Below are positions 1 through 64,000 of a DNA stretch of 64,000 bases, piece after piece. The DNA is taken from the NCBI GenBank assembly GCA_965208325.1, contig OZ242326.1, positions 2,432,001 through 2,496,000 of the forward strand. Reading direction: 5' to 3'. Source of the DNA: Candidatus Poribacteria bacterium. GTDB taxonomy: Bacteria; Poribacteria; WGA-4E; PCPOR2b. Position numbers and translations under genes: made by a program. Under the pieces are notes generated by a model. That model did not search any database, had not been told where the DNA came from, and saw only the letters and a program-made list of their open reading frames with translations. Positions within the stretch are counted from its first letter, which is position 1. Each line of letters opens with the position of its first letter.

Positions 1-1327
1 TTCAGTCGGCGCCGATGCCATAGCGGGATACAATGGCCCCGCACTGGTATCACAGGTGCCTGTCACTTCGGGGCAGGAGTCGATAATCGCATCGACAGAA
101 ACGCCGTTGACAGAACCAACCCTAAATGAGAGCGTGGTCACACTGACGCTTAACGGCGCTAATTACGCACGTTCTATCTTCGACATTAGAGATGCGGTGA
201 CAGTTTCCGGCATTGACGGCGTAACTATTCCTTGGCACCAACCCGATCGTGATAGCGACACCGTTATTACCGTGGAACTTGAATTCACCGGTGACTTTGA
301 TACCGATACGGCACTAACCTTCACTGTGGGAGCAGAAGCCATAGCAAGTTACGACGGTCCCGCATTCACTGCCCAAATTCCCGTCACAGCCAGCCTGGAA
401 TCGGTGGTTGCCTCTTCTGATTCCCCGTTGACAGAAGTAAGCCTTGATGAGAGCGTGGTCACACTGACGCTTAACGGCGCTAAATACGCGCGATCTAGCT
501 TTGACATTCGAGATGCGGTGACAGTCGCCGGTATTGACGGTGTGACAATTCCGTGGCACCAACCTGATCGCGAGAGCGACACCGTAATCACCGTTGAACT
601 TGAATTCAACGGCAACATTTCCACGGATGCTGCGCTCACCTTCACCGTGGGCGCGGACGCCGTTGCGAACTACGTCGGGTCAGAACTCACAGCCGAAATA
701 TACGTCACCGCAGGCCCTGAAGGAGACGCAAACCAAGATGGTGTGGTGGACCTAGCGGATTTGGTGGCGGTCGCTTCAAACTTTCAACAGACGGGACCGA
801 ACAGTGCCGATGTCAACGGAGATGGAGTAGTGGATGTTAAAGACCTGCTCCTAGTTGCGGGTGTGCTGGAGAACACACCAGCCGCGCCTGGCGCACATCC
901 ACAAACACTGACGATACTCACCGCCGCAGATGTTCAAGATTGGTTGTCACAAGCGCGGCAGTTAAACCTAACGGACGCGACGTTGCGAAGGGGTGTTCTC
1001 TTCTTGGAACAACTCCTCACGGTTTTGATTCCGAAAGAAACAGCGCTGCTGCCAAACTACCCCAATCCGTTCAACCCTGAGACGTGGATACCGTTTCGGT
1101 TAGCAAAGGGCGCTTTCGTGACGCTGACCATCTATGACCAGAGCGGTCAGATTGTCCGTTCGCTTGATATTGGGCATCGGACGGCCGGATATCATGAGAC
1201 GCGGTCAAAGGCTATCTTCTGGGATGGCACAAACGAGTTCGGCGAACGAGTGGCAAGCGGTGTGTATTTCTATCACCTGTCAGCCGGAGATTATTTCGCC
1301 GTGCGAAAGATGCTTATTTTGAAGTAA
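1..1327 (+). CDS. Large secreted protein, 3' part (starts before window): tandem ~105-aa Ig-like repeats, dockerin-like EF-hand pair, C-terminal FlgD-Ig/T9SS-type sorting domain
   Basis: Repeated LTEPTLNESVVTLTLNGA...WHQPDR units; GDANQDGVVDLADL/ADVNGDGVVDVKDL dockerin motifs; LLPNYPNPFNPETWIPF...WDGTNEFGERVASGVYFY C-terminus. Confidence 0.85.
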   Translation, partial: SVGADAIAGYNGPALVSQVPVTSGQESIIASTETPLTEPTLNESVVTLTLNGANYARSIFDIRDAVTVSGIDGVTIPWHQPDRDSDTVITVELEFTGDFDTDTALTFTVGAEAIASYDGPAFTAQIPVTASLESVVASSDSPLTEVSLDESVVTLTLNGAKYARSSFDIRDAVTVAGIDGVTIPWHQPDRESDTVITVELEFNGNISTDAALTFTVGADAVANYVGSELTAEIYVTAGPEGDANQDGVVDLADLVAVASNFQQTGPNSADVNGDGVVDVKDLLLVAGVLENTPAAPGAHPQTLTILTAADVQDWLSQARQLNLTDATLRRGVLFLEQLLTVLIPKETALLPNYPNPFNPETWIPFRLAKGAFVTLTIYDQSGQIVRSLDIGHRTAGYHETRSKAIFWDGTNEFGERVASGVYFYHLSAGDYFAVRKMLILK

Positions 1328-1356
1328 CGACTAATTCGAATAGAGCAAAATCGGCG

Positions 1357-1923
1357 TTGGTTACAAAATTTCATTTTGTACGTTTCTTAAAAATTGAAAC
1401 TAATTCTAACGTATACGGAGAACAAAAATTGTTCGCACAATTAATCCGCAGTTTGTTGTGGTTATCTAGCTTTTGTATAGTCCTCATTGTCGTAACCATC
1501 GGTTGCGGTGGCGGTGAGGATGATGATAATGAGTGGGTCGGTACATGGGAATGGGAATCCGTTGACGGTGAGAGTGTTGAACAAGCCTTTGGAGAAGAAG
1601 GGGTAGATGTTTCAATTGTTACCAATAACTGGACGTTTGATAGCAATGGAACGATGGAAGTGGAAATTGCTATGAAATTTGAAGCGAAAGAGGAGGGCTT
1701 GGAACTTTCAGGGCAAGGTTCAGTAAAAATGACTGGAACTTACACCCTATCTGGCTCTAATTATACACTTACACCTATAGAAGTCGAAGGAACCGGTATA
1801 TTTAAAGAAGAGGTAGAACCAGTCGGTGCCACGGACGAGGACGCCGGTACATGGTCGAGAAGTGTGAATACTCTCACGCTAATCAGCGAAGATGGCTTTA
1901 CCATAGTCTTTAAAAAGAAATAA
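1357..1923 (+). CDS. Lipocalin-like lipoprotein (true start probably TTG 1429)
   Basis: Hydrophobic signal ending TIGC, then WVGTWEWESVDG lipocalin-like GxW motif; GGAG upstream of 1429. Confidence 0.6.
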   Translation: MVTKFHFVRFLKIETNSNVYGEQKLFAQLIRSLLWLSSFCIVLIVVTIGCGGGEDDDNEWVGTWEWESVDGESVEQAFGEEGVDVSIVTNNWTFDSNGTMEVEIAMKFEAKEEGLELSGQGSVKMTGTYTLSGSNYTLTPIEVEGTGIFKEEVEPVGATDEDAGTWSRSVNTLTLISEDGFTIVFKKK

Positions 1924-2102
1924 AGTCCAACCCGGCTTACTCCATTAACCCATTGCAATTGATGCAAACTACACATCACGGAAGTAACCAATGAATTGCA
2001 CGGTGTTAGTGAAGTGATTCGTAAAATTAATTAGCACAATTAGGGCAAAATGACACGCCCTTTCTCTCAAATGTCAACATGGCCTAGCTATGGAGGTTAC
2101 GC

Positions 2103-2876
2103 ATGAAGCTACGTAATACAGTCTCGATTTTGATGGTTTTAATTTTTATTGTGGTCGGATGTGCCGAGGTAGATGAAGAAGATCTTGATATTTTGCGCGA
2201 AGATTTCCAATCCGAAATTAACTCTTTAAGAGACGAGCGGCCCAATCTTGCAGGCGAAATTTCCACGTTGCGTGGCGAACAGTCCGACCTGCGGAGAGAC
2301 GTTGAAGGCGCTATTTTCAAATCGCGTATGGCTATTGAAGATCAGATTTTTACGTTCAGAGATGACGTTGACAATAGGTTTACGCCCTTAGAAGAATCGT
2401 TAGGTTCCGGCGGGCCTTTCGTTTCACGTGTGCCCGACCGTGTCACCATCACGGAAATTGCGGTTACGAACGAGTATGAATTCGGTCGGCTTGAAATTGA
2501 GGTTCACATTTATGACCGCGCAGATAACTTTATTGCGTGCTCCGGTCAAATTAACGGATTAGAACATGTAGACGGGTCGGACAGGCTCTACTCCGTGGGC
2601 GCCTTTTTCAATAAGTCCGACGGCGGTTATTTAACATACGACGATCTGCAGGATAAGGTGATATATCTTGTCGTTATTGAGGATGATTCTTATCCATGCC
2701 CAACTCCAGGGGGAGATTTCTTTCCTTTTTCGGACGACTTTGTCGGTAAGACCGAAACCTTTCCGGGTCGTGACATTGCCGGGACAAAAGCCATGCAGTT
2801 TGACGATGTAACCCAGTTAACCGTCACCGTATCGCTAACATGGAAACCCATAAATGATAACGGCGCAAAATTCTAA
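2103..2876 (+). CDS. Hypothetical lipoprotein with N-terminal coiled coil
   Basis: GGAGG RBS; lipobox VVGC; heptad-like segment. Confidence 0.65.
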   Translation: MKLRNTVSILMVLIFIVVGCAEVDEEDLDILREDFQSEINSLRDERPNLAGEISTLRGEQSDLRRDVEGAIFKSRMAIEDQIFTFRDDVDNRFTPLEESLGSGGPFVSRVPDRVTITEIAVTNEYEFGRLEIEVHIYDRADNFIACSGQINGLEHVDGSDRLYSVGAFFNKSDGGYLTYDDLQDKVIYLVVIEDDSYPCPTPGGDFFPFSDDFVGKTETFPGRDIAGTKAMQFDDVTQLTVTVSLTWKPINDNGAKF

Positions 2877-3024
2877 CAATAACAAAATCTCCTCATTAGA
2901 TGCCGCAAATGTTCGAGAATGTGTCCCAGATGTTAAAATAGTCCGTCGTCTGCGTTTAATCTGCGTTACAGTAGATATTTAAGGAAATTCGGAAATTTTT
3001 TCTGAAAAATTCATTAAAAAAAAC

Positions 3025-3054
3025 TTGACAAGAATATTCACGATGAATTATACT
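3025..3054 (+). promoter_or_regulatory. Sigma70-type promoter of the iron-uptake operon
   Basis: TTGACA (3025)-N18-TATACT (3049). Confidence 0.6.
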
Positions 3055-3096
3055 ATCGCGATTTTCCGAATTGTTCGTGGTTTTGTAAGTTTATTA

Positions 3097-3117
3097 TGAT
3101 ATTGAGTCTCAGTTACA
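3097..3117. promoter_or_regulatory. Fur-like operator 1
   Basis: TGATATTGAGTCTCAGTTACA, imperfect palindrome similar to the copies at 3195 and 8796. Confidence 0.6.
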
Positions 3118-3194
3118 ATTCGGATTTTATGGTCTCAGCCAGTTTTGGCAGTTTTGGACGGAATAATTTCGTGCGTTTTTATTTTAGAATTCAT

Positions 3195-3215
3195 TGAAAT
3201 CGAGTCTCAATATCA
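3195..3215. promoter_or_regulatory. Fur-like operator 2
   Basis: TGAAATCGAGTCTCAATATCA, imperfect palindrome just upstream of the porin RBS. Confidence 0.65.
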
Positions 3216-3237
3216 ATAAATCAACAGTGAGGTAAAA

Positions 3238-4485
3238 TTGCGAGGTTTTTGTTTTGGTGTATTTCTATTCTTGATTGCCCAAGCCGCACCGGCTGATTCC
3301 GGGCGGCTGCAAATCTCCGGTTACGGGGTAATCAACTACGCGAACTTTTTTTGGGAAACAGATCCAGAGCGGCGCGCACATATTGACGTCGAACGGCTTG
3401 TCGTCGCGCCGAAGTACCAGGTCAATGACACCATCCGGCTTGAAGCGGAGCTTGAGTTTGAACACGGCGGCACCGGCATCACAATGGAGTTCGACAAATT
3501 TGAGGAGTTTGGCGAATTTGAGATGGAGGTTGAAAAAGGCGGTGAGGTCATCGTTGAGAAACTAGCGGCAGTCTTTGAGTTTCGTCCAACATTCAACCTG
3601 CGAATCGGTCACATCATCGTGCCGGTCGGCTTAACTGCCAAACGGCATCGACCGCAGCACTACTTCACGACCACCCGCCCTGAATCCGAATCAAACCTGA
3701 TCCCAACCATCTGGCATGAAAACGGAATTGAGATTTTCGGCAAATTTGGAGGTTTCAACTACCAGGCGCAGGTCGTCAACGGCTTGGACTCCACCGGATT
3801 CAGTTCACGCCAATGGATTGTCGGCGGCCATCAACTGCGGTTTGAGGCTGCAAATGCCGAGGATTTCGCGCTCGTCGGCCGTGTAGATTACACAGTCACG
3901 GACGGAGCCGTTCTCGGATTCTCCGGGTACTACGGCGACAGTGCGGACAACCGTCCGAAGCCGGACTTCCAACCGGATGCCCATGTTTCAATTGTCGACC
4001 TGCACGGCTTTTACGAGGTCGGCGCATTGAAAATTCGCGGGCTGTTCCTGTACGGAGCGCTCGAAAATTCCGAACTTGTCTCTAAAGCCAATCGAAATCT
4101 CTCAAACAACCTGAACGTAAAGCGGACGCCTGTCGGCAGCCGAGCACACGGCGGTTACGTCGAAGTGGGATACAATGTGTTAACGTTCTTCAAATCATCG
4201 TTGAACACGCAGGCGGCGCTTGACCTGTTCGTCCGTTACGACAACTATGATACAATGGCTGAGGTTAAGGGAGACATTTTCGATAATCCGCGTTGGGAAC
4301 GGAAGGCGTGGACGTTTGGCGCCAATTATCACCCGCACCCACAGCTTGTTTTTAAAGGACATTACTCCGCACGAACATTGGGCTCTACACCCGTGGAGGT
4401 GCTAGACACCATACCCATAGAGATATTTGACACCAAATTTGAGGACGAACACACTTTCGCACTCGGATTTGGGTTTCAATACTAA
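3238..4485 (+). CDS. Outer-membrane beta-barrel porin (OprO/P-like, iron-locus associated)
   Basis: Signal peptide, ELEFEHGG motif, alternating beta strands, C-terminal GFGFQY; precedes imelysin. Confidence 0.75.
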   Translation: MRGFCFGVFLFLIAQAAPADSGRLQISGYGVINYANFFWETDPERRAHIDVERLVVAPKYQVNDTIRLEAELEFEHGGTGITMEFDKFEEFGEFEMEVEKGGEVIVEKLAAVFEFRPTFNLRIGHIIVPVGLTAKRHRPQHYFTTTRPESESNLIPTIWHENGIEIFGKFGGFNYQAQVVNGLDSTGFSSRQWIVGGHQLRFEAANAEDFALVGRVDYTVTDGAVLGFSGYYGDSADNRPKPDFQPDAHVSIVDLHGFYEVGALKIRGLFLYGALENSELVSKANRNLSNNLNVKRTPVGSRAHGGYVEVGYNVLTFFKSSLNTQAALDLFVRYDNYDTMAEVKGDIFDNPRWERKAWTFGANYHPHPQLVFKGHYSARTLGSTPVEVLDTIPIEIFDTKFEDEHTFALGFGFQY

Positions 4486-4515
4486 TTCAACATTGTACCA
4501 ACAAGGAGGAATCCT

Positions 4516-5628
4516 ATGAGATTCAATCAACACTTAGAAAAATTCTGTTGCGGTACACTGTCGATGCTTCTGGTTTTATCAGTCTTTCTCATCGGCTGCG
4601 GCCTTTCGGGTTGCGGCGAGGACGAGGAAATCGATCCTGACACGGGAGCCGCATTTGATGCAACCACTATTTTGAACGACTTCGCCAACAAGGTCGTGCT
4701 TGCCACCTACACCGACTTGGACAATAAAGCGAGTGACCTATTAAACGCCGTCAACGCATTAAACGCAGCCGCCAACCAATCCCATTTGGAATTGGCGCAA
4801 ACAGCTTGGAAGGCAGCCAGGGCACCGTGGGAACAGAGCGAAGCGTTTTTGTTCGGTCCGGTTGATACACAGGGGCTCGACCCGGCGCTGGATAGCTGGC
4901 CCGTCAATAAGGTTGACCTCGACGCAGTGCTCGGCAGTGACCAAGTGTTGACTTCGGCATCCATTGACGCGCTAGAGGACACGCTGAAAGGCTTCCATAC
5001 AATTGAGTATCTGCTCTTCCGTGAAGGAGACCAGCGAAAACCTGAGGATATTACGCCTCGTGAGCTCGAATATCTAATTGCCACGACGGAGAATCTGAAA
5101 GCTAAAACTGGCCAGTTGCGCACTGCGTGGGATGCGTCGGGTGAAAACTACGCCGGTGAGGTCGCTAACGCCGGTACATCTAGCACGATTTATAAATCAC
5201 AGAAAGACGGTATGCAGGAGATGGTCAACGGTATGATCGTCATCGCCGATGAAGTCGCTAACGGTAAAATTTCCGACCCGTTCACCGAGCAGGATACATC
5301 CCTCGTCGAGTCGCAGTTCAGCTTCAACTCAATTGCCGATTTCCAAGACAATATCCGCGGTATTCAAAATGTTTACATGGGGAAATTCACCGCAGATGGC
5401 CAAGGGCTCAACGAATTTGTTAATGGAGTAGACGCCGGATTGGACGCCAGATTCCTTACCGAAGTCCAAACCGCCATTGATACCATCGGCGGGATCCCGG
5501 ACCCATTCCGCGATTCTATCACGTCCCACCGTTCTTCAGTCCAAGCGGCAATTGACGCAGTTAGTACGGTTCAGCGGACACTTGAGAACGATATCTTGAA
5601 GTTGGTGTTAGACGGTAACTTCAATTAA
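4516..5628 (+). CDS. Imelysin-family (IrpA-like) iron-regulated lipoprotein
   Basis: Lipobox LSGC; WEQSEAFLFGP, LDSWP, KGFHTIEYLLF (GxHxxE), ESQFSFNS. Confidence 0.9.
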   Translation: MRFNQHLEKFCCGTLSMLLVLSVFLIGCGLSGCGEDEEIDPDTGAAFDATTILNDFANKVVLATYTDLDNKASDLLNAVNALNAAANQSHLELAQTAWKAARAPWEQSEAFLFGPVDTQGLDPALDSWPVNKVDLDAVLGSDQVLTSASIDALEDTLKGFHTIEYLLFREGDQRKPEDITPRELEYLIATTENLKAKTGQLRTAWDASGENYAGEVANAGTSSTIYKSQKDGMQEMVNGMIVIADEVANGKISDPFTEQDTSLVESQFSFNSIADFQDNIRGIQNVYMGKFTADGQGLNEFVNGVDAGLDARFLTEVQTAIDTIGGIPDPFRDSITSHRSSVQAAIDAVSTVQRTLENDILKLVLDGNFN

Positions 5629-5632
5629 TGAG

Positions 5633-5667
5633 AGAAACCGAGTTTTTCCAAAAAAAACTCGGTTTCT
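5633..5667 (+). terminator. Hairpin (terminator or REP-like) after imelysin
   Basis: AGAAACCGAGTTTTT-CCAAA-AAAAACTCGGTTTCT; related copy near 22110. Confidence 0.5.
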
Positions 5668-5686
5668 TCGCACCAATCACTGGTTT

Positions 5687-5756
5687 GTAGGAGAGGCTTC
5701 CTAGCCTCGATTATCAATCAGTCAATTCCTCCTTGTGTAAATATGAACCCAAATGA
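5687..5756 (+). repeat. 70-bp dispersed REP-like repeat, copy 1 (copy 2 at 32490-32559)
   Basis: GTAGGAGAGGCTTCCTAGCCTCGATTATCAATC...TATGAACCCAAATGA vs GTGGGAGAGGCTTCCCAGCCTCGATAATCAATC...TATGAACCGACATGA. Confidence 0.75.
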
Positions 5757-6334
5757 ATATAACAGGGGAAAATTTGATTTCGAAAAACGACTTTCCACAC
5801 CTGTTTGGACGCACCAGTTGGGGTGCTGTCACTTGTGAGTTTGAATGCCTCAACAAGTTACCGCCGCTCAACCTAATCAGTAATGTCAACCTTGTTCCGT
5901 TCAGAGAGGATTTGTGGCTAATGCTTCGCATACAAACAGGGGAATGGGAGGTGCCGGGCGGCACATTGGAGCCGGAAGAAACCTATTCGGACGCAATTCG
6001 CCGTGAATTGATCGAAGAGGCCGGCGCGCGTCTGATAACCTACGAACCTTTCGGTGCTTGGCACTGTTTTTCGAACGCTCCAAAACCCTATCGATCGCAT
6101 CTGCCGCATCCCGAATTCTATCGGCTGGTGGGATATGGAGCGGTAGAAATCATTGGCAATCCCGTAAACACTAACGGGAGCGAACAAGTGGCAAGCGTAG
6201 AATTAGTCCCTATTGAGGAAGCTGTTCGTCGATTTCAGGACATTAATCGGTACGAGTTAGCGGAGTTATACCAGTTGGCAGCAAGAGTGCGTGAGTCCAA
6301 ACATGAAAACCGGCGAGAAAGGGCAAATCAATGA
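5753..6334 (+). CDS. NUDIX hydrolase
   Basis: Nudix box PGGTLEPEETYSDAIRRELIEEAG. Confidence 0.9.
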   Translation: MNITGENLISKNDFPHLFGRTSWGAVTCEFECLNKLPPLNLISNVNLVPFREDLWLMLRIQTGEWEVPGGTLEPEETYSDAIRRELIEEAGARLITYEPFGAWHCFSNAPKPYRSHLPHPEFYRLVGYGAVEIIGNPVNTNGSEQVASVELVPIEEAVRRFQDINRYELAELYQLAARVRESKHENRRERANQ

Positions 6335-6386
6335 AGAGATGTTTGTTCTCTTTTTTTACCGGATTAAAAATTATGAGTTTCGAATC

Positions 6387-7787
6387 ATGAAAAAAAATTA
6401 TCTTTCATACTCCCTATTCGCTGTGATACTGTTCTGTATGTTGGTTGTCGCTTGTGATTCGGACAATTTGACTAAGCCAGAAAATATGGACGTTTTGGAT
6501 AAAAGGCTTTCCGGCGGGGAAACTACGGTTTTTGACGCAACCAGCCATGCGTTTTCGACGCCCGCCCCAAATCTTTCGGAAGACGGGCTAGCAAAACACC
6601 TCGACGGTGACCTTGAATTTGAAGCCGTGTTTGTCACCGTACCGGCGGAGGTTAACCCGGGGCTGGGTCCGGTTTACAACAATATTTCATGTATCAACTG
6701 CCACGCGCGAGATGGGCGGGGACGTGCGCCGACATCCGGTGAAAAGCTTACATCGTTGCTTTTCCGTGTGAGTCTTCCAAATCAAGAGGATGACGTTACA
6801 CACGGCCCAGTGCCGGTACCCGGTTTCGGTACACAACTCAACAACCGCGCGATTTACGGCGTGCCTCCAGAGGGGACGGTTACAATCGAATACATAGAAG
6901 GTGAACTCACAACTGGTGACGGAGCGAAGGTGTATCTCCGCACGCCGAGCTACAGAATTGAAAACACATATCAACCGTTACCGGATGATGTTGAAATCTC
7001 GCCCCGCGTCGCCCCCGTTGTGTTTGGTTTAGGATTGCTTGAAGCGATACCTGAATCGACCATCCTCGCCTTGGCGGACGAAGATGATCGGGATGGTGAT
7101 GGCATTTCAGGGAAAGCGAATTACGTGTGGGATGTCCAGAAGAACGGGTTAAGCCTAGGTAGGTTCGGGTGGAAAGCAAACCAACCGACGTTGCTTCAAC
7201 AGGTCGCTTCCGCCTACCACGACGATATCGGAATTACAACTTCGCTTTTGCCGACTGAAAGTTCGGCTGGACAACCGCAATACGACGGACGGGGAGACGA
7301 CCCGGAGCTCAGCGATGAAATTATGGACCTGGTGACGTTCTATATTCAAACCCTTGCTGTGCCTGCCCGTCGCAACATTGACGACCCAGTTGTTCAGCGC
7401 GGCGAGGAACTCTTTGATAGCGCGGGCTGCACCGGATGCCATATCCCGATGTTGCAGACGGGAACATTGGCGGATGTACCGGCAGTTTCCAACCAGACGA
7501 TTTACCCGTATACCGATCTGCTGTTGCACGACATGGGTCCAGGGTTAGCAGACTACCGCCCCGATTTCCTAGCGAGCGGTTCGGAATGGCGTACACCGCC
7601 CCTGTGGGGTATCGGGCTGGTCAAAGTAGTCAACGGACACACCAACTTTCTCCACGACGGCCGCGCAAGGGGTTTGCTGGAGGCAATCCTGTGGCACGGC
7701 GGGGAAGCAGAACAATCGCGTGAGCAAGTTCAGCAGATGCCCGCAAGCGACAGAGACGCGCTCATCGCTTTTCTGGAATCGTTGTAA
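6387..7787 (+). CDS. Di-haem oxidoreductase family lipoprotein (DHOR/DUF1111)
   Basis: Two CxxCH motifs (CINCH, CTGCH); GLGPVYN, GRFGWKA, WRTPPLWGIG, LHDGRA; lipobox VVAC after ATG 6387. Confidence 0.9.
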   Translation: MKKNYLSYSLFAVILFCMLVVACDSDNLTKPENMDVLDKRLSGGETTVFDATSHAFSTPAPNLSEDGLAKHLDGDLEFEAVFVTVPAEVNPGLGPVYNNISCINCHARDGRGRAPTSGEKLTSLLFRVSLPNQEDDVTHGPVPVPGFGTQLNNRAIYGVPPEGTVTIEYIEGELTTGDGAKVYLRTPSYRIENTYQPLPDDVEISPRVAPVVFGLGLLEAIPESTILALADEDDRDGDGISGKANYVWDVQKNGLSLGRFGWKANQPTLLQQVASAYHDDIGITTSLLPTESSAGQPQYDGRGDDPELSDEIMDLVTFYIQTLAVPARRNIDDPVVQRGEELFDSAGCTGCHIPMLQTGTLADVPAVSNQTIYPYTDLLLHDMGPGLADYRPDFLASGSEWRTPPLWGIGLVKVVNGHTNFLHDGRARGLLEAILWHGGEAEQSREQVQQMPASDRDALIAFLESL

Positions 7788-7874
7788 GAATGAGGGTCTC
7801 TCATCCTTTTAGGCTTTCGACAATTAGTTTTAATCTTTATGGCGTTGATTATGTCAACAAAACTAGAGGAAAAT

Positions 7875-8294
7875 ATGACGTTGCAAGTTCAAGAGGTACC
7901 AAATAATTCGCGAACCCCTCGATTCATCATGGCAGCCAAGACAAACGATATTAGTCCGGGCGGCTGTATTGACGCGAAGCTAGAGGGGCATTGCATCGGC
8001 ATCCACAACGTCGATGGACAGTATTACGCGGTCGATAACATCTGCCCTCATGTTGGCGGGGTTTTACACTCGGGTCAGTTAAAGGACGGAGTTATCGTCT
8101 GTCCAATTCATCAATGGAGGTTTGATGTTAAGACCGGTGAGTGCATCTGGCCGGGGAAATGCGAGATTGCGACCTATCCCGTGAAGGTTGACGGCGATCA
8201 CATTTTCGTTGATATCAATTCACCGAGCCGCCCAATCCAACATAACCCCATTCGAGTCTATCATTCTAAGGCAAAACGGAGGGCAAAGCGGTGA
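7875..8294 (+). CDS. Rieske [2Fe-2S] ferredoxin (NirD-like small subunit)
   Basis: CPH...CPIH Rieske ligands; GAGGA RBS before 7875. Confidence 0.85.
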   Translation: MTLQVQEVPNNSRTPRFIMAAKTNDISPGGCIDAKLEGHCIGIHNVDGQYYAVDNICPHVGGVLHSGQLKDGVIVCPIHQWRFDVKTGECIWPGKCEIATYPVKVDGDHIFVDINSPSRPIQHNPIRVYHSKAKRRAKR

Positions 8295-8647
8295 TAACTG
8301 TCGCGAATCGAATTTTCGTTGCCCCCGAATACCGAGAAGCCTTCGAGGCGCGTTTCCGCAACCGCGCCCGCCTCGTTGACGGCATGCCCGGCTTCATCTC
8401 AAACCAAGTGTTGCGTCCGGTCAATGACGATGACCCTTACGTGGTTTTTACACTTTGGGCATCACGCAAAGATTTTGAAAACTGGGTGGAATCGGATGAA
8501 TTTCGGAAGGGTCATGCGCAATCCGGTACGTTGCCCAAAGAGGCGTTCACGCAATCGAACAAGTTAGAACTTCACGAGGTTTTTCTCGATTCCACCCGTC
8601 CCGACCTTGTGGAAGAACCGCACGGCGGTGCATTCAGCGTACACTAG
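8291..8647 (+). CDS. ABM-family monooxygenase (IsdG/HmoA-like haem-degrading)
   Basis: NRIFV...FEARFRNR...MPGF...W..SDEFRKGH; 4-nt overlap with the Rieske gene. Confidence 0.8.
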   Translation: MITVANRIFVAPEYREAFEARFRNRARLVDGMPGFISNQVLRPVNDDDPYVVFTLWASRKDFENWVESDEFRKGHAQSGTLPKEAFTQSNKLELHEVFLDSTRPDLVEEPHGGAFSVH

Positions 8648-8795
8648 AATGTGTCAAAAACAACCGACATTCAGATCTCAGATAAAGGTTGAGGAAGATG
8701 TACGACGAATTGTTTTCACACGAATCTATCAGTAAAACATATGAGCACATTTGTACCGACACGGCGCGTGTGGCTCAATAAATTACATTACTTAT

Positions 8796-8816
8796 TGATA
8801 CTGAGATTCGTTTTCA
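8796..8816. promoter_or_regulatory. Fur-like operator 3
   Basis: TGATACTGAGATTCGTTTTCA within the TTATTGA...TCAATAA inverted repeat. Confidence 0.55.
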
Positions 8817-8821
8817 ATAAA

Positions 8822-8996
8822 TGTGAAATAGAAAACAGAAAGGGTAAACAATAGGGAAAGGGACAGCTCCCAACGGCCAATTGTTAGCTAGCTCCCGTAT
8901 CCCCGTTGATTAGATGTATTGGGGTTTTTTGCGCCCAATCGGGGCGAACGTCTGCAAATCAACGATTGCGCAAACGCGCCCCAGCCCTTTCTGTAT
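8822..8996 (-). ncRNA. Candidate structured small RNA (~170 nt)
   Basis: 10-bp closing helix (8835-8844/8985-8994) around three hairpins; mismatches become G-U only on the minus strand; minus-strand TTGACA(9032-9027)-N18-TACTCT upstream; U-rich 3' end. Confidence 0.5.
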
Positions 8997-9062
8997 TTAT
9001 TAAGAGTAAGCCAAATGCTTAACGAATGTCAAGAAAATAGTGCTTCGTCGTTCAATGACGAC

Positions 9063-9081
9063 GACATTAATAACCATTATC
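9063..9081. promoter_or_regulatory. Fur box upstream of the TonB-receptor operon
   Basis: GACATTAATAACCATTATC matches GATAATGATAATCATTATC at 15/19 positions. Confidence 0.7.
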
Positions 9082-9096
9082 AGGTTGAGGATTTAA

Positions 9097-9351
9097 ATGA
9101 TGAAACTAACCCCGATTCAATTTAGCATCTTGTTGTTGGCAATTGCCGCTACGATCGGTCTGGTGTTATCTGCTTGTGAGAGTGACCCTTTGCTTGAACC
9201 GCAGTCGCAAATCCCTGAAGAGACAGGCAGCTACGGAAATACGAACCTCCCTGTACGCGGGACCGACAACTCGAACAACGCGGTCAACGCCGGTCAGAAT
9301 AAAGATATTGACGGCAATCGCTACAGAACAGTCAATCCAAAACTCTTTTGA
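9097..9351 (+). CDS. Small lipoprotein
   Basis: GAGG RBS, signal peptide, lipobox LSAC. Confidence 0.65.
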   Translation: MMKLTPIQFSILLLAIAATIGLVLSACESDPLLEPQSQIPEETGSYGNTNLPVRGTDNSNNAVNAGQNKDIDGNRYRTVNPKLF

Positions 9352-9370
9352 AAGTGTAGGGCACAAGTAC

Positions 9371-11842
9371 ATGCATCAGATTTTAGGAATATTAATGACA
9401 TTAATTCTTCTACTAAGCACGCCGCATCTTTGCTTTAGCTCAGTCGAGATTCGCGGTAAAGTTATTGACAAAGAGACGGCACAACCGATTATGGGCGCCA
9501 CAGTTAGAATCGAATCCGATGGACAGGACTCGCAAGAGACAACAACGGTACGAGATGGCTCTTTCCATTTTGCTCTGGTTGACTCGGGGCAGATACTGAT
9601 TAAGGTAAGTCTGATCGGTTATGATGATTATGTTGAGATGTTCCAGCTAACCCCCGATACCACGCAAGCGATAGAAATAGCCTTGTTCAGTCGTCTCTTT
9701 GAATTTGCGCCCGTAGAGATCATTGGCAAATCACCGCAGATTAACAGAAAACTCACCGGCACTATTACGGTATTGGAACCGCAATCCGTCGAGTTGATTC
9801 GCCCCGTTGGCACACAGGAATTGCTCGAACTCATGCCCGGCATCAACGGCTACGCTGACGACGGATTCGGGAATTCGCGTTTGAGCATTGGCATCCGCGG
9901 CTTGAATCCGCGCCGCAGTGCGCGAGTCCTAATCCTAGAAGATGGGGTACCGATTCAACCCGCAGTCTACATCTATCCGAATGCCTACTACAATCCACCG
10001 TCAGATAGAATTGATGCGGTGGAGGTCATTAAAGGAAGCGCCGCCCTTCGTTTTGGCCCCCAAACAATGGGTGGCGTCATTAACTATACTACGCATAAAC
10101 CGGTGGGGGCACGCCGATTGGCGAATCAGTTGACGGTCGGAAATAACGGATTTTACAGCGCATTATCGGAGTGGCGCGGCCTCGGCAGCGATAATATCAC
10201 CTCCGACGTACAACTACTTTACAAACACGGCGACGGTTTTCGGGAAAACAATTCGTTCGACCAAGCGAACGGCACCGTAAAGACACTGTTCCAATTGAGT
10301 GAGCAAAAGACGCTCTATCTCAAAGCTAACGGCAATTTTGAAGACTCAAGCGCGACCTACACTGGATTGACGGAATACTCCTTCCGGTCCGACCCAAACT
10401 TCAATCCGAAGGAGGACGATAATTTTAAGGTCATTCGTACATCGCTCGATCTGATTTACACGAACAAGATTTCAAATAATCTCATAAGCAACACCACGGT
10501 ATACACAAGCGTGTTTGACCGCCGATGGTGGCGTGAAGACGATATATTTGTCCGTCCTTCGTCACTCGAAACGGGGAATATGGCGCCGGTTCCCTATTTT
10601 CAAACTGGGGACTTAGTGCGAATAGGCGGCGGAAAAGAGAATTTTGGTATCTTGAGGACGTTTTACGTCGGCGGCATAGAGCAAAATTATACCTTCAAAC
10701 ACCGCCTTGCCGGGACACACAGCAACGCTGACATTGGCGCACGCGTTCACTGGGAACGCTTTATCGACGATAAAAAGATTGGTGATGCTCCAGATGCACG
10801 CGACGGTGTTTACTACACCGGCACGCCGGGGGACACCGAAGACCCCGTGAAAATTGTGGGTCAAAGCCATCACTACGAGACCGCTGCCCTCGCACTCTAT
10901 GCTAAAGAACAACTTGAGTGGGACGAGTTCACGCTGACTCCCGGCCTCCGCTTTGAGGTGTTTAAGCAGGAGCGAGTTGACCGGCTATACGGTTCTGTGC
11001 TAGCCGACAAGGTTTCTTCTGTTGTGTTGCCTGGGTTTGGTGCAAACTACCAGCTTGGTCGTTTCAATCTGTTCGGAGGGGTTCACAGAGGATACACTGC
11101 GCCATCAAGTGGTGCGCTAAAGATTGCCAATTTCGGCCAAAACGTTGACGCCGGCGGGCTCGATCTCAAGGCCGAAAAGAGTTGGAACATGGAAGCCGGT
11201 TTCAGGTCTTGGGGGCAGCGTTTGACCCTAGAAGTCACCGGATTCCTGATTAGCATCTCTGACATAGTCGCCGCAGGGCGTGGTACTGCCTTTAAGAATT
11301 TAGGAAGAGTTGACAATTACGGATTAGAAACCGCGGTTTCAATCGGCGTTTCGCGTTTCGCACCGTTGCTTCCCGACGTTAATCTTGCCTACACTTATCT
11401 CCAGACCGAAATCAAGAGCGGTATCGTCAAGTCTGCCACCATTGCCGGGAACGTAGATGTAGACCTCGTCGGAAACGAATTGCCTTACGCACCGCGGCAC
11501 ACCCTGACGGTCGGATTGGCAAAACAGCTGGGTGATGCCCTGCGCTTGAGAGCAGACATGCGATTTGTCGACAAAGTCTTCACGGACTTCGAAAATATCG
11601 AGCAGACTTTCAATCGCGGCGATACTGGCCCCATTCCAAGTTACACAATCGTCAATGCAAGTGCGGATTATAAAATTTCGAGCCAATGGAAGGCTTTTGT
11701 TGCGGGCAAAAACCTCTTTGACAAAGTGTACATCGGGTCGAGATTGCACTCCAATGCCGGTCAACCAGAAGCAAACCTTAGTTCAGGTATTCTTGTTGGC
11801 CCCAGGCGGCAGATACTTTTTGGTATCAAGCATGGCCTTTAG
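9371..11842 (+). CDS. TonB-dependent receptor (FecA-like) with N-terminal carboxypeptidase-regulatory-like domain
   Basis: Signal peptide after ATG 9371; IRGKVID...IMGATV; plug IGIRGLNPRRS, VEVIKGS..GPQTMGGVINY; C-terminal KNLFDKVY...GPRRQ. Confidence 0.92.
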   Translation: MHQILGILMTLILLLSTPHLCFSSVEIRGKVIDKETAQPIMGATVRIESDGQDSQETTTVRDGSFHFALVDSGQILIKVSLIGYDDYVEMFQLTPDTTQAIEIALFSRLFEFAPVEIIGKSPQINRKLTGTITVLEPQSVELIRPVGTQELLELMPGINGYADDGFGNSRLSIGIRGLNPRRSARVLILEDGVPIQPAVYIYPNAYYNPPSDRIDAVEVIKGSAALRFGPQTMGGVINYTTHKPVGARRLANQLTVGNNGFYSALSEWRGLGSDNITSDVQLLYKHGDGFRENNSFDQANGTVKTLFQLSEQKTLYLKANGNFEDSSATYTGLTEYSFRSDPNFNPKEDDNFKVIRTSLDLIYTNKISNNLISNTTVYTSVFDRRWWREDDIFVRPSSLETGNMAPVPYFQTGDLVRIGGGKENFGILRTFYVGGIEQNYTFKHRLAGTHSNADIGARVHWERFIDDKKIGDAPDARDGVYYTGTPGDTEDPVKIVGQSHHYETAALALYAKEQLEWDEFTLTPGLRFEVFKQERVDRLYGSVLADKVSSVVLPGFGANYQLGRFNLFGGVHRGYTAPSSGALKIANFGQNVDAGGLDLKAEKSWNMEAGFRSWGQRLTLEVTGFLISISDIVAAGRGTAFKNLGRVDNYGLETAVSIGVSRFAPLLPDVNLAYTYLQTEIKSGIVKSATIAGNVDVDLVGNELPYAPRHTLTVGLAKQLGDALRLRADMRFVDKVFTDFENIEQTFNRGDTGPIPSYTIVNASADYKISSQWKAFVAGKNLFDKVYIGSRLHSNAGQPEANLSSGILVGPRRQILFGIKHGL

Positions 11843-11910
11843 TCAAAACCTTTCAAACGAGAGGTTTAATCGGTTAAATTTTTAACCATTCAATTTCAAA
11901 AGGAGAACAA

Positions 11911-13236
11911 ATGAAAACTTTTACCGAGCGGATTCTCTGGACAACTGTGCTACTCTTGGCGACCAGCCTGTTTGTTGTAGGTTGCGGCGAGGATGACACG
12001 GAGGATCCTCTCACTGAAGAACCACCAGACGGCGGCGCCGCCATTCAGGTGCCGTCCGCTTACGTATTTGACAGTCGTTTCGTTGAAGGTAAAAGCAGCG
12101 TATCCTATTCCGGTCAGACGGTTCGCAATCTGCTGTTGCAAGACCTGAAAGTCTTTATTGACAGTTTGGGCAAAGATGGCGCTCGCCCTGCAACTGTTCA
12201 TGAAATGCTTAACCTTTATGATTACGACGATGGACTCAACTTGAAATCACTTAGTGCAGCCGGCGCGCTGCCAGTTTTGGAGAGCCGTTATTCCTCGATT
12301 TCGACCGGCAAAAATCTGTCTGGGAAAATTTCGGGAGATGTTGTCATCGGCTACGACCGTACCGCCGACGAACTGGTGCGAGATTGGTTTCAAATTATCA
12401 CGGATAACTCGGAAAACCCTGATAAACTTGGAACACCGGCGGTCTACACCGATGACAACGGCGTCGACCTGACGCAGATGATCAACAAGGTGCTTATCGG
12501 CGCGGTGCCTTACTATCAAGCCACGGGAGTTTATCTCGACAGCTTGCTAGACCGTGACAACAGCGAGGCGCGCAATGAAACCGACCCCTACACCGCTATG
12601 GAACACGCGTGGGACGAAGCCTTCGGCTACTTTGGCGCTGCCCGCGACTATTCCCGCTATACCGATGAACAACTCGCCGGCAGCATTGATGATTTTACCT
12701 TTGACTCGAACGGCGACGGCAGGATCGACTTCAAGTCGGAGTATAATTTTGGTCTCTCGCGAAACGCCGGCAAGCGTGATAAAGGGGGCTCTGGTGTAAA
12801 CTTTACGCAGGAGATTTTCGATGCGTTCCTCAAGGGCCGCACCCTAATCACTAACCAAGGCACCGTCGCTGAAATCAGTCAACAGCGGCAGATCGCCGCC
12901 AACGGTCTGGAGAAGGTAATCGCCGCAACAGTTGTCCATTATATAAACGATACGCTGAGCGACATGTCCAAGCTGGGTACGGCGGATGAAAATCGCGTCA
13001 ACCAAAATAAGCACTGGGCAGAAATGAAAGGGTTTACAGTAGCCCTGCAATATAATCCGTTCAGGCTGATTAGTGACGGGCAACTCAGGGAATTGCACGG
13101 TATCATGGGACAAGCGCCCGCCTACGACGCGCCCGGCAGCAACCCGTATGACACAACTGTTGCGAACTACAACCGTGCCAAGACTGTGTTGCAGGAAGCG
13201 TATGGATTCTCCGGCGCCAACATGGCAAACTGGTAA
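11911..13236 (+). CDS. DUF4856-family (imelysin-like) lipoprotein
   Basis: AAGGAG RBS; lipobox VVGC; SVSYSGQTVR, YTAMEHAWDEAFGYFG, KHWAEMKGF. Confidence 0.8.
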   Translation: MKTFTERILWTTVLLLATSLFVVGCGEDDTEDPLTEEPPDGGAAIQVPSAYVFDSRFVEGKSSVSYSGQTVRNLLLQDLKVFIDSLGKDGARPATVHEMLNLYDYDDGLNLKSLSAAGALPVLESRYSSISTGKNLSGKISGDVVIGYDRTADELVRDWFQIITDNSENPDKLGTPAVYTDDNGVDLTQMINKVLIGAVPYYQATGVYLDSLLDRDNSEARNETDPYTAMEHAWDEAFGYFGAARDYSRYTDEQLAGSIDDFTFDSNGDGRIDFKSEYNFGLSRNAGKRDKGGSGVNFTQEIFDAFLKGRTLITNQGTVAEISQQRQIAANGLEKVIAATVVHYINDTLSDMSKLGTADENRVNQNKHWAEMKGFTVALQYNPFRLISDGQLRELHGIMGQAPAYDAPGSNPYDTTVANYNRAKTVLQEAYGFSGANMANW

Positions 13237-13248
13237 GATTAAACGATT

Positions 13249-14713
13249 GTGGACGCACATAGGGAAACAAATCGTCGAAATCTTGGCAGATTGGTGATAC
13301 GCAAATTCTCGGATTTGCGTATCACTGAACTTAAATTGTGGTGTATTGTATTCGTCCTATGTGTGGCGTCGCGGTTGCTTACAACCATATTCTACATCGA
13401 AGATTTGGACAGTCTCCGTTTTGCGTTGAGTATGGTTGACTATGATGTCGCCAAGTTGCATCCCCACTTCCCGGCTTACCCCGTTTTCTGTTTTGTCGGC
13501 AAGCTGATTTATGGCGTTACGGGGCGTTATGCCTTGGCGTTTTCTCTCATCGGCGGCATATCCATATTTTTGACGATTTTTTTCCTACTCAAGATTGCGG
13601 GAATTAGAATTACTTCGTCTGCCGGGCTAATTACCGTTTTCGTTTTGTTCATCAACCCGCTGCTGTGGTTGATGAGCAACCGCTACATGCCGGACGCGAT
13701 GGGAGTGGCGCTCGTTTTTGCCGGTCTCTATTTCACAACAGCAAAAGACCAGAATCCGCGTAAAATCGGGTTCGGGTTTTTCCTTGCGGGAGTCTTGTGT
13801 GGGGTGCGTCTCTCCTATCTGCCAATACTCATACCCGCGTTATTCATGCGGTTGCGGACAAATTGGATTTCGCTGCGGTTTATCGCGGCTGGCGCAGTTG
13901 GAGCTATCATTTGGCTGGTGCCTTTAATAATCCTCACTGGATGGGAAACGCTCGTCCAAGCCGCTCAGACACAAAGTCGAGGACATCTTTTGGAATTTGG
14001 CGGCACTGTTGTTAGTCAACCCGGATTGTGGCTACGAATGACAAAGCTTATTGAAGGCGTGTGGGCAGACGGATTCGGGCTGTATTGGGGCGGGCGGCAC
14101 CTTATAACTGCCTGCACAACGGTTACGCTACTTGGAATTCTAGCCGCAAATTGGCGCCAGATAAAAACCGTCAAGCATTCGAGTTTTCTGAGTGCCAGTT
14201 TTATTGGATGTGTGGTTTACCTCATCTGGATTTTCGGCTTTCAGAACGTCGTGAATAAGAGCCGGCATGTTCTGCCGCTGATTCCATTTTTGGGACTTCT
14301 CATCGCCATTGCCTGTGCAAGAATTGCCGGGCATCGGAACCGAATCCTCAAAGTGGTTTTAGCCGGTTTCTTGCTCTGTTACGGATGCGTTACGCTGCAT
14401 CTGGTTGTGCAGCACAAAAAAACCGACGGCGATTGCGCAGATATACCAGTATCTCAAAGCTAAACGGAGCGATAAACTATGTGTGGTCTCGGTGCCGCTG
14501 GTTAAATATTACCTTGAATCTCAAGGGCTGAAAGCGGTCTATATTCCGATTAAAGGTGAGGATGACACCGTGAAACTTGACGAGCAGTTGAGCTCAGAAT
14601 TAGTAGTCATCGGCAGCCCGCTGCACGGTCGAGCAATTAAAACTCGAAAGACATTCTATCACAATCCGTATGTTAATCGAATGTGGCCCGAAATACCCGT
14701 GTTTGAGTATTGA
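13249..14713 (+). pseudogene. Multi-pass membrane GT-C-like protein split by a +1 frameshift in an A7 tract (14416-14422)
   Basis: EDLDSLRFAL..HPHFPAYPV GT-C-like N-terminal loop and many TM helices; deleting one A joins ...VQHKK to PTAIAQIYQYL... of ORF 14405-14713. Confidence 0.7.
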
Positions 14714-14773
14714 TGTGAGAGCGGGGATAACGCTCCTCTATTGTAACGTCAATACTATCGTGTAGGCAGCGAA

Positions 14774-16135
14774 ATGCAATCAATCGAAACTGACGTTCAG
14801 ATTTTTGGCGGCGGCCCTGCGGGGTTGGCGGCAGGTTATTATGCGAAACAGCGCGGCATTGATTTTACTCTCTTTGAGGCGAGTGCACAGGTCGGCGGAA
14901 ATTGCCGCACACTCCGGGCTGGCGGCTTCCGATTCGATACCGGCGCCCACCGATTTCACGACAAAGACCGCGACGTCACGAGCGAGGTCAAAAAACTTCT
15001 GGGTGACGAGCTACTCCACGTCGAAGCACCAAGCGAGATTTTTTTCGAGGGCAAGTTCGTCCGGTTTCCGCTCACACTGAGAAATTTAGTGCGGAAACTG
15101 GACGCCAAAACTTTGCTGAAAATCGCTTGTGATACCCCGGGCGCAGGCCGCGGAAAATCTGCGGATAATTTCGGGAATTTTGCGGTCAATCAATACGGAA
15201 AGACATTGGCGGAACGCTTTCTGCTCAACTATTCGCAAAAACTGTGGGGTGAACCGCCGCAAAAGCTATCTACAGCCGTCTCCGGCAGCAGATTAAACGG
15301 ACTGGACATCAAAAATTTTATCCGTTCCACCGTCATGGGCGATGTTCAACAGCCGAGCCATCTGGACGGTTCGTTCCTTTACCCAAGGTACGGCATCGGT
15401 ATGATTGCAGAAAAATTGCGGGATTTTATTGGAAACCGATGCATCAGAACCAACAGCCGAGTGAGCCGATTAGTTCACAAGAACGGCAAAATCGAACAAA
15501 TCGTATTAAATGACGGCGATGACGAGTTGCGCGCCGCCAAGCTTGTCAACACATTGCCATTGACGCTTACAACGAAAATTCTAGACCCGCCGCCGCCGCC
15601 GGAGCTTCTAGATGTCGCGAATTCAATCAAATTCAGAAATCTGGTGCTATGCGTATTTTGCTTGAACCGCAACTCCTTTTCGCCTAACGCCTCGCTCTAT
15701 TTCCCAAGCGAATCGTTTCCTTTTACACGGCTTTATGAACCAAAAAACCGAAGCATTCACATGGCGCCGCAAGGCCAGACGGCAATCGTGCTTGAACTGC
15801 CGTGCTACAACAGTGATGCGTTGTGGTGCATGTCGGACAAAGCGCGCAAAGCCCAGGTTTGGAAGGCTTTACAGCATGTTAAGTCAATTGCAACTGAAGA
15901 AATTCTCTTTTATCGCTGTTATAAATTGCCTTTTGCCTATCCGGTACTAGAGGTTGGGTTTGAGGAAAACATAAGGCGATTGATTGATTACCTTGAGGCA
16001 TTTGAGAATCTATATCTGACAGGCAGAAGCGCGCTCTTTCGCTATCTGCATCTCCACGACCTGTTCAAAGCGGGAAAAGCGTTGGCAAATCGAATCGTAG
16101 CAGTGTCCGATTCGGTAACCGCGATGCCCACTTAA
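14774..16135 (+). CDS. FAD-dependent oxidoreductase (HemY/UDP-galactopyranose-mutase-like family)
   Basis: GGGPAGLAAG Rossmann motif, FDTGAHRF, FLYPRYGIG, AYPV, GR...FRY. Confidence 0.85.
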   Translation: MQSIETDVQIFGGGPAGLAAGYYAKQRGIDFTLFEASAQVGGNCRTLRAGGFRFDTGAHRFHDKDRDVTSEVKKLLGDELLHVEAPSEIFFEGKFVRFPLTLRNLVRKLDAKTLLKIACDTPGAGRGKSADNFGNFAVNQYGKTLAERFLLNYSQKLWGEPPQKLSTAVSGSRLNGLDIKNFIRSTVMGDVQQPSHLDGSFLYPRYGIGMIAEKLRDFIGNRCIRTNSRVSRLVHKNGKIEQIVLNDGDDELRAAKLVNTLPLTLTTKILDPPPPPELLDVANSIKFRNLVLCVFCLNRNSFSPNASLYFPSESFPFTRLYEPKNRSIHMAPQGQTAIVLELPCYNSDALWCMSDKARKAQVWKALQHVKSIATEEILFYRCYKLPFAYPVLEVGFEENIRRLIDYLEAFENLYLTGRSALFRYLHLHDLFKAGKALANRIVAVSDSVTAMPT

Positions 16136-16185
16136 AGATTGAATTGCACATATTAGGAGGAATGTAGTTTTTTCATTTCACGAAC

Positions 16186-16554
16186 ATGAGCTATAGTGCA
16201 GATTTAAGGAAACGAGTTGTCAGTTACGTTGAAGCTGGCGGCAGCAAAATCGAAGCCGCTCGCCGATTCGATGTCAGTCGAAGGACAGTATACAATTGGT
16301 TAGCGTCAGTCAATCTGCCGCTTAAACCGCGGGCAAGGCACGCCCGTAAATTTGACCTTGGCGCATTAAGGCGTCACGTAAAGGAATTTCCTGATGCCAT
16401 ACTTTCAGAACGCGCTCAACAGTTCGGCGTATCCATAAGTACGATATGGTATCATTTGAATCAGATGAATTTATGCAGGAGAAACCATCAACGCATCAAT
16501 AAGGGAATCGCTGCAACTGTGACAAGTCTTGCCGTGAATTCCGCAACAGATTAG
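16186..16554 (+). pseudogene. IS630-family transposase N-terminal HTH only (no DDE domain)
   Basis: MSYSADLRKRVVSYVEAGGSKIEAARRFDVSRRTVYNW...PDAILSERAQQFGVS; no catalytic half downstream. Confidence 0.75.
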
Positions 16555-16703
16555 GTTTGAAGACGGGGTAAATGTTGTCCATGTTAGTGCGTGTAAATTT
16601 GAATCAAGTACCTTTGTGCAAATTTGAACCGAAAAGGCTATATTACTAGGACGTGTTGACATTTTTGTAAGGCGTGTCCAAAATTCGCCGATAAGCCCCT
16701 GTC

Positions 16704-16752
16704 GTAGGGGCGAGGTTTCCTCGCCCAACGGGTTGGGAAACCCAACCCCTAC
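16704..16752. repeat. GTAG-type REP doublet
   Basis: GTAGGGGCGAGGTTTCCTCGCCC...GGGTTGGGAAACCCAACCCCTAC; half copy near 18606-18628. Confidence 0.7.
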
Positions 16753-16840
16753 GGGAATCGATCCGACATTGGGTCAAGTGAATCAATTTTGGCTCAATAT
16801 TCAAATTTCAACAGAACCTAATTGTGCGAATGGAAAAAAG

Positions 16841-17341
16841 ATGATACACAGCAAATCTCGTCTATTTAGCATAGGCGGATTCGGAACGGTTGTTTTCACC
16901 GGTTCATTGATTGCGCTCACACCTTTATTGCAACAGTCATGTTGGCTAATCTTTTCTCGGTCACTCCTGCTTGCAAACAGTGCGTTTGCCTGCGCGTGTG
17001 CCGCGTCAGCAATCTACCTTATCCAGGAACGCCAACTCAAACGTAAGCGGTTTCTCACGGCATTTAAACACCTGCCGGCGCTTGAGCGGCTGGACACGCT
17101 ATGCCATCAAGGCGTGATTATTGGATTGTCGCTATCGATTCTTGGATTGTTCGCTGTTTTCCGATGGCACGGCAGTTATCACTACGATTGGTCTCACCAA
17201 GTGTCCGGCGTCTGCGGTGTATGTCTGCTCAATCTTGTTCACCTGTTTATTCGCTTTGTTCTACGTCGGCGCGGAAAAACGCTTGCGTATTTTTCAATCA
17301 CTTGCTTTTCAATTCTGCTGCTTTTACACCTATCTTCCTAA
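16841..17341 (+). CDS. Degenerate CcsA/HemX-like membrane protein
   Basis: IYLIQERQLKRK...LPALERLD...IIGLSLSILG matches the CcsA/HemX pattern; WxWD motif not conserved. Confidence 0.55.
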   Translation: MIHSKSRLFSIGGFGTVVFTGSLIALTPLLQQSCWLIFSRSLLLANSAFACACAASAIYLIQERQLKRKRFLTAFKHLPALERLDTLCHQGVIIGLSLSILGLFAVFRWHGSYHYDWSHQVSGVCGVCLLNLVHLFIRFVLRRRGKTLAYFSITCFSILLLLHLSS

Positions 17342-17395
17342 CGGTAAGGAAGATGTACATTTACTCAACCCTCCAACTAGCTAGAAAGGTAAAAA

Positions 17396-17611
17396 ATGAA
17401 TCACACGAGAGAGTTCTTGTCGAGCAACAATATCTGTGCAGTTTACCAATGCCTTGATGGGCATTTTCACCTAAAATACCGCGGCATCGACATCGCCATG
17501 ACTCCACGAGATTTTTACCAAGTTGCCGGTACTATCTCGGAAGCCATGTTAACATTCAAAGATGACAACACAAAGCCTATAACCGACAAGGGGCGTACGA
17601 TTACCGTTTAA
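17396..17611 (+). CDS. Small hypothetical protein
   Basis: AAAGG RBS, 71-aa ORF with CxxxxCxxxHxH. Confidence 0.5.
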   Translation: MNHTREFLSSNNICAVYQCLDGHFHLKYRGIDIAMTPRDFYQVAGTISEAMLTFKDDNTKPITDKGRTITV

Positions 17612-17779
17612 TCCGTCAATTCAATTGCTCAATATTGAGATATAGCGATAACCTTTAGGGGTCTCGCCGCTTAGCGGCTCATTATCTAGCCAATTATGGA
17701 TATTCCTCGGTCCGAATGGCGCGGGTAAGGCAACGACCTCCGGCTAAGCGCAGCCCTCTGCCAGGCGTGCTTACACATC

Positions 17780-18328
17780 TTAATCGAAATATTCATCCTC
17801 TCGAAACGTCGTCCACGACTTAAACACGGGAAACGGCGAGGGCAAACTCTCATCAGGGTCATTCAGTTTGAAGGAGATCTTTTCGCTGTCGAAAACGTTC
17901 CTTACCGAAATAGATATTCCCGACGTTTCAATACAATCGTCGCATCGAGTCGGCAGTATCCTCTCCGAACGCGGTTCGTTGAAATAGATCTTAATCTCGG
18001 AACCGTTCGCCTTCTGTTCAATACGATAATTTTCTGCGCGTATCTCCCACTCATTAATTGCGTAATTTCCCTCGGCATATTGCGCCCAGAGACTAATCCC
18101 GTCAAAGAAATCCAGAATTACCGCTTTTCTCGGACTCGCATCTTTGTCAGGATCAAACTGGCGGAACGACCGATCTTTCAACGTCCTCTTTATCTCGTCT
18201 TCTTCCGATTCGCTCACCGGCAGAAATCTGCCTTCAAACCCGCACGACGATGCGCTAAGCAGCGCGAGTATGAGAATAATCGGCGTTAGGTGGGATTGTA
18301 CAGTTACGGTTGACACAATTGCCTCCAC
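17780..18328 (-). CDS. Hypothetical exported/lipoprotein
   Basis: Hydrophobic leader ending SSC; 182-aa ORF. Confidence 0.55.
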   Translation of the reverse strand: MEAIVSTVTVQSHLTPIILILALLSASSCGFEGRFLPVSESEEDEIKRTLKDRSFRQFDPDKDASPRKAVILDFFDGISLWAQYAEGNYAINEWEIRAENYRIEQKANGSEIKIYFNEPRSERILPTRCDDCIETSGISISVRNVFDSEKISFKLNDPDESLPSPFPVFKSWTTFREDEYFD

Positions 18329-18792
18329 TATATCAAATCGGTTTTATAAGCGAATCTGTTTCTAGTCTAATGTACTAGGTTCTGTTGACATTTATGTGAT
18401 GCTGCCTGTAATCGTAGGGGATCAACCTAGTGAATAGCGAGGGATCAAGCGACTGAATAGGGAGTGCGATAGTTTTACTTATAGTGTTTATCTGGTCACC
18501 TCGCCCATTGACCAACGCGGGCAGGGAACTTCCAACCATACAGATTGAGTTGATTTTGGTCAATCAACGTACAGCAGTCCGAAATCGTATCTGATTGTGA
18601 AAAAAGGGTTGGGGAACCCAACCCCTACGAAGCGTCATGTGTCTGTGCACCGTTCTTGGTTTTCCGGTTGCGATAGAATGTCAACACGCCCTAGTGTACC
18701 ACATGACAGGACAAGAATCAAACCGCTGCAATCTGTGCCTATTCGAATAAAAGCATGTTTTTTAGGTTGGAATCGACTAAGTAAGTGGCGAA

Positions 18793-19004
18793 GGATCAAC
18801 TGCGCGAAAAGATCAAGCGAGTGGACAACGCGCGCGATAGAGATCCCCATTCCCAACCCAACCTACAATATCTTAATCGTTTCCGCTTTACGCATTACTC
18901 GTTACTCGTTACTCGTTACTCTTTACGCTTTACGCTTTGCCGTAGGATCAATCTCCGTATCGCGACACACATGCCCGTGGTCGCTCTACCCAACCTACAA
19001 ATGC
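18793..19004 (+). repeat. ~200-bp direct repeat, copy 1 (copy 2 at 21803-22000), with TTAC(G/T)C(A/G/T) heptamer array
   Basis: Near-identical AAAAGATCAAGCGAGTGGACAACGCGCGCGATAGAGATCC...CCCAACCTACAATATCTTAA block in both copies. Confidence 0.85.
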
Positions 19005-19185
19005 TGGTTATAAAGAAGCGGTCGCTGCTGCGACGTTTATTACACGATTGCACAAATCCGGCTTCGGGGATAGAAGTTTGATAATGCACGGCGAAAAATG
19101 GTATGATACATGTCATGTGATGATTCTTGTGTAGATTCTATTATTCAATCCTCCACAACGCACCAATCGAAAGGGGATATCCACT

Positions 19186-20457
19186 ATGAATCGTTCAATT
19201 TTCAAATCCAGCGTGACATCAATCACCGGAATTGTGGTGTTGTTGCTAATTTCCGTGTCTATCGGCATTGGCGAGGACACCTCATGTACGCTATCCGGCC
19301 ATGTGGTTGACATCAATGGCAATCCAATCCCCGATCTCCCCATAGCTGTTGTACCGTTTACGAGCGTCTATGGCGAATTGGGGCCTGCGTTCCTCCTAAA
19401 GGATTTCATGCCAGAATCGTATGTCCCTCTGATTAAATCGAAAACCGATGCGGAGGGACAGTTCTCTGTCGAAGGGATTAGACCAGGCCCCATTGAATTC
19501 GTTGCACCGGCTGGGCATCTTCCTGACGACGGCGCACTGCCGCCTGATTTCAACGAACTTCAGTCGGATGCCGAGGTTCTATCTATCCGTATCGGCGCGG
19601 TTACCCTCTATCCTTATCGGTTGAGCGGCTTGCCATTTGGTGAACTGACGTTCTCCATCGATCCCGGAGCGCACCTCGAAAATGTAGAAATCATGATACG
19701 ATCCCGAATGCGAATTCGAGGACAAATCGTCTTTTTAGACGGGACGTCCCTTGCAAACGCACAGGTTCGGCTTGAGGTGCGGCGAAAAGATTTCGACGGC
19801 TCAGGCACGGGCAGCTCACGAAGCAATGCCGAGACAGACAATGCGGGCTACTTTACGGAATATGTGAATGAGCCGGGGTACTATACGGTTGCCGTCGAAT
19901 TTCAAGGACTTTCGGTAATCTCGGAACAGTTTCGCCTTGAAGCTAAGCAACGGCGCGATGATCTGGTTTTGATATTGGACGGTGAACCGATTTCCATGAA
20001 TTCAACGCCCGATCCGGTGAAGTGGGACGACATAACGGACTGGATGGCAAACCCGGAAACCGGTCACAGTTACAAGGGCATCCACTGCAGGAATTGGGAT
20101 GACGCCCAAGCGAAAGCCGTCGCCGAAGACTCACATCTGGTCTCAATAAACGACACCGCGGAACAACAGTGGCTCATGGGAACCTTTGGCGCTGGCCCCT
20201 ATTGGATTGGGCTGACGGACGCGGAATCGGAAGGCGTGTGGCGATGGACAAGCGGCGAACCGGTCACATACACCAACTGGGCGCCCGACGAACCGAAGGC
20301 AACCGGCAATAACGAAGCCGATTACGCCTTCATGTCACGGTCTCAAGGCGGGAACTGGTATAGTGTAGGCCATGATGGACCGGATTGGGAGAGTTCCGGC
20401 ATGGCGATTATCGAAAAGGGACGTTTGCCCGGCAAGCCGCCCGTAGAAGAGAAATAA
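19186..20457 (+). CDS. Secreted protein: two carboxypeptidase-regulatory-like (Ig/transthyretin) domains + C-type lectin domain
   Basis: LSGHVVDINGNPI, IRGQIVFLDG; WDDAQA..HLVSINDTAEQ..YWIGLTD..WRWTSGEPVTYTNWAPDEP. Confidence 0.85.
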   Translation: MNRSIFKSSVTSITGIVVLLLISVSIGIGEDTSCTLSGHVVDINGNPIPDLPIAVVPFTSVYGELGPAFLLKDFMPESYVPLIKSKTDAEGQFSVEGIRPGPIEFVAPAGHLPDDGALPPDFNELQSDAEVLSIRIGAVTLYPYRLSGLPFGELTFSIDPGAHLENVEIMIRSRMRIRGQIVFLDGTSLANAQVRLEVRRKDFDGSGTGSSRSNAETDNAGYFTEYVNEPGYYTVAVEFQGLSVISEQFRLEAKQRRDDLVLILDGEPISMNSTPDPVKWDDITDWMANPETGHSYKGIHCRNWDDAQAKAVAEDSHLVSINDTAEQQWLMGTFGAGPYWIGLTDAESEGVWRWTSGEPVTYTNWAPDEPKATGNNEADYAFMSRSQGGNWYSVGHDGPDWESSGMAIIEKGRLPGKPPVEEK

Positions 20458-20524
20458 CCCGAGTTCTGACCGCTTCATTGACGCTATCCAATTATCACAA
20501 AGCTACTCAGAAGGAGGATTAACC

Positions 20525-21766
20525 ATGACGCTTTCCTGCCGCAGACAGACTTTCACGATTTTAGCTATCATTGTTTTATTCATGCAAATTGCAGCGACTC
20601 TCGCCGCCGCTCAAAAGGCTGCGTGTACACTATCGGGCATCGTTCTTGATGTGCAGGGAAATCCGGTTGCCGGGTTTACGGTAGGTGTTCAACCCTATGA
20701 AGAGATTGACGGTGTACAACACATGTTTGGGCCTGCCTTGGAGGCGCGGACCGACGACGCGGGGCGCTTTTCTATCACCGGTATCGTTCCGATTCCGATT
20801 CGAATTGGGGGTACCTCACAAGCCGAGTCAAACATGGGTGAATACTTTGAGCGCGGCAATGAAATCCAAGCCGTCAAAATCGGGGCGGCGACTATCCATC
20901 GCCATCCGTTTGACGGTGGAATCAGGTTATCCATTGAGCCAAGGACACACGTCTCGGACACTGAAATCAAGGTGAAGCCCCATGCGCGAATTCGGGGGCA
21001 AGTCGTCTTCACCAACGGGTCGCCCCTTGCCAACACAAGGATTCAAGTTTCAACACAATACCGCTCCCCGGATGGGATGAATACCGGCAGCACCGGTACA
21101 ACGCCCATGACGGACAACTTAGGTTATTTCGCGGAAAAGGCAGCGACGCCTGGAATCTACAGGGTAACGGTTAACTTCAAGGGGTTTTCCGTAACGGCAG
21201 CGCCGTTCCAACTGCAAGCGGGTGAAACAAAAGAAGATTTGGTCTTCACCTTAGCGAGCGATCCGATAATGCCGGATGTCGCCCCGGAAGAGGGGGTAGC
21301 GCGCCCGCCTACGGCGTCTGCGTCCACATCTCCGTTACCGCTCGGCGCAGGAGTATGGGTCGTGAATCCGGCAAATGGGCACGCCTACAAGAGCATCCAG
21401 TGCGAAAGCTGGGACGATGCGAACGCCCAAGCGGTCGCCGAAGGTGCATACTTGGTCGCTATAAACGACGCGGAGGAACAGAAGTGGCTGGCGTTGACCT
21501 TTGCCATGAGTTCCTATTGGATCGGGCTGACCGATCATGAGAACGAGGGCGAATGGAAATGGACGAGCGGCGAGCCGGTCACATACACCAACTGGGCGCC
21601 GTTTGAACCGATGGATGCAGACGCCGGCGACGAGGACTATGTCCGCATGGACAACGTATCAGACTGGTTCGATGTTGACCCTGAAAATCAGGAATGGCAA
21701 CCCACCAAACTGGCTATCATTGAACGGGCCAACCCACCCGCCAAAACGCAGGCCAAGGAGGAGTGA
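20525..21766 (+). CDS. Paralogous secreted C-type lectin domain protein
   Basis: Same architecture; YWIGLTDHENEGEWKWTSGEPVTYTNWAPFEP; AGGAGG RBS. Confidence 0.85.
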   Translation: MTLSCRRQTFTILAIIVLFMQIAATLAAAQKAACTLSGIVLDVQGNPVAGFTVGVQPYEEIDGVQHMFGPALEARTDDAGRFSITGIVPIPIRIGGTSQAESNMGEYFERGNEIQAVKIGAATIHRHPFDGGIRLSIEPRTHVSDTEIKVKPHARIRGQVVFTNGSPLANTRIQVSTQYRSPDGMNTGSTGTTPMTDNLGYFAEKAATPGIYRVTVNFKGFSVTAAPFQLQAGETKEDLVFTLASDPIMPDVAPEEGVARPPTASASTSPLPLGAGVWVVNPANGHAYKSIQCESWDDANAQAVAEGAYLVAINDAEEQKWLALTFAMSSYWIGLTDHENEGEWKWTSGEPVTYTNWAPFEPMDADAGDEDYVRMDNVSDWFDVDPENQEWQPTKLAIIERANPPAKTQAKEE

Positions 21767-21802
21767 TACAGTTTCTGTAGGATCAACCGACTGAATAGGG
21801 AG

Positions 21803-22000
21803 GGATCAACTGAGCTAAAAGATCAAGCGAGTGGACAACGCGCGCGATAGAGATCCACATTCCCAACCCAACCTACAATATCTTAACCGTTTACGCTTTA
21901 CGCATTACGCATTACGCTTTACTCGTTACGCTATACCGTAGGAGCGATCTCCGTATCGCCACTCACATGCCGTTAATCGCTCTACCCACCCCACCAATGC
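21803..22000 (+). repeat. ~200-bp direct repeat, copy 2
   Basis: Aligns by eye with 18793-19004. Confidence 0.85.
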
Positions 22001-22232
22001 GAGATCCTTCGATCTCGCAACGGGGTATGGATTACAGATTAAGCAATCTGCGCCGCGATTAGAAAAATTACCATGCTATAACATAACCCAAGATGTTAGA
22101 ATAGGAGAATAACCGAGTTTTGCCAAAAATGCTCGGTTCGTAGCGCTTGCTTTATCAACTAGCAATTTTCGCTATTTGCGCCTTATCTGCGTATCTTCTA
22201 ACCGTTTCAGGTAGAAAGGGAAACACAACTGT

Positions 22233-24029
22233 ATGCAAATGCGGTCTATCACGGCGAATCCGTCTCAGGTTATGGTCGAGCAACTTGCGGCGCTGGATGT
22301 GAAATATCTGTTTTATAATACAGGCTCGCGCGAGGCGCGCTTTTTCGACGCACTGCATGATCACCCGGATATACACGGCATTTTGGCGCTCCATGAAGGC
22401 AGCGTCGCGGCACAGGCTGGCGGTTATACGCAGGCAAACCTCGAACCCGCGGTCATGGTGGTCCATCTCGCCGCGGGGCTTGCCCAATGTTTAGGGCAGC
22501 TAATCAACATTTGGTCTGGCGGTTTACCTGTCGTGGTCATCAGCTTCGCAGGCGACACCGGTAGTTTTGCGGATCGGATTGAACTCGACCTCAGTCACAG
22601 TTTCGGGCCGACATCCATCGCTGCGCCCTTTACAAAGCAAAACTGGACCGTGATCGACCCCGAAGGGCTGCCCCAAGCCATTCACCGTGCGTTACTGGTA
22701 GCCAAAACGCCGCCGGTGGGGCCCGTCCATCTCGCTGTTTATGATCGGGCGCTTGGGCACGAGCAGATTACCGCGAACATTATTGAAGGTCGTATCCCCG
22801 ACCTCCACTCGGGTTATCCATCGGATAGCGATGTCGAGAAGATTGAATCTGCATTGCACGACGCGAAGTCCCCTCTGTTCTATATTGGGGATGGTGTCTG
22901 GAAAAGCGGCGCAGAAGACCAAATTATCGCTGTCGCTGAACACTTTGGTGTTCCCTGTGTCAGCAGCTACGTCCCAGTCGGCACTTGGGAAAGAAGCATC
23001 GCAACCAAACATCCTCTCAATTGCGGCCGGTTGGATCAGGTGGTAGATGTCCTTCAACCCGACCTAATCGTTTGTATCGGTATCCATCATCGGGGCATCG
23101 GAAGGTCCGGGGATTTCGATGTATTTTCTAAAGCGCGGCAGGTTATCGCCATTGGCTCCGATATTGAACATATCAAGAATATCCCGTATCTGTCTACGGC
23201 GATTCTGGCGGATGAGTGCCGGACCTTTGAACGGCTTATTGAATTGGCGTCGAGCCATTCGACCCCGAGCCGCTTTGACGAGCGGCGGGCTTGGGTAATG
23301 GAACAAGCCGCCGCGCTCCACGTCCAGCGAATAAATGAAGTGTGGAAGACCGAGACGCGGCCAAATGAGATCCGGCCGTGGATAGTGGCAGAGACGCTCG
23401 ACACCGCCCTAGAACGTCGCGGCGGCGGGTTGGTGATGCTCGAACAATATGCGGTGCCTTGGGACACCGTCGGCGGATATACGCTTTCATCAGACACCGT
23501 AGACGCAACAGACACCGGCAGGAACAGATACATCCGGGCTGCCGGCGGGTCTGAGGGCTACGGGGTCGGGGGCGCCGTCGGATTGAAGCTCGCCGCCCCT
23601 GAAAAGCCGGTTGTCGGGCTGGTCGGCGACGGTTCGCTGTTGTACGCCGAGTCAGGTTTGTGGTCCGCCGCACACCATAGCATACCGGTCCTCTACATTA
23701 TCCCCAACAACCAATCCTACGGCGCGGTTGCGTCCTCCTTCGCAAGCGTGGATGGGGTGATGAAGGAGACCGGGGAATATGCTGGCGTCGTGCTAGACGG
23801 CATTGACCCCGTAAAACTCGCCGAAGGCGTGGGTGTGGAGGGGTTGCACGTCCAAGCGGAGCCTCGCCTAGCTGCGGCAATTGAACATGGATTGAACGTG
23901 GTTGAAAGGGAAAACCGCCCATTTCTTTTGAATATCCGCTTGCCGCTAGGACTACCGGAGGGCGGACGCCCCGCGGCGCAATTCCGGCTTGCGGACGCCA
24001 GGTCGAAATCTCAGAATCGTGCAGATTAG
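22233..24029 (+). CDS. Thiamine-pyrophosphate-dependent enzyme (benzoylformate decarboxylase/ALS-like)
   Basis: LALHEGS catalytic Glu region; GDG...NN TPP motif (VGDGSLLY...IPNNQSYG). Confidence 0.88.
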   Translation: MQMRSITANPSQVMVEQLAALDVKYLFYNTGSREARFFDALHDHPDIHGILALHEGSVAAQAGGYTQANLEPAVMVVHLAAGLAQCLGQLINIWSGGLPVVVISFAGDTGSFADRIELDLSHSFGPTSIAAPFTKQNWTVIDPEGLPQAIHRALLVAKTPPVGPVHLAVYDRALGHEQITANIIEGRIPDLHSGYPSDSDVEKIESALHDAKSPLFYIGDGVWKSGAEDQIIAVAEHFGVPCVSSYVPVGTWERSIATKHPLNCGRLDQVVDVLQPDLIVCIGIHHRGIGRSGDFDVFSKARQVIAIGSDIEHIKNIPYLSTAILADECRTFERLIELASSHSTPSRFDERRAWVMEQAAALHVQRINEVWKTETRPNEIRPWIVAETLDTALERRGGGLVMLEQYAVPWDTVGGYTLSSDTVDATDTGRNRYIRAAGGSEGYGVGGAVGLKLAAPEKPVVGLVGDGSLLYAESGLWSAAHHSIPVLYIIPNNQSYGAVASSFASVDGVMKETGEYAGVVLDGIDPVKLAEGVGVEGLHVQAEPRLAAAIEHGLNVVERENRPFLLNIRLPLGLPEGGRPAAQFRLADARSKSQNRAD

Positions 24030-24151
24030 CCGCCAACTAACTATACGAGGTCCTGTAGGTTGGGTTAAGCGATCAACTGATTGACTATGGATATGAATGA
24101 TGCCGTCTGCACCAACAAAACCCATGCCCTCAATCGTTCGCATAAACATGT

Positions 24152-24460
24152 TTAATCATTCTGATTGAGGGTTGCGTACCATTTGGGGTTGGAAATGACT
24201 GCTTTATTTTTCTCCTTGATGTAAAGATGCCATGAAGGATGTCGCCGATGCCATGACGGGTTTCGCAAATCCCACTGTCTGCCCCACCCTTTACACCAAG
24301 CCACGTTGGGTGGGCTATTTTCCGTAATCCACTCATTTGCCAACTTGTGCGCGGTAATGACATCTCTGGCTATAAATGTGTTTTCTTTATAGCACACAGA
24401 TGCCTTGCAGCGGTTATCAAATACCCTAATAGTGTACAATTTTGGACGTTTATGCCTCAT
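24152..24460 (-). CDS. Hypothetical protein
   Basis: 102-aa ORF with GGAG RBS, directly downstream of DUF6602. Confidence 0.4.
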   Translation of the reverse strand: MRHKRPKLYTIRVFDNRCKASVCYKENTFIARDVITAHKLANEWITENSPPNVAWCKGWGRQWDLRNPSWHRRHPSWHLYIKEKNKAVISNPKWYATLNQND

Positions 24461-24483
24461 CTAACATTCTCCATAACTTGCGT

Positions 24484-25377
24484 TTACATACCGGATTTCG
24501 GCTTCTCGATCAAGTGGTTCACCTTACCACAGTTGGCGTATTCCATTAAATTAACCGATCCTACTGTGCAGTGTGCCGCATGCATAAACAGATGTGAGCA
24601 GAAAAACTTGAAATGGGCATAATCATGGTCGTGACCCCAAATCCATTTGTTACGGTTAGCCCCTTTTCTCGCGTGTGAAATCGGAAAATAACAATCGAAA
24701 AACTCACCTTCGGGAAACTCCGTGGTATAGTGCAGTAGGCCATCCTCAAGGCTAAGTATCGAGCTGTGCCTATGTGCATAATCTACAGATTTGTAAATAT
24801 CGTTAAGAGTTGATGGGAAAGTGACGCCGCGCAGCGGGAAGGCGATGCGGTTGCATATTAGAAAAGTAAACACTTGATCAAAGGGTATCTCGTCCTTTCC
24901 ATACTCGGTATTTTGTAAACCATGCCACCGCACAACTGCTGACGCCTCATCGGTTAAGGCGGAACGCATTTCCTTTACTTTGGAGACCCGAATAAGGGCT
25001 TCTGCGAATTGGTCGCGGTTCACGTCAGACTTCACCTCTCCGGCAGCTATCACTGTTTCTACAGGAAAGAACCTCTGGCGGTTCTTCGATTCCAACGGGG
25101 GAGTAAACGATGGGTCGTAAATGACCAGATCAATCTGCCCACTAATTTCTCCTGACGCGTTTACCACAAAGCCTGTATCAATGGCTAATCGTTGTGGTAA
25201 GAACGCTTGAAGAAAATCGCGAACGATTGCTTCTCGATATGTGCCAAATTCCCCCGGATGGCTTACCTTGTTCTGCTTACTATCGTCCTGAAAGAGTACT
25301 TTTGCCCGTTGAGCAAATGCGGAACGGAATATGTCAATTCGCTCTTCAATCAATGCGTCAATGGTGTCATTTGCCAT
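24484..25377 (-). CDS. DUF6602-family protein (PD-(D/E)xK-like, defence-island associated)
   Basis: HPGEFGTYREAIVRDFL..LP...GFVV...SGQIDLVIYD...FFPVETVIAAGEVKS. Confidence 0.75.
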   Translation of the reverse strand: MANDTIDALIEERIDIFRSAFAQRAKVLFQDDSKQNKVSHPGEFGTYREAIVRDFLQAFLPQRLAIDTGFVVNASGEISGQIDLVIYDPSFTPPLESKNRQRFFPVETVIAAGEVKSDVNRDQFAEALIRVSKVKEMRSALTDEASAVVRWHGLQNTEYGKDEIPFDQVFTFLICNRIAFPLRGVTFPSTLNDIYKSVDYAHRHSSILSLEDGLLHYTTEFPEGEFFDCYFPISHARKGANRNKWIWGHDHDYAHFKFFCSHLFMHAAHCTVGSVNLMEYANCGKVNHLIEKPKSGM

Positions 25378-25614
25378 ACCATACCTCTGATTTGATATGC
25401 TCCGGCTATGGAGTCGGTTGCTGATATTCTATCTGCTGCCTTCATAGATGCTTCACCACAATAGCATTTTAGCGCTAGGAAACGTCATCAATCACATATC
25501 CTGTAGGTTGCGTCAATCGATCATCTCAGCGGATAAAACAAGCGACCAATTAACGAGCGCGATAGTTTTCTGCGAAACTCAACCCATCACTGTCCGTGAT
25601 AAACCGCTGCGAAC

Positions 25615-27129
25615 TCATCGCAAATTGCCCAGTTTCAGCCAATCAGACTTACCTCGATCCCACCGCCACGAGGCCAATTCACCTTTATAACCAAATTGGT
25701 TCCGGTTGAATCCTAGCTTCACCCATTCCGTGCTGTCTGTGCTAAAGATACTGGCGACTCCCCCGTTTTCATTGACGCTGAGCCCCGCTATCGAAATCCC
25801 GTCCTTGCCAAACGCAACGACGCGCCCGCCGTGGTCGTCAATACCTAGAACTGACTGCGATTCCCCGTCTTTTCCAAAGGCAACAACTTCGCCGCCGTAT
25901 TCTGTGATCGCTAACCCCGCCTTTGAAAACCCGTGCTTGCCAAAAGCAACGACGCTCCCACCATATTCACCAATGCCTAGCCCCGCCCGCAATTTCCCGC
26001 CCTTGTCAAAGGCATCAACGCGCCCGCCGTATTCTCCAATTCCGATCACCGCTCCCGATTTCCCATCTTTGCCAAAGACCGCAACACCCGTGCCGTGTTC
26101 TGTGCCCCCAAGCATCGCCCCCGATTCCCCGTCTTTTCCAACGGCATCAACGCTCCCGCCGTATTCTGTGATTCCGAGCCCCGCCCGATATTTCCCGTCC
26201 TTGTCAAAGGCAACAACACTCCCGCCGTGGTCATCAACACCGAGCACCGACTGCGATTTCCCGTCTTTGCCGATTGCCGCAACACTCCCGCCGTGGTCAC
26301 GGGTAGCGAGCATCGCCCTCGGTTTCCCGTTCTTGCTTAAGGCAACGACGCGCCCGCCATGTTCATCAACACCGAGCCGCGCCCCCGATTGCCCGTCCTT
26401 GCCTAAGGTTTCAACACTCCCGCCGTGTTCATCAACGCCGAGCATCGCTCCCGATTTCCCGTCCTTGCCTAAGGCAGCAACGACCCCACCGTGCTCTGTG
26501 ATTCTGAGTTCCGCCTTTGCTTTACCGTCCTTGTCAAAGGCACCAACACTCGCGCCGTATTCTGTGATTCCGAGCCCCGCCCGCAATTTCCCGTCCTTGC
26601 CGGCGGCGACAACACTCCCGCCGTGGTCATTAACACCGAAAACCGCTCCCGATTTCCCGTCCTTGCCAAAGGCTTCAAAACTCCCGCCGTATTCTCCGAT
26701 TCGGAGCCCCGCCATCGGCTTCCCGTCCTTGTCAAAGGCACCAACGCTCCCGCCGCGGTCATCAGTACCGAGAACCGCCATCGATTTCCCGTCTTTGCCG
26801 ATTGCGGTGACGCCACCGCCGTACTCTGTGACTATTAACCCCGCCTTCGAAACCCCGTCTTTGCCAACGGCAGCAACACCCCCGCCGTGTTCAAGAACGA
26901 CGAGGTTTATTACAGGAGTGCCCGCTTTATCAAAAACGACCACCTCGCCCCCGTCCTCAGACATCCCCAAGCTAACAACTGTCTTGCCCTCGCCGTCAAC
27001 AATATTTAGCTGTTCACAACTAATCGTCTTTGCACTGTTCATCGTCCGGCTACATCCGCTCAATACCCCAGTGACCGCAATCATGCTTCCAATCACCATA
27101 GTTGCCATTATCTTTCTCGTTACCTTCAT
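25615..27129 (-). CDS. Lipoprotein with ~19 tandem 22-aa Gly-rich beta repeats
   Basis: Lipobox LSGC; unit GGSVxAFGKDG-KxRAxLGIxE(H/Y); AAGGAG RBS. Confidence 0.85.
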   Translation of the reverse strand: MKVTRKIMATMVIGSMIAVTGVLSGCSRTMNSAKTISCEQLNIVDGEGKTVVSLGMSEDGGEVVVFDKAGTPVINLVVLEHGGGVAAVGKDGVSKAGLIVTEYGGGVTAIGKDGKSMAVLGTDDRGGSVGAFDKDGKPMAGLRIGEYGGSFEAFGKDGKSGAVFGVNDHGGSVVAAGKDGKLRAGLGITEYGASVGAFDKDGKAKAELRITEHGGVVAALGKDGKSGAMLGVDEHGGSVETLGKDGQSGARLGVDEHGGRVVALSKNGKPRAMLATRDHGGSVAAIGKDGKSQSVLGVDDHGGSVVAFDKDGKYRAGLGITEYGGSVDAVGKDGESGAMLGGTEHGTGVAVFGKDGKSGAVIGIGEYGGRVDAFDKGGKLRAGLGIGEYGGSVVAFGKHGFSKAGLAITEYGGEVVAFGKDGESQSVLGIDDHGGRVVAFGKDGISIAGLSVNENGGVASIFSTDSTEWVKLGFNRNQFGYKGELASWRWDRGKSDWLKLGNLR

Positions 27130-27158
27130 CGAATGTCTCCTTGTGTTTGTGGTTTGCG

Positions 27159-27404
27159 CTACTTCTGCCGATACCCGTTCTTATCCCACGTGGACACCGC
27201 ACCGTTGCCGTATTCGTTGATGCCGATGGCAACCCGTCCCTTGCCTTTTCCCTCAACAGAGACACTCCCGCCATGCTCATCAACACCAAGCCAAACCTTC
27301 GATGTACCTTCTTTCCCTAACGCGGCGGCGCTGACAAACCCACCGTGTCCATCTACGCCTATTCTTACACCGCGTTGGATTCCGTTCGGACCGAAAAAGA
27401 ACAC
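27159..27404 (-). pseudogene. 5'-truncated member of the same repeat family (constant C-terminus, no signal peptide)
   Basis: Ends GNGAVSTWDKNGYRQK, nearly identical to the end of 28837-29403; in-frame stop upstream at 27486-27488. Confidence 0.65.
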
Positions 27405-27493
27405 ATCGCCGACCGCAAAGATGTAGCTATTGTTCAGGTCGCTCAGCTCACACTCATACAGAGATATGTCGTAGATTTTTTTTGATTATAATT

Positions 27494-28156
27494 TTAGTAT
27501 TTTAGTCGATTACCGTTAATCGTTCTTAACATGCCCTTATCCCAAGTAGACACGATGCCTTCGCCGTCTCGGTTGATGCTCATGATAGCCTTCCCATTGC
27601 TTTTACCCGCAACTGATATCAAACCGCCGTGCTCATTCAAGCCAAGTGCTACCCCTTTTTCTCTATTTTCTCTATCATTACCCAATACGACAATGCCACC
27701 GTTATCATCAGTGACATCGAGTTTCACACGTGAATACCCATTATTGTTACAGACGGCGATATTCCCGCCATGTTCGCCAGTATAGAGCTGCACCTGTGCA
27801 ATATTGTGGTCATGGCCATAGATTTTGACACTCCCACCACGTTCATCAACATCGAGCGCCGCGACCGGGAGCCCATCTTTTCCACTAACCACGACAAATC
27901 CGCCATGTTTGTTCATAGCAAGGTTCACCCGTGACGTTCCGCTGTCATCATAGACTCGGACAATCCCCGAATTTTCTATGCTTGCCAGATGCACCACTGG
28001 TATCGAATCTTTATTAACGACCGTCAACTTAGTACACTCAATCTCCCCAAACTTATCCCGCTGCGCCGTTACCGGCGGCACCAATAACGCCGTCAATAAA
28101 CTCCCGACGACCCCGCCCACAATCCCGCTCATTACCAGATAGTGTTTTGAATTCAT
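27494..28156 (-). CDS. Exported 22-aa-repeat family protein
   Basis: MNSKHYLVMSGIVGGVVGSLLTALLVPPVTAQRDKFGEIECTKLTVV, then degenerate repeats and VSTWDK. Confidence 0.8.
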   Translation of the reverse strand: MNSKHYLVMSGIVGGVVGSLLTALLVPPVTAQRDKFGEIECTKLTVVNKDSIPVVHLASIENSGIVRVYDDSGTSRVNLAMNKHGGFVVVSGKDGLPVAALDVDERGGSVKIYGHDHNIAQVQLYTGEHGGNIAVCNNNGYSRVKLDVTDDNGGIVVLGNDRENREKGVALGLNEHGGLISVAGKSNGKAIMSINRDGEGIVSTWDKGMLRTINGNRLKY

Positions 28157-28372
28157 TGCAATTCCCCCCTTGTGGAAAAACATTCGCTAAAGCCCGGCGC
28201 CTCGCTAGTTTTGACATCGTCTCGCCGCCGTTCGGGCTGTTTGAAATCTCCCTGCGAAATCAAAAAGTCAGTTTAACGCGCCCACGCAAAAATTATACTA
28301 TACAAATGTTTAGTCTGTCCACCGGCTTTTCAAATTTTTTTCGCCATCACTGCATTCGGTGTAGCTTTCGTT
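28157..28372 (-). promoter_or_regulatory. Conserved ~215-bp promoter and 5' leader, copy A (copy B 29404-29618)
   Basis: Two aligned copies; minus-strand TGGACA-N18-TATAAT; AGCCC...GGGCT stem in the leader. Confidence 0.7.
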
Positions 28373-28379
28373 AGTTTTT

Positions 28380-28720
28380 GTAGGTTGGGTTAAGCGTAGC
28401 AAATAAAAGACGCGAAATATGTCGAATGGATATCGGTATTTGACGATGTTTGTAATCTGCCTAGATGTAGCGAACCCAACGTTTTTGGATATCGCGGAGC
28501 GTTTGATTAATCGGAGGCGGTTCGGAAATACGAAAAGCGTTGGGATCAACTGCGCGAATAGTGAAGGATCAATCGACCGAATAGGGAGGGATCAACTGAG
28601 TGGATAGCGAAGGCGGTAGTCTTCGGGTTCTCTGCTCATCGAATTTTGTCCGTCGTTAGTCTTCCGTCGCTGTTCGTTAAATTGTAAATTGTATCGGAAA
28701 ATCCGCTCAACCCAACCTAC
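28380..28720. repeat. REPIN/MITE-like element bounded by inverted GTAGGTTGGGTT/AACCCAACCTAC, with internal 23-bp tandem units
   Basis: Same ends at 24055, 44770, 46140 (+) and 18857, 18989, 21867, 46475, 46570 (inverted). Confidence 0.7.
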
Positions 28721-28799
28721 AAAGGCTAATTAAGATCCTGTTATCCTTAATTGCCGTCAGAAACAGTGCCTGCTGTCCATTTGCCTGCGTCCTGTATTT

Positions 28800-28834
28800 A
28801 CTGACCACTGGCAACTAGCCACTAACCACTGCCC
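28800..28834 (+). repeat. Degenerate heptamer tandem repeat (5 units)
   Basis: ACTGACC ACTGGCA ACTAGCC ACTAACC ACTGCCC. Confidence 0.55.
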
Positions 28835-28836
28835 TT

Positions 28837-29403
28837 CTACTGCCGATAACCGTTCTTATCCCACGTGGACACAGTACCGTTGCCGTATTCGTCTATGCCC
28901 ATGGTAACCAGCGCCTTGCTTTTACCCTTAACAAGTATACTGCCGCCGTACTTATAGATACCGAGTCCCACAAGCGATTTCTCATCTTTACCCCAAACGT
29001 CTATTTTGCCGCCGTACTCACCGATATAGAGAAACACAGACGATTCATGATCTTTGCCCACAACGTTCATATTGCCGCCGTACTCACCGATAGAGAGAAA
29101 CGCAGACGATTTCTCATCTTTACCCACAACGTCTATACGGCCGCCGTACTCACGGCTATGGAGTAACACACCCAATTTCCCATCTTTATCCAAAACAATT
29201 ATACGGCCGCCATCTTCGTCCGCAAGAAGTGCCACCCTTCCCCCCTCGCTGCCGTCTTTACTAACGACCGTCAACTTAGTACACTCAATCTCCCCAAACT
29301 TATCCCGCTGCGCCGTTACCGGCGACACCAACAACGCCGTCAACAAACTCCCGATGACCCCGCCAACAATTCCGCTTATAACCAAATAGTGTTTCGTATT
29401 CAT
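28837..29403 (-). CDS. Exported 22-aa-repeat family protein
   Basis: N-terminus nearly identical to 27494-28156; AGGAGG RBS; ends GNGTVSTWDKNGYRQ. Confidence 0.8.
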   Translation of the reverse strand: MNTKHYLVISGIVGGVIGSLLTALLVSPVTAQRDKFGEIECTKLTVVSKDGSEGGRVALLADEDGGRIIVLDKDGKLGVLLHSREYGGRIDVVGKDEKSSAFLSIGEYGGNMNVVGKDHESSVFLYIGEYGGKIDVWGKDEKSLVGLGIYKYGGSILVKGKSKALVTMGIDEYGNGTVSTWDKNGYRQ

Positions 29404-29618
29404 GGCAAATCCTCCTGTGTGGAAAAACATCCGCTAGAGCCCGGCCGCCCGTATGTTTTGACATTGTCGCGCCGCCGTTGGGGCTGTTTGAAATCTCCTA
29501 CCGAAATGAAAAAGTCAGATCATCCCGCCCACGCAAAATTATACTATACACACGTTTAGTCTGTCCACCGAATTTTCAATTTTTTTCGGCACCACTGAAT
29601 TCGGTGTAGCTTTCGTAA
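29404..29618 (-). promoter_or_regulatory. Conserved promoter and leader, copy B
   Basis: Aligns with 28157-28372. Confidence 0.7.
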
Positions 29619-29798
29619 GTTGGCCAAAGTCTACGGTGCGAAAACCAACCCTCCTTACCGCAAATTAAAAAACGCCCGGTGTAAATATTTTGTGCGTAAT
29701 GTAAACATATTTTGCTCAAAATTAAAAAAAAGTACCTACATGGTAACTTCATACACTACTAAATTGTACGGTGTCTTACATTTTGAATAAAAACACCC

Positions 29799-29827
29799 TT
29801 GACAGATCTCTTTTCATCAAGTATTAT
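29799..29827 (+). promoter_or_regulatory. Sigma70-type promoter
   Basis: TTGACA-N17-TATTAT. Confidence 0.65.
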
Positions 29828-29892
29828 AACATATAGTAGCTCACGCGCCGTGTAATCGCGCCGCGATTTACAACTAATTATAAAACAATTAG

Positions 29893-29951
29893 AAAAGGCA
29901 AACCCGCGAGGCAGCCTTATCAAGTGATGCTGAGGGTTTGCCTTTTTTTTT
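29893..29951 (+). terminator. Intrinsic terminator/attenuator upstream of the terminase genes
   Basis: AAAAGGCAAACCC...GGGTTTGCCTTTT stem followed by a T9 run. Confidence 0.7.
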
Positions 29952-30134
29952 GAAATGCGCATCGGCATTTGAACGGCATGTGCTAATCCATGTATCTAGG
30001 TGGAGAAAAAATAATCCGTTGTAATTTGTAATTCGCTAAACCGCTCTACGACTAGCATTCGGCGATCCCGAAATTACAACGTTGTAAGGCGTTGTAAATT
30101 TAATCATAACAAACCGCCTCGCTGAGGTCATAAA

Positions 30135-30698
30135 ATGTCCGATAAATCAACTTGGTTGGAAGCCATGAAAGGCGAAGACATTCGAAAAAACATCGCCTAC
30201 AACATTCAGCGGTACGGCACCAAAAAAACCGTCGAAGCCATCTACGATGATCCGAAATTTGCGATTTGCAGAACGGAAAACGCCGCGCAGGATCGGCGCG
30301 CAATCCATAACGCAATCCAGGTCTGCAATCCCAAAAACCGAGACCGGTTCAACTCGCAAAAATATGGCGCCGCCGTCGCGGACGCCGTCAGAGATCAGCT
30401 TGAATTCACCGTCGCCGAACACCTGCCGGACATTGAACAGTCCCTCAAGCGCATGCGCGACGTTGACGACTCGGCTGTCGCCGCCGAAAATATCAATGAA
30501 CTTAAGCTGCTTAAATTAAGGTTGGAGATTCATGAGAAATATAGATCAGCCTCATTCTCACTCACAGGGCCTATTCGCGTCTACGAGCGCCAACCTGGCG
30601 ACTCGGGCGCCGGTGCAGCCCAATCTCAATTTAATTCGGGAGATTCGGGCGAAAGGCTACCTGAGCCCCCGAAATCGTTACGAAACGATTCGGAGTAA
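30135..30698 (+). CDS. Hypothetical helical protein in the terminase small-subunit position
   Basis: 187 aa, helical/coiled-coil composition, immediately upstream of TerL; function inferred from synteny only. Confidence 0.5.
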   Translation: MSDKSTWLEAMKGEDIRKNIAYNIQRYGTKKTVEAIYDDPKFAICRTENAAQDRRAIHNAIQVCNPKNRDRFNSQKYGAAVADAVRDQLEFTVAEHLPDIEQSLKRMRDVDDSAVAAENINELKLLKLRLEIHEKYRSASFSLTGPIRVYERQPGDSGAGAAQSQFNSGDSGERLPEPPKSLRNDSE

Positions 30699-32421
30699 AG
30701 GCTTGATTCATAACGAGGAAGAACGTAAGCTAGTCGTCCACCTGGCTTACGTCGATCCGGAGTTCTTTGTCGAACGCTATCTGCTCGCCCCGCACGACAT
30801 GTCGCCGTTGCAGCCGCACCATGTCGAACTCCTAAACCTCATCCCGTATAACGAAACCGGCGTCAAAGTCAACGTCCAAGCGCCGCGCGGCTCCGCGAAG
30901 ACAACCTGCTGCGCACTCTGGTACCCGCTCTGGAGAATCTGTTTCAAAGACTTTCAGCTCGCTGAAGGCGTCCCGGACGAAAAATTTATCCTCATAATCA
31001 GTCGAAACGAAGGAATGGCGCAAGGCATACTTCGTAACATCAAGGGACTAATGGATACACCGGGAATTGTCGAAGACTTTGGAATTCTGCGCGGTCCCGT
31101 ATGGAAAATGGATGAATGCGAGACCGCAAACGGCGTCACCCTCGTGCCCCGCGGACGTAACCAATCACCGCGCGGCTCGCTCGTACGCGGCAAACGCCCG
31201 TCCCTCCTCATCGTCGATGACCTTGAAGACACCGAACGCTGCATGAACCCCAAACTGCGTCAAAACGATTGGGATTGGCTGTTCTCGGATGTCATGTTTA
31301 CGTCCGACATCAGCGGGAACATCAACTGTATCTACGTCGACACCGTCAAACACCCGGAAAGCATTTCCATGCGGTTGACCAAGATGCCCGGATGGAAAAA
31401 TGTCCACTTCAAAGCCATTAAAGAACCCGAAGACCTCTACCACCCGACCCACGAACATCTCTGGAAAGAATGGGCAGGAATTTATGGAGACATGACGCTC
31501 AATGACGTAGAGCGAGACACGAAGGCTGACGAATTCTATAACGCCCACGCTGCAAACATGACCGCCGGCGTCATTGCGCTCTGGCCCGATCTGTTGCCGT
31601 TTCTCGAAGTCCGTAAGATGGTTGTTGAGCGAGGATATCACTTCTGCTTGAGGGAACTGCAAAATATCGCCCGCGACCCGAGTATGTCGATGTTTGATAT
31701 GGAAAACGCCATGACGTTCCGCATGCATGAGCGCGGCATGTTACGGAAGGACGGTCGTATCGTCGAATGGAGCCAAATCAGCGGCTTCACCACCTACCTC
31801 GACACCATGGGCGGGCGCGACGTACCCGATAATTCGTACGCTTGTGCCGTCGTCGTCGCCTGGGAGCCGTTACCGGGTGATAACAGGTCCAACTCCAACT
31901 CGATGGCGGGTATGAACGGGTATGTCCTGCTCTGCTGGCTGGATCGTACAGGGCTGACCGAACAGTTCGACTGCGCCATCCAGCTCCACCATCACGCACT
32001 AGCCATGCTGCACAAAGCCGTGCCGGAATCCAAGTTTTTCGTTGAATTGCCGCCTGACAAAGATTACACCATTCGCCGGGCTTACAATTCCGCATTCGAT
32101 TCCATGCGCAAAAAGCACCGGTTCGAAACACCGTTGGGTTTCCATTCCCAAACGCAGAAGAAGGAGGCGCGTATCGAAACGCTGGAACCCTCAATAAAAA
32201 ACGGCTGGCTCGCCTTCAACGAGGTCGGCCTGCCCGGCGAGTTCTGGAAACAGTTCCGCGAGTTCCCGACCGCCGATCACAACGACGCCCCGGACGCCGT
32301 GCAGGGCGCATGCCGCGCGCGTATCTACAAATCTGAACGAATCCGCAACGCTAGACGGTATCAAGACCCCGATCTCGAAGAATGGTACCGTGTAAACAGA
32401 TACAGAACCGTGCGCTTTTAA
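30532..32421 (+). CDS. terL: Phage terminase large subunit (alternative start TTG 30703)
   Basis: Walker A APRGSAKT, Walker B LLIVDDLE, RNase H-like YLDT...KEARI...FPTADHNDAPDA. Confidence 0.85.
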   Translation: MRNIDQPHSHSQGLFASTSANLATRAPVQPNLNLIREIRAKGYLSPRNRYETIRSKGLIHNEEERKLVVHLAYVDPEFFVERYLLAPHDMSPLQPHHVELLNLIPYNETGVKVNVQAPRGSAKTTCCALWYPLWRICFKDFQLAEGVPDEKFILIISRNEGMAQGILRNIKGLMDTPGIVEDFGILRGPVWKMDECETANGVTLVPRGRNQSPRGSLVRGKRPSLLIVDDLEDTERCMNPKLRQNDWDWLFSDVMFTSDISGNINCIYVDTVKHPESISMRLTKMPGWKNVHFKAIKEPEDLYHPTHEHLWKEWAGIYGDMTLNDVERDTKADEFYNAHAANMTAGVIALWPDLLPFLEVRKMVVERGYHFCLRELQNIARDPSMSMFDMENAMTFRMHERGMLRKDGRIVEWSQISGFTTYLDTMGGRDVPDNSYACAVVVAWEPLPGDNRSNSNSMAGMNGYVLLCWLDRTGLTEQFDCAIQLHHHALAMLHKAVPESKFFVELPPDKDYTIRRAYNSAFDSMRKKHRFETPLGFHSQTQKKEARIETLEPSIKNGWLAFNEVGLPGEFWKQFREFPTADHNDAPDAVQGACRARIYKSERIRNARRYQDPDLEEWYRVNRYRTVRF

Positions 32422-32489
32422 CCCCCAAAATTAAAATTTCTCCCCCTTACCAAGGGGGAGCTAGAGGGGGTTCGGTGAAACACAATAAT

Positions 32490-32559
32490 GTGGGAGAGGC
32501 TTCCCAGCCTCGATAATCAATCTGTCCATTCATCCTGTCGCAAGTATGAACCGACATGA
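32490..32559 (+). repeat. 70-bp dispersed repeat, copy 2
   Basis: Aligns with 5687-5756. Confidence 0.75.
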
Positions 32560-32661
32560 CCGTAGAGGAAATTCGAAACAACGCAAAAAATAATGCAACA
32601 CAAACCTTCGTTTTTACGGTTGTTTGGCGCCAACAATCACAAAATCCTCCCCCTTTACAAG

Positions 32662-34315
32662 CTTACTATTACCCACAAGTCATGTAATCTGGAAGGTGAG
32701 CGTTTTTTTGCGTCTCTTATTTGCCTAACATGATTGCGTGCAAGTTAGGCGGGTAACATATCGGAATCGAGAATCAGTATTTGCTTGGCGAAAGCAAATG
32801 TGATAAATTCGAGGGGCTAGGTTACCGAAAATCATAACGACCTCACTACGAAATTGGAGTCAACTATGCCTTCAAACCATGATGAGTTCAAGCTCCCTTG
32901 GAGTCGCCAAGAATTTGGGACGATTCATTTGGGAGATAAACGTCTCACTGAGCGACTGATTGATGTCGCCGAAGAATTATCAGGCTATCCGCAATCCTCC
33001 ATCAACGCTGCCTGTGGTGATTGGGCAGCCACAAAAGCAGCTTATCGTTTATTTGATAACCAGAAGGTCACAGCAGAAAAAATTCTAGTGCCTCACTTTC
33101 AACGTACTGTTGAACGAATGAGTGAACATCAACGTGTTTTTGCAGTACAGGATACGACCTATCTGAATTACACGCATCACCCGTTGACCGAGGGCTTAGG
33201 TCCAATTGGGACAAAGTCGCAGCAAATCTACGGGTTTGTCAAACACACGACGCTAGTGCTCACTGAGTCGGGATTGCCATTGGGGTGACTCACGGATAAA
33301 GTTTGGGTCCGGGAAGATTCCGAGCAAACCGTTCGCAAAACCAATCCGCCACTGACTGAAAAAGAGAGTTACAAATGGATTGAAGCGTTAAATGAAATCA
33401 AAGCGCAAACTCCAGCAGGGGTTGAGGTAATTTCCATCTGTGACCGTGAAGCCGATATTTATGAATTTTTTGTTGAATCACAAGACACACCCTTCGTGAT
33501 TCGAGCGGTTCAGAATCGAATTGTTGATGATGAGCTGGGTAAACTCAATCCCTTGGTCAAAAGTCAACCTGCTTCCGGTATGCTAGTTGTTAAGGTACCC
33601 GCTCGTGGGAACCAAGCATCTCGTGAGGCTACGGTCAGTGTTCATTTTACGGCAACGACGCTGGTTCCTCCCTATCGTTCGCAGGCGTCACAATCGCCAA
33701 ATCTACCTGCAATTGAGGTGAATGTCATCTGGGTAGCAGAGGTGAATCCACCCGCGAGGGCAACCCCGATTGAATGGCTGTTAATCACGAATGTAGAAGT
33801 GGCCAATTTTTCGGACGCTCTGGAACGAATACGTTGGTACAGTTTAAGATGGCAAATTGAAGTCTATTTCAAGGTCCTCAAATCCGGCACCAAAATCGAA
33901 TCGTGCCGTCTGCAAACTAAAAGTCGGCTTTTACGATACTTTGCGCTAACCAGTGTGATTGCGTGGCGGTTGTACTGGCTGACGATGATGAACCGCCATG
34001 CCCCGACTGCGGATTGTAGGTGTGTGCTAACATCTGATGAGTGGAAAGCGCTCTATTGTGTGTCTCATCGGCGTAGCACTTTGCCCAAGCAAATTCCTAC
34101 CGTTTCTGAGGTAGTGATTTGGATTGCCAAGCTCGGTGGTTTTTTAGCGCGCAGGTCCGACGGTGAGCCTGGGGTGACTGTTATCTGGCGAGGGTGGCAG
34201 CGGTTAAGAGATATTTCTGACACCTTTCGCCTTTTTCACAGTGTCGAATTGAACGATAGTTCTTAGCACTAACATAGAAAACCACTACCTCCGAAGACTT
34301 GTGGGTAATAGTAAG
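32662..34315 (+). mobile_element. IS4-family (IS50/Tn5-like) insertion sequence, 1654 bp
   Basis: Perfect 20-bp TIRs CTTACTATTACCCACAAGTC / GACTTGTGGGTAATAGTAAG; 9-bp target duplication CTTTACAAG (32653-32661, 34316-34324). Confidence 0.95.
32866..34266 (+). pseudogene. IS4/Tn5-type transposase with one in-frame TGA (33286-33288)
   Basis: LGDKRLTERL, VQDTTYLNY, read-through ICDREADIYEF, YSLRWQIEVYFKVLKSG, LGGFLARRSDGEPG, all in one frame. Confidence 0.9.
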
Positions 34316-34468
34316 CTTTACAAGGGGGAGTTAGAGGGGGTAGGGTTCAAGACTAAATCCCAGATCGAATCCTCAATTCAAGCCAGTATACTAGATGTCT
34401 CTCTGCCTTCACTCTTGACTTCTGTTTTGCCATAATGCAATAATCTAGTAAAACCAATCCGAAAAACA

Positions 34469-37400
34469 ATGCCAACCCTCAACCTAAAACCCACCCACAA
34501 ACCCATCAAAAACTACTACGCCGCGCTCGATCAATTCGACCGCCTCGGCGTTACGCACGAATCCGCCGTCCGCTCGGCATTTCAATCCCTGCTCCAGCAC
34601 TGTGCGCGACAGTTTAATTGCACGCTTGTGCCCGAACATTCGACAACCGGACGTAAAAACAATCGGATTATTGTTGACGGTGCGTTGATGGACGATTTTC
34701 GGTTGACGCACGGCTATTGGGAAGCGAAGGATGAAGATGACGACTTGCCTTCTGAAGTGGTACGCAAGTTTAAGAGGGGTTATCCCCGTGACAACATCCT
34801 TTTCCAAGAACCGTACCGTGCCATTCTCTGGCAGAACGATCGCCAGACGCTTGATGCGGATTTGAGAGATCCTCCGCAACTGATAAGCACGCTTGAAAGA
34901 TTCTTTTCCTACCGCCCGGAAGAGTACACCGAGTGGGAGGAGGCGGTCGCACATTTCAAAGTGGTCGTGCCCGCACTCGGACATGAATTGGCGAAACTCA
35001 TACAGACAAAACGCGATACCAATCGTCAATTCAAGATCGCCTTTGAGGAATTTTACGAGAACTGTCGTCTAGCCATCAATCCCAATCTCTCCGAAGCCGC
35101 AGTCGAGGAGATGTTGATTCAGCACCTCTTGACAGAACAAGTATTCCGCACTGTCTTCGGTAACCCCGACTTCACCCGCCGCAACGTCATCGCCATAGAA
35201 ATCGAGAAGGTGATAGACGCACTAACATCGCAGGCGTTCAGCCGTCAAGATTTTTTGAGTCCCCTTAACACTTTCTACGCGAAAATTGAACGCACTGCGG
35301 CCACCATTGATGATTTTTCGCAAAAACAAGGCTTTCTCAACACCGTCTACGAGCAGTTTTTTCAGGGCTTTTCGGTGAAAGTTGCCGACACGCACGGAAT
35401 TGTCTACACGCCGCAGCCGATCGTCGATTTCATGGTGAGAAGCGTTGAAGAGATTCTAAAGAATGAGTTCAATCGATCGCTCTCCGATACCGGCGTAAAT
35501 ATCATTGACCCGTTTGTGGGCACCGGCAATTTCATCGTACGAATCATGCGCGAGATTCGCAAGACTGCGCTGGCACTAAAATATGCGAAAGAATTACACT
35601 GCATCGAGGTAATGCTGCTGCCCTACTACATTGCGTCAATGAACATTGAGCACGAGTTTTACGACGCGACAGGGATGTATCGTCCCTACGAGCTCATTTG
35701 CTTCGCGGACACTTTCGAGTCGGTGGATGACCCAGAATACCATGAAACATCGCTGTTCGCGGAAAAAAATACCCGCCGCTTTGAAAATCAGAAAGAGACG
35801 CCGATGTTTGTGGTTATCGGCAATCCCCCCTATAACATCGGTCAGGTTAACGAACACGACAATAACAAAAACCGGAAATACCCAGCGATTGATTCGCGGA
35901 TCGCAAGCACGTATGTTAATGACTCCAAAGCGATGCTAAAAACTGCACTTTACGACCCGTATGTGAAGGCTATTTCTTGGGCATCTGAAAGGATTGAACA
36001 GGAGGGAGTTGTCGCCTTCGTAACCAACAACAGTTTTCTTGATGGTGTGGCATTTGACGGGATGCGAAAGCACCTAGCGGCTGATTTCGACGCAATTTAC
36101 ATCCTCGACTTAGGCGGGAATGCTCGGAAGGGACTGAAGGTCTCGGATACGAATGTGTTCGGGATTCGAGTCGGGATAAGCATCAGTTTTTTAATCAGAA
36201 GGCGTTATAATTCAAACTCCCTTGCCGAAATTTTCTACGCCCGAGTTGATGAATTTTGGAACAAGGCGGAGATTTTCCAGCATCTCAATTCAATAGTACA
36301 CTACAGAAACATCGAATGGAAGCCAATTACGCCCGACCATCGAAATTCATGGCTCACCGAAGGGCTCCACACTGAGTTTGAGAGCTATATTTCGATGGGG
36401 ACTAAGGCCACAAAAGCTTCGAAAGGTGAGTCAGTCGACGCGATTTTTAAGATTTATAGCGGCGGTGTTAAAACTAATCGAGATGCGTGGGTGTACAATT
36501 TCAACAAAAAAGCGCTCGCTGAAACCATGAACGGGTTGATCGGAACTTTCGCGGTGGAGGCTGATAGATGGAAACGTCGCAAGAATTGGGACGTCACAGT
36601 TGATGACTTCGTGATTTACGATAGCACGAAAATCAAGTGGAGTTCAAGCTTAAAAAAGAAACTCGTAGGCGGTCAAATTGCAGAATTTTCAAACGCAAAA
36701 ATTAGGCGATCTTTCTATCGCCCATTCGTGATAGCGAATCTCTACTTTGATCGTATGGCAATCGATCGTGTACTCGTATTTCCATCTATTTTCCCAACAC
36801 CGGAAACCGAAACCAACAACAGAGTGATTTGTGTTGCTGGCGTTGGCGATAGAAAAGGCTTCGGTTGCTTTATTACCAACGGGATACCTGCCTTTGATCT
36901 GGCCTTTGAAAAAGCCCAATGTTTCCCTTTCTACACCTACGACGAGGACGGCTCAAACCGACGCGAAAACATCACCGCTTGGGCATTGTCACAATTCAGA
37001 GAGCATTACCGAGACATCGACATCGGCAAATGGGACATCTTTCATTACGTCTACGGTCTGCTGCATCATCCAGAATATCGGGAGCGGTACGCCGCGAATC
37101 TCAAGCGCGACCTCCCGCGTCTCCCCTATGCGCCCGACTTCTGGGGTTTTGCCAAAGCAGGCAAACGCCTGGGGGAAATCCACGTCGGTTATGAAAACGT
37201 GGGTGAATATCCGCTCGACCCAATCGAAACGCCGGATACACAGCTTGATTGGCGCGTAGAGAAGATGAAATTATCCAAGGACAAAACCCAAATAAAATAC
37301 AACAACTTCCTTACCCTCGACGGGATTCCTGCAAAGGCGTTTAACTATCGCCTAGGAAACCGATCGGCGTTGGAATGGGTAATTGACCAGTACCGTGTCA

Positions 37401-37570
37401 AGACCGACAAACGCAGCGGCATCGTCAACGACCCCAACCGCGGCGACGACCCGCAATACATCGTCAAACTCATCGCCAAAGTAATCACCGTCAGCCTCGA
37501 AACCGTCGACATTGTGGAAAATTTACCCGACTTGGGAATCCAAGAATTCTCCCGTGACATAGGGGGCTAA
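34469..37570 (+). CDS. Single-polypeptide R-M enzyme: N-terminal nuclease-like domain + N6-adenine MTase + Type ISP (LlaBIII-like) C-terminal specificity domain, no helicase
   Basis: VDG...YWEAKD; GIVYTPQPIVDFMV; IIDPFVGTGNF (motif I); GNPPY (motif IV); YRPF, DIFHYVYGLLHHPEYRERYAANLKRDLPR. Confidence 0.9.
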   Translation: MPTLNLKPTHKPIKNYYAALDQFDRLGVTHESAVRSAFQSLLQHCARQFNCTLVPEHSTTGRKNNRIIVDGALMDDFRLTHGYWEAKDEDDDLPSEVVRKFKRGYPRDNILFQEPYRAILWQNDRQTLDADLRDPPQLISTLERFFSYRPEEYTEWEEAVAHFKVVVPALGHELAKLIQTKRDTNRQFKIAFEEFYENCRLAINPNLSEAAVEEMLIQHLLTEQVFRTVFGNPDFTRRNVIAIEIEKVIDALTSQAFSRQDFLSPLNTFYAKIERTAATIDDFSQKQGFLNTVYEQFFQGFSVKVADTHGIVYTPQPIVDFMVRSVEEILKNEFNRSLSDTGVNIIDPFVGTGNFIVRIMREIRKTALALKYAKELHCIEVMLLPYYIASMNIEHEFYDATGMYRPYELICFADTFESVDDPEYHETSLFAEKNTRRFENQKETPMFVVIGNPPYNIGQVNEHDNNKNRKYPAIDSRIASTYVNDSKAMLKTALYDPYVKAISWASERIEQEGVVAFVTNNSFLDGVAFDGMRKHLAADFDAIYILDLGGNARKGLKVSDTNVFGIRVGISISFLIRRRYNSNSLAEIFYARVDEFWNKAEIFQHLNSIVHYRNIEWKPITPDHRNSWLTEGLHTEFESYISMGTKATKASKGESVDAIFKIYSGGVKTNRDAWVYNFNKKALAETMNGLIGTFAVEADRWKRRKNWDVTVDDFVIYDSTKIKWSSSLKKKLVGGQIAEFSNAKIRRSFYRPFVIANLYFDRMAIDRVLVFPSIFPTPETETNNRVICVAGVGDRKGFGCFITNGIPAFDLAFEKAQCFPFYTYDEDGSNRRENITAWALSQFREHYRDIDIGKWDIFHYVYGLLHHPEYRERYAANLKRDLPRLPYAPDFWGFAKAGKRLGEIHVGYENVGEYPLDPIETPDTQLDWRVEKMKLSKDKTQIKYNNFLTLDGIPAKAFNYRLGNRSALEWVIDQYRVKTDKRSGIVNDPNRGDDPQYIVKLIAKVITVSLETVDIVENLPDLGIQEFSRDIGG
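37442..37537 (+). repeat. 96-bp direct repeat, copy 1 (3' end of the R-M gene)
   Basis: 92/96 identical to 43781-43876. Confidence 0.95.
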
Positions 37571-37659
37571 GGGCCCCTGTGGCGTCAGGGTTTGTCGGGT
37601 GTTCGGACATTACTCTATTACGCTTCTATTACGCTGAAACAACACACCTCTTTGTTTAT

Positions 37660-38751
37660 ATGCGCACTCAACAAATTTTCACACCTGAAGAACGAGATGA
37701 AAACGCTAAGCGAAAGCGCGAGTTGATTAAGCTTGTTGTTTCAGGAGAGGCTGTTCTCATCGTTGGCGCTGGAAGTAGTGTGCGTGTTGGATTTCCTGAT
37801 TGGCCGTGTCTACTAACAGAACTGGAAGATTTAGCTATAAAATGGGGCGATAGTTTTAAATTAGATGAAATTAAACGCGAAAACGACCCATTGACATATG
37901 TTGAGGACATTAAATCACACATTTACGATAAAACGAGCAACCTAGATAGATATTATAATTTGCTTTATGAGTTATTTGGTCGTCGTCTCGCTTCAGTTGA
38001 TGATTTCCACAAGATGCTAGTGTCATTACCCTTCAAAGGAATCCTAACCACAAATTACGATACTGTGCTTGAAGCAGCATTAACCGAGATAGATCCGTCG
38101 CCACTTGCTTCTGCAAATTCCTTAGTTATTGATGGAGGTTTTGCCGCACCAGTTCGTGAATTTCTCATGGCTATGGTTGATTCAAGTGTCCCTCGACGCA
38201 TTGCTCACTTGCACGGAAGGTATGACAATTGGGATAATATCATTCTGAGTCGCAAGGATTATCAAAGAGCTTATGAAGGGACTTCCGATTCGAAGCCTAC
38301 CGATACTAATCAGGCGCATACGGATTCTGCGTGGACGCTTCATCGAAAATTGTTATGGGCTCTTTTGGCGACTCGTCGCGTTGTTTTTATTGGTTTTAGC
38401 ATGTGCGATCCCTATTTCAACGGTATGTTAGATGTCGTTAGCAATGATTTATGGCGATGGGATAAAGCCACTCACTACGCAATAATGAGTATTTCCCCTG
38501 AAAAAACTGAGTATTCAAAAGCAAAGAAAATCAAACGTGATTACGGAATTGACACTGTCTTTTACGAGGATTTTGACAACTCCCACCAAGGTTTGGATGG
38601 TATCGTCACGGAAATAGCTGAACGATGCAATGTTGAGGAACAACCAGCGATTGCAACAACTGAGACCCAGTCGTCAAGAGATGAAGAAGTACTGAATTGG
38701 CTAGAACAAATGAATCAACGCGTGGAAAGGACAATTGACGGTGAGAATTAA
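37660..38751 (+). CDS. Stand-alone SIR2-like (SIR2_2) NADase-type effector
   Basis: LIVGAGSS, ILTTNYDTVLE, HLHG, VVFIGFSMCDPY. Confidence 0.88.
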   Translation: MRTQQIFTPEERDENAKRKRELIKLVVSGEAVLIVGAGSSVRVGFPDWPCLLTELEDLAIKWGDSFKLDEIKRENDPLTYVEDIKSHIYDKTSNLDRYYNLLYELFGRRLASVDDFHKMLVSLPFKGILTTNYDTVLEAALTEIDPSPLASANSLVIDGGFAAPVREFLMAMVDSSVPRRIAHLHGRYDNWDNIILSRKDYQRAYEGTSDSKPTDTNQAHTDSAWTLHRKLLWALLATRRVVFIGFSMCDPYFNGMLDVVSNDLWRWDKATHYAIMSISPEKTEYSKAKKIKRDYGIDTVFYEDFDNSHQGLDGIVTEIAERCNVEEQPAIATTETQSSRDEEVLNWLEQMNQRVERTIDGEN

Positions 38752-41700
38752 ACGAGAGAAACTACTCAAAGATCTTCGGAACTTTGCCTCTCAAGGAAAC
38801 GGAGTCATTATCGGCAGTCCTGGCGTCGGGAAAACATACTTGCTTAACGAACTCCGTCAGAATCTAATATCTGCTGGAATACCGCATCTCCTGCTACCGA
38901 TTGACCAACTCGGGGATGGCGCCGATAAAACTTTACGACAAGCATTGTCTTTCGAAGGCGATTTAATCGAAAAGTTGCTATCTGTTCCAGTTTCCGACAA
39001 AAAACCAATGTTACTATTTGATGCCTTCGATGCCGCTCGAAATGAACAGACACGCCAGCGATTTCTTCAACTGATTCGACGTGCAATTCAAGAACTCAGC
39101 GCTTGGAATGTCGTGGTCACAGTCCGTACCTATGACGCAAAAAAATCCCAAGAGTTATTAGACCTATTTGGCGGCACTCTTGATCCCGATTTACATCAAT
39201 ACCAAAATACAGCGATTTTGTGCCGACATTTCACTATTCCGCGGTTGAATGAGGCTGAGATTCAACAAGCCCTTAACCAGATGCAGTGTCCGGAATCAAT
39301 TTACAATTCTGGTTCTAAGGAATTTAAGCCGCTTTTTGCAATCCCATTTAACCTTTGGCTACTGGAGAAGATCCTAAAAACCTCACCGGATTTCGATTGT
39401 TTTAGTCATATTCGCTCTGAAGTCCAACTACTAAGCTTTTTTTGGCAACGGCGAATTGAGGGCGAAAACAATGGAGAGCATCGTCGATTTGTTCTTGAAC
39501 AAATTTCACACCGGATGGTTGAAGACAATTCATTGAGCGTCAGGCAGAACGACGTTTATAACGATCTGAACCTTGATGTTCCAGCGAGGCAAGGGGCATG
39601 GGACGATTTACTGAGTGATGAAATCTTGGCAAAGGTTTCTTTGACCGGGCAACGGATTGCTTTTTCTCACAACATCCTCTTCGACTACGCAATTAGCGTC
39701 CTACTCATTGATGACGAACCAAAACAACTTGAACGCTTTATCCTTGAAGATCCGTCGCGTCCGCTTTTTCTCCGACCAAGTCTCACCTACTTTTTCACCC
39801 GCCTCTGGCACGATGATCCAGAAACGTTTTGGAGAGCTTTCTGGCACATTTTCCCAAGCAATCAGTCCGTACATATACGCCTATTTGCCCGTTTGATTCC
39901 GACCAGCGTTATCGCAATTGAAGCCCACGTAATTAGCCAATTGACGCCGTTTTTCGATAAACTTAAGAGTGATAAAGAAATTGCCAATCAAGCAGTGATG
40001 TGGCTGTTGCAATCTCTCAATACGCTACAAATTGAACGCGACGAACTCTGGGTTGATTTTTTCGACCAAGTATCGGAAAATTTGCACAGCGACTTCGCGT
40101 GGGATTTGGCAACTATTACCTCTGCGGTGCTTGAGAGGTCAAAGACTGAAGACTCGGTTACCATAAACGCTTGCGGACGGATTGGACGCCGGTTACTCAA
40201 ATGGATTTGGCAAGCGCGAGAGACGAGCGAAAATGACTGGAATAACCGGCTCGGGAGTTCTTGGGCGGTTCCACTCGTCGCCAAGACTTTTGGAAATAAT
40301 CCTAAAGAATCGCGGGTACTGCTGGAAACAGTTCTCGACCTGACGCGGAAAGAAAATTTCACTATAAATTTCCTGATGCGGTTGACTAAACATGTTGACA
40401 GGATTTGGCTTCATGACCCTGAGTTTGTCACTCGAACTTATCTCGTGGTGTTTACTCACAACGAGACTAGCAATGAGATGACGCGCCTAGGCGGCGGTCC
40501 CATATTGCCTCTAGCAAGTACACGCCATCAAGACTACAGCAGTTGCCAGTATTTGTTGATACAGCATTTCCCGAACTTCCTGCGAGCTGCGCCATTATTC
40601 GCGACGCAAACAATGATTCCAATTTTGAACAACTTCATTTCTAAGACATATATCTTCAGTTTTGAAGACCGTGTGGACCGTGAAGATTCGCCCGAGAAGT
40701 TCAATTTTCGTGGAAAGCTTGCCCACTATGTACAGGACTACAGTTGCGAATGGGATAAAGTAGGATATCCTGATGAGCCAATCCAAATGGCAGATTCGTG
40801 GTTTGACTTCATCGCGGAATTGGCGGGGTTGACAGAAGCCCATTTGCTTCTTGATTCCCTACTAGACGTTTTCCGTGATGATGTCCGGGTTGCGTTCTTC
40901 TGGAAACGGCTATTGAAAACAGCGTCTCAATTTCCCGATGTCTTCGCGCCACGTCTGTTTGAACTGTGTATAGCGAAGCCGATACACATGGGTAACGATG
41001 TCCTAGACAATCTTTGTACGTTTTTAAAAGCTGCTGCGTGTCATTTCACGCGTGGGCAACGGCGTCAGATTGAAGAAAGCATTCTGGCGCTCCCCCGCGA
41101 AAGCGGTAACAACCGGCTATTTCTTCACCGTCGTAGAAATCAACTTCTAGAAAAAATCCCTTCGAATTTGTTAATTACGGAGGCTGCAAAGAAAATCCGC
41201 AAAGAATTCGAGCGTGAAAACGATGTCCCCGAAATTCCAACGTCTGCCGGTTTTGAATCTTCCCGTATACAAAATTCGTACGACCATCCTTTCTATCAGG
41301 GTGCTGACTCCGACGTACCTGAGAATCAAGAATTGAAAATCTTGGTTGATTCACTCACTCAATTCAGTTCAGATTGGCTAAATGGCAAACCGACGGAAGA
41401 CGCCGCTGAGTTGATTTTGCCAGAGTTAAGGGCCGCTTACGCCGCAATAAACGAAGACGAGGACATGGATGAGCAGGTATCAGATCGCCTCTGGTACAAA
41501 CTTACCGATTGCGCTGCAATCTTAAGTCGAGTAGTCGATAATACTGAAAGTCCCCTTTTCGATTTCTGCCGCCTAGTACTTTTACACGGCGCAACGCATA
41601 AACTTCCCGAACCGGAATTTGAACGCGATGCTCAATTAAGTTCTTCAAGCTATTCCCCATTTCCTCGACATGAAGCCGCCAAGGGATTACTAAGACTCGC

Positions 41701-42787
41701 GATTCGTCAATCTGATTCGGAAATGTTAAACGCGATCGAGGTTCTTGCACGCGATCCCGTACCGTCGGTTCGGATGGTGACAGCAACGGGTTTGTTCATG
41801 GTTTACGTCACTGCTCCAGAAAAATTCTGGCAGATCGTCGGGCAAAGAGCAGCTAATGAGAAAAATCTGGTCGTGCAAGGTCACATGTGTGCTACGTTAA
41901 CTCGGGTTGTCGGGCAAGGAATAGAGGAAGAAGAAAACACTGTAGGTGTTATGGACCAGATGCTGAAGTCGGCACTTGCACGCGCGCAGGCATTAAATCT
42001 GTCAAATTCGTTTGTCAATTTGTTGATGTGGCTGGCAATCGGTCGTAAAAATCCATGGGCATTGCAGACCATCGAACAAACCTTTTTCGAGGTACCAATC
42101 CAGTTCGCTCCATCCATGAATCATGCTGTTTCTTGGGCCATGCGAGAGTTTGTCGTCCCCAAGAATCTCGAATCAGATGACGCATGCGAAACGCTTCAAC
42201 GAGCTATTAAATGGTTAAAACAAGTAATTGACGTGGCTTCAGCCACGATTGAAGAATTGTCCGCGACCACCAACGGCGCTAGGACTGCAGAAACAACGAA
42301 ACAGTTACAGGACATCTACGGTGTGATTGACGAAGTTATCACGCGCCTATACTATACAACGGCCGCCCACGAAAAAGGTCAACCTGAGGAAATTGACGGT
42401 AAGCTACACTGTCAATTCTACGATCAAGTCAAGCCGTTAATGGAAGATGTCACTACTTTCGCATTAGGCGAACACGGCATCATGTTCGCTCCGACAGCCT
42501 ATCGTTTCACGCAACTCCTAACCTGTTTTATAAGCTGTAATCCCAAAGAGGTAATCCATCTCGCAGAGCGTGTTGCGAGGTCAAGCGAACCTTCCGGTTA
42601 TAATTTCGACTCCCTTGCAATCGAGGAAGTAGTCAAATTTGTCGAAATTGTCCTCGCGGACCACCGCAGCGAAGTGCGTGGTGGTGAAAGCTTGGAAAAC
42701 CTCCTGAAGCTGCTGGATATGTTTGCCAAAGCCGGTTGGTCAGATGCCCTAAGGCTCGTCTGGCGTCTTGATGAGATCTTTCGATAG
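38741..42787 (+). CDS. STAND NTPase, Avs2 (AVAST type II)-like, lacking an N-terminal effector
   Basis: Walker A GSPGVGKT at about residue 25, Walker B LLFDAFD, VVTVR, FSHNILFDY, long helical sensor region, C-terminus GYNFDSLAIEEVVKFVE..LADHR..AGWSDALRLVWRLDEIFR; GAAAGGA RBS before GTG 38741. Confidence 0.75.
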   Translation: MRIKREKLLKDLRNFASQGNGVIIGSPGVGKTYLLNELRQNLISAGIPHLLLPIDQLGDGADKTLRQALSFEGDLIEKLLSVPVSDKKPMLLFDAFDAARNEQTRQRFLQLIRRAIQELSAWNVVVTVRTYDAKKSQELLDLFGGTLDPDLHQYQNTAILCRHFTIPRLNEAEIQQALNQMQCPESIYNSGSKEFKPLFAIPFNLWLLEKILKTSPDFDCFSHIRSEVQLLSFFWQRRIEGENNGEHRRFVLEQISHRMVEDNSLSVRQNDVYNDLNLDVPARQGAWDDLLSDEILAKVSLTGQRIAFSHNILFDYAISVLLIDDEPKQLERFILEDPSRPLFLRPSLTYFFTRLWHDDPETFWRAFWHIFPSNQSVHIRLFARLIPTSVIAIEAHVISQLTPFFDKLKSDKEIANQAVMWLLQSLNTLQIERDELWVDFFDQVSENLHSDFAWDLATITSAVLERSKTEDSVTINACGRIGRRLLKWIWQARETSENDWNNRLGSSWAVPLVAKTFGNNPKESRVLLETVLDLTRKENFTINFLMRLTKHVDRIWLHDPEFVTRTYLVVFTHNETSNEMTRLGGGPILPLASTRHQDYSSCQYLLIQHFPNFLRAAPLFATQTMIPILNNFISKTYIFSFEDRVDREDSPEKFNFRGKLAHYVQDYSCEWDKVGYPDEPIQMADSWFDFIAELAGLTEAHLLLDSLLDVFRDDVRVAFFWKRLLKTASQFPDVFAPRLFELCIAKPIHMGNDVLDNLCTFLKAAACHFTRGQRRQIEESILALPRESGNNRLFLHRRRNQLLEKIPSNLLITEAAKKIRKEFERENDVPEIPTSAGFESSRIQNSYDHPFYQGADSDVPENQELKILVDSLTQFSSDWLNGKPTEDAAELILPELRAAYAAINEDEDMDEQVSDRLWYKLTDCAAILSRVVDNTESPLFDFCRLVLLHGATHKLPEPEFERDAQLSSSSYSPFPRHEAAKGLLRLAIRQSDSEMLNAIEVLARDPVPSVRMVTATGLFMVYVTAPEKFWQIVGQRAANEKNLVVQGHMCATLTRVVGQGIEEEENTVGVMDQMLKSALARAQALNLSNSFVNLLMWLAIGRKNPWALQTIEQTFFEVPIQFAPSMNHAVSWAMREFVVPKNLESDDACETLQRAIKWLKQVIDVASATIEELSATTNGARTAETTKQLQDIYGVIDEVITRLYYTTAAHEKGQPEEIDGKLHCQFYDQVKPLMEDVTTFALGEHGIMFAPTAYRFTQLLTCFISCNPKEVIHLAERVARSSEPSGYNFDSLAIEEVVKFVEIVLADHRSEVRGGESLENLLKLLDMFAKAGWSDALRLVWRLDEIFR

Positions 42788-43191
42788 GATTTTTCGTGCA
42801 CACGCCTGGTGCTCGTATTATTGACGGAACACTCAAATAGATCTCGAAGTCATGTAGGATTTCCGTATTCATTCCGCAAAACCCATAACGGTGAGTTTGG
42901 AGACAGCGGAAATCGTTGAAAAGTTGGCTGTTTGAATGGCAGGTCGGGAATGTGCAGGAAAATGAAAAGAGGATAATTGTAGTGTGAGACCCCGCGATAC
43001 GCGATAAAAGATTGTAAACGACCAAATGCTTTAGAAATGTGCTCGGACTAAGTTATTTTGGAAACAATGTGAACCGTATCATTGTTGATCTCAACGCCGA
43101 GTTGGATAGATGGTACAAACCGAATCCAACAGGACAAGGCTGTCACGCTTTTGAGCGAGAAGCCGGTTACAGCTAAGGAAGGCATCGAATC

Positions 43192-43788
43192 GTGAAGCTA
43201 TGCTCATACATAGTAGCAACAGACTACGGATTCGCTCCAAATCCGTTCTACGGCTTCTGTACACTAGCAACTTGCAAATCTAGAATTCGAAAGAGCGCTA
43301 AGATTGGCGACTGGGTTATTGGTACTGGCTCAAAGGCTATTCAACGAGATGGTAATCTTGTCTATGTCATGCGTGTAACGGAGACAATTACGTTTGATGA
43401 ATACTGGAAAGACCCTCGTTTTAGTAATAAACGTCCTGACATGCACGCCAATGACAAGAAAGCCATCTTCGGCGACAATATCTATCACAAAGACCCTGAT
43501 TCAAATGAGTGGTGTCAGATAGATACCTATCACAGCCGTCGCGATAGAACGCCGTGTTATTCGTATATTTGCGATGACACGGAGGTAGACCAAGTCTTAA
43601 TCAGTGACGATTTCATTTACTGGGGAGGAACCGGACCCAAACTCCCTAGGTTTTGTGGGGTCAATTTTTGCTGGGATCGGCAGGGGCATAAGTGCAATTT
43701 TCCACAAGAAGCTGTTGCAGAATTAATCGCGTGGATTCGTAGTCTCAAAGATAGGGGCTACTGCGGTCGTCCTTCAGACTGGCGATGA
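43192..43788 (+). CDS. Nmad2 (nucleotide-modification-associated domain 2) protein
   Basis: SYIVATDYGFAPNPFYGFCTLATCKSRIRKSAKIGDWVIGTG...GDNIYH...VLISDDFIYWG. Confidence 0.8.
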   Translation: MKLCSYIVATDYGFAPNPFYGFCTLATCKSRIRKSAKIGDWVIGTGSKAIQRDGNLVYVMRVTETITFDEYWKDPRFSNKRPDMHANDKKAIFGDNIYHKDPDSNEWCQIDTYHSRRDRTPCYSYICDDTEVDQVLISDDFIYWGGTGPKLPRFCGVNFCWDRQGHKCNFPQEAVAELIAWIRSLKDRGYCGRPSDWR

Positions 43789-43879
43789 CCCGCAATACAT
43801 CGTCAAACTCATCGCCAAAGTAATCACCGTCAGCCTCGAAACCGTCGACATTGTGGAAAATTTGCCGGAATTGGGATAA
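43781..43879 (+). repeat. 96-bp direct repeat, copy 2: orphan R-M C-terminus with its own stop codon
   Basis: Encodes GDDPQYIVKLIAKVITVSLETVDIVENLPELG*. Confidence 0.95.
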
Positions 43880-43904
43880 AAATGGATATGGAGGAAATTC
43901 AACG

Positions 43905-44750
43905 ATGTCAAATTCTATCGTTAACTTGGGAAAGCTAGCAAAGCCTTTTGACACCCTGGTCAAGAAAATTGCGAAAGGCATCGGTGGCACGGTTGCTCCT
44001 TGGCAGATCAAAAGAGTTGCTAGGGCAGAAGCTGAGGCTGCAAGAATTAATGCGCAATCTGAGATTGAAGTGACCGACTTACATCAAAGAGCCGCGCAGC
44101 GTCGAATTGAAGAAGATGCACGTCAACAAAAGAATATGGAAGATATTATCACTAAAGCAGCACCACATTTGAAAGAAGATGCAAAACCCGACGCCATGGC
44201 TGACGACTGGATCTCCAACTTCTTTGATAAATCTCGAATCGTATCCGACAGTGAAATGCAGAGTTTGTGGTCGCGCGTACTGGCAGGTGAAGCGAACACT
44301 CCTGGTACCTACTCCAAGCGTACCGTTAATCTTATTGCGGAGTTTGACAGGCGCGATGCTGAACTTTTCACTAAGCTTTGTGGATTTGGCTGGATTATAG
44401 GAAATGTAATACCTTTGGTGTTTGATGTGCAGGCGGAAATTTACACTAAACAAGGAATAACCTTCGATAGCGTGAGTCATCTTGAAAGTTTTGGACTTGT
44501 TCAATCTGCAGGAGTTACTGGTTTCAGCCGAGTCAATTTGCGCAAAAGACTTATTGTGTACTACTATAGTAAGCCATTGCTACTGGAATTCCCCAAGGAT
44601 ACTGGTAACGAGCTAAAGATTGGAAAGATACGTCTCACTAAAATCGGACAGGAACTTGCGCCAATATGCGGAAGTAAGCCAGTAGAAGGTTTCTACGAAT
44701 ACGTCAAGAACCGGTGGAAGCAATTCATTCCCAAGGGTGAAAAAACATAA
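43905..44750 (+). CDS. DUF2806-family protein
   Basis: GGAGG RBS; RQQKNMEDI, DDWISNFFDKSRIVSDSEMQSLWSRVLAGEANTPGTYSKRT. Confidence 0.8.
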   Translation: MSNSIVNLGKLAKPFDTLVKKIAKGIGGTVAPWQIKRVARAEAEAARINAQSEIEVTDLHQRAAQRRIEEDARQQKNMEDIITKAAPHLKEDAKPDAMADDWISNFFDKSRIVSDSEMQSLWSRVLAGEANTPGTYSKRTVNLIAEFDRRDAELFTKLCGFGWIIGNVIPLVFDVQAEIYTKQGITFDSVSHLESFGLVQSAGVTGFSRVNLRKRLIVYYYSKPLLLEFPKDTGNELKIGKIRLTKIGQELAPICGSKPVEGFYEYVKNRWKQFIPKGEKT

Positions 44751-45106
44751 TAGCAGTAGTAAGTCCTTAGTAGGTTGGGCAGAGTGAACACATTCGTAGC
44801 GCTTGGAAAGACTGCACAAGGTAGCAGGTGAAAACCACCGTTTTCTTTCTATAGCCCATTAGCGAAACCCAACGCTTTTGGAATTACCTTCAACTTGCGT
44901 AACGCATTGTTACGTTGGCTATGCGAGATAAAAATAATTCCTCTAGCAAACGACGAATAGGCGATTGGACACCGTAGGTGCGAATTGGTCTCTGCCAACT
45001 CATTTACAGGAGTTCAGAAGCTGAAATTGCAGCCACAGACGTATCGGTAGACTTAACAGAAGGTGACTTGCACCTCGCGTAGCAAGACATAGAAAAGGAG
45101 AAACTC

Positions 45107-46054
45107 ATGCGCCAGATGACATGGATAGGCAGACCCGTAAACGAAAACTCTGACCACTTCGAAAAAATACGCGGTCTTATTCCGACCTTCAGCAGAGAGG
45201 GTTTTAAAATCGATGGCCAAGAAAACGAGCATCTCGACATGATTGTCAAGCTGCCTCGATACCCAAACGATACAAAAATTCCAGTGGCAACGGTATCGAA
45301 ATCCTACTCGCTCATTCAACACCGTGAAATACTCAACGAAATAGAAAGCGCGTTGAAAACTATGGGTTACCCAATCGAAAATTTTGAAACAGACCTACAA
45401 TTGACAATCTACGGAGAACGCATGTGGTTGAGGATTACTTTCCAAGAGGAGCACTCGTTTGATCCCGGAGATGGGTACCCGCTAACACTACAGCTTCACG
45501 TTATTAACTCGGTTGACGGGAGCACTCCACTAACCTACGAAATGTGCTGGTTCAGACTCATCTGTGAAAACGGTCTTATGCAGTCCAACAGCGCAAGTGC
45601 CCGAATAAGGCACACTGCCTCACTAGATAAAACAAAATTCGTTGAACTCCTCGATTCCAGCATTAACGAGATGCGCGCTGAAGCCGATGCATACATGACT
45701 TGGTACGAAATACCGTTAAACCCGGGCACACAGATATTGGAAGACTGGATTGACTCGACGGTGAATAATAAGTGGGGCTTCCGGCTCGCAGCGCGTAGCT
45801 ATCACATAATTAAAACCGGAATGGACGGTAGAGTAGACAAAGTCGACGCGACTTCGGCGGAAAAACGTAAAGCCCCGCACACAATCAAAGTTTCGTCCGA
45901 ACAATCGGTGCCGGGGGCAATACCTGCTGAGAATGTCTATGATGTTGCAAACGCACTATCCTGGATTGCGTCACACCGCAATTCACTCCAAACTCGATAC
46001 AATTACATGAAGGCGATGCCTGAGCTACTTGCCGATCTTAACCAGAGACTCTAA
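45107..46054 (+). CDS. DUF932-family phage/plasmid-associated protein
   Basis: VSKSYSLIQH, GERM, INSVDGST, FRLICENGL; AAGGAG RBS. Confidence 0.75.
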   Translation: MRQMTWIGRPVNENSDHFEKIRGLIPTFSREGFKIDGQENEHLDMIVKLPRYPNDTKIPVATVSKSYSLIQHREILNEIESALKTMGYPIENFETDLQLTIYGERMWLRITFQEEHSFDPGDGYPLTLQLHVINSVDGSTPLTYEMCWFRLICENGLMQSNSASARIRHTASLDKTKFVELLDSSINEMRAEADAYMTWYEIPLNPGTQILEDWIDSTVNNKWGFRLAARSYHIIKTGMDGRVDKVDATSAEKRKAPHTIKVSSEQSVPGAIPAENVYDVANALSWIASHRNSLQTRYNYMKAMPELLADLNQRL

Positions 46055-46139
46055 GGCAATTAAGACCCATTTGAAAACTTTCAACCTATTGAAGTAGACA
46101 ACCACGTACACATATGAAATTGCAATGTGAGTTGTTTTT

Positions 46140-46579
46140 GTAGGTTGGGTAGAGCGGATATGGTGAAACATGCGTGGTATTTGGTAAGCATTACATACGT
46201 TGAAATTGTTTGGCACATGTAATAGTGTAGCAAAACCCAACGTTTTTGAAACGTTCGCATAGCCGACCGGCAGACGCCAACACCGGAACACTAGGAACAA
46301 GGAACTACAATGAGCGTAATAGGAATTCGGAGCGGTGTATAGTAATCGGAATTTGTTAGCGTTCCCGGAGGGTATAAAAGCGTTGGGTTTCGTTCTGGGC
46401 GTATTGACAACAGCATTGTTAGAAATTCGTAACGGTCAATTGCTATCAGAACCGTTTTGGAATTACCCGCTCTACCCAACCTACAGAAACTGCGTGAATC
46501 AAATTTGGAGGTCGTTAGGCTTCCAGAATGAAACGTAAAACTGTACATCATTTGGTGAAATCCGCTCAGCCCAACCTAC
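46140..46579. repeat. Cluster of GTAGGTTGGG/CCCAACCTAC REP-like elements
   Basis: Ends at 46140, 46475, 46570. Confidence 0.65.
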
Positions 46580-46660
46580 TAGAGCTGTCCAGTTCACATA
46601 ACGCAAAAACGAAATTACAATATGAATTCATGTCAACCCACGATTGATCGACACACGCCA

Positions 46661-48694
46661 ATGAAAACCCAAGCATTTCGTTACACGCTTATCCTATTGA
46701 GCGGACTTACCTTGTCTACATTCGCCCCGGTTGCTGACGCTCAAATTCAAGATTTCTCAATGTTGAATTTACCTGACGGAGCGATTGTCCGCTTGGGCAA
46801 AGGCGGGGTGAGTTTCGGCGACCGAGGTATCGCGTTTTCGCCCGATGGAAGCCGCCTCGCCGTAGCAACCAGCATCGGCATTTGGCTTTACGATGCCGAG
46901 ACGCTTAGTGAAATTGCACTGCTAGCCGGCCACAACGAAAAGGTGTCCACCGTGGCGTTCTCGCCTGACGGCAAAAAACTGGCTTCAGGGTCGGGCTCCC
47001 AATTGCCCGGAACGCTAAAACTTTGGGATGTCGAAAGCGGACAAAATATCGTTGCATTCCACGTAGAGAGAAGTTCAGTTGTTTCTGCGGCGTTCTCGCC
47101 TGACGGGGCAAAACTTGCCTGGGCGGGACGACTTTGGGATGTGGCAACCGGGCAACAACTCGATATAATCCAAGATAAGGGGTTGTTCAAGCTCGAGTTT
47201 TCGTCCGATGGTGTGATGTTAGCGGGGACAAGCATAAGCGCCGTTAACGGGAAGCGGGCGGGTATTGTAAAGTTATACGATATCGAAACCGGACAACTCC
47301 TTAAAACGCTAAATCAGGGTACAGAACGGGTCTCATCAATCGCCTTTTCACCTGATGGACATCTGTTAGCTTCAGGCTCGGCAGTCGACGGTACAGTCAA
47401 TCTGTGGGATGTAGATTCTGGGCAAAATACCGCCGTATTTACAGTGAAACCAAATGATGGTGTCGCAATGTGTGTTGCGTTCTCACCCGACGGCGCAAAA
47501 CTCGCCGTGGCGTCAGCGGCGGGAATCACCCTGTTGGAAGTATCCACGGGGCAGCATCTCTACACACGGCAACACGTCGAAATCGGCAAACTAGAAATTT
47601 CAGTGGACGTTTTCTCTGTTGCGTTTTCGCCCGACGGCACGAAACTCGCCTCAGCGTCATGGGATGGCGTCAAGCTGTGGGATGCGGCGGCCGGGCAAAA
47701 TATCGCCGCCTTACCCGGCCATGCGCGGGCGGTGAATGCTGTCGCGTTCGCACCTGACGGGTTGACGCTCGCGTCAAATTCGATAAGCGGCGTCCAAGTG
47801 TGGGAGGTTGCCGCCGGACAGCATATCGCCACGCTGGCAGGACCTCCGAATTTTGCCGCCTCCTTTGCGTATTCGCCAGACGGCACAAGACTCGCCGCGG
47901 GGTCAGCCGATGCAAGGAACGCCGAGCATACAGTTAAAATCTGGGACGTAGATACGGGGAAAAATACGTATACCCTGCAAGGGCACTCTGACTTAGTGAC
48001 CGCGGTCGCGTACTCGCAAGACGGAACGCTGCTTGCCGCAGGGTCAAAAGATAGAACTATCAACGTGTGGGATGTCAAAACAGGGCAAAGCGCCGCCAGA
48101 CTACAAGGGCATGAGAGCTCAATCAACGCTGTCGCGTTTTCGCCCGATGGAACGAAACTGGCTTCCGGCGCGGACGATACGTCAATTCGGTTGTGGGAGA
48201 TTCCGAATGGCAAAACACTGCATACACTAGGCGGGGTAAATAGCCCCCAAACCCCGGCAAAAGTGCTGCCCGCGCCGCGCCGAGGAGAGGACATCAACGA
48301 AGTTCAGATGGACAGTGACGGTGATGTTGAACCCGAGATTATCAGGGGTTCTGTCCGATCTGTCGCATTTTCGCCGGACGGGACGAAACTCGCCTCTGCG
48401 TCGATGGATGGCGTCAGACTGTGGCATGTAGGGAGGGGGCAGCTTCTCGGGGCGCTTACGGACGGGGAAGCATCTCCGGGTTTCTCCGTTGCATTTTCTC
48501 CGGATGGCGCAAAACTCGCTTCAGGATCCTGGGATGACACGGCAAAGCTGTGGGATGTTTCCACGCAAAAACATATCGCCGCATTTCGAGGGCATACCGG
48601 CAACGTCTGGACTGTGGCGTTTTCGCCCGACGGCACAAAACTGGCTTCAGGATCAGATGATGGAACGGTGCTGCTGTGGAATGCACCGGAGTAA
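46661..48694 (+). CDS. Secreted WD40-repeat beta-propeller protein
   Basis: Signal peptide; about 14 VAFSPDGxKLASGSxDxTxxLWD repeats; LPDGAIVRLGKG leader. Confidence 0.92.
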   Translation: MKTQAFRYTLILLSGLTLSTFAPVADAQIQDFSMLNLPDGAIVRLGKGGVSFGDRGIAFSPDGSRLAVATSIGIWLYDAETLSEIALLAGHNEKVSTVAFSPDGKKLASGSGSQLPGTLKLWDVESGQNIVAFHVERSSVVSAAFSPDGAKLAWAGRLWDVATGQQLDIIQDKGLFKLEFSSDGVMLAGTSISAVNGKRAGIVKLYDIETGQLLKTLNQGTERVSSIAFSPDGHLLASGSAVDGTVNLWDVDSGQNTAVFTVKPNDGVAMCVAFSPDGAKLAVASAAGITLLEVSTGQHLYTRQHVEIGKLEISVDVFSVAFSPDGTKLASASWDGVKLWDAAAGQNIAALPGHARAVNAVAFAPDGLTLASNSISGVQVWEVAAGQHIATLAGPPNFAASFAYSPDGTRLAAGSADARNAEHTVKIWDVDTGKNTYTLQGHSDLVTAVAYSQDGTLLAAGSKDRTINVWDVKTGQSAARLQGHESSINAVAFSPDGTKLASGADDTSIRLWEIPNGKTLHTLGGVNSPQTPAKVLPAPRRGEDINEVQMDSDGDVEPEIIRGSVRSVAFSPDGTKLASASMDGVRLWHVGRGQLLGALTDGEASPGFSVAFSPDGAKLASGSWDDTAKLWDVSTQKHIAAFRGHTGNVWTVAFSPDGTKLASGSDDGTVLLWNAPE

Positions 48695-48955
48695 ATCGGC
48701 GACTGAATCGTTTTGGCCATCGGACAAAAAAACACCCGTGAGCGGCAACATCGCAATCTCTTCGACACGAGTGGAAATCCGTCACCGTACCGGGGAATGT
48801 GGTATAATGTAGATGAGTCGATGGTGCTCGCCTTTCTGTTTTTGTCAACCCACTGACTTTGTAACAAACTGTATTCCTCAATATATAGCGACTATCATAG
48901 TAGTTTCATTCGAGTCGTATTGACGTGCCGGTGCTAGAGTTAAGGAGTTTTTTGC

Positions 48956-50260
48956 ATGTTAAAAATTTTTGAAGCCCATACCGAAGAAGCGCAAGCCTTC
49001 ATCAATCGGTTAAACCTGCGCGGACGACTCGACGATGAAGTAATTTTGAAAACGGTACGCCGCATATTACAAGATGTTCGTAAAAATGGGGACGCCGCCG
49101 TAATCAAGTATACACGAAGGTTCGATGCACCGAGAATATCCGCAAAAGAGCTGCGGGTAAAAGCAAAAGAATTCAACGACGCACAGTCGCATGTCGATCC
49201 GGAATTCATTGATGCGGTCAGGCTCGCCCGGCAGAATATCGAAAGATTTCATCGGAAGCAGTTACGAAATTCATGGTTCACCGCCGAAGAAAACGGTGTC
49301 CTTTTAGGGCATATGATTCGCCCATTGAGGCGTGTCGGCGTATGTGTACCTTCGGTAAGTCAGCTATTGGTTTCGTCGCTCATTATGAACGTGGTTCCGG
49401 CAAAGGTTGCCGGCGTTGAAGAGATTGCCGTATTCATGGGCCCCATGCGAAATCGAAAGATTAATCCGCACATGCTTGTTGCCGCGGCAGAATGCGGCGT
49501 TCAGGAGGTTTACAAGTGCGGCGGCGCCCAAGCTGTCGCTGCAATGGCTTACGGAACGGAATCTTTGCCAAAAGTGGACAAGATTGTCGGGCCGGGAAAC
49601 TCGTTTGTCCAACTCGCCAAGAAAGAGGTCTACGGTATGGTCGACATTGACAAATTGGCGGGGCCGAGTGAAGTCCTCGTTATCGCCGACCAGAGCGCTG
49701 AACCGGCTTTCATCGCAGCAGATTTAATCTCTCAGGCAGAACACAGTGAAGATAGCTCCGCGATTCTTGTGACGCCGTCAAGAACACTCGCAGAACAGGT
49801 TCGAAAAGAGGTTGAATTGCAGACGAAAGCACTGCCGCGCCAGTCTGAACTTACAAGCGCGTTTGAGAACCACAGCGCCGCGCTGGTCGTCCCCGATCTG
49901 GCGGAAGCAATCAATCTGACAAATGCAATCGCTCCTGAACACGTTGAGTTGGAAGTGGAACGCCCATTCGAGTGGATTGGTGAAATTCGCAATGCGGGCG
50001 CAATTTTGGTGGGGCCTTACACACCGGAATCCGTTGGCGATTATATCGCAGGACCCAATCACATTCTTCCGACAGGGGGTGCGGCGCGATACGCATCACC
50101 GTTGAACGTCGACGATTTTCTTAAGAAGACCAGCGTCATCTCTTATACCGAGTCGGCTCTAAAAAAGGTGACCCCCGCCGTGGTCAAACTGGCGCAGGTG
50201 GAAGGGTTGGACGGACATGCAGCCGCGATGACAACCCGGTTTGATAGAAATCAGGAATAA
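48956..50260 (+). CDS. hisD: Histidinol dehydrogenase
   Basis: GGAQAVAAMAYGT, DKIVGPGN, AGPSEV, DLISQAEH, APEH, GDYIAGPNHILPTGG. Confidence 0.96.
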   Translation: MLKIFEAHTEEAQAFINRLNLRGRLDDEVILKTVRRILQDVRKNGDAAVIKYTRRFDAPRISAKELRVKAKEFNDAQSHVDPEFIDAVRLARQNIERFHRKQLRNSWFTAEENGVLLGHMIRPLRRVGVCVPSVSQLLVSSLIMNVVPAKVAGVEEIAVFMGPMRNRKINPHMLVAAAECGVQEVYKCGGAQAVAAMAYGTESLPKVDKIVGPGNSFVQLAKKEVYGMVDIDKLAGPSEVLVIADQSAEPAFIAADLISQAEHSEDSSAILVTPSRTLAEQVRKEVELQTKALPRQSELTSAFENHSAALVVPDLAEAINLTNAIAPEHVELEVERPFEWIGEIRNAGAILVGPYTPESVGDYIAGPNHILPTGGAARYASPLNVDDFLKKTSVISYTESALKKVTPAVVKLAQVEGLDGHAAAMTTRFDRNQE

Positions 50261-50334
50261 GTAAATCTTGCAATCACCAGCGATGGTGTGACCTCTGCAT
50301 TTTCGCGGACGCGGTTTGCACAGCGCCGTTTTTG

Positions 50335-51558
50335 CTATTCCACGATTGCCGTCACGACCCCAATGCCAAGCTTCACTCCCATCTTCTTGAGGTCAAACCT
50401 CGCACCTACGGATAATGCCATAGGGGTGTCAAGCGTGATTTTTACTGTCGTGTATTCACCGGGGTTAATAACAGCAACGTCCGGCGGCAAGCGTAGATGT
50501 CCGGTAATGTCGATAGTCCAGAGATGGATGTCCGGTTTATCATTTTCTACAAGCGGGATGTGAACGCCGCATTCCTCTTGAGTCATGACATAAACCGCAG
50601 CTTCAAAAACAGTATGCGACTTCATGCTCTTCGGATCGGATACAACCTGCCCGGGCGAAAGCCAGCCCGGTTCCGAATCAACCTGAATGACCTCTTGGTT
50701 TTCAACCGATTGATCGGTCTGTCCATTGCGCGGCGAAAGGGAAAGTTCTGCATGGGAACGCATGGCTACACAACGCGTTTTGATGAGATTTCCCTTGCCG
50801 ACGATATGTACTGAATGGCCCACTGCAAGTCTGCCTTGAAAAATCTCTCCATGAAGTGTTGACATACCGGTTTTCGGATCATCGGTCACTTCTCGAATCG
50901 GAAAAATCAGCGGCAGATCTGAGGTGTTTATCGGTTGCGGAATGCAACGGTTCAGTGCAAAGATAAGGTCCACAATTGGTTTCCAGTCACCGGAACTCGG
51001 ATTATTCCCGTTATATCTTAAAGCTCTCTCGGCATCTCCAATGATTATCGGGGATCTGGCTTCTACATAGCCATAAGCGGTTAGCGTTTCGCGAATCTCC
51101 ATTTGACAGATTTCGATTAGCTCCGGGTCTTTGAGAAGCTCAGCTTTGTTTAGAAACGCAATCACCGCCGGTATTCGGGTTTGGCTTGCAAGGCGAATCT
51201 GCGATTGTGTTTCAGTCGTCACGCCGTCAATCGCACTCACAACTAGAATCGCTCCTCCAACTTTCGGTGAACCGCTTATCAGCATCTTGACGTTATCCGC
51301 GTGGCTGGTTGCGTCGATGTGCGTGTAATGCCTGCCGCTTGTCTCATAGTCAACTGCTTTATAACTAACGCCTAACCGCCCCCCGATTGAGTGGTGAATC
51401 GGTTGTTGTGCATCCAGATCAGGCGCCAGAGATTGTGTCGAGCCAACCTTTGATACCACGTTTATGGCAGCAGCGGTCAGGGTTGTTTTGCCGTGACCCG
51501 CGCCCCCAAGTGTACAAATTGTCGATACTTGATGCCGGTGGTGCTTTTTTGTCTCCAT
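50335..51558 (-). CDS. Highly divergent EF-Tu paralogue (all three domains present)
   Basis: GHGKTTLTAA, YETSGRHYTHID, GAILVVSAIDG, FLNK, GQVV, HTVFEAAVYV, GIGVV are colinear with EF-Tu; G2-G5 motifs altered. Confidence 0.85.
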   Translation of the reverse strand: METKKHHRHQVSTICTLGGAGHGKTTLTAAAINVVSKVGSTQSLAPDLDAQQPIHHSIGGRLGVSYKAVDYETSGRHYTHIDATSHADNVKMLISGSPKVGGAILVVSAIDGVTTETQSQIRLASQTRIPAVIAFLNKAELLKDPELIEICQMEIRETLTAYGYVEARSPIIIGDAERALRYNGNNPSSGDWKPIVDLIFALNRCIPQPINTSDLPLIFPIREVTDDPKTGMSTLHGEIFQGRLAVGHSVHIVGKGNLIKTRCVAMRSHAELSLSPRNGQTDQSVENQEVIQVDSEPGWLSPGQVVSDPKSMKSHTVFEAAVYVMTQEECGVHIPLVENDKPDIHLWTIDITGHLRLPPDVAVINPGEYTTVKITLDTPMALSVGARFDLKKMGVKLGIGVVTAIVE

Positions 51559-51808
51559 ATGGCTATCCTCTCATAACAAACCGTGAAACCAATATAGATG
51601 ACGTGCGGTTGGATAGTTAATTGGCATGTTCCTTCGCGGAACATGTGTTACCGGTGATTCTTCGTATCTCTCTCATTTGGTTGCCTTATTTTTGTCCTTA
51701 GGTAGTTCTCTCTACGGTTAGCAATGATGGTCTGTAGTTTACCAGAGATAACAGTGGACATCAATCACAATCAACCGTTTGCAGGTATTCCGGGCGGACG
51801 GATTTTTA

Positions 51809-51837
51809 TTGACATTGCCCAAAAATATTGTTATTAT
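51809..51837 (+). promoter_or_regulatory. Sigma70-type promoter
   Basis: TTGACA-N17-TATTAT upstream of the S55 peptidase. Confidence 0.6.
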
Positions 51838-51956
51838 TCGCAAGTTGTGTCTTGGCAACTACGATTCAAATGGGATTTGAATTTTCCATCAAATGAATGA
51901 TTTAGAACGGCCTTATTCGATTCTACGAATTGCAGATTGAATATTGAGGTGATAGT

Positions 51957-53810
51957 TTGAGGAAGTTTTTTTGTTGGCTGATAATAGGTGCATTCTGCTC
52001 GATTGTAATGCACGCGGCAGCGGAAATTAAGTGGGACGCGGCGAAATTTATGCCCTTGTCAGAAATTAAACCGGGCATGAAAGGAGAAGCATACACCGTT
52101 TTTTCGGGAACAACTGTCGAAAGTTTTCCCTTTGAAGTTGTGACCATAGAATACAATTTTTTGCCGCAGTGGCACGTGATATGGGTTGAAGCGAGTGGAA
52201 ATAATTACGAGAAGACCGGTGCGGCCGGCGGCATGAGCGGCAGCCCGGGTTATATCAACGGACGACTAATCGGCGCCCTTTCCCTCGGTTACTTTTACCA
52301 GCGGGAAGATTCAAACCTCGTCGGCTTTACGCCCATTGAATCTATGATAGAGGTAACGCGGCGCGGTATGCAACCGAATATGAGCTATTCCGGAGGCGCA
52401 CGTTTTGACGTTGGCATACATACCGCCTGGAAGCCGTTCGAGCCATTGCCTTCAGTTTCCAATGAGTTCTTTAATACTAAGGAGTTTGTGGAGACTCGCC
52501 CCATTCCGACGGTAGAAAGCGGTTCACCTCTGCTTCAGATTCCGATGGCGTTGTCTACGATGAATCCTCAAGTATTAGGATTCCTTAAACCGATGTTTGA
52601 CAAACATGGACTGATGCCAATGCGTGGAACGGCTGGAGGAGCGCCAGTTGATAGCGCACCCATTGAGCCCGGCCAGATAGTCGGTATGGAATTTTCACGG
52701 GGAGATTTCACAGCTTTTGGTTACGGTACAATGACCTACATCGAAGGAAATCAGGTAATCGGTTTCGGTCATTCAATGTTTGGAGAAGGTCATGTAAATC
52801 TCCCGCTTTCTGGAGGGTATGTCCATTTTATTCTACCGAGTATTACTCGATCCTTCAAGGTCGCTTCCCCAACTAAACCGATAGGCACATTGGTGCAGGA
52901 TCGCCAAACAGCCATCGCGGGTTTAACCGGAGCACATCCCAGTTTTTTGCCGGTAAGCGCCAGCATTGAAACGACAGACGGGCAAACCCATCCAGTCCGG
53001 TATGAGGTGCTGCGCCATCGCGACTTATCAGCGGCACTCGCCATGACTGGAGTTTGGAATAGCATCAGTGCGCTTGAGATTGACAGCGGCGATCATACCA
53101 TCAACATAAATACGACAATTGCGCTCCAAGATCAGGCCAATCTCTCATCTCAAGAGATTGTGCGCAGCAATGTTTATTCATCCAGTTTTTCACCAGGGTT
53201 TTGGGCGTTTCAGGCTTTTTCCCCGTTAGCAAGTCTAATTGGTAATCAATATGAAAAGATTGTGGTTAAAGGCGTTACCGTTGACATCAAAATTGAGGAT
53301 AAGCGCAAAACGGCGGTTATTGAAGCAGTTCGGATTAATAAAAACCGGTATCGCCCGGGTGAGCAAATTGAGGTGATGGTGACCCTTCGCCCTTATCTTG
53401 AAGCGCCAATTATGCAAGTGGGGCACATCACAATTCCGGATGACGCCCCTGAAGGATTATCTACACTCCTTATTGCAAGCGCGGTGTCCCATGAAGCCTG
53501 GCAGCGAACCCGCGCGCCGCTGAACTACTACCCAAAAAATATCAATCAACTCATCCAACTATTGCAACACAACCCTAGCAATAATAATATTATACTTGAG
53601 ATTTTTATCCCGAAAATTGGCATGACTGTTCAAGGGCGGGAATTCCCGGAACTCCCTTTGTCTATGCTCTCGGTCATGAGTTCGCCCAGCCAGTCTGGTG
53701 AAGGAGGCTATACGCGCGGGACTACTTTGCATATTGAAGATGTCCCGACGAAGTACGTTATCTCTGGTGGACAATTTGTACGATTCACCGTAGACCGAAA
53801 CGCCCCATAG
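51957..53810 (+). CDS. SpoIVB-like peptidase S55 domain secreted protein
   Basis: IKPGMKG..TVFSGT, GMSGSPGYINGRLIGA, GTMTY..VIGFGHSM. Confidence 0.85.
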   Translation: MRKFFCWLIIGAFCSIVMHAAAEIKWDAAKFMPLSEIKPGMKGEAYTVFSGTTVESFPFEVVTIEYNFLPQWHVIWVEASGNNYEKTGAAGGMSGSPGYINGRLIGALSLGYFYQREDSNLVGFTPIESMIEVTRRGMQPNMSYSGGARFDVGIHTAWKPFEPLPSVSNEFFNTKEFVETRPIPTVESGSPLLQIPMALSTMNPQVLGFLKPMFDKHGLMPMRGTAGGAPVDSAPIEPGQIVGMEFSRGDFTAFGYGTMTYIEGNQVIGFGHSMFGEGHVNLPLSGGYVHFILPSITRSFKVASPTKPIGTLVQDRQTAIAGLTGAHPSFLPVSASIETTDGQTHPVRYEVLRHRDLSAALAMTGVWNSISALEIDSGDHTININTTIALQDQANLSSQEIVRSNVYSSSFSPGFWAFQAFSPLASLIGNQYEKIVVKGVTVDIKIEDKRKTAVIEAVRINKNRYRPGEQIEVMVTLRPYLEAPIMQVGHITIPDDAPEGLSTLLIASAVSHEAWQRTRAPLNYYPKNINQLIQLLQHNPSNNNIILEIFIPKIGMTVQGREFPELPLSMLSVMSSPSQSGEGGYTRGTTLHIEDVPTKYVISGGQFVRFTVDRNAP

Positions 53811-53856
53811 TACATTGCCAATCTTCAATTAGCCATTAAGAGGAGGAAGTTTCTTC

Positions 53857-55935
53857 ATGAGGCATTATCGTGTTCTTTGTCTGTTGGGTTTCATAGCCAT
53901 ACTATTGGTTGCCGCAATCGGATCGGCGTTTGCAGTGAAAACGTCCGTTTGGGAACAATACCGCCATCGTGATTTTGAAGCCGGTACCGGTAAAGATGTA
54001 TCGATTTCAAGCAAAAACGAAGTCGTTTTGTCCCCTAAACTGGACGCTGTTTTCACAGATATAGAGCAAATATACATTTGGTGTCTAGCCGAGGATTCTA
54101 AAGGAAACATCTACGCGGGTACTGGCAATCAGGGGAAAATTTATAAGATTAATCCCGAAGGTCAATCATCGCTCTTTTACGACTCGCCAGAGGTCGCAAT
54201 CTTGAGTCTTGCAGTAGACACAAATGATAACATTTATGCTGGAACCGCCCCTGATGGCTTAATATATAAAATTTCGCAAGAAGGTGTTCCACCAAATACG
54301 CTTCTTAGTTCCGAGGAAAAATTCGTTTTTGCGCTGACGTTTGATGATGCCGGAAATCTTTATGCAGCGACGGGAACAAACGGCAAGATTTACAAAATCA
54401 CGCCTGAGGGTGAAAACAGCGTCCTGTTTGATTCTGAAGAGAGTTCCATTATGTGCCTGCTGTACCACCAAGGCGCTCTGTACGCTGGAAGTGAGGGTAA
54501 AGGTGTCATTTACCGAATAACGCCCGATGGAGCGGTTTCAGTTGTATTTCAGACGGGACAAAAAGAGGTCCGCACGCTGGTTGTAAATACCCAAGGCACC
54601 ATTTACGCCGGTACCGTCACAACTTCTCCACCGAAGCCGGGCGCACCGCCAAGCAGCCCTCCTCCGCCAGGCGCGCCGCCCGAAGAAAAGAAGTCACAGC
54701 TTTATCAGATTAATTCTGACGGCGTGGTCTCCGTGATTTGGGCGGCACCAGCCCCATTGATTCTGTCAATGGTTGTCGAAGCGGATAATCAACTCTTGGT
54801 TGGAACCGGGGACGAAGGAAAGATTTTTCGAGTCAATACGGAAGGGGACTTTACGTTATTGGGAAAATGCGATGCAAGTCAGATTCTTGCGATGCACCAA
54901 GGAAAAGATAGCAAACTTACCTTAGGAACAGGCAACCCCGGTAAATTCTTTGAACTGAAAGTCGATCGCAATTCATCGGGAACGCTTGAATCTGTAGCTC
55001 ATGATACGCGACTCATTTCGCGGTGGGGGAAATTATCGTGGGAAGGACTTTCGGCGGAAGGTACTTCAATATCGTTCGCTACGCGTACTGGCAATACCGG
55101 AAAGCCGGATAACACTTGGAGCAATTGGTCAAGCGAACTGACAATACCGGAAGGTTCTCAGATTACAAGTCCAACAGCACGATACATCCAATGGCGTGCA
55201 ACACTTACGACGAGCGCTCCGTCAACGACTCCAATCCTAAAAAGAGTAGCTGTTGCATCTGTCCAATCAAATGTCGAACCTCGATTTACTTCAGTTGAAA
55301 TTAATCGCGGTGATAAACCCAAAGGCTCCGGCAGACCCCCTGATGTAAGTCCACCGGGAGAAAACAGAGCCCAAAGCCAAGCTGAAAGCAACAATGGCAA
55401 ACGGCGGGCGTCATGGAAAGTAGAAGACGCGAACAATGATACCCTGCAGTTCACCATTTACTACAAAAGCATTGATGAGACTAATTGGAAACTTCTCAAA
55501 AAGAAACTGGATCAGCCCAACTACACTTGGGATACGACATCAATGCCCGATGGACGCTACACCCTGAAAATTCAAGCGACGGACAAGCTAAGCAACCCGC
55601 CTAACTTAGCAAAAATTTCTGAGAAAATCAGCGATCCCTTTGACATTGATAATACACAGCCAGCAGTAGGCAATATCGCTGCGACCGCCAATGGAGATGA
55701 TACATTTCAAATCGTTTGTTCGGTTGAGGACGCGATGAGTTATATTCAAAAGGCGGTTTATAAAATCGACAACGATGAACATTGGAAGGTCATGTTTCCG
55801 GCGGATGGAATCTTTGATTCCAAACGGGAAGAACTTATGATTCAAACGGAGACACTGCCGGCCGGTGAACACACCATAACAATTCAGGCTACTGATGCAG
55901 AGGGAAACACGTCTGTTGGGCGGGGGAAGTTCTGA
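53857..55935 (+). CDS. Secreted beta-propeller + FnIII/Ig protein, partner of the S55 peptidase
   Basis: Repeated GNIYAGTGxxGKIYKI blades; RTGNT..PD..WSNWS..SPTARYIQWRA; WDTTSMPDGRY. Confidence 0.8.
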   Translation: MRHYRVLCLLGFIAILLVAAIGSAFAVKTSVWEQYRHRDFEAGTGKDVSISSKNEVVLSPKLDAVFTDIEQIYIWCLAEDSKGNIYAGTGNQGKIYKINPEGQSSLFYDSPEVAILSLAVDTNDNIYAGTAPDGLIYKISQEGVPPNTLLSSEEKFVFALTFDDAGNLYAATGTNGKIYKITPEGENSVLFDSEESSIMCLLYHQGALYAGSEGKGVIYRITPDGAVSVVFQTGQKEVRTLVVNTQGTIYAGTVTTSPPKPGAPPSSPPPPGAPPEEKKSQLYQINSDGVVSVIWAAPAPLILSMVVEADNQLLVGTGDEGKIFRVNTEGDFTLLGKCDASQILAMHQGKDSKLTLGTGNPGKFFELKVDRNSSGTLESVAHDTRLISRWGKLSWEGLSAEGTSISFATRTGNTGKPDNTWSNWSSELTIPEGSQITSPTARYIQWRATLTTSAPSTTPILKRVAVASVQSNVEPRFTSVEINRGDKPKGSGRPPDVSPPGENRAQSQAESNNGKRRASWKVEDANNDTLQFTIYYKSIDETNWKLLKKKLDQPNYTWDTTSMPDGRYTLKIQATDKLSNPPNLAKISEKISDPFDIDNTQPAVGNIAATANGDDTFQIVCSVEDAMSYIQKAVYKIDNDEHWKVMFPADGIFDSKREELMIQTETLPAGEHTITIQATDAEGNTSVGRGKF

Positions 55936-56100
55936 GATTCATACTAACATAATCAAGCTCACGCCGCAGCGGGCGGAACGTAAGGTATTCCTTCCGCAAG
56001 CTTGAGAATGAGGAGTGCCTGCCTACATAGCTCTTACGAATATTGCCTCAGTCGGATTTGCCTCGATTCGCCACCCAAGCCGCAACAACGTCAGGCAACT

Positions 56101-57150
56101 TTAGGTCCTTGCAACATTAGGGCACAGGCAGATTTTTCCGAAGTTCTCTCGATTTTCAAGGATGCGATGCGCCTCTGCTGCCGCTTGTAACGGCAACACG
56201 CGGTCGACAATAGGAGATAACTTTCCGCCTTCTGCAAGACGAATGATTGTGCGCAGTTCAGATGTCGATCCTAACGCCGATCCAAGAATTGTCAATTGCC
56301 GCTGATAAATCTTGCGAATATTGATGCGTGCGATATTTCCCGTCGTAACGCCGCACGTAACAAGCCGCCCATTTTTCGCAAGACTCGCCATACTCTCCTC
56401 CCATGTCGCCGATCCAACATGCTCAAACACAATGTCAACACCTCGATTATCTGTCATTTCCCGGACGGCTTTACTAAAATCGGTTTGTGTATAGTTAATC
56501 GTAAAATCTGCTCCCATCTGCCGCGCGCGCTCGAGCTTTTCATCGGTGCTGGCTGTAGCAATAACGGCAACACCGCACAACTTGGAAATTTGCAGCGCTG
56601 CGCTGCCAACGCCGCTTCCGGCGGACAGAATAAGTACGCTTTCACCGGGCCGAATCTTCGCCCGACTGATTAGCATGTGCCATGCAGTAAGGTAAGCCGT
56701 TGGAATTGCGGAAGCGTGCGAGTAGGAGAACTCTGATGAGATTGGAATCACATTTTTGGCGGGGGATTTGACATATTCTGCATAGCCGCCATTGGATTGA
56801 AAACCCAAAATTTCTTGGAAGTCACACATGTTTTCATCGCCGTTGAGACAATCGCTGCACTCGCCGCAAGAGATGCATGGAGACAAAACAACACGATCAC
56901 CGACAGCAACATTGCGGACATCTGAACCTACCTCGACCACGTCGCCGGCAATGTCCGATCCAAGAATGTGCGGGAACGGCTGAACCTCCGGACGATCGCG
57001 GCGCACGGATATGTCGAGGTAATTCACCGCGCATGCTTTGACTTCAACCAATACTTCTGATGGGGCGATGACCGGAACAGGAACATCTTCATAAAGAAGT
57101 TTGTCTATGCCGCCCTGTTCGTGAAAAACGACTGCTTTCATATCGATCAT
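56101..57150 (-). CDS. Zinc-binding medium-chain dehydrogenase/reductase
   Basis: PHILGSDIAG, CGECSDC..C structural Zn loop, AGSGVGSAA, FGKICL. Confidence 0.9.
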   Translation of the reverse strand: MIDMKAVVFHEQGGIDKLLYEDVPVPVIAPSEVLVEVKACAVNYLDISVRRDRPEVQPFPHILGSDIAGDVVEVGSDVRNVAVGDRVVLSPCISCGECSDCLNGDENMCDFQEILGFQSNGGYAEYVKSPAKNVIPISSEFSYSHASAIPTAYLTAWHMLISRAKIRPGESVLILSAGSGVGSAALQISKLCGVAVIATASTDEKLERARQMGADFTINYTQTDFSKAVREMTDNRGVDIVFEHVGSATWEESMASLAKNGRLVTCGVTTGNIARINIRKIYQRQLTILGSALGSTSELRTIIRLAEGGKLSPIVDRVLPLQAAAEAHRILENRENFGKICLCPNVART

Positions 57151-57153
57151 TCA

Positions 57154-57969
57154 TCAACCATATGCCCCGCGCTCAAGGAAACCGAGGAGACGGCGCAGCC
57201 GAGGATTTGCATCTGAGTAGATATGCTCAGGCATGGTGTAATTCATAAACGGGTAATATTTGTGTCCAATCATTCGCCGGGCATAAGTAACCTGTGTGAT
57301 GTAGCGTGTCCGTTCACTTTGATTTGGCCCCCCGCGATGGCAAACTTGGTTGTTGAACATCACTACGCTGCCAGCTGCTCCTAGATTGTAGTGAATCCGA
57401 CTTTCCCATTCCGTGCCTTCCAACGCGGCAGGCAGCTGGGCGCCAAGCAGATGGGAACCTGGAATTACCTCTGTGCCGCCGTATTCTTTTGCGGTAACAT
57501 CAGTCAAATAGTAATTTGCCGTAAAAAAAAGGACTGGCAGGTGCACGTTCGTTGGCGGCTCACCGTCATTGACAACATAGTGGGGAGCGTCGTCCTGATG
57601 CCAGTTCGTAATACCGCCCCCCGGAAGGCATCGAAAAGAATTATTGTGGATGACGTGACAGTTGGCAGCAACAAGCGCCTCGGCAAAACTAACAATGGGC
57701 TCAAGATCGAACAACCTGAGATTGGCTTGACTGTGTTCGAACATCCGGTGGCACAGTTGGATTGTCTCGCTAGTGATGTTAAGGCCGTCCGGGTTTTCTT
57801 GCAGCGCCCAGTCTAAATCTTTGCGCAACTCGGCGCACCACTCTGGCGGCAATACATTCTCAATAAACAAAAATCCGTTTCGGTGGAACTTTTCAACCCA
57901 TTCCTGAATCTTTTCCTCACTGACAATTTGGTTGGCTAAGTATGTTTCAGGCTCTGAAATTGCGCGCAT
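57154..57969 (-). CDS. Phytanoyl-CoA dioxygenase (PhyH) family Fe/2OG enzyme
   Basis: WHQD, GGTEVIPGSH, GSVVMFN..HRG.N.S..R. Confidence 0.9.
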   Translation of the reverse strand: MRAISEPETYLANQIVSEEKIQEWVEKFHRNGFLFIENVLPPEWCAELRKDLDWALQENPDGLNITSETIQLCHRMFEHSQANLRLFDLEPIVSFAEALVAANCHVIHNNSFRCLPGGGITNWHQDDAPHYVVNDGEPPTNVHLPVLFFTANYYLTDVTAKEYGGTEVIPGSHLLGAQLPAALEGTEWESRIHYNLGAAGSVVMFNNQVCHRGGPNQSERTRYITQVTYARRMIGHKYYPFMNYTMPEHIYSDANPRLRRLLGFLERGAYG

Positions 57970-58215
57970 TTGAGATTCCCTTATCCGAATTGGATATGAT
58001 TGTGTGCTAAATCTGGCAGGCTAGGGTTTGGGTAATGAGTTGAGAATCGGCATTAAACCCGACTTCGTGCGCCAAGAGGATACCATCAGATCCGGAAAAA
58101 TTCAACAGATTTAATGATTTAAGCGAGACGCTATTCAATAAACAATCTGTCTTTCTCATCGTCTTATAAAAGCAAGTGCACCAAGATCCATTTACGTCGA
58201 CGAAGGAATCGAACG

Positions 58216-60129
58216 ATGATAGAACGATTAAACAAAGCGCGATCCTCTCGTGCACTTCTCATCTCTTTGGCAATTCATCTTTGTCTACTCATCGCATGGA
58301 CAATTGTAATTTATCGCCAGCAGGAAGAAGATTTGAAGGACGCAGTTGCCGTAGAATTCGTCGATGAAGAAAACTTGCCAAAGCCGCGTCGAAAGGTGCT
58401 TAAACCCTTACCACGCCTTTTTGTCCCGCGTCAAGACCATGCACCGGTGCCAGACCAACCGCAAACCGTCAAGTTGCAGGCTACCCAACATCCTATTAAC
58501 GAAACCTTAAATCTATCAGATCGCGTTTTACAGCACAGCGCATCAGTCAATCAGAGCAACCCTCAAGACAGATTGCCCGATGTCATGACAGCAACGCAGC
58601 AACTCAATAGCCGCGAAGTCAGTATCCCTTCGGTTTCAACCCTCGCCCTACCTGATGATGGGGACGGCGTAAAAAGTTTCCGCCAGCGCGTTCAAGGAAA
58701 TGGCTCCGGCGGCCTTGATATGTTTGAATCGACAGGCACGGCAGATGTAGGTCCGATCGGAAGCCGCTCCGGCGGAGGCGGCATAGTACCAGACGAAAAT
58801 CCTTTCGCAGAAGCGCTGCGCGAAATCGCAGAGCATGTCATCAATACACGGCAAAAAGATAAGGTCAATGTCGTGTTTGTGCTTGACACCAGCGCAAGTA
58901 TGCGGGATAACATTCAGCAGGTTGCAGATCATCTCTTTGCTATGACGGACGCATACACCGACATAAACCTCGAATATCATCTTGGTATGCTAGAATTCAG
59001 TGTGAAACAGGGAGCACAGGTCGTAAAAACAAATCCGCTTTTGCCGGATGTAGCGATGCTGCGCCGCCGAATGAAGAACCTTCCGCTTAGCGGCGACGAA
59101 CGCGCGCTCGACGCATTGATGTCAACCTTGAGTTTTATTCAATTTCATGAAGACGCTGACAAACATTTGGTGTTGGTGACAGATGAACCTGCCACCACGA
59201 GTTTGCGAAAGGCCGGTGCAATCAAAGAGATGCGTGAGAAGGTGTTATACAATTACACATCACAAGACATTCACATTAACGTTCTGGGGCACACCGACTC
59301 ATTTCAACAACGCCTTGCGAAAGCAACGGACGGGCTCTGGCAAGAGATTCCGGGCGGAGTTACTCAACCCGGCGGTTTGCCGGCGTCACACCATTCCAAT
59401 GAAAAGCTACTCAGCAGTGTGCGAAAAATTGCAAAAGAGATTGCTCGAGGCGTTGTTGGTTCCAACCCTGAGGCACGTGCACAACCCTCTCCCCAAAGTG
59501 AGGATGGGTTCCCGGTGTTGCCGGATGCGCTGAAGTTCCAAGCGAATGCAAAGGGAACGCCGCCGACAAATGTTCCTGCAAAAAGGGCGGCGCCGAAAGC
59601 AAATCGCGCAAAGGTAGATATCGTTATTATGCTTGATTACAGTCGCAGTATGGGTGGAAAATCGGAAGCGGTTATGCTCGGCATTAGTGAATTTCTCGGC
59701 AAACTGGAACTCTGGCCGATTGACTATCGGATCGGATTGATTCGTTTTGCGGAAGCAAAGGACGCTATCAAATCAATTGATGGAACAGTTGTCACGCATA
59801 TGCCCATTAGCGAAGGGTTGATAAAAAGACTTACGAATCTTCCCTTCGGAGGCGATGAACATTTTATCGACGCCATCGTAGAGGGGTTACCCCAGATTCG
59901 CTTTCGTTCCGATGCGAGGCGCGCTCTTTTAGCTTTTACAGATGAACCCAGCACAGGTAACCATCCCCCAGAACATGCAATCGAAATCTGCCAATCCTTG
60001 GGCGTTCGGGCTTTCGTCATCGGCATCACCGATGAGGGCAGCGATTTTCAATCAATGCTAGCCCAAAAAACGCATGGCCTCGCCTTTCCAATGCCCAATG
60101 GCTTCTCGAAACCATATCCCTACCAATAA
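58216..60129 (+). CDS. Membrane-anchored protein with two vWA domains
   Basis: N-terminal TM (SLAIH), MIDAS motifs DTSAS and DYSRS, each followed by GDE and TDE. Confidence 0.85.
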   Translation: MIERLNKARSSRALLISLAIHLCLLIAWTIVIYRQQEEDLKDAVAVEFVDEENLPKPRRKVLKPLPRLFVPRQDHAPVPDQPQTVKLQATQHPINETLNLSDRVLQHSASVNQSNPQDRLPDVMTATQQLNSREVSIPSVSTLALPDDGDGVKSFRQRVQGNGSGGLDMFESTGTADVGPIGSRSGGGGIVPDENPFAEALREIAEHVINTRQKDKVNVVFVLDTSASMRDNIQQVADHLFAMTDAYTDINLEYHLGMLEFSVKQGAQVVKTNPLLPDVAMLRRRMKNLPLSGDERALDALMSTLSFIQFHEDADKHLVLVTDEPATTSLRKAGAIKEMREKVLYNYTSQDIHINVLGHTDSFQQRLAKATDGLWQEIPGGVTQPGGLPASHHSNEKLLSSVRKIAKEIARGVVGSNPEARAQPSPQSEDGFPVLPDALKFQANAKGTPPTNVPAKRAAPKANRAKVDIVIMLDYSRSMGGKSEAVMLGISEFLGKLELWPIDYRIGLIRFAEAKDAIKSIDGTVVTHMPISEGLIKRLTNLPFGGDEHFIDAIVEGLPQIRFRSDARRALLAFTDEPSTGNHPPEHAIEICQSLGVRAFVIGITDEGSDFQSMLAQKTHGLAFPMPNGFSKPYPYQ

Positions 60130-60579
60130 GCCTTCACAATCTTAACAAATCCATTTAATTTGACACCTTACCGTAAAAATGCGAGGGTTGCGAATACCGC
60201 GTTATTTTAGCCACGCTTACGTGATTAACGAATGACTACTACTCCCCAGAGGCATGCAAAAATTGCACAATTATGAAAAATTTGCACCATGAATTCAACT
60301 CTCATCGGCAATCGGAGGTCATGCATGAAAAACCAACTTCATACGTTAGGAGTATAAACAGGAGCCTACCCAATTGATACCGTGAAGGGCGCCCGTATCC
60401 ATCACGCATAGTGTTTGCCATTGGTAACGGTACGAAAAATAACGCCATTCCTAAAGCGCAAAACCATCCCCTTTGAACATGGAATGAAATTGACAATCCC
60501 CGAATTATGGTTATTGGCATAATTCTTGCGCATTCATGATTTTAAAGTCAGCGATCTTTAGCGGAAAAGGTGACCATAA

Positions 60580-61158
60580 ATGGCGCAGGAACTACAACGC
60601 AAGGGCATTCACCTGATTGGACTAATCGTCCCTATTGTCTATTCCTTCACCGAACAACGTACAATAATCGGCATTGTCGGCATTCTTACTCTCATTGCGC
60701 TGCTGATTGAGCTGTTGAAATGGCTGTCGCCGTCGTTTCTCGATTTATTCGTCCGGATATTTTCCCCAATGTTACGCCCTCAAGAACGAAAAGGAGGGAT
60801 TACCGGCGCGACATACTACCTTATTGGCTCGTTTGTTTGCGTATTTGTTTTCGATAAAACGCTTGCTATCGTTTGCATCTGTTTTCTCATTTTAGGGGAT
60901 TTGTTTGCAGCCATAATCGGCAAACAATGGGGACGAACGAAGCTTATTTCGCAAAAAAGCTTAGAGGGTAGTCTCGCGTGTTTCGCGGTGTGCGCATTGA
61001 TTGCACTATTGATGAAAATCCATCCGATTATTGCGCTCACTGGAGCTGCCGTGGCGACACTGATTGAACTCTTCCCGCTTGGATTGGATGATAATGTGGC
61101 AATGCCGTTAATCTCGGGCGTCGTGATGCACCTGATGATTAACAATTGGCAGTTTTAA
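60580..61158 (+). CDS. CTP-dependent DAG/polyprenol (phytol/dolichol) kinase family membrane protein
   Basis: RKGIH, GD..AA.IG..WGR, KSLEGS, DDN..P. Confidence 0.85.
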   Translation: MAQELQRKGIHLIGLIVPIVYSFTEQRTIIGIVGILTLIALLIELLKWLSPSFLDLFVRIFSPMLRPQERKGGITGATYYLIGSFVCVFVFDKTLAIVCICFLILGDLFAAIIGKQWGRTKLISQKSLEGSLACFAVCALIALLMKIHPIIALTGAAVATLIELFPLGLDDNVAMPLISGVVMHLMINNWQF

Positions 61159-61458
61159 ATTCCGCCCACACTTGTCCTCACTCCGCGCTTCGCTTCCTCC
61201 CCTGTTGCGTTTCCTCCGTTTTCCTCAACCGTTGACCGGACTCGCGCATTCACCGGCTTGGCAGAATACTAGCGAATGAATTCCCCAAACAACAAATGAA
61301 GCCGCCGATTCGGACCGGTTGGGATAATCCGTCCTACCATTTCGAAATTCTGTTTTCAATTACGGCTGTGCTATGTTAAAATGTAGCTGTTCATCTCCCG
61401 CAGGGAAATCCCAACCCAAGCTGCATACCCGCATTTTCGTGACGCCGCACTGTTCTTC

Positions 61459-62577
61459 ATGGCAAAAATCGATCTTGAACATATCACAAAACGCTTTGGC
61501 AACGTCGTTGCCGTCAATGATTTAACCGTCGAAATCCATGATGGGGAATTTTTCTTTTTACTGGGACCTTCCGGGTGCGGCAAGACAACAACACTTAGAG
61601 TAATTGCCGGACTGGATCGTTCGGATGAAGGCGCTATTTTCATTGATGGGAGACAGGTAAATCATCTGCAGCCAGCGGATCGAGACATCGCTTTTGTATT
61701 TCAATTTTACGCGCTTTATCCACACCTGACCGCCTATGATAACATCGCATTCCCGCTCAAAGCGGTAAATGTGCCCAAACCTGAAATTCAGAGCAGGGTA
61801 GGAGAGGTCGCATTGACCTTGCAAATTGAGCACCTTCTAAACCGGAAGCCGGGAAATTTGAGCGGCGGCGAAATGCAGCGAGTCGCACTTGGCAGAGCGA
61901 TGGTACGCCGTCCGAGAGCGTTTTTGATGGATGAACCCATGGCAAACCTTGATGCGAAGCTTCGGGTCGACACGCGTTCAGAACTCAAGCACCTACAGCG
62001 TGAAATCGGAACAACGACGGTCTTCGTCACTCACGATCAGGTCGAAGCCATGTCAATGGCAGATCGAATCGCCGTCATGCACGAGGGCGTGTTACAACAG
62101 CTTGGCGCTCCACAGGAAGTTTACAACCAGCCGAAAAGCCTGTTTGTCGCTGAATTCATGGGAAGCCCATCAATGAATTTGATTGATGGAGAGATTCAAT
62201 CGCAAGCCGGAGAATTTATCTTGCAATTAACACACACCGATATCGGATTACCGATATCCGGCAAACAGATGGCGCGAGTTCAACGTCAAGCCGCAAACAA
62301 CAAACTGGTTTTCGGTGTCCGTCCTGAACACATTGTTGTATCCAAAGAGCCAATCAATGGAAGAATTCAGGCATCGGTACATCTTGTAGAATCCCTAGGG
62401 TCAGCCAATATTGTTGATACTTTCCTCGGTGAGAATTCAGAAACGGGCAATTTGATAATATTTAGAGCACGCACTCATCCCGCATTTCAAGTAGAAACCG
62501 GACAATCTGTTTGGCTGGATTTTGACGAGCAACACACCCACCTATTCGACCGGTATACAGGAAAAGCTATCCGCTGA
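61459..62577 (+). CDS. Sugar ABC transporter ATP-binding subunit (MalK/UgpC family)
   Basis: GPSGCGKT, LSGGEMQR, FLMDEP, VTHDQVEA, C-terminal TOBE region. Confidence 0.95.
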   Translation: MAKIDLEHITKRFGNVVAVNDLTVEIHDGEFFFLLGPSGCGKTTTLRVIAGLDRSDEGAIFIDGRQVNHLQPADRDIAFVFQFYALYPHLTAYDNIAFPLKAVNVPKPEIQSRVGEVALTLQIEHLLNRKPGNLSGGEMQRVALGRAMVRRPRAFLMDEPMANLDAKLRVDTRSELKHLQREIGTTTVFVTHDQVEAMSMADRIAVMHEGVLQQLGAPQEVYNQPKSLFVAEFMGSPSMNLIDGEIQSQAGEFILQLTHTDIGLPISGKQMARVQRQAANNKLVFGVRPEHIVVSKEPINGRIQASVHLVESLGSANIVDTFLGENSETGNLIIFRARTHPAFQVETGQSVWLDFDEQHTHLFDRYTGKAIR

Positions 62578-62714
62578 TTGCCGCTAGGGTATTCGATAGG
62601 CGTGCATGAAAAATGCTCGTTACGATTGAATTTTAACGCTAAATTATTTCGTAGTAGCCGGGGCGTGTTAGAGGATTGCGGACAGATATGGGGGAAACAA
62701 AAGGGATACAAAAA

Positions 62715-63536
62715 ATGGAAAGAATTCCATGTTGTTTAGTAGCTGTGGATCTGGACGGAACGCTACTAAACGACGATTTCATTATTTCCGAGCGGAACTG
62801 TAGAGCACTTCGGGCTTTAACGGCGCAAGGAGTTATCGTGGTGCTTGTCTCAGGTAGGATGCACCAATCAATCTTGCCAATCAGTAATCAGATTGGGTTA
62901 GAGAATCCGATTATTTCATACAACGGCGGGATGGTTAAACATGCCACAACTGAAAAGGTTCTTCATCACAGCCCTATTCCTGCGAAAATTGCAACTGAAC
63001 TTGTTGAATATTGCGATACGCGGCGGTTGCATTTCAATTTTTGCTTAAACGATAGGTTGTATGTTAAAACGCGCAATCAGTGGAGTCAACTCTACGAGGA
63101 AAGAACGGGGGTGGCGGCTACGGTTCTTGGCAATATCCATCAATTGTACGGGGAAACCCCCACCAAGATGCAGGTAATAGATACACCAGAAAGAATTAAA
63201 CGCCTTCGGAATGAATTTGAAGAACGCTTTGGAGAACGTCTGTACGTTACACGAACACAAGTTGAATATATTGAGTTTATGAATCCTCATGTGTCAAAGG
63301 GACGGGCATTAAAAACACTTGCGGCTCAAATCAATGTCCCCATGAAACTCGTTGTTGCTATCGGCGATGGCTACAACGATGAAAGCATGATGAAGGCCGC
63401 GGGATTTCGTATTGCGATGGGCAATTCTGTGGACGAGATAAAAGCGTGCGCGGACTACATTACAGAAACTAATCAAAACGACGGCGTCGCGAAGGCGGTT
63501 GAACAACTCCTACTACCCGAGGCAGTTAGAACATAA
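62715..63536 (+). CDS. Cof-type HAD-IIB hydrolase
   Basis: DLDGTLL, SGR, SKGRAL, GDGYND..M. Confidence 0.92.
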   Translation: MERIPCCLVAVDLDGTLLNDDFIISERNCRALRALTAQGVIVVLVSGRMHQSILPISNQIGLENPIISYNGGMVKHATTEKVLHHSPIPAKIATELVEYCDTRRLHFNFCLNDRLYVKTRNQWSQLYEERTGVAATVLGNIHQLYGETPTKMQVIDTPERIKRLRNEFEERFGERLYVTRTQVEYIEFMNPHVSKGRALKTLAAQINVPMKLVVAIGDGYNDESMMKAAGFRIAMGNSVDEIKACADYITETNQNDGVAKAVEQLLLPEAVRT

Positions 63537-63552
63537 TTCAACTTGTCCATAC

Positions 63553-63828
63553 TCATGCTTGTAGAGGGCGGCGAACTTTTAAACTGGAGACCGGAATATT
63601 TGCAACGAGCGCCATCGACTGCCCCTCCCGTTGCATCTCCATCTCAATTCCGTCTTGTTCAAGTTCAAAATATCTTGACAATAGCGCTGTCATGTCCGTC
63701 TGCAAGGCTTGCATAAGTTGTTCATCAATGCCAATCCGATCTTGAACCAAGATTAATTGTAGGCGGCTCTTGGCAACATCTTTGCTTTTCTGGTTTCGAC
63801 GCAATAGTCTCACCAATTGCTTAAGCAT
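63553..63828 (-). CDS. minE: Cell division topological specificity factor MinE
   Basis: SKDVAKSRLQLILVQDR...ALVANIPV. Confidence 0.92.
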   Translation of the reverse strand: MLKQLVRLLRRNQKSKDVAKSRLQLILVQDRIGIDEQLMQALQTDMTALLSRYFELEQDGIEMEMQREGQSMALVANIPVSSLKVRRPLQA

Positions 63829-63848
63829 ACCTTATACCCCTTTTGAAC

Positions 63849-64000
63849 TCACTTGAACGAATTGAATTTGAACAAGTTTCCCAACCAACTACCGGGTTTA
63901 AACTCTGGAATCGGTATGTCTTCTCCGTCGATCCGCCGCGCAATGCGCCTGTAGGCTTGTCCGGCGGACGATTGGTGGTTGTAGGTCGTGGGTAATCCTC
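63849..64000 (-). CDS. minD: MinD, C-terminal fragment (gene runs off the window)
   Basis: Manual translation ...SSAGQAYRRIARRIDGEDIP...WLGNLFKF with amphipathic tail; directly upstream of minE. Confidence 0.85.
   Translation of the reverse strand, partial: GLPTTYNHQSSAGQAYRRIARRIDGEDIPIPEFKPGSWLGNLFKFNSFK

Follow-up and report, generated by a model that had tools for sequence, protein, structure and literature searches.

A stack of defence genes behind the 3′ end of a DrdV-like restriction-modification gene in Poribacteria is consistent with integrase-free displacement

How defence islands grow without an integrase or a transposase is an open question. It is raised here by a sponge-symbiont Poribacteria genome, in which a 6.3-kb defence block lies behind the end of a restriction-modification (R-M) gene. 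In the window (the whole 64,000-nt stretch of DNA that was analysed) the locus has the following features:

30532..32421, + strand: Terminase-large-subunit-like gene, upstream marker (PHROG 38, E 9e-53)
34469..37570, + strand: R-M gene, predicted DrdV-like Type IIL (PDB 7lo5 alignment; Pfam N6_Mtase, ISP_coupler, Type_ISP_C)
37442..37537, + strand: tail copy 1, coding, within the R-M gene (repeat search)
37660..38751, + strand: cargo 1, SIR2-like protein (Pfam SIR2_2, E 6e-21)
38735..42787, + strand: cargo 1, STAND/NACHT NTPase similar to the PADLOC candidate PDC-M54A (PDC-M54A, E 6e-189)
42870..42935, + strand: tail copy 3, short decayed orphan R-M end (nhmmer, covariance model)
43192..43788, + strand: cargo 2, Nmad2 gene with natural-length end (Pfam Nmad2, E 2e-66)
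43789..43879, + strand: tail copy 2 proper, 88 nt plus TAA (repeat comparison)
43905..44750, + strand: DUF2806 gene, the original R-M neighbour, now shifted downstream (Pfam DUF2806, E 3e-40)

The R-M gene and its surroundings

Pfam searches upheld the assignments of the SIR2, STAND/NACHT, Nmad2 and DUF2806 genes. An earlier note on this DNA had seen no integrase. In agreement with this, a Pfam scan of 14 flanking ORFs of the window detected no recombinase (21 further window ORFs lay outside the scan), and the four tyrosine recombinases of the genome, the class covered by the genome-wide search, are at least 128 kb away, the nearest at about 128 kb.

The R-M protein aligns to PDB 7lo5 over residues 15-1020 of its 1033 amino acids (E 6e-203). 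Its Pfam domains are N6_Mtase, ISP_coupler and Type_ISP_C; a helicase is absent. The protein is predicted to be a DrdV-like Type IIL enzyme, which combines nuclease, helical connector, adenine methyltransferase and recognition domain in one chain without an ATPase. The Type ISP part of the label given earlier had to be abandoned: the alignments of LlaGI and LlaBIII do not begin before residue 183, and there is neither a match nor room for a RecA-like ATPase/helicase. Catalytic-type motifs appear intact by eye in the 7lo5 alignment; methylation of one strand and cleavage at a fixed distance would be expected of such an enzyme. DrdV (PDB 7lo5/7lvv; bioRxiv 10.1101/2021.01.06.425610) and the R-M protein are alike in length, domain order and end-to-end alignment, whereas the protein here belongs to a family with many copies per genome.

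The family is multi-copy in Poribacteria; single genomes hold up to 18 (G074), about 25 (G083) or about 28 (G151) members. The region that varies with recognition is located about 550-750 nt or more 5′ of the tail. Specificity is therefore out of reach of a crossover within the last 32 codons, and the suggestion that specificity domains may be swapped does not hold.

Two tail copies and the joint at the Nmad2 stop

The repeat search found exactly two 96-nt copies, 37442-37537 and 43781-43876, which are 92/96 (96%) identical and 6,339 nt apart, as reported before (blastn E 6e-37 within the genome; no further copies at that level). Copy 2 has its own stop, the TAA at 43877-43879, after which comes the ribosome-binding leader of DUF2806. 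Read in the R-M frame, the mismatches are GAC/GAT, TTA/TTG, CCC/CCG and GAC/GAA (D/E). All are at third codon positions, but the first is not an allele difference as had been assumed: it belongs to the TGA stop of Nmad2.

Positions 43781-43788 are the last 8 nt of Nmad2, and all but one of these 8 agree with the R-M tail. The Nmad2 homologue of G044 ends on matching codons (DWP-stop vs DWR-stop), and 28 of the 38 homologues listed end 0-5 residues past the W. The 8 nt are thus the natural end of Nmad2, the duplicated part is 88 nt, and the 7/8 match would represent junction microhomology.

The 77-nt core of copy 1 (37448-37524) is identical in copy 2; the next 13 nt contain 3 mismatches. The best match to the core among 67 other R-M genes is 72/77, which indicates that the core was duplicated, converted, or acquired from a near-identical allele. 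The previous view, which took the copies for two coding alleles and not for a fresh duplication, therefore survives for the three 3′ mismatches and beyond, but not for the core. In the alignment, the end of copy 2 resembles DUF2806-led alleles, and copy 1 from 37525 onward resembles other, non-DUF2806 alleles. We infer that this last segment of copy 1 is the end of a donor gene.

The third tail, at 42870-42935, had been missed. It shares 13 of 17 amino acids with the R-M tail (nhmmer E 1.8e-4 genome-wide; covariance model E 0.007), and is covered by a contig of a relative with ~90% identity (X2 record 10). It is probably an older displacement scar, and its presence makes the locus a stack. Two copies do flank SIR2-STAND-Nmad2, but they do not form a plain pair, with a third tail inside; the first 8 nt of copy 2 are the end of Nmad2.

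In another contig from a ~90% identical relative (X2 record 11) the match runs 14 nt past the Nmad2 stop and then ends, the continuation being unreadable. This weakly suggests that the joint between Nmad2 and tail may predate the join to DUF2806. Among 150 other genomes of the order, 7 carry Nmad2. A search of metagenomes for a close Nmad2 relative that could reveal the donor's downstream DNA found none (best 60% identity, 54 loci).

Integrity of the assembly

The host is uncultured, and in X6 the contigs, built from short reads, end where the core is identical and cannot phase the locus; an assembler that merged two strains within the R-M tail could produce the same picture. Contigs of other origin contradict such a chimera. 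One 1,794-nt contig from another sample (X9, record 28) covers 42218-44011 with zero differences and bridges copy 2, which argues that the repeat is not a misassembly. From another study (X2), one contig runs from 37411 via SIR2 and STAND into Nmad2. The X1 and X2 runs had small word shares and were used only for the parts covered by contigs. In X6 the contig depth is equal for cargo and flanks (17.1-18.5), and similar architecture occurs in other genomes. Misassembly is unlikely, and we regard a two-strain chimera as having hardly any probability.

The empty allele

An allele in which the R-M gene is directly joined to DUF2806 had been predicted, and was found at 4 loci in all three congeners (G003, G007, G019), that is, in congeneric species rather than conspecific strains. 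It sits at the orthologous locus in all three, with the Terminase-large-subunit-like gene upstream of the R-M gene, and contains the flanking direct repeat as a single copy. The comparison points clearly to an ancestral order of terminase-like gene, R-M and DUF2806, with SIR2-STAND-(old tail)-Nmad2 inserted between the R-M end and DUF2806, and the old R-M end travelling with DUF2806. Of the proposal that cargo is captured through the constant C-terminus of Type ISP/IIG genes, the R-M 3′ end as entry point is retained, Type ISP is not.

Orphan tails and cargo in related genomes

Flanks of 75 R-M loci of the window's family were surveyed with a 3,071-position R-M model (upstream flanks only about 1.2-1.6 kb). 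Seven loci contained 19 fragments of 40-230 nt, covering model positions 2839-3069 and every one downstream; 68 loci had no orphan. Outside Poribacteria, 1 clear and 1 weak orphan were detected among 17 loci, and orphan tails are present also in Latescibacteria and Caldilineaceae. When 29 genomes were searched with three models of equal length, stray tails amounted to 21 fragments at 12 loci, stray heads to 3 loci, with at most 2 further ones left unresolved on draft contigs, and middle pieces to 3 weak matches; the tail excess over heads (12 vs 3-5), which comes from related genomes, is modest. Frequent orphans on plasmids were not apparent by tblastn (250 places in 243 records; a weak search for short fragments).

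The sequence following an orphan recurs behind intact R-M genes elsewhere. The 150 nt after window copy 2 best match L036, L038 and L035, which are ends of intact R-M-cargo alleles. The corresponding matches for the G015 orphans are L088/L078 and L070/L113, and for L089 they are L047/L099/L043. Orphan tails thus appear to belong with the cargo downstream of them. In two Latescibacteria genomes the same C5-methyltransferase start stands behind 83- and 230-nt orphans with differing cargo in front. In G044 the stop of a TIR gene is joined to the tail at the position seen in the window. Related genomes had been suggested as the place to look for orphan tails with different cargo, and such alleles and stacks do occur; together with the third tail of the window they bear out the description of the site as stackable. 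Since the scar recurs with different cargo, the site can be regarded as a collecting site for defence genes that works without an integrase close by.

SIR2-STAND lies directly behind the R-M gene at 15 of 21 loci examined, with SIR2 as a separate ORF ahead of STAND in relatives as well. At none of these 15 is the cargo followed by a tail, so SIR2-STAND is generally not a tail-bounded mobile cassette, as had been thought, but a standing companion of the R-M gene. A solo tail does follow STAND in L150, a region without R-M. A TIR cargo is 61% identical behind the R-M genes of one Poribacteria and one Latescibacteria genome. In a scan of 49 proteins encoded first downstream, 14 fitted defence-type models (six ApeA/PDC-S58, three PDC-S60, two methyltransferases, a pPIWI nuclease, a TIR protein and a kinase) and 3 others hit housekeeping genes. 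Several recurrent downstream proteins had no Pfam match; these and DUF2806 are candidate defence genes.

How the stack may have been built

The reading we favour, and consider somewhat probable, is displacement at the 3′ end of the gene without an integrase, in which homologous pairing at the tail is combined with a microhomology joint and downstream defence operons are moved. The model is drawn from different species, not strains, and the event and its intermediates are inferred. Incoming or sister-locus DNA with another R-M copy and its own cargo would pair with the final 100-230 nt of the resident gene, which are conserved. A crossover inside or just past the 77-nt core would give the resident gene the donor's last codons and cargo, and the far end of the donor would join the resident tail about 90 nt upstream through the 8-nt microhomology at the Nmad2 stop. 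With the joint upstream of the crossover, the core would be doubled and the old end and old cargo shunted downstream. Repeated rounds would yield R-M / cargo / tail / cargo / tail / cargo. If selection keeps the upstream gene intact and preserves the leader of the downstream gene, which lies in the tail end, this would explain the joints at stop codons and the retention of the tail. Recombination between direct repeats loops out the DNA between them, and by such host recombination between the near-identical copies 6,339 nt could be lost and the empty allele regained.

The freshest orphans are closest to their resident R-M gene and match it better 5′ than 3′; the L316 orphan is 92% identical to it and at most 82% identical to any other locus compared, and the L312 orphan has a perfect block of 51 nt. 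Some observations speak against displacement. Older orphans (L045, L093, L116, L112) are no closer to the resident gene than to others. In the L312 orphan 4 mismatches lie 5′ of the perfect block, which would fit a circular donor as well or better. X2 record 11 hints weakly at an older Nmad2|tail joint, full tandem R-M genes in other families offer another route to tails, most loci are without orphans, and the tail excess is modest.

Reusable circles, which the earlier note envisaged and which correspond to the Rhs model of Jackson et al. 2009, are a rather doubtful alternative. An R-M tail that recombined with an orphan tail would free a tail-plus-cargo circle, which could enter any related R-M tail, in the same or another cell, by a single crossover; the Nmad2-end joint would then be inherited from the donor. 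The anatomy of the locus is that of single-crossover integration, which would also regenerate the empty allele, and varied fragment lengths would be expected (PMC2935791). The mismatches on both sides of the L312 block, tandem arrays of tail plus repeat in G052, which show repeated tail recombination, and the TIR cargo shared between phyla are also in its favour, and X2 record 11 may hold the same Nmad2|tail joint before other DNA. However, a donor identical over all 77 nt would be needed, where the best other R-M gene reaches 72/77, and tails are missing after SIR2-STAND at the R-M-linked loci. In no instance did the same cargo and joint turn up at two loci in differing surroundings; the G152 pair is a single duplicated block (97% identical) and thus uninformative. 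Even depth in X6 is a further counterargument, as is the lack of a circle joint among the joints listed (15 of 79), which included no empty-allele joint either. Neither a circle joint nor a depth excess was seen in four contig sets, although contigs drop rare forms.

A whole-gene (3-kb) recombination could instead have placed R-M-cargo 1 before R-M-DUF2806, the second R-M body being later deleted down to its tail. Full R-M genes do stand in tandem in other families, as runs of 4 and of 3 in G083 and as pairs in G094 and G151. Deletion remnants also occur, as solo tails where relatives have the full gene (L089, L101, L118, L082), as head-plus-tail remnants (L161, L163, L167, L171) and as heads. 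At the 75 loci of the window's own family, however, neither a tandem full gene nor a remnant longer than about 230 nt was found downstream, and the step from identical to divergent sequence falls inside the tail. The perfect core implies a recent event, which leaves little time for trimming. We judge this route unlikely.

Integrative elements use gene 3′ ends as attachment sites, and a recombinase acting in trans, perhaps one of the four tyrosine recombinases of the genome, might treat the R-M tail in this way. Some orphan starts recur (model position 2973 in the window, G044 and G108; a start at about 2837-2846 shared by four genomes, and one at about 3003-3009 by several), but recurrent starts can also stem from shared microhomologies or from the onset of the profile alignment, and the starts as a whole spread over about 190 nt (about 2837 to 3025). 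The cargo and the scanned ORFs contain no recombinase, the tail has no hairpin (folding z between -1.3 and +0.5), and its synonymous sites show no significant excess of conservation (0.39 vs 0.46, p 0.12). Site-specific recombination is largely disfavoured and very improbable. An integron or a site-specific integrative element was rejected for want of an adjacent recombinase, a fixed crossover point and an attC-like structure. Retroposition of tail-plus-cargo transcripts, a thought prompted by the variable 5′ ends, was dropped because most orphans examined lie behind an R-M gene or where relatives have one.

Relation to known systems

In rhs C-terminal displacement an intact gene is followed by dissociated fragments of its conserved region, of variable length (Jackson et al. 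2009, PMC2935791). The R-M loci resemble rhs arrays in the 19 fragments at 7 of 75 loci, in that a displaced end with its downstream gene is attached to an intact gene in relatives, in being integrase-free, and in that homology restricts which DNA can insert. Rhs loci swap the toxin tip of the same protein, whereas the R-M enzyme keeps its function-determining part, changes a few last codons and exchanges a downstream operon of unrelated defence genes. There is no exchange of a variable toxin tip and immunity gene: the differences concern just 2-13 residues at the terminus, and the cargo consists of separate genes. The locus works like an Rhs-type array but is not a member. Homology-facilitated illegitimate recombination displaces effector-immunity modules of T6SS one after another (Kirchberger et al. 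2017, PMC5361080). These modules share with our locus one homologous anchor and one illegitimate joint, the movement of old genes downstream into arrays, and 3′ remnants that can persist. In contrast to the T6SS modules, the anchor here is a multi-copy restriction gene, the joint would lie upstream of the crossover and duplicate the anchor, and the cargo is of anti-phage type, not immunity proteins. R-M insertion with long target duplication leaves direct repeats of 45-49 bp and longer (Furuta et al. 2010, PMC2853133). That process likewise has a flanking repeat that is single in the empty allele, varied lengths and no integrase; there, however, the R-M gene is inserted, whereas here its end is the target, the SIR2-STAND-Nmad2 insert has no R-M gene, and the repeat ends show allele differences. 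No description of orphan R-M tails with stacked cargo was found in the literature searched, most subscription journals being outside its reach.

Implications

More speculatively, the constant end of the hugely expanded DrdV-like gene family could serve several sponge-symbiont phyla as a shared docking sequence that requires host recombination only, with circulating units and with loop-out toggling defence; we hold this broad reading to be doubtful. If it is true, every R-M copy would be an entry site, tail-plus-cargo units (possibly circles) would move between loci and cross Poribacteria, Latescibacteria and Chloroflexi, and a restriction gene would have given rise to an integron-like system without an integrase. 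Displacement would extend to a restriction gene, of which few terminal codons change, the C-terminal displacement described for toxin loci. The order of events would be readable from the scars, each orphan tail dating and delimiting one capture, and whatever follows a DrdV-like end or an orphan tail would offer a search handle for new defence genes.

The R-M gene and its displaced tail

A repeat search of the window found a 96-nt pair (37442-37537 and 43781-43876, spacing 6,339) with 92/96 identical positions. The mismatches occupy third codon positions of the R-M frame and TAA lies directly 3′ of copy 2, as the earlier note had described. Its third-position placement stands, whereas its reading of the four differences as allelic does not hold for the first, which is the T of the Nmad2 stop codon. 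The features, in order, are:

34469-37570, R-M gene, aligning end to end with DrdV (E 6e-203)
37442-37537, copy 1 of the R-M tail (conserved 3′ end), within the gene
SIR2 gene
STAND NTPase gene (PDC-M54A-like)
about 42870-42935, third, decayed R-M tail, between STAND and Nmad2
Nmad2 gene
43781-43876, copy 2, displaced
DUF2806 gene

The decayed tail had been overlooked. In the alignment the R-M protein lacks the ATPase found in Type ISP enzymes; this and the end-to-end DrdV match argue against the Type ISP label first given to it. Judged from sequence, the gene is a DrdV-like Type IIL gene.

Copy 2 begins inside Nmad2, sharing its first 8 nt with the 3′ end of that gene. The terminal codons of the G044 Nmad2 homologue match those at the end of the window gene, and Nmad2 homologues commonly share an end point 0-5 residues past the same tryptophan. 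The shared 8 nt are thus a 7/8 microhomology. To the eye, a short open stretch 5′ of Nmad2 (43018-43176) is similar to the C-terminal end of the TIR gene that relatives carry in front of Nmad2, and is probably a remnant.

Four public contig sets were compared with window 32000-47000. In X9, from a sample other than that of X6, a single contig covers 42218-44011 with zero differences and bridges Nmad2, copy 2 and DUF2806. In X2, from another study, a single contig of about 90% identity extends from 37411 across SIR2 and STAND and past the old tail into Nmad2; DUF2806 has no cover there. The X6 contigs break exactly at the identical core, because short-word assembly must break at identical sequence, and depth is even (17.1-18.5) over R-M, cargo and DUF2806. 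An assembly artefact is very unlikely; in such contig sets, as opposed to reads, circular forms or empty alleles that are rare would go unseen.

Three further elements lie nearby. A gene resembling the terminase large subunit (PHROG 38), preceded by a 187-aa ORF (30135-32421), has several copies per congener genome; it may be a minimal selfish element or a domesticated packaging module, and no further phage genes were seen next to it. An IS4/Tn5-type insertion sequence (32641-34341; 35-nt inverted ends, split transposase frame) has four further genome copies at >99% identity. A repeated non-coding element of ~360 nt with terminal inverted repeats (46134-46491), of which genome and congeners hold many copies, also lies 3′ of DUF2806 in congener G019.

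Direction of change

The predicted empty allele, R-M joined straight to DUF2806, was present at four loci in the three congeners. One such locus per congener has a terminase-like gene upstream, as in the window; its downstream flank maps to another place in the one-contig source genome (G000). Copy 2 aligns with R-M-DUF2806 alleles, as do the 60 nt that follow it, DUF2806 leader included; the last codons of copy 1 align with alleles leading other cargo. Copy 2 is therefore the old end and SIR2-STAND-Nmad2 the addition. Over a 77-nt core the copies are identical, the best of 67 other R-M genes reaching 72/77; this would reflect recent duplication, conversion or a same-species donor.

About 25 kb (window 21775-46661) is missing in G007 and G019, where the flanks are joined directly. 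The three congeners have the TerL-R-M-DUF2806 block beside a gpsA-like locus; the block has therefore moved in the window genome.

Stray R-M tails in relatives

The tail was present in 133/151 genomes of the order, often multi-copy. From near-complete genomes of the family 80 loci were fetched, draft-contig loci and the three G040 genes being set aside; with the window added, 75 hold an R-M gene and six the tail alone. Profiling the flanks of the 75 R-M loci with a full-length nucleotide model gave 19 fragments at seven of them; each lay downstream and derived from the final 230 nt of the gene. Genes separate R-M and orphan (a stray tail) at five of the seven (window, G015, G044, two in G074); at the other two (G052; L096, L098) 3-5 tail-plus-repeat units stand in tandem directly behind R-M, with no cargo. 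In the 150 nt 3′ of orphans the match is often to the end of an intact R-M-cargo allele at another locus, not to the resident gene, so that the tails belong to the cargo behind them. Orphans also occur in other Poribacteria families, Caldilineaceae (G151) and Latescibacteria; in the latter (G152, G153) orphans of different length, 83 and 230 nt, lead into the same methyltransferase start, with differing cargo in front.

With equal-length head, middle and tail models in one set of 29 genomes, 12 loci yielded 21 stray tails (not counting low-scoring matches to Type ISP-like paralogues and a second family), against stray heads at three loci, with up to two more on draft contigs, and three weak middle hits. 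The excess of tails is a trend, since related genomes are not independent.

Several observations concern other arrangements. Two or three different R-M end words of 15-30 nt lie, by eye, between stop codon and cargo start at L041, L043, L047, L066 and L099, which suggests repeated very short displacements. In G015 (L045:4700-6170) two cargo genes are each preceded by a ~250-nt unit in which a presumably HicB-like stub runs into an orphan tail; L108 and L117 have comparable stubs close to R-M ends or tails. A head-only DrdV-like remnant of 134 nt (G000:C1:2916995-2917129, minus strand) lies behind a 259-aa HTH-like ORF. A second family has a similar scar (G000:C1:1704842-1708909; G007 L319; L173, L174): an orphan Type ISP-like tail beside a TPR gene and an R-M gene of another kind (975-988 aa), the TPR/tail order differing between G000 and G007.

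DrdV-like R-M genes are extremely expanded in the sponge symbionts G083, G094 (L170, L158), G151, G074 and G066. G083 (L168, L169) has 25 tail matches and tandem runs of four and three intact genes, G151 has 31 tail matches, and G066 and G074 have 11-14 genes; no transposase is regularly attached to these.

Cargo behind the R-M gene

Defence-like proteins made up 14/49 first-downstream proteins scanned (57 picked, eight duplicates or broken frames omitted). SIR2-STAND homologues occur in 50/151 genomes and lie directly behind R-M at 15/21 loci fetched, which were picked from best matches. No tail follows STAND at any of these 15, contrary to a reading of SIR2-STAND as a tail-bracketed cassette. 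SIR2-STAND is instead a standing companion of R-M, which makes another R-M allele the probable donor.

In relatives, at L137, L143, L145, L146, L154 and L156, this STAND NTPase is accompanied by SIR2 as its own gene or else carries a fused N-terminal domain of ~200 aa, putative effector swapping in a PDC-M54A-like system. Recurrent proteins directly behind R-M (575-622 aa in L041, L047, L079, L099; 190-199 aa in L042, L077, L083, L112; 300 aa in L045, L070) had no PADLOC match and, in members scanned, no Pfam match; they are candidate defence genes.

Mechanism

Orphan starts spread from about position 2837 to 3025 of the 3,071-position R-M profile, some recurring. The tail showed neither a hairpin nor significant synonymous constraint. 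All tyrosine recombinases of the genome lie at least 128 kb from the locus; integrase-free cargo entry at the R-M 3′ end, as first proposed, is real and recurrent.

From this anatomy and these comparisons we infer, with moderate confidence, the following steps. The conserved tail of a donor would pair with the resident R-M tail, a crossover would give the resident gene the donor's final codons together with its cargo, and a joint formed through microhomology would be made upstream in the resident tail. The freshest orphans (window, L316) fit this: their closest match is the resident gene, and they match better 5′ than 3′ (L316, 92% to the resident versus 82% or less to others). G044 has a TIR gene joined to the tail at the position of the window joint, and the stop of that gene is created there, as expected from selection for intact cargo. 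Entry through tail-plus-cargo circles, toward which the mismatch pattern of L312 and record 11 of X2 lean, seems unlikely to us. Tandem duplication followed by decay, to which the gene tandems and deletion remnants of other families point, we also consider unlikely.

The proposed swap of specificity domains by this event is not borne out, the variable recognition region lying well upstream of the tail. The R-M alleles are mosaic, so specificity swapping probably does occur among them, via crossovers flanking the recognition region rather than the tail event.

Relation to known systems

Displacement arrays have been described at toxin loci, arising via circles (Jackson 2009, PMC2935791) or homology-facilitated illegitimate recombination (Kirchberger 2017, PMC5361080); the window locus works alike but without the toxin tip. 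In the R-M insertions with long target duplication (Furuta 2010, PMC2853133) the R-M is the insert, whereas here it is the target. The locus works like these displacement and insertion systems but lacks their defining content, and the literature searched gave no description of cargo capture with displaced R-M gene ends. At this locus a multi-copy Type IIL gene has taken up cargo at its 3′ end without an integrase, a type of event that recurs in relatives.

Follow-up and report, generated by a model that had tools for sequence, protein, structure and literature searches.

The window, by which we mean the whole 64-kb stretch of Poribacteria DNA that was analyzed, encodes on its minus strand a paralogue of elongation factor EF-Tu that is intact and conserved, and that is probably a switch-dead pseudo-GTPase, neither cycling nor delivering aminoacyl-tRNA (aa-tRNA) and acting by binding in a fixed shape. 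The gene is an uninterrupted open reading frame at 50335..51558 (minus strand, stop codon included), which is translated without internal stops into a protein of 407 amino acids (P0001), identified as an EF-Tu homologue by NCBIfam and PDB alignments. A Shine-Dalgarno-like GAGGA, read directly from the sequence, lies at 51566..51570 on the same strand and precedes the ATG (51558) by 8-12 nt. The sequence-only reading had described the product as colinear with EF-Tu domains I-III over 407 residues and free of frameshifts, a description borne out by the intact frame and by alignments running from end to end: NCBIfam PRK00049 aligned to residues 6-407 over model positions 6-396 of 396, and the best solved relative, the EF-Tu of PDB entry 6gfu, was matched with 246 bits over residues 13-407.

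All three domains could be delimited on the minus strand. The G-domain-like domain I (approximately residues 1-205, 50944..51558) was placed by the Pfam match to GTP_EFTU at residues 11-181 (82.5 bits, gathering threshold 26.5) together with the secondary structure of an AF2 model, and domain III (approximately residues 311-407, 50338..50628) by the match to GTP_EFTU_D3 at residues 311-405 (56.6 bits, gathering threshold 27) and by alignments, which also revealed the conserved family motifs THIPL..ND.P.I.LW and KKMG..IG.G. Between them, the domain II-like barrel (approximately residues 206-310, 50629..50943) gave no match to the Pfam D2 model anywhere in the 407 residues, and alignment and family counts show its aminoacyl/A76 pocket motifs to be replaced; the barrel is visible in the AF2 model, and Foldseek aligned about 400 columns to EF-Tu. 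It carries a clade-specific insert of low model confidence (residues 273-283, 50710..50742, pLDDT <50), recognized from alignment and AF2, that is missing from family members of 386 amino acids. The protein thus has the three-domain fold of translational GTPases of the EF1 family. With the EF-Tu equivalog model TIGR00485 it scored 246.1 bits against a curated cut-off of 522.4, less than half of that cut-off, while the same model gave 728 bits for the genome's own tuf product. The scores for SelB (TIGR00475, 44.6 bits against a cut-off of 242.25) and CysN (TIGR02034, 21.3 bits against 336.1) were also far below their cut-offs.

Alignment to the genome's own tuf product confirmed every motif change that had been listed from the sequence alone. 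GHVDHGKT has become GGAGHGKT, RGITI has become GRLGV, DCPGH has become DATSH, NKAD has become NKAE and SAL has become DAE, while in the pocket segments IEDIF is replaced by IREVT, VEMF by MRSH and GDNIG by VENQE. For the first of these motifs the earlier account holds in part, as the substitution is real but the P-loop consensus GxxxxGKT is intact, the loss being confined to His19, Val20 and Asp21 (GGAGHGKT, residues 18-25, 51484..51507). The G3/switch II segment DATSH (residues 82-86, 51301..51315) has its Asp and His and lacks the Gly of DxxG, and remnants of G4 (NKAE, residues 137-140, 51139..51150) and G5 (GDAE, residues 174-177, 51028..51039) follow, all on the minus strand. The intact G1-G5 set of canonical EF-Tu, comprising Asp21, the G2 Thr, DxxG and NKxD, is therefore not found in this protein, where the corresponding segments read GGAGHGKT, GRLGV, DATSH, NKAE and GDAE.

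The genome, a single contig of 4.71 Mb that is 95.6% complete, also holds one canonical tuf (728 bits), as the earlier reading had proposed to check, located 2.15 Mb away between fusA and rpsJ-rplC in the str operon. Exactly one canonical tuf (>720 bits) and one paralogue were likewise identified in all five of the other Poribacteria genomes tested. Within one genome the two proteins share 32-34% identity overall, domain II being the most divergent part (19-27%). In the protein database we identified 406 relatives, and among the matches listed there were 119 others at 48-89% identity with lengths of 363-488 amino acids. A scan of species-representative genomes returned 132 relatives among 207 candidate stretches; the best 80 of the 132 comprised 77 titled Poribacteria and three titled "uncultured bacterium". 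In a library of representatives at 50% identity, the family formed one cluster at 738 bits, followed by a single outlier (P0121, 370 bits) and by canonical-type sequences from 278 bits downwards. Metagenome representatives suggest that EF-Tu-like proteins with a comparably dead switch are also common elsewhere.

When 176 genomes of the phylum were searched with a profile, 151 had matches at E ≤1e-140, all of them in the order of the window (families f1-f4). Follow-up of the weaker scores brought the tally to 158 of the 176 genomes, always as a single copy; among these weaker cases were a gene split across two contig ends (G041), very divergent copies in four genomes of genera g10 and g11, and a less derived form of the paralogue in families f6 and f7 (one genome each). 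The paralogue was missing in 18 genomes, three of them inside the order (G035, G067 and G120, the latter two 85% and 86% complete, respectively) and the other 15 making up families f5 and f8-f11 in full; of these 15, nine had a tuf-level match only and six no match at E ≤1e-60. The paralogues form an orthologue group that is specific to Poribacteria and goes back to a duplication of tuf, with one member per genome beside the normal tuf.

Residue counts over an alignment of 120 family members showed that loss and retention follow the same pattern across the family. Retained were the Walker A motif GxxxxGK[ST] (118 of 120, the exceptions being one Lys to Arg replacement and one N-terminally truncated sequence), the G3 Asp (Asp80, 119/120), the G4 Asn (Asn135, 120/120) and, in 100 members, the equivalent of His84; the G4 Lys was found in 47. 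Asp21 is missing in all 120, with Gly (81), Glu (25), Gln (11) or Arg (2) in its place, and the G2 Thr (Thr61) and the DxxG Gly (Gly83) were seen in one and two members, respectively. The NKxD Asp (Asp138) is kept in nine members and replaced by Glu in 55, Gly in 36, Asn in 12 and Ser in eight, while the G5 Ser (Ser173) is never present and an Asp occupies its position in 118. The aminoacyl/A76 pocket, which we take from EF-Tu-tRNA structures to consist of His66, Glu215, Asp216, Phe218, Glu259, Arg262 and Asn273, is equally affected: His66, Glu215, Asp216, Phe218 and Arg262 are each found in 0/120, Arg262 being deleted in 73, and Asn273 is kept in seven and deleted in 75. New invariants have appeared instead that are specific to the family and do not occur in the aligned canonical EF-Tu sequences, namely an insert after G5 with the pattern Y-x-G...W, the domain II motifs GKG and E..W, and the motifs THIPL..ND.P.I.LW and KKM of domain III, where 38 of 97 positions are at least 90% conserved within the family.

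A protein altered in this way would be unable to run the GTP/GDP cycle or to carry aa-tRNA. Asp21 is the residue that defines a translational GTPase, and the G2 Thr and DxxG Gly are those that couple Mg and the gamma-phosphate to the switches; the NKxD Asp and the G5 Ser recognize guanine, and the pocket set holds the aminoacyl-A76 end of the tRNA. In the excerpted text of PMC9825190, Asp21 is described as conserved in all elongation factors and as lying, on the ribosome, in a pocket of the 23S rRNA (SRL), and its substitution as lowering ribosome-dependent GTPase activity. By its loss of G motifs under purifying selection on the protein, the family is, as far as the alignments tell, a pseudo-GTPase. 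Any nucleotide would at most be a structural cofactor, and the selected function would be to bind in a shape that stays fixed and open (GDP-like). The fact that 118-119 of 120 members have kept the P-loop Lys/Thr and the G3 Asp speaks, at the level of sequence, for some phosphate ligand that still matters in most lineages, and the description "nucleotide-independent" may thus not hold for the protein encoded in the window.

Purifying selection was estimated by the Nei-Gojobori method from 81 family coding sequences (the window and 80 further loci), using pairs with an amino acid identity of at least 0.8 and dS between 0.05 and 2. The 646 pairs retained out of 3240, which are not independent of one another, gave a median dN/dS of 0.087 (range 0.050-0.231), the value for the window being 0.23 against L009 and 0.18 against L010. 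In six genomes carrying both genes, paralogue pairs were 50-90% identical and tuf pairs 81-94%, which corresponds to an approximately three times faster evolution of the paralogue. The intact and constrained sequence shows a gene that is fast-evolving yet clearly constrained, and a decaying copy is thereby ruled out. Two observations named beforehand as telling against a functional gene, a dN/dS near 1 and a lack of orthologues, were accordingly not made, the median being 0.087 and orthologues occurring across the phylum.

The living relatives form what is, by their sequences, a degeneration series, in which one lineage no longer has a P-loop. In the outer forms (P0121 and the copies of families f6 and f7, G012 and G013) Asp21, the G2 Thr and the DxxG Gly are already lost (DCV[ND]H), and NKID, GSA and the domain II segment PFLM..[DE]DVF are still present. 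Genus g12 keeps the P-loop, one of its genomes (G068) even having NKAD. In all four genomes of g10 and g11 examined, a three-residue deletion takes out GKT (VVG[ED][KR]S[NY]-DLC) and switch II carries an insert, and the family motifs of domains II and III remain. The series is consistent with the trees, all of which were quick maximum-likelihood trees, one of them calculated with a PMSF model. P0121 grouped with 27 family rows at an SH-aLRT of 100; in the PMSF tree the canonical side was separated at 99 and the core family supported at 100, with the outer forms between these groups and the P-loop-less forms nested in the core family (support 86, branch length 1.26). These quick trees gave no clear position for the duplication with respect to the tuf of Poribacteria. 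A selected single-copy paralogue that lacks the switch, base and pocket residues, and in one lineage dispenses with the P-loop, supports the pseudo-GTPase reading.

The structure of the paralogue was predicted with AF2 from a 123-row alignment that included canonical EF-Tus, giving a pLDDT of 90.8 and a pTM of 0.88, with low confidence only at residues 1-6 and in the insert at 273-283; an earlier run on a 27-row, family-only alignment had given 70.9 and 0.52, respectively. Foldseek ranked open GDP-type EF-Tu structures highest (6gfu, 1d8t, 6mij, 1efc and 1tui, TMq 0.83-0.88), followed by a chain of the EF-Tu-EF-Ts complex (0.74) and the closed form 1ha3 (0.47). The resemblance of the model to open (GDP-like) EF-Tu is suggestive, and it is weak evidence for the open state because canonical EF-Tus were part of the alignment.

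As to its surroundings, the sequence-only reading placed the gene outside any str or tRNA operon, and this agrees with what we found: the gene is convergent with hisD and divergent from a gene of 617 amino acids with weak, sub-threshold similarity to S55 peptidases, and no tRNA gene was identified in the 64-kb window. The S55-like gene and hisD flank the paralogue in the clade of the window (the window, L009 and L010), while 18 loci have co-directional genes for an M20 peptidase, an isochorismatase-like protein, a protein of unknown type, a metallophosphoesterase, CYTH and CHAD, and 43 loci a convergent His_biosynth gene. The idea of a conserved operon was rejected, as neighbors differ between clades, and across the loci compared no neighbor was conserved family-wide. 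A search of positions 50100-52100 against Rfam at E-values up to 1 returned no match, and the promoter and terminator scan of the locus was near chance expectation. The locus was present in four DNA-type sequencing runs of one study, with no RNA run among them. By codon usage the paralogue is average, ranking at the 53rd percentile among 3215 ORFs; about the 98th percentile is reached by tuf and fusA, both of which are, however, included in the reference set. In the part of a sponge proteome preprint that was accessible, EF-Tu is mentioned in a generic sense only. An assignment as a basic RNA-binding protein was discarded, the family being acidic with a median pI of 5.29.

The earlier proposal of a neofunctionalised pseudo-GTPase is upheld as far as the protein itself is concerned, by the canonical partner copy, the orthologues across the phylum, the omega of 0.087 and the loss of switch and pocket residues; the roles suggested along with it found no support, in that no defence model, conserved neighbor or RNA motif was matched. 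How a pseudo-GTPase of this kind would act can be put forward tentatively. It may possibly dock, through helix D, on partners of the off state of EF-Tu (bL12 and/or EF-Ts) and use its re-patterned domain III to engage a new partner, as a translation modulator of low abundance. According to the excerpted text of PMC9825190, EF-Ts and L7/L12 make their contacts at helix D, which is partly kept in the family (kD.ELi.IC..E.re.L compared with dd.ElleLvElE.reLL in canonical EF-Tu). The conservation of this helix, with three strongly conserved identical positions, is modest and no stronger than that of helix A, which has five. Prediction of a complex between the paralogue and two molecules of EF-Ts (199 aa, from the same genome) gave a score of 0.14 against a mark of 0.32, a value that counts neither for nor against such docking.

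Among the alternatives, some weight, though limited, is due to a binding module outside translation, which would serve as a scaffold or as a host or compartment factor of sponge symbionts by means of its new conserved surfaces. Such a role would fit the family-specific invariants that canonical EF-Tu does not have, the dense conservation of domain III (38 of 97 positions at the 90% level), the occurrence in a single phylum and mainly a single order, and the average codon usage. It is at odds with the lack of conserved neighbors and of fused domains (no fused or longer forms were identified at E-values up to 1e-80, which is weak evidence), with the lack of a secretion or membrane signal in the sequence as read, and with the fact that no particular partner is indicated.

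A more specific form of the pseudo-GTPase reading seems doubtful at present. The protein would here be a dedicated mimic of EF-Tu-GDP which, held in the off-state shape, would bind to EF-Ts, to the stalk of the ribosome or to its factor-binding site with no nucleotide cycle involved, and would so dampen translation or keep it parked in sponge symbionts that grow slowly. The order of loss assumed with it, in which the switch residues go first, the pockets for base and tRNA next and the P-loop last, is offered with the same reserve. If true, such a mimic would constitute a hibernation-type mechanism without a Balon-type partner; partners of that type were considered and rejected, since Host_attach (PF10116), eRF1_3 (PF03465) and baeRF_family10 (PF18854), the three models used, had no match in the genome.

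Many toxins use EF-Tu surfaces. A decoy or sensor that offers such surfaces to EF-Tu-targeting toxins, phage proteins or antibiotics could itself be insensitive to them, for instance by lacking Asp21, the site of Tre-Tu ADP-ribosylation; we regard this role of the paralogue as unlikely. The PDB matches include EF-Tu in complex with Tse6 (4zv4) and with CdiA/CdiI (7vmc), according to the excerpted text of PMC9825190 helix D is the docking site of Tre-Tu and Asp21 the residue that it modifies, and Asp21 is missing throughout the 120 members, all of which would suit a decoy. However, none of the three members searched against PADLOC-DB 2.0 (P0001, P0064 and P0121) matched any family at E-values up to 0.01, and no toxin, immunity or defence gene is conserved beside the paralogue. 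The average codon usage points to an ordinary rather than a tuf-like abundance, which is a poor fit for a stoichiometric decoy, and the steady vertical inheritance with an omega of about 0.09 is unlike that of arms-race genes.

It is very unlikely that the paralogue is a specialized nucleotide-dependent carrier, perhaps of altered base specificity, for an unusual tRNA or tRNA-like RNA in the manner of SelB, nematode mtEF-Tu2 or aSelBL. An NxxE motif is found in the ATP-preferring YchF, and the Glu at the NKxD Asp position in 55 of 120 members could be read along these lines, as could the retained P-loop and G3 Asp. A precedent for tRNA binding that persists although the G domain is degraded is provided by the excerpted account of aSelBL (PMC3037878). 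Against a carrier, every one of the 120 members has its aminoacyl/A76 pocket either substituted or deleted, Glu, Gly, Asn, Asp and Ser interchange freely at the G4 position, His84 is not invariant, one sub-lineage has no P-loop, no tRNA or Rfam element lies nearby and the family is acidic. A functionless duplicate in decay, which the threefold faster evolution relative to tuf might bring to mind, is practically untenable in view of a frame that is intact without internal stops at every locus examined, the low median omega, the retention in 158 of 176 genomes and the many invariant residues specific to the family.

With the pseudo-GTPase reading, most of a phylum keeps a rewired second EF-Tu under strong selection, and its living relatives represent stages in the loss of a GTPase center down to the deletion of the P-loop, a natural series leading from a switch protein to a pseudo-enzyme. 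The finding points to an unassigned function in uncultivated sponge symbionts. EF-Tu is among the most conserved and best-studied proteins, and duplicate copies of tuf in bacteria are normally near-identical. In the literature searched on Poribacteria EF-Tu, EF-Tu pseudoGTPases, translational GTPase subfamilies and EF-Tu paralogues we found no description of the family, and placement in an already described subfamily, which the earlier reading had held open, is thus not indicated by that literature. In the accessible text of a survey of translational GTPases from 2015, actEF-Tu is the only EF-Tu-like subfamily described as clearly separate from EF-Tu itself (PMC4342817).

Compared with canonical EF-Tu (TIGR00485; GDP state in 1EFC, 1TUI and 6MIJ), the Poribacteria paralogue is alike in its three-domain architecture and length, its P-loop GxxxxGKT and the G3 Asp, and it differs by its score (246 against the cut-off of 522 bits), its location outside the str operon, its approximately threefold faster evolution and the loss of key residues. 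It resembles actEF-Tu, the Streptomyces Tuf3-type proteins (Atkinson 2015, PMC4342817), in having arisen from tuf as an additional gene that evades gene conversion and makes up a subfamily of its own; those proteins are described, in the text accessible, as condition-specific translation factors, whereas the Poribacteria family is without catalytic and tRNA-binding residues and is set apart from them on the basis of that description. The closest concept is the archaeal aSelBL (Atkinson, Hauryliuk & Tenson 2011, PMC3037878), presented in the excerpt as a paralogue within the EF1 family with a severely disrupted GTPase domain that is widely retained and has no assigned role, as is the case here. 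However, aSelBL is archaeal and derived from SelB and is reported there to keep the patterns of ribosome and aa-tRNA binding, while the Poribacteria family is bacterial, derived from EF-Tu and has lost the pocket.

The EF-Tu paralogue of the window is converged upon by hisD (48956-50260, + strand), and in 43 loci of other genomes (within L041-L088, cluster c2) the paralogue is convergent with a His_biosynth gene of the hisA/hisF type. A convergent histidine-biosynthesis gene (hisD or His_biosynth) is common to two distant clades, an arrangement that may have been left over from an ancestral gene order. Two other neighbourhoods are each confined to one clade. The gene pair at 51957-55935 (+ strand), encoding a 617-aa protein followed by a 692-aa beta-propeller/Ig-like protein, is a conserved neighbour of the paralogue in no clade but that of the window (the window, L009 and L010); the 617-aa protein shows only sub-threshold similarity to SpoIVB/S55 peptidases (22.6 bits against 25). 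In 18 loci of another clade (L014, L020-L033, L035, L036 and L038), the paralogue is directly followed downstream by a co-directional, operon-like run (43-bp gap in L027) encoding, in order, an M20 peptidase, an isochorismatase-like protein, a 468-aa protein without Pfam match, a metallophosphoesterase, and CYTH and CHAD proteins. Conservation of this run does not extend to the family's remaining clades.

Beyond hisD, the window encodes a 690-aa protein (46622-48694, + strand) with a hydrophobic N-terminus and WD40 repeats over nearly its whole length. Sponge symbionts typically carry eukaryote-like repeat proteins, such as those of the WD40 type. Adjacent DUF2806 (299 aa) and DUF932 (315 aa) genes, types known from mobile elements, are located at 43851-46054 (+ strand) and may mark an inserted element beside the WD40 gene. 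Separately, positions 24001-30000 differ from the remainder of the window in having a strongly negative GC skew (-0.12 to -0.30) and a raised GC content (0.54 at 26-28 kb).

The sole EF-Ts of the window's genome is a short form of about 199 aa (G000:C1:2068828-2069397, L108). EF-Ts is 75-94% identical among the Poribacteria matches listed, so the EF-Tu paralogue diverges much faster than EF-Ts does.

Motifs were tabulated for 64 metagenome representatives, each 380-425 aa long and among the best matches to the family profile in the 50%-identity library (P0122-P0269), a sample biased to divergent sequences. Within this divergence-biased set, GH[VI]DHGKT, D.PGH and NK.D were all present in only 11 of the 64, and the DxxG glycine of switch II was, as judged by eye, absent in roughly half, with G3 variants such as DYPSH, DCPSH, DCSSH and DCPTH. 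Such motif loss suggests that switch-dead EF-Tu-like proteins may be recurrent beyond Poribacteria.
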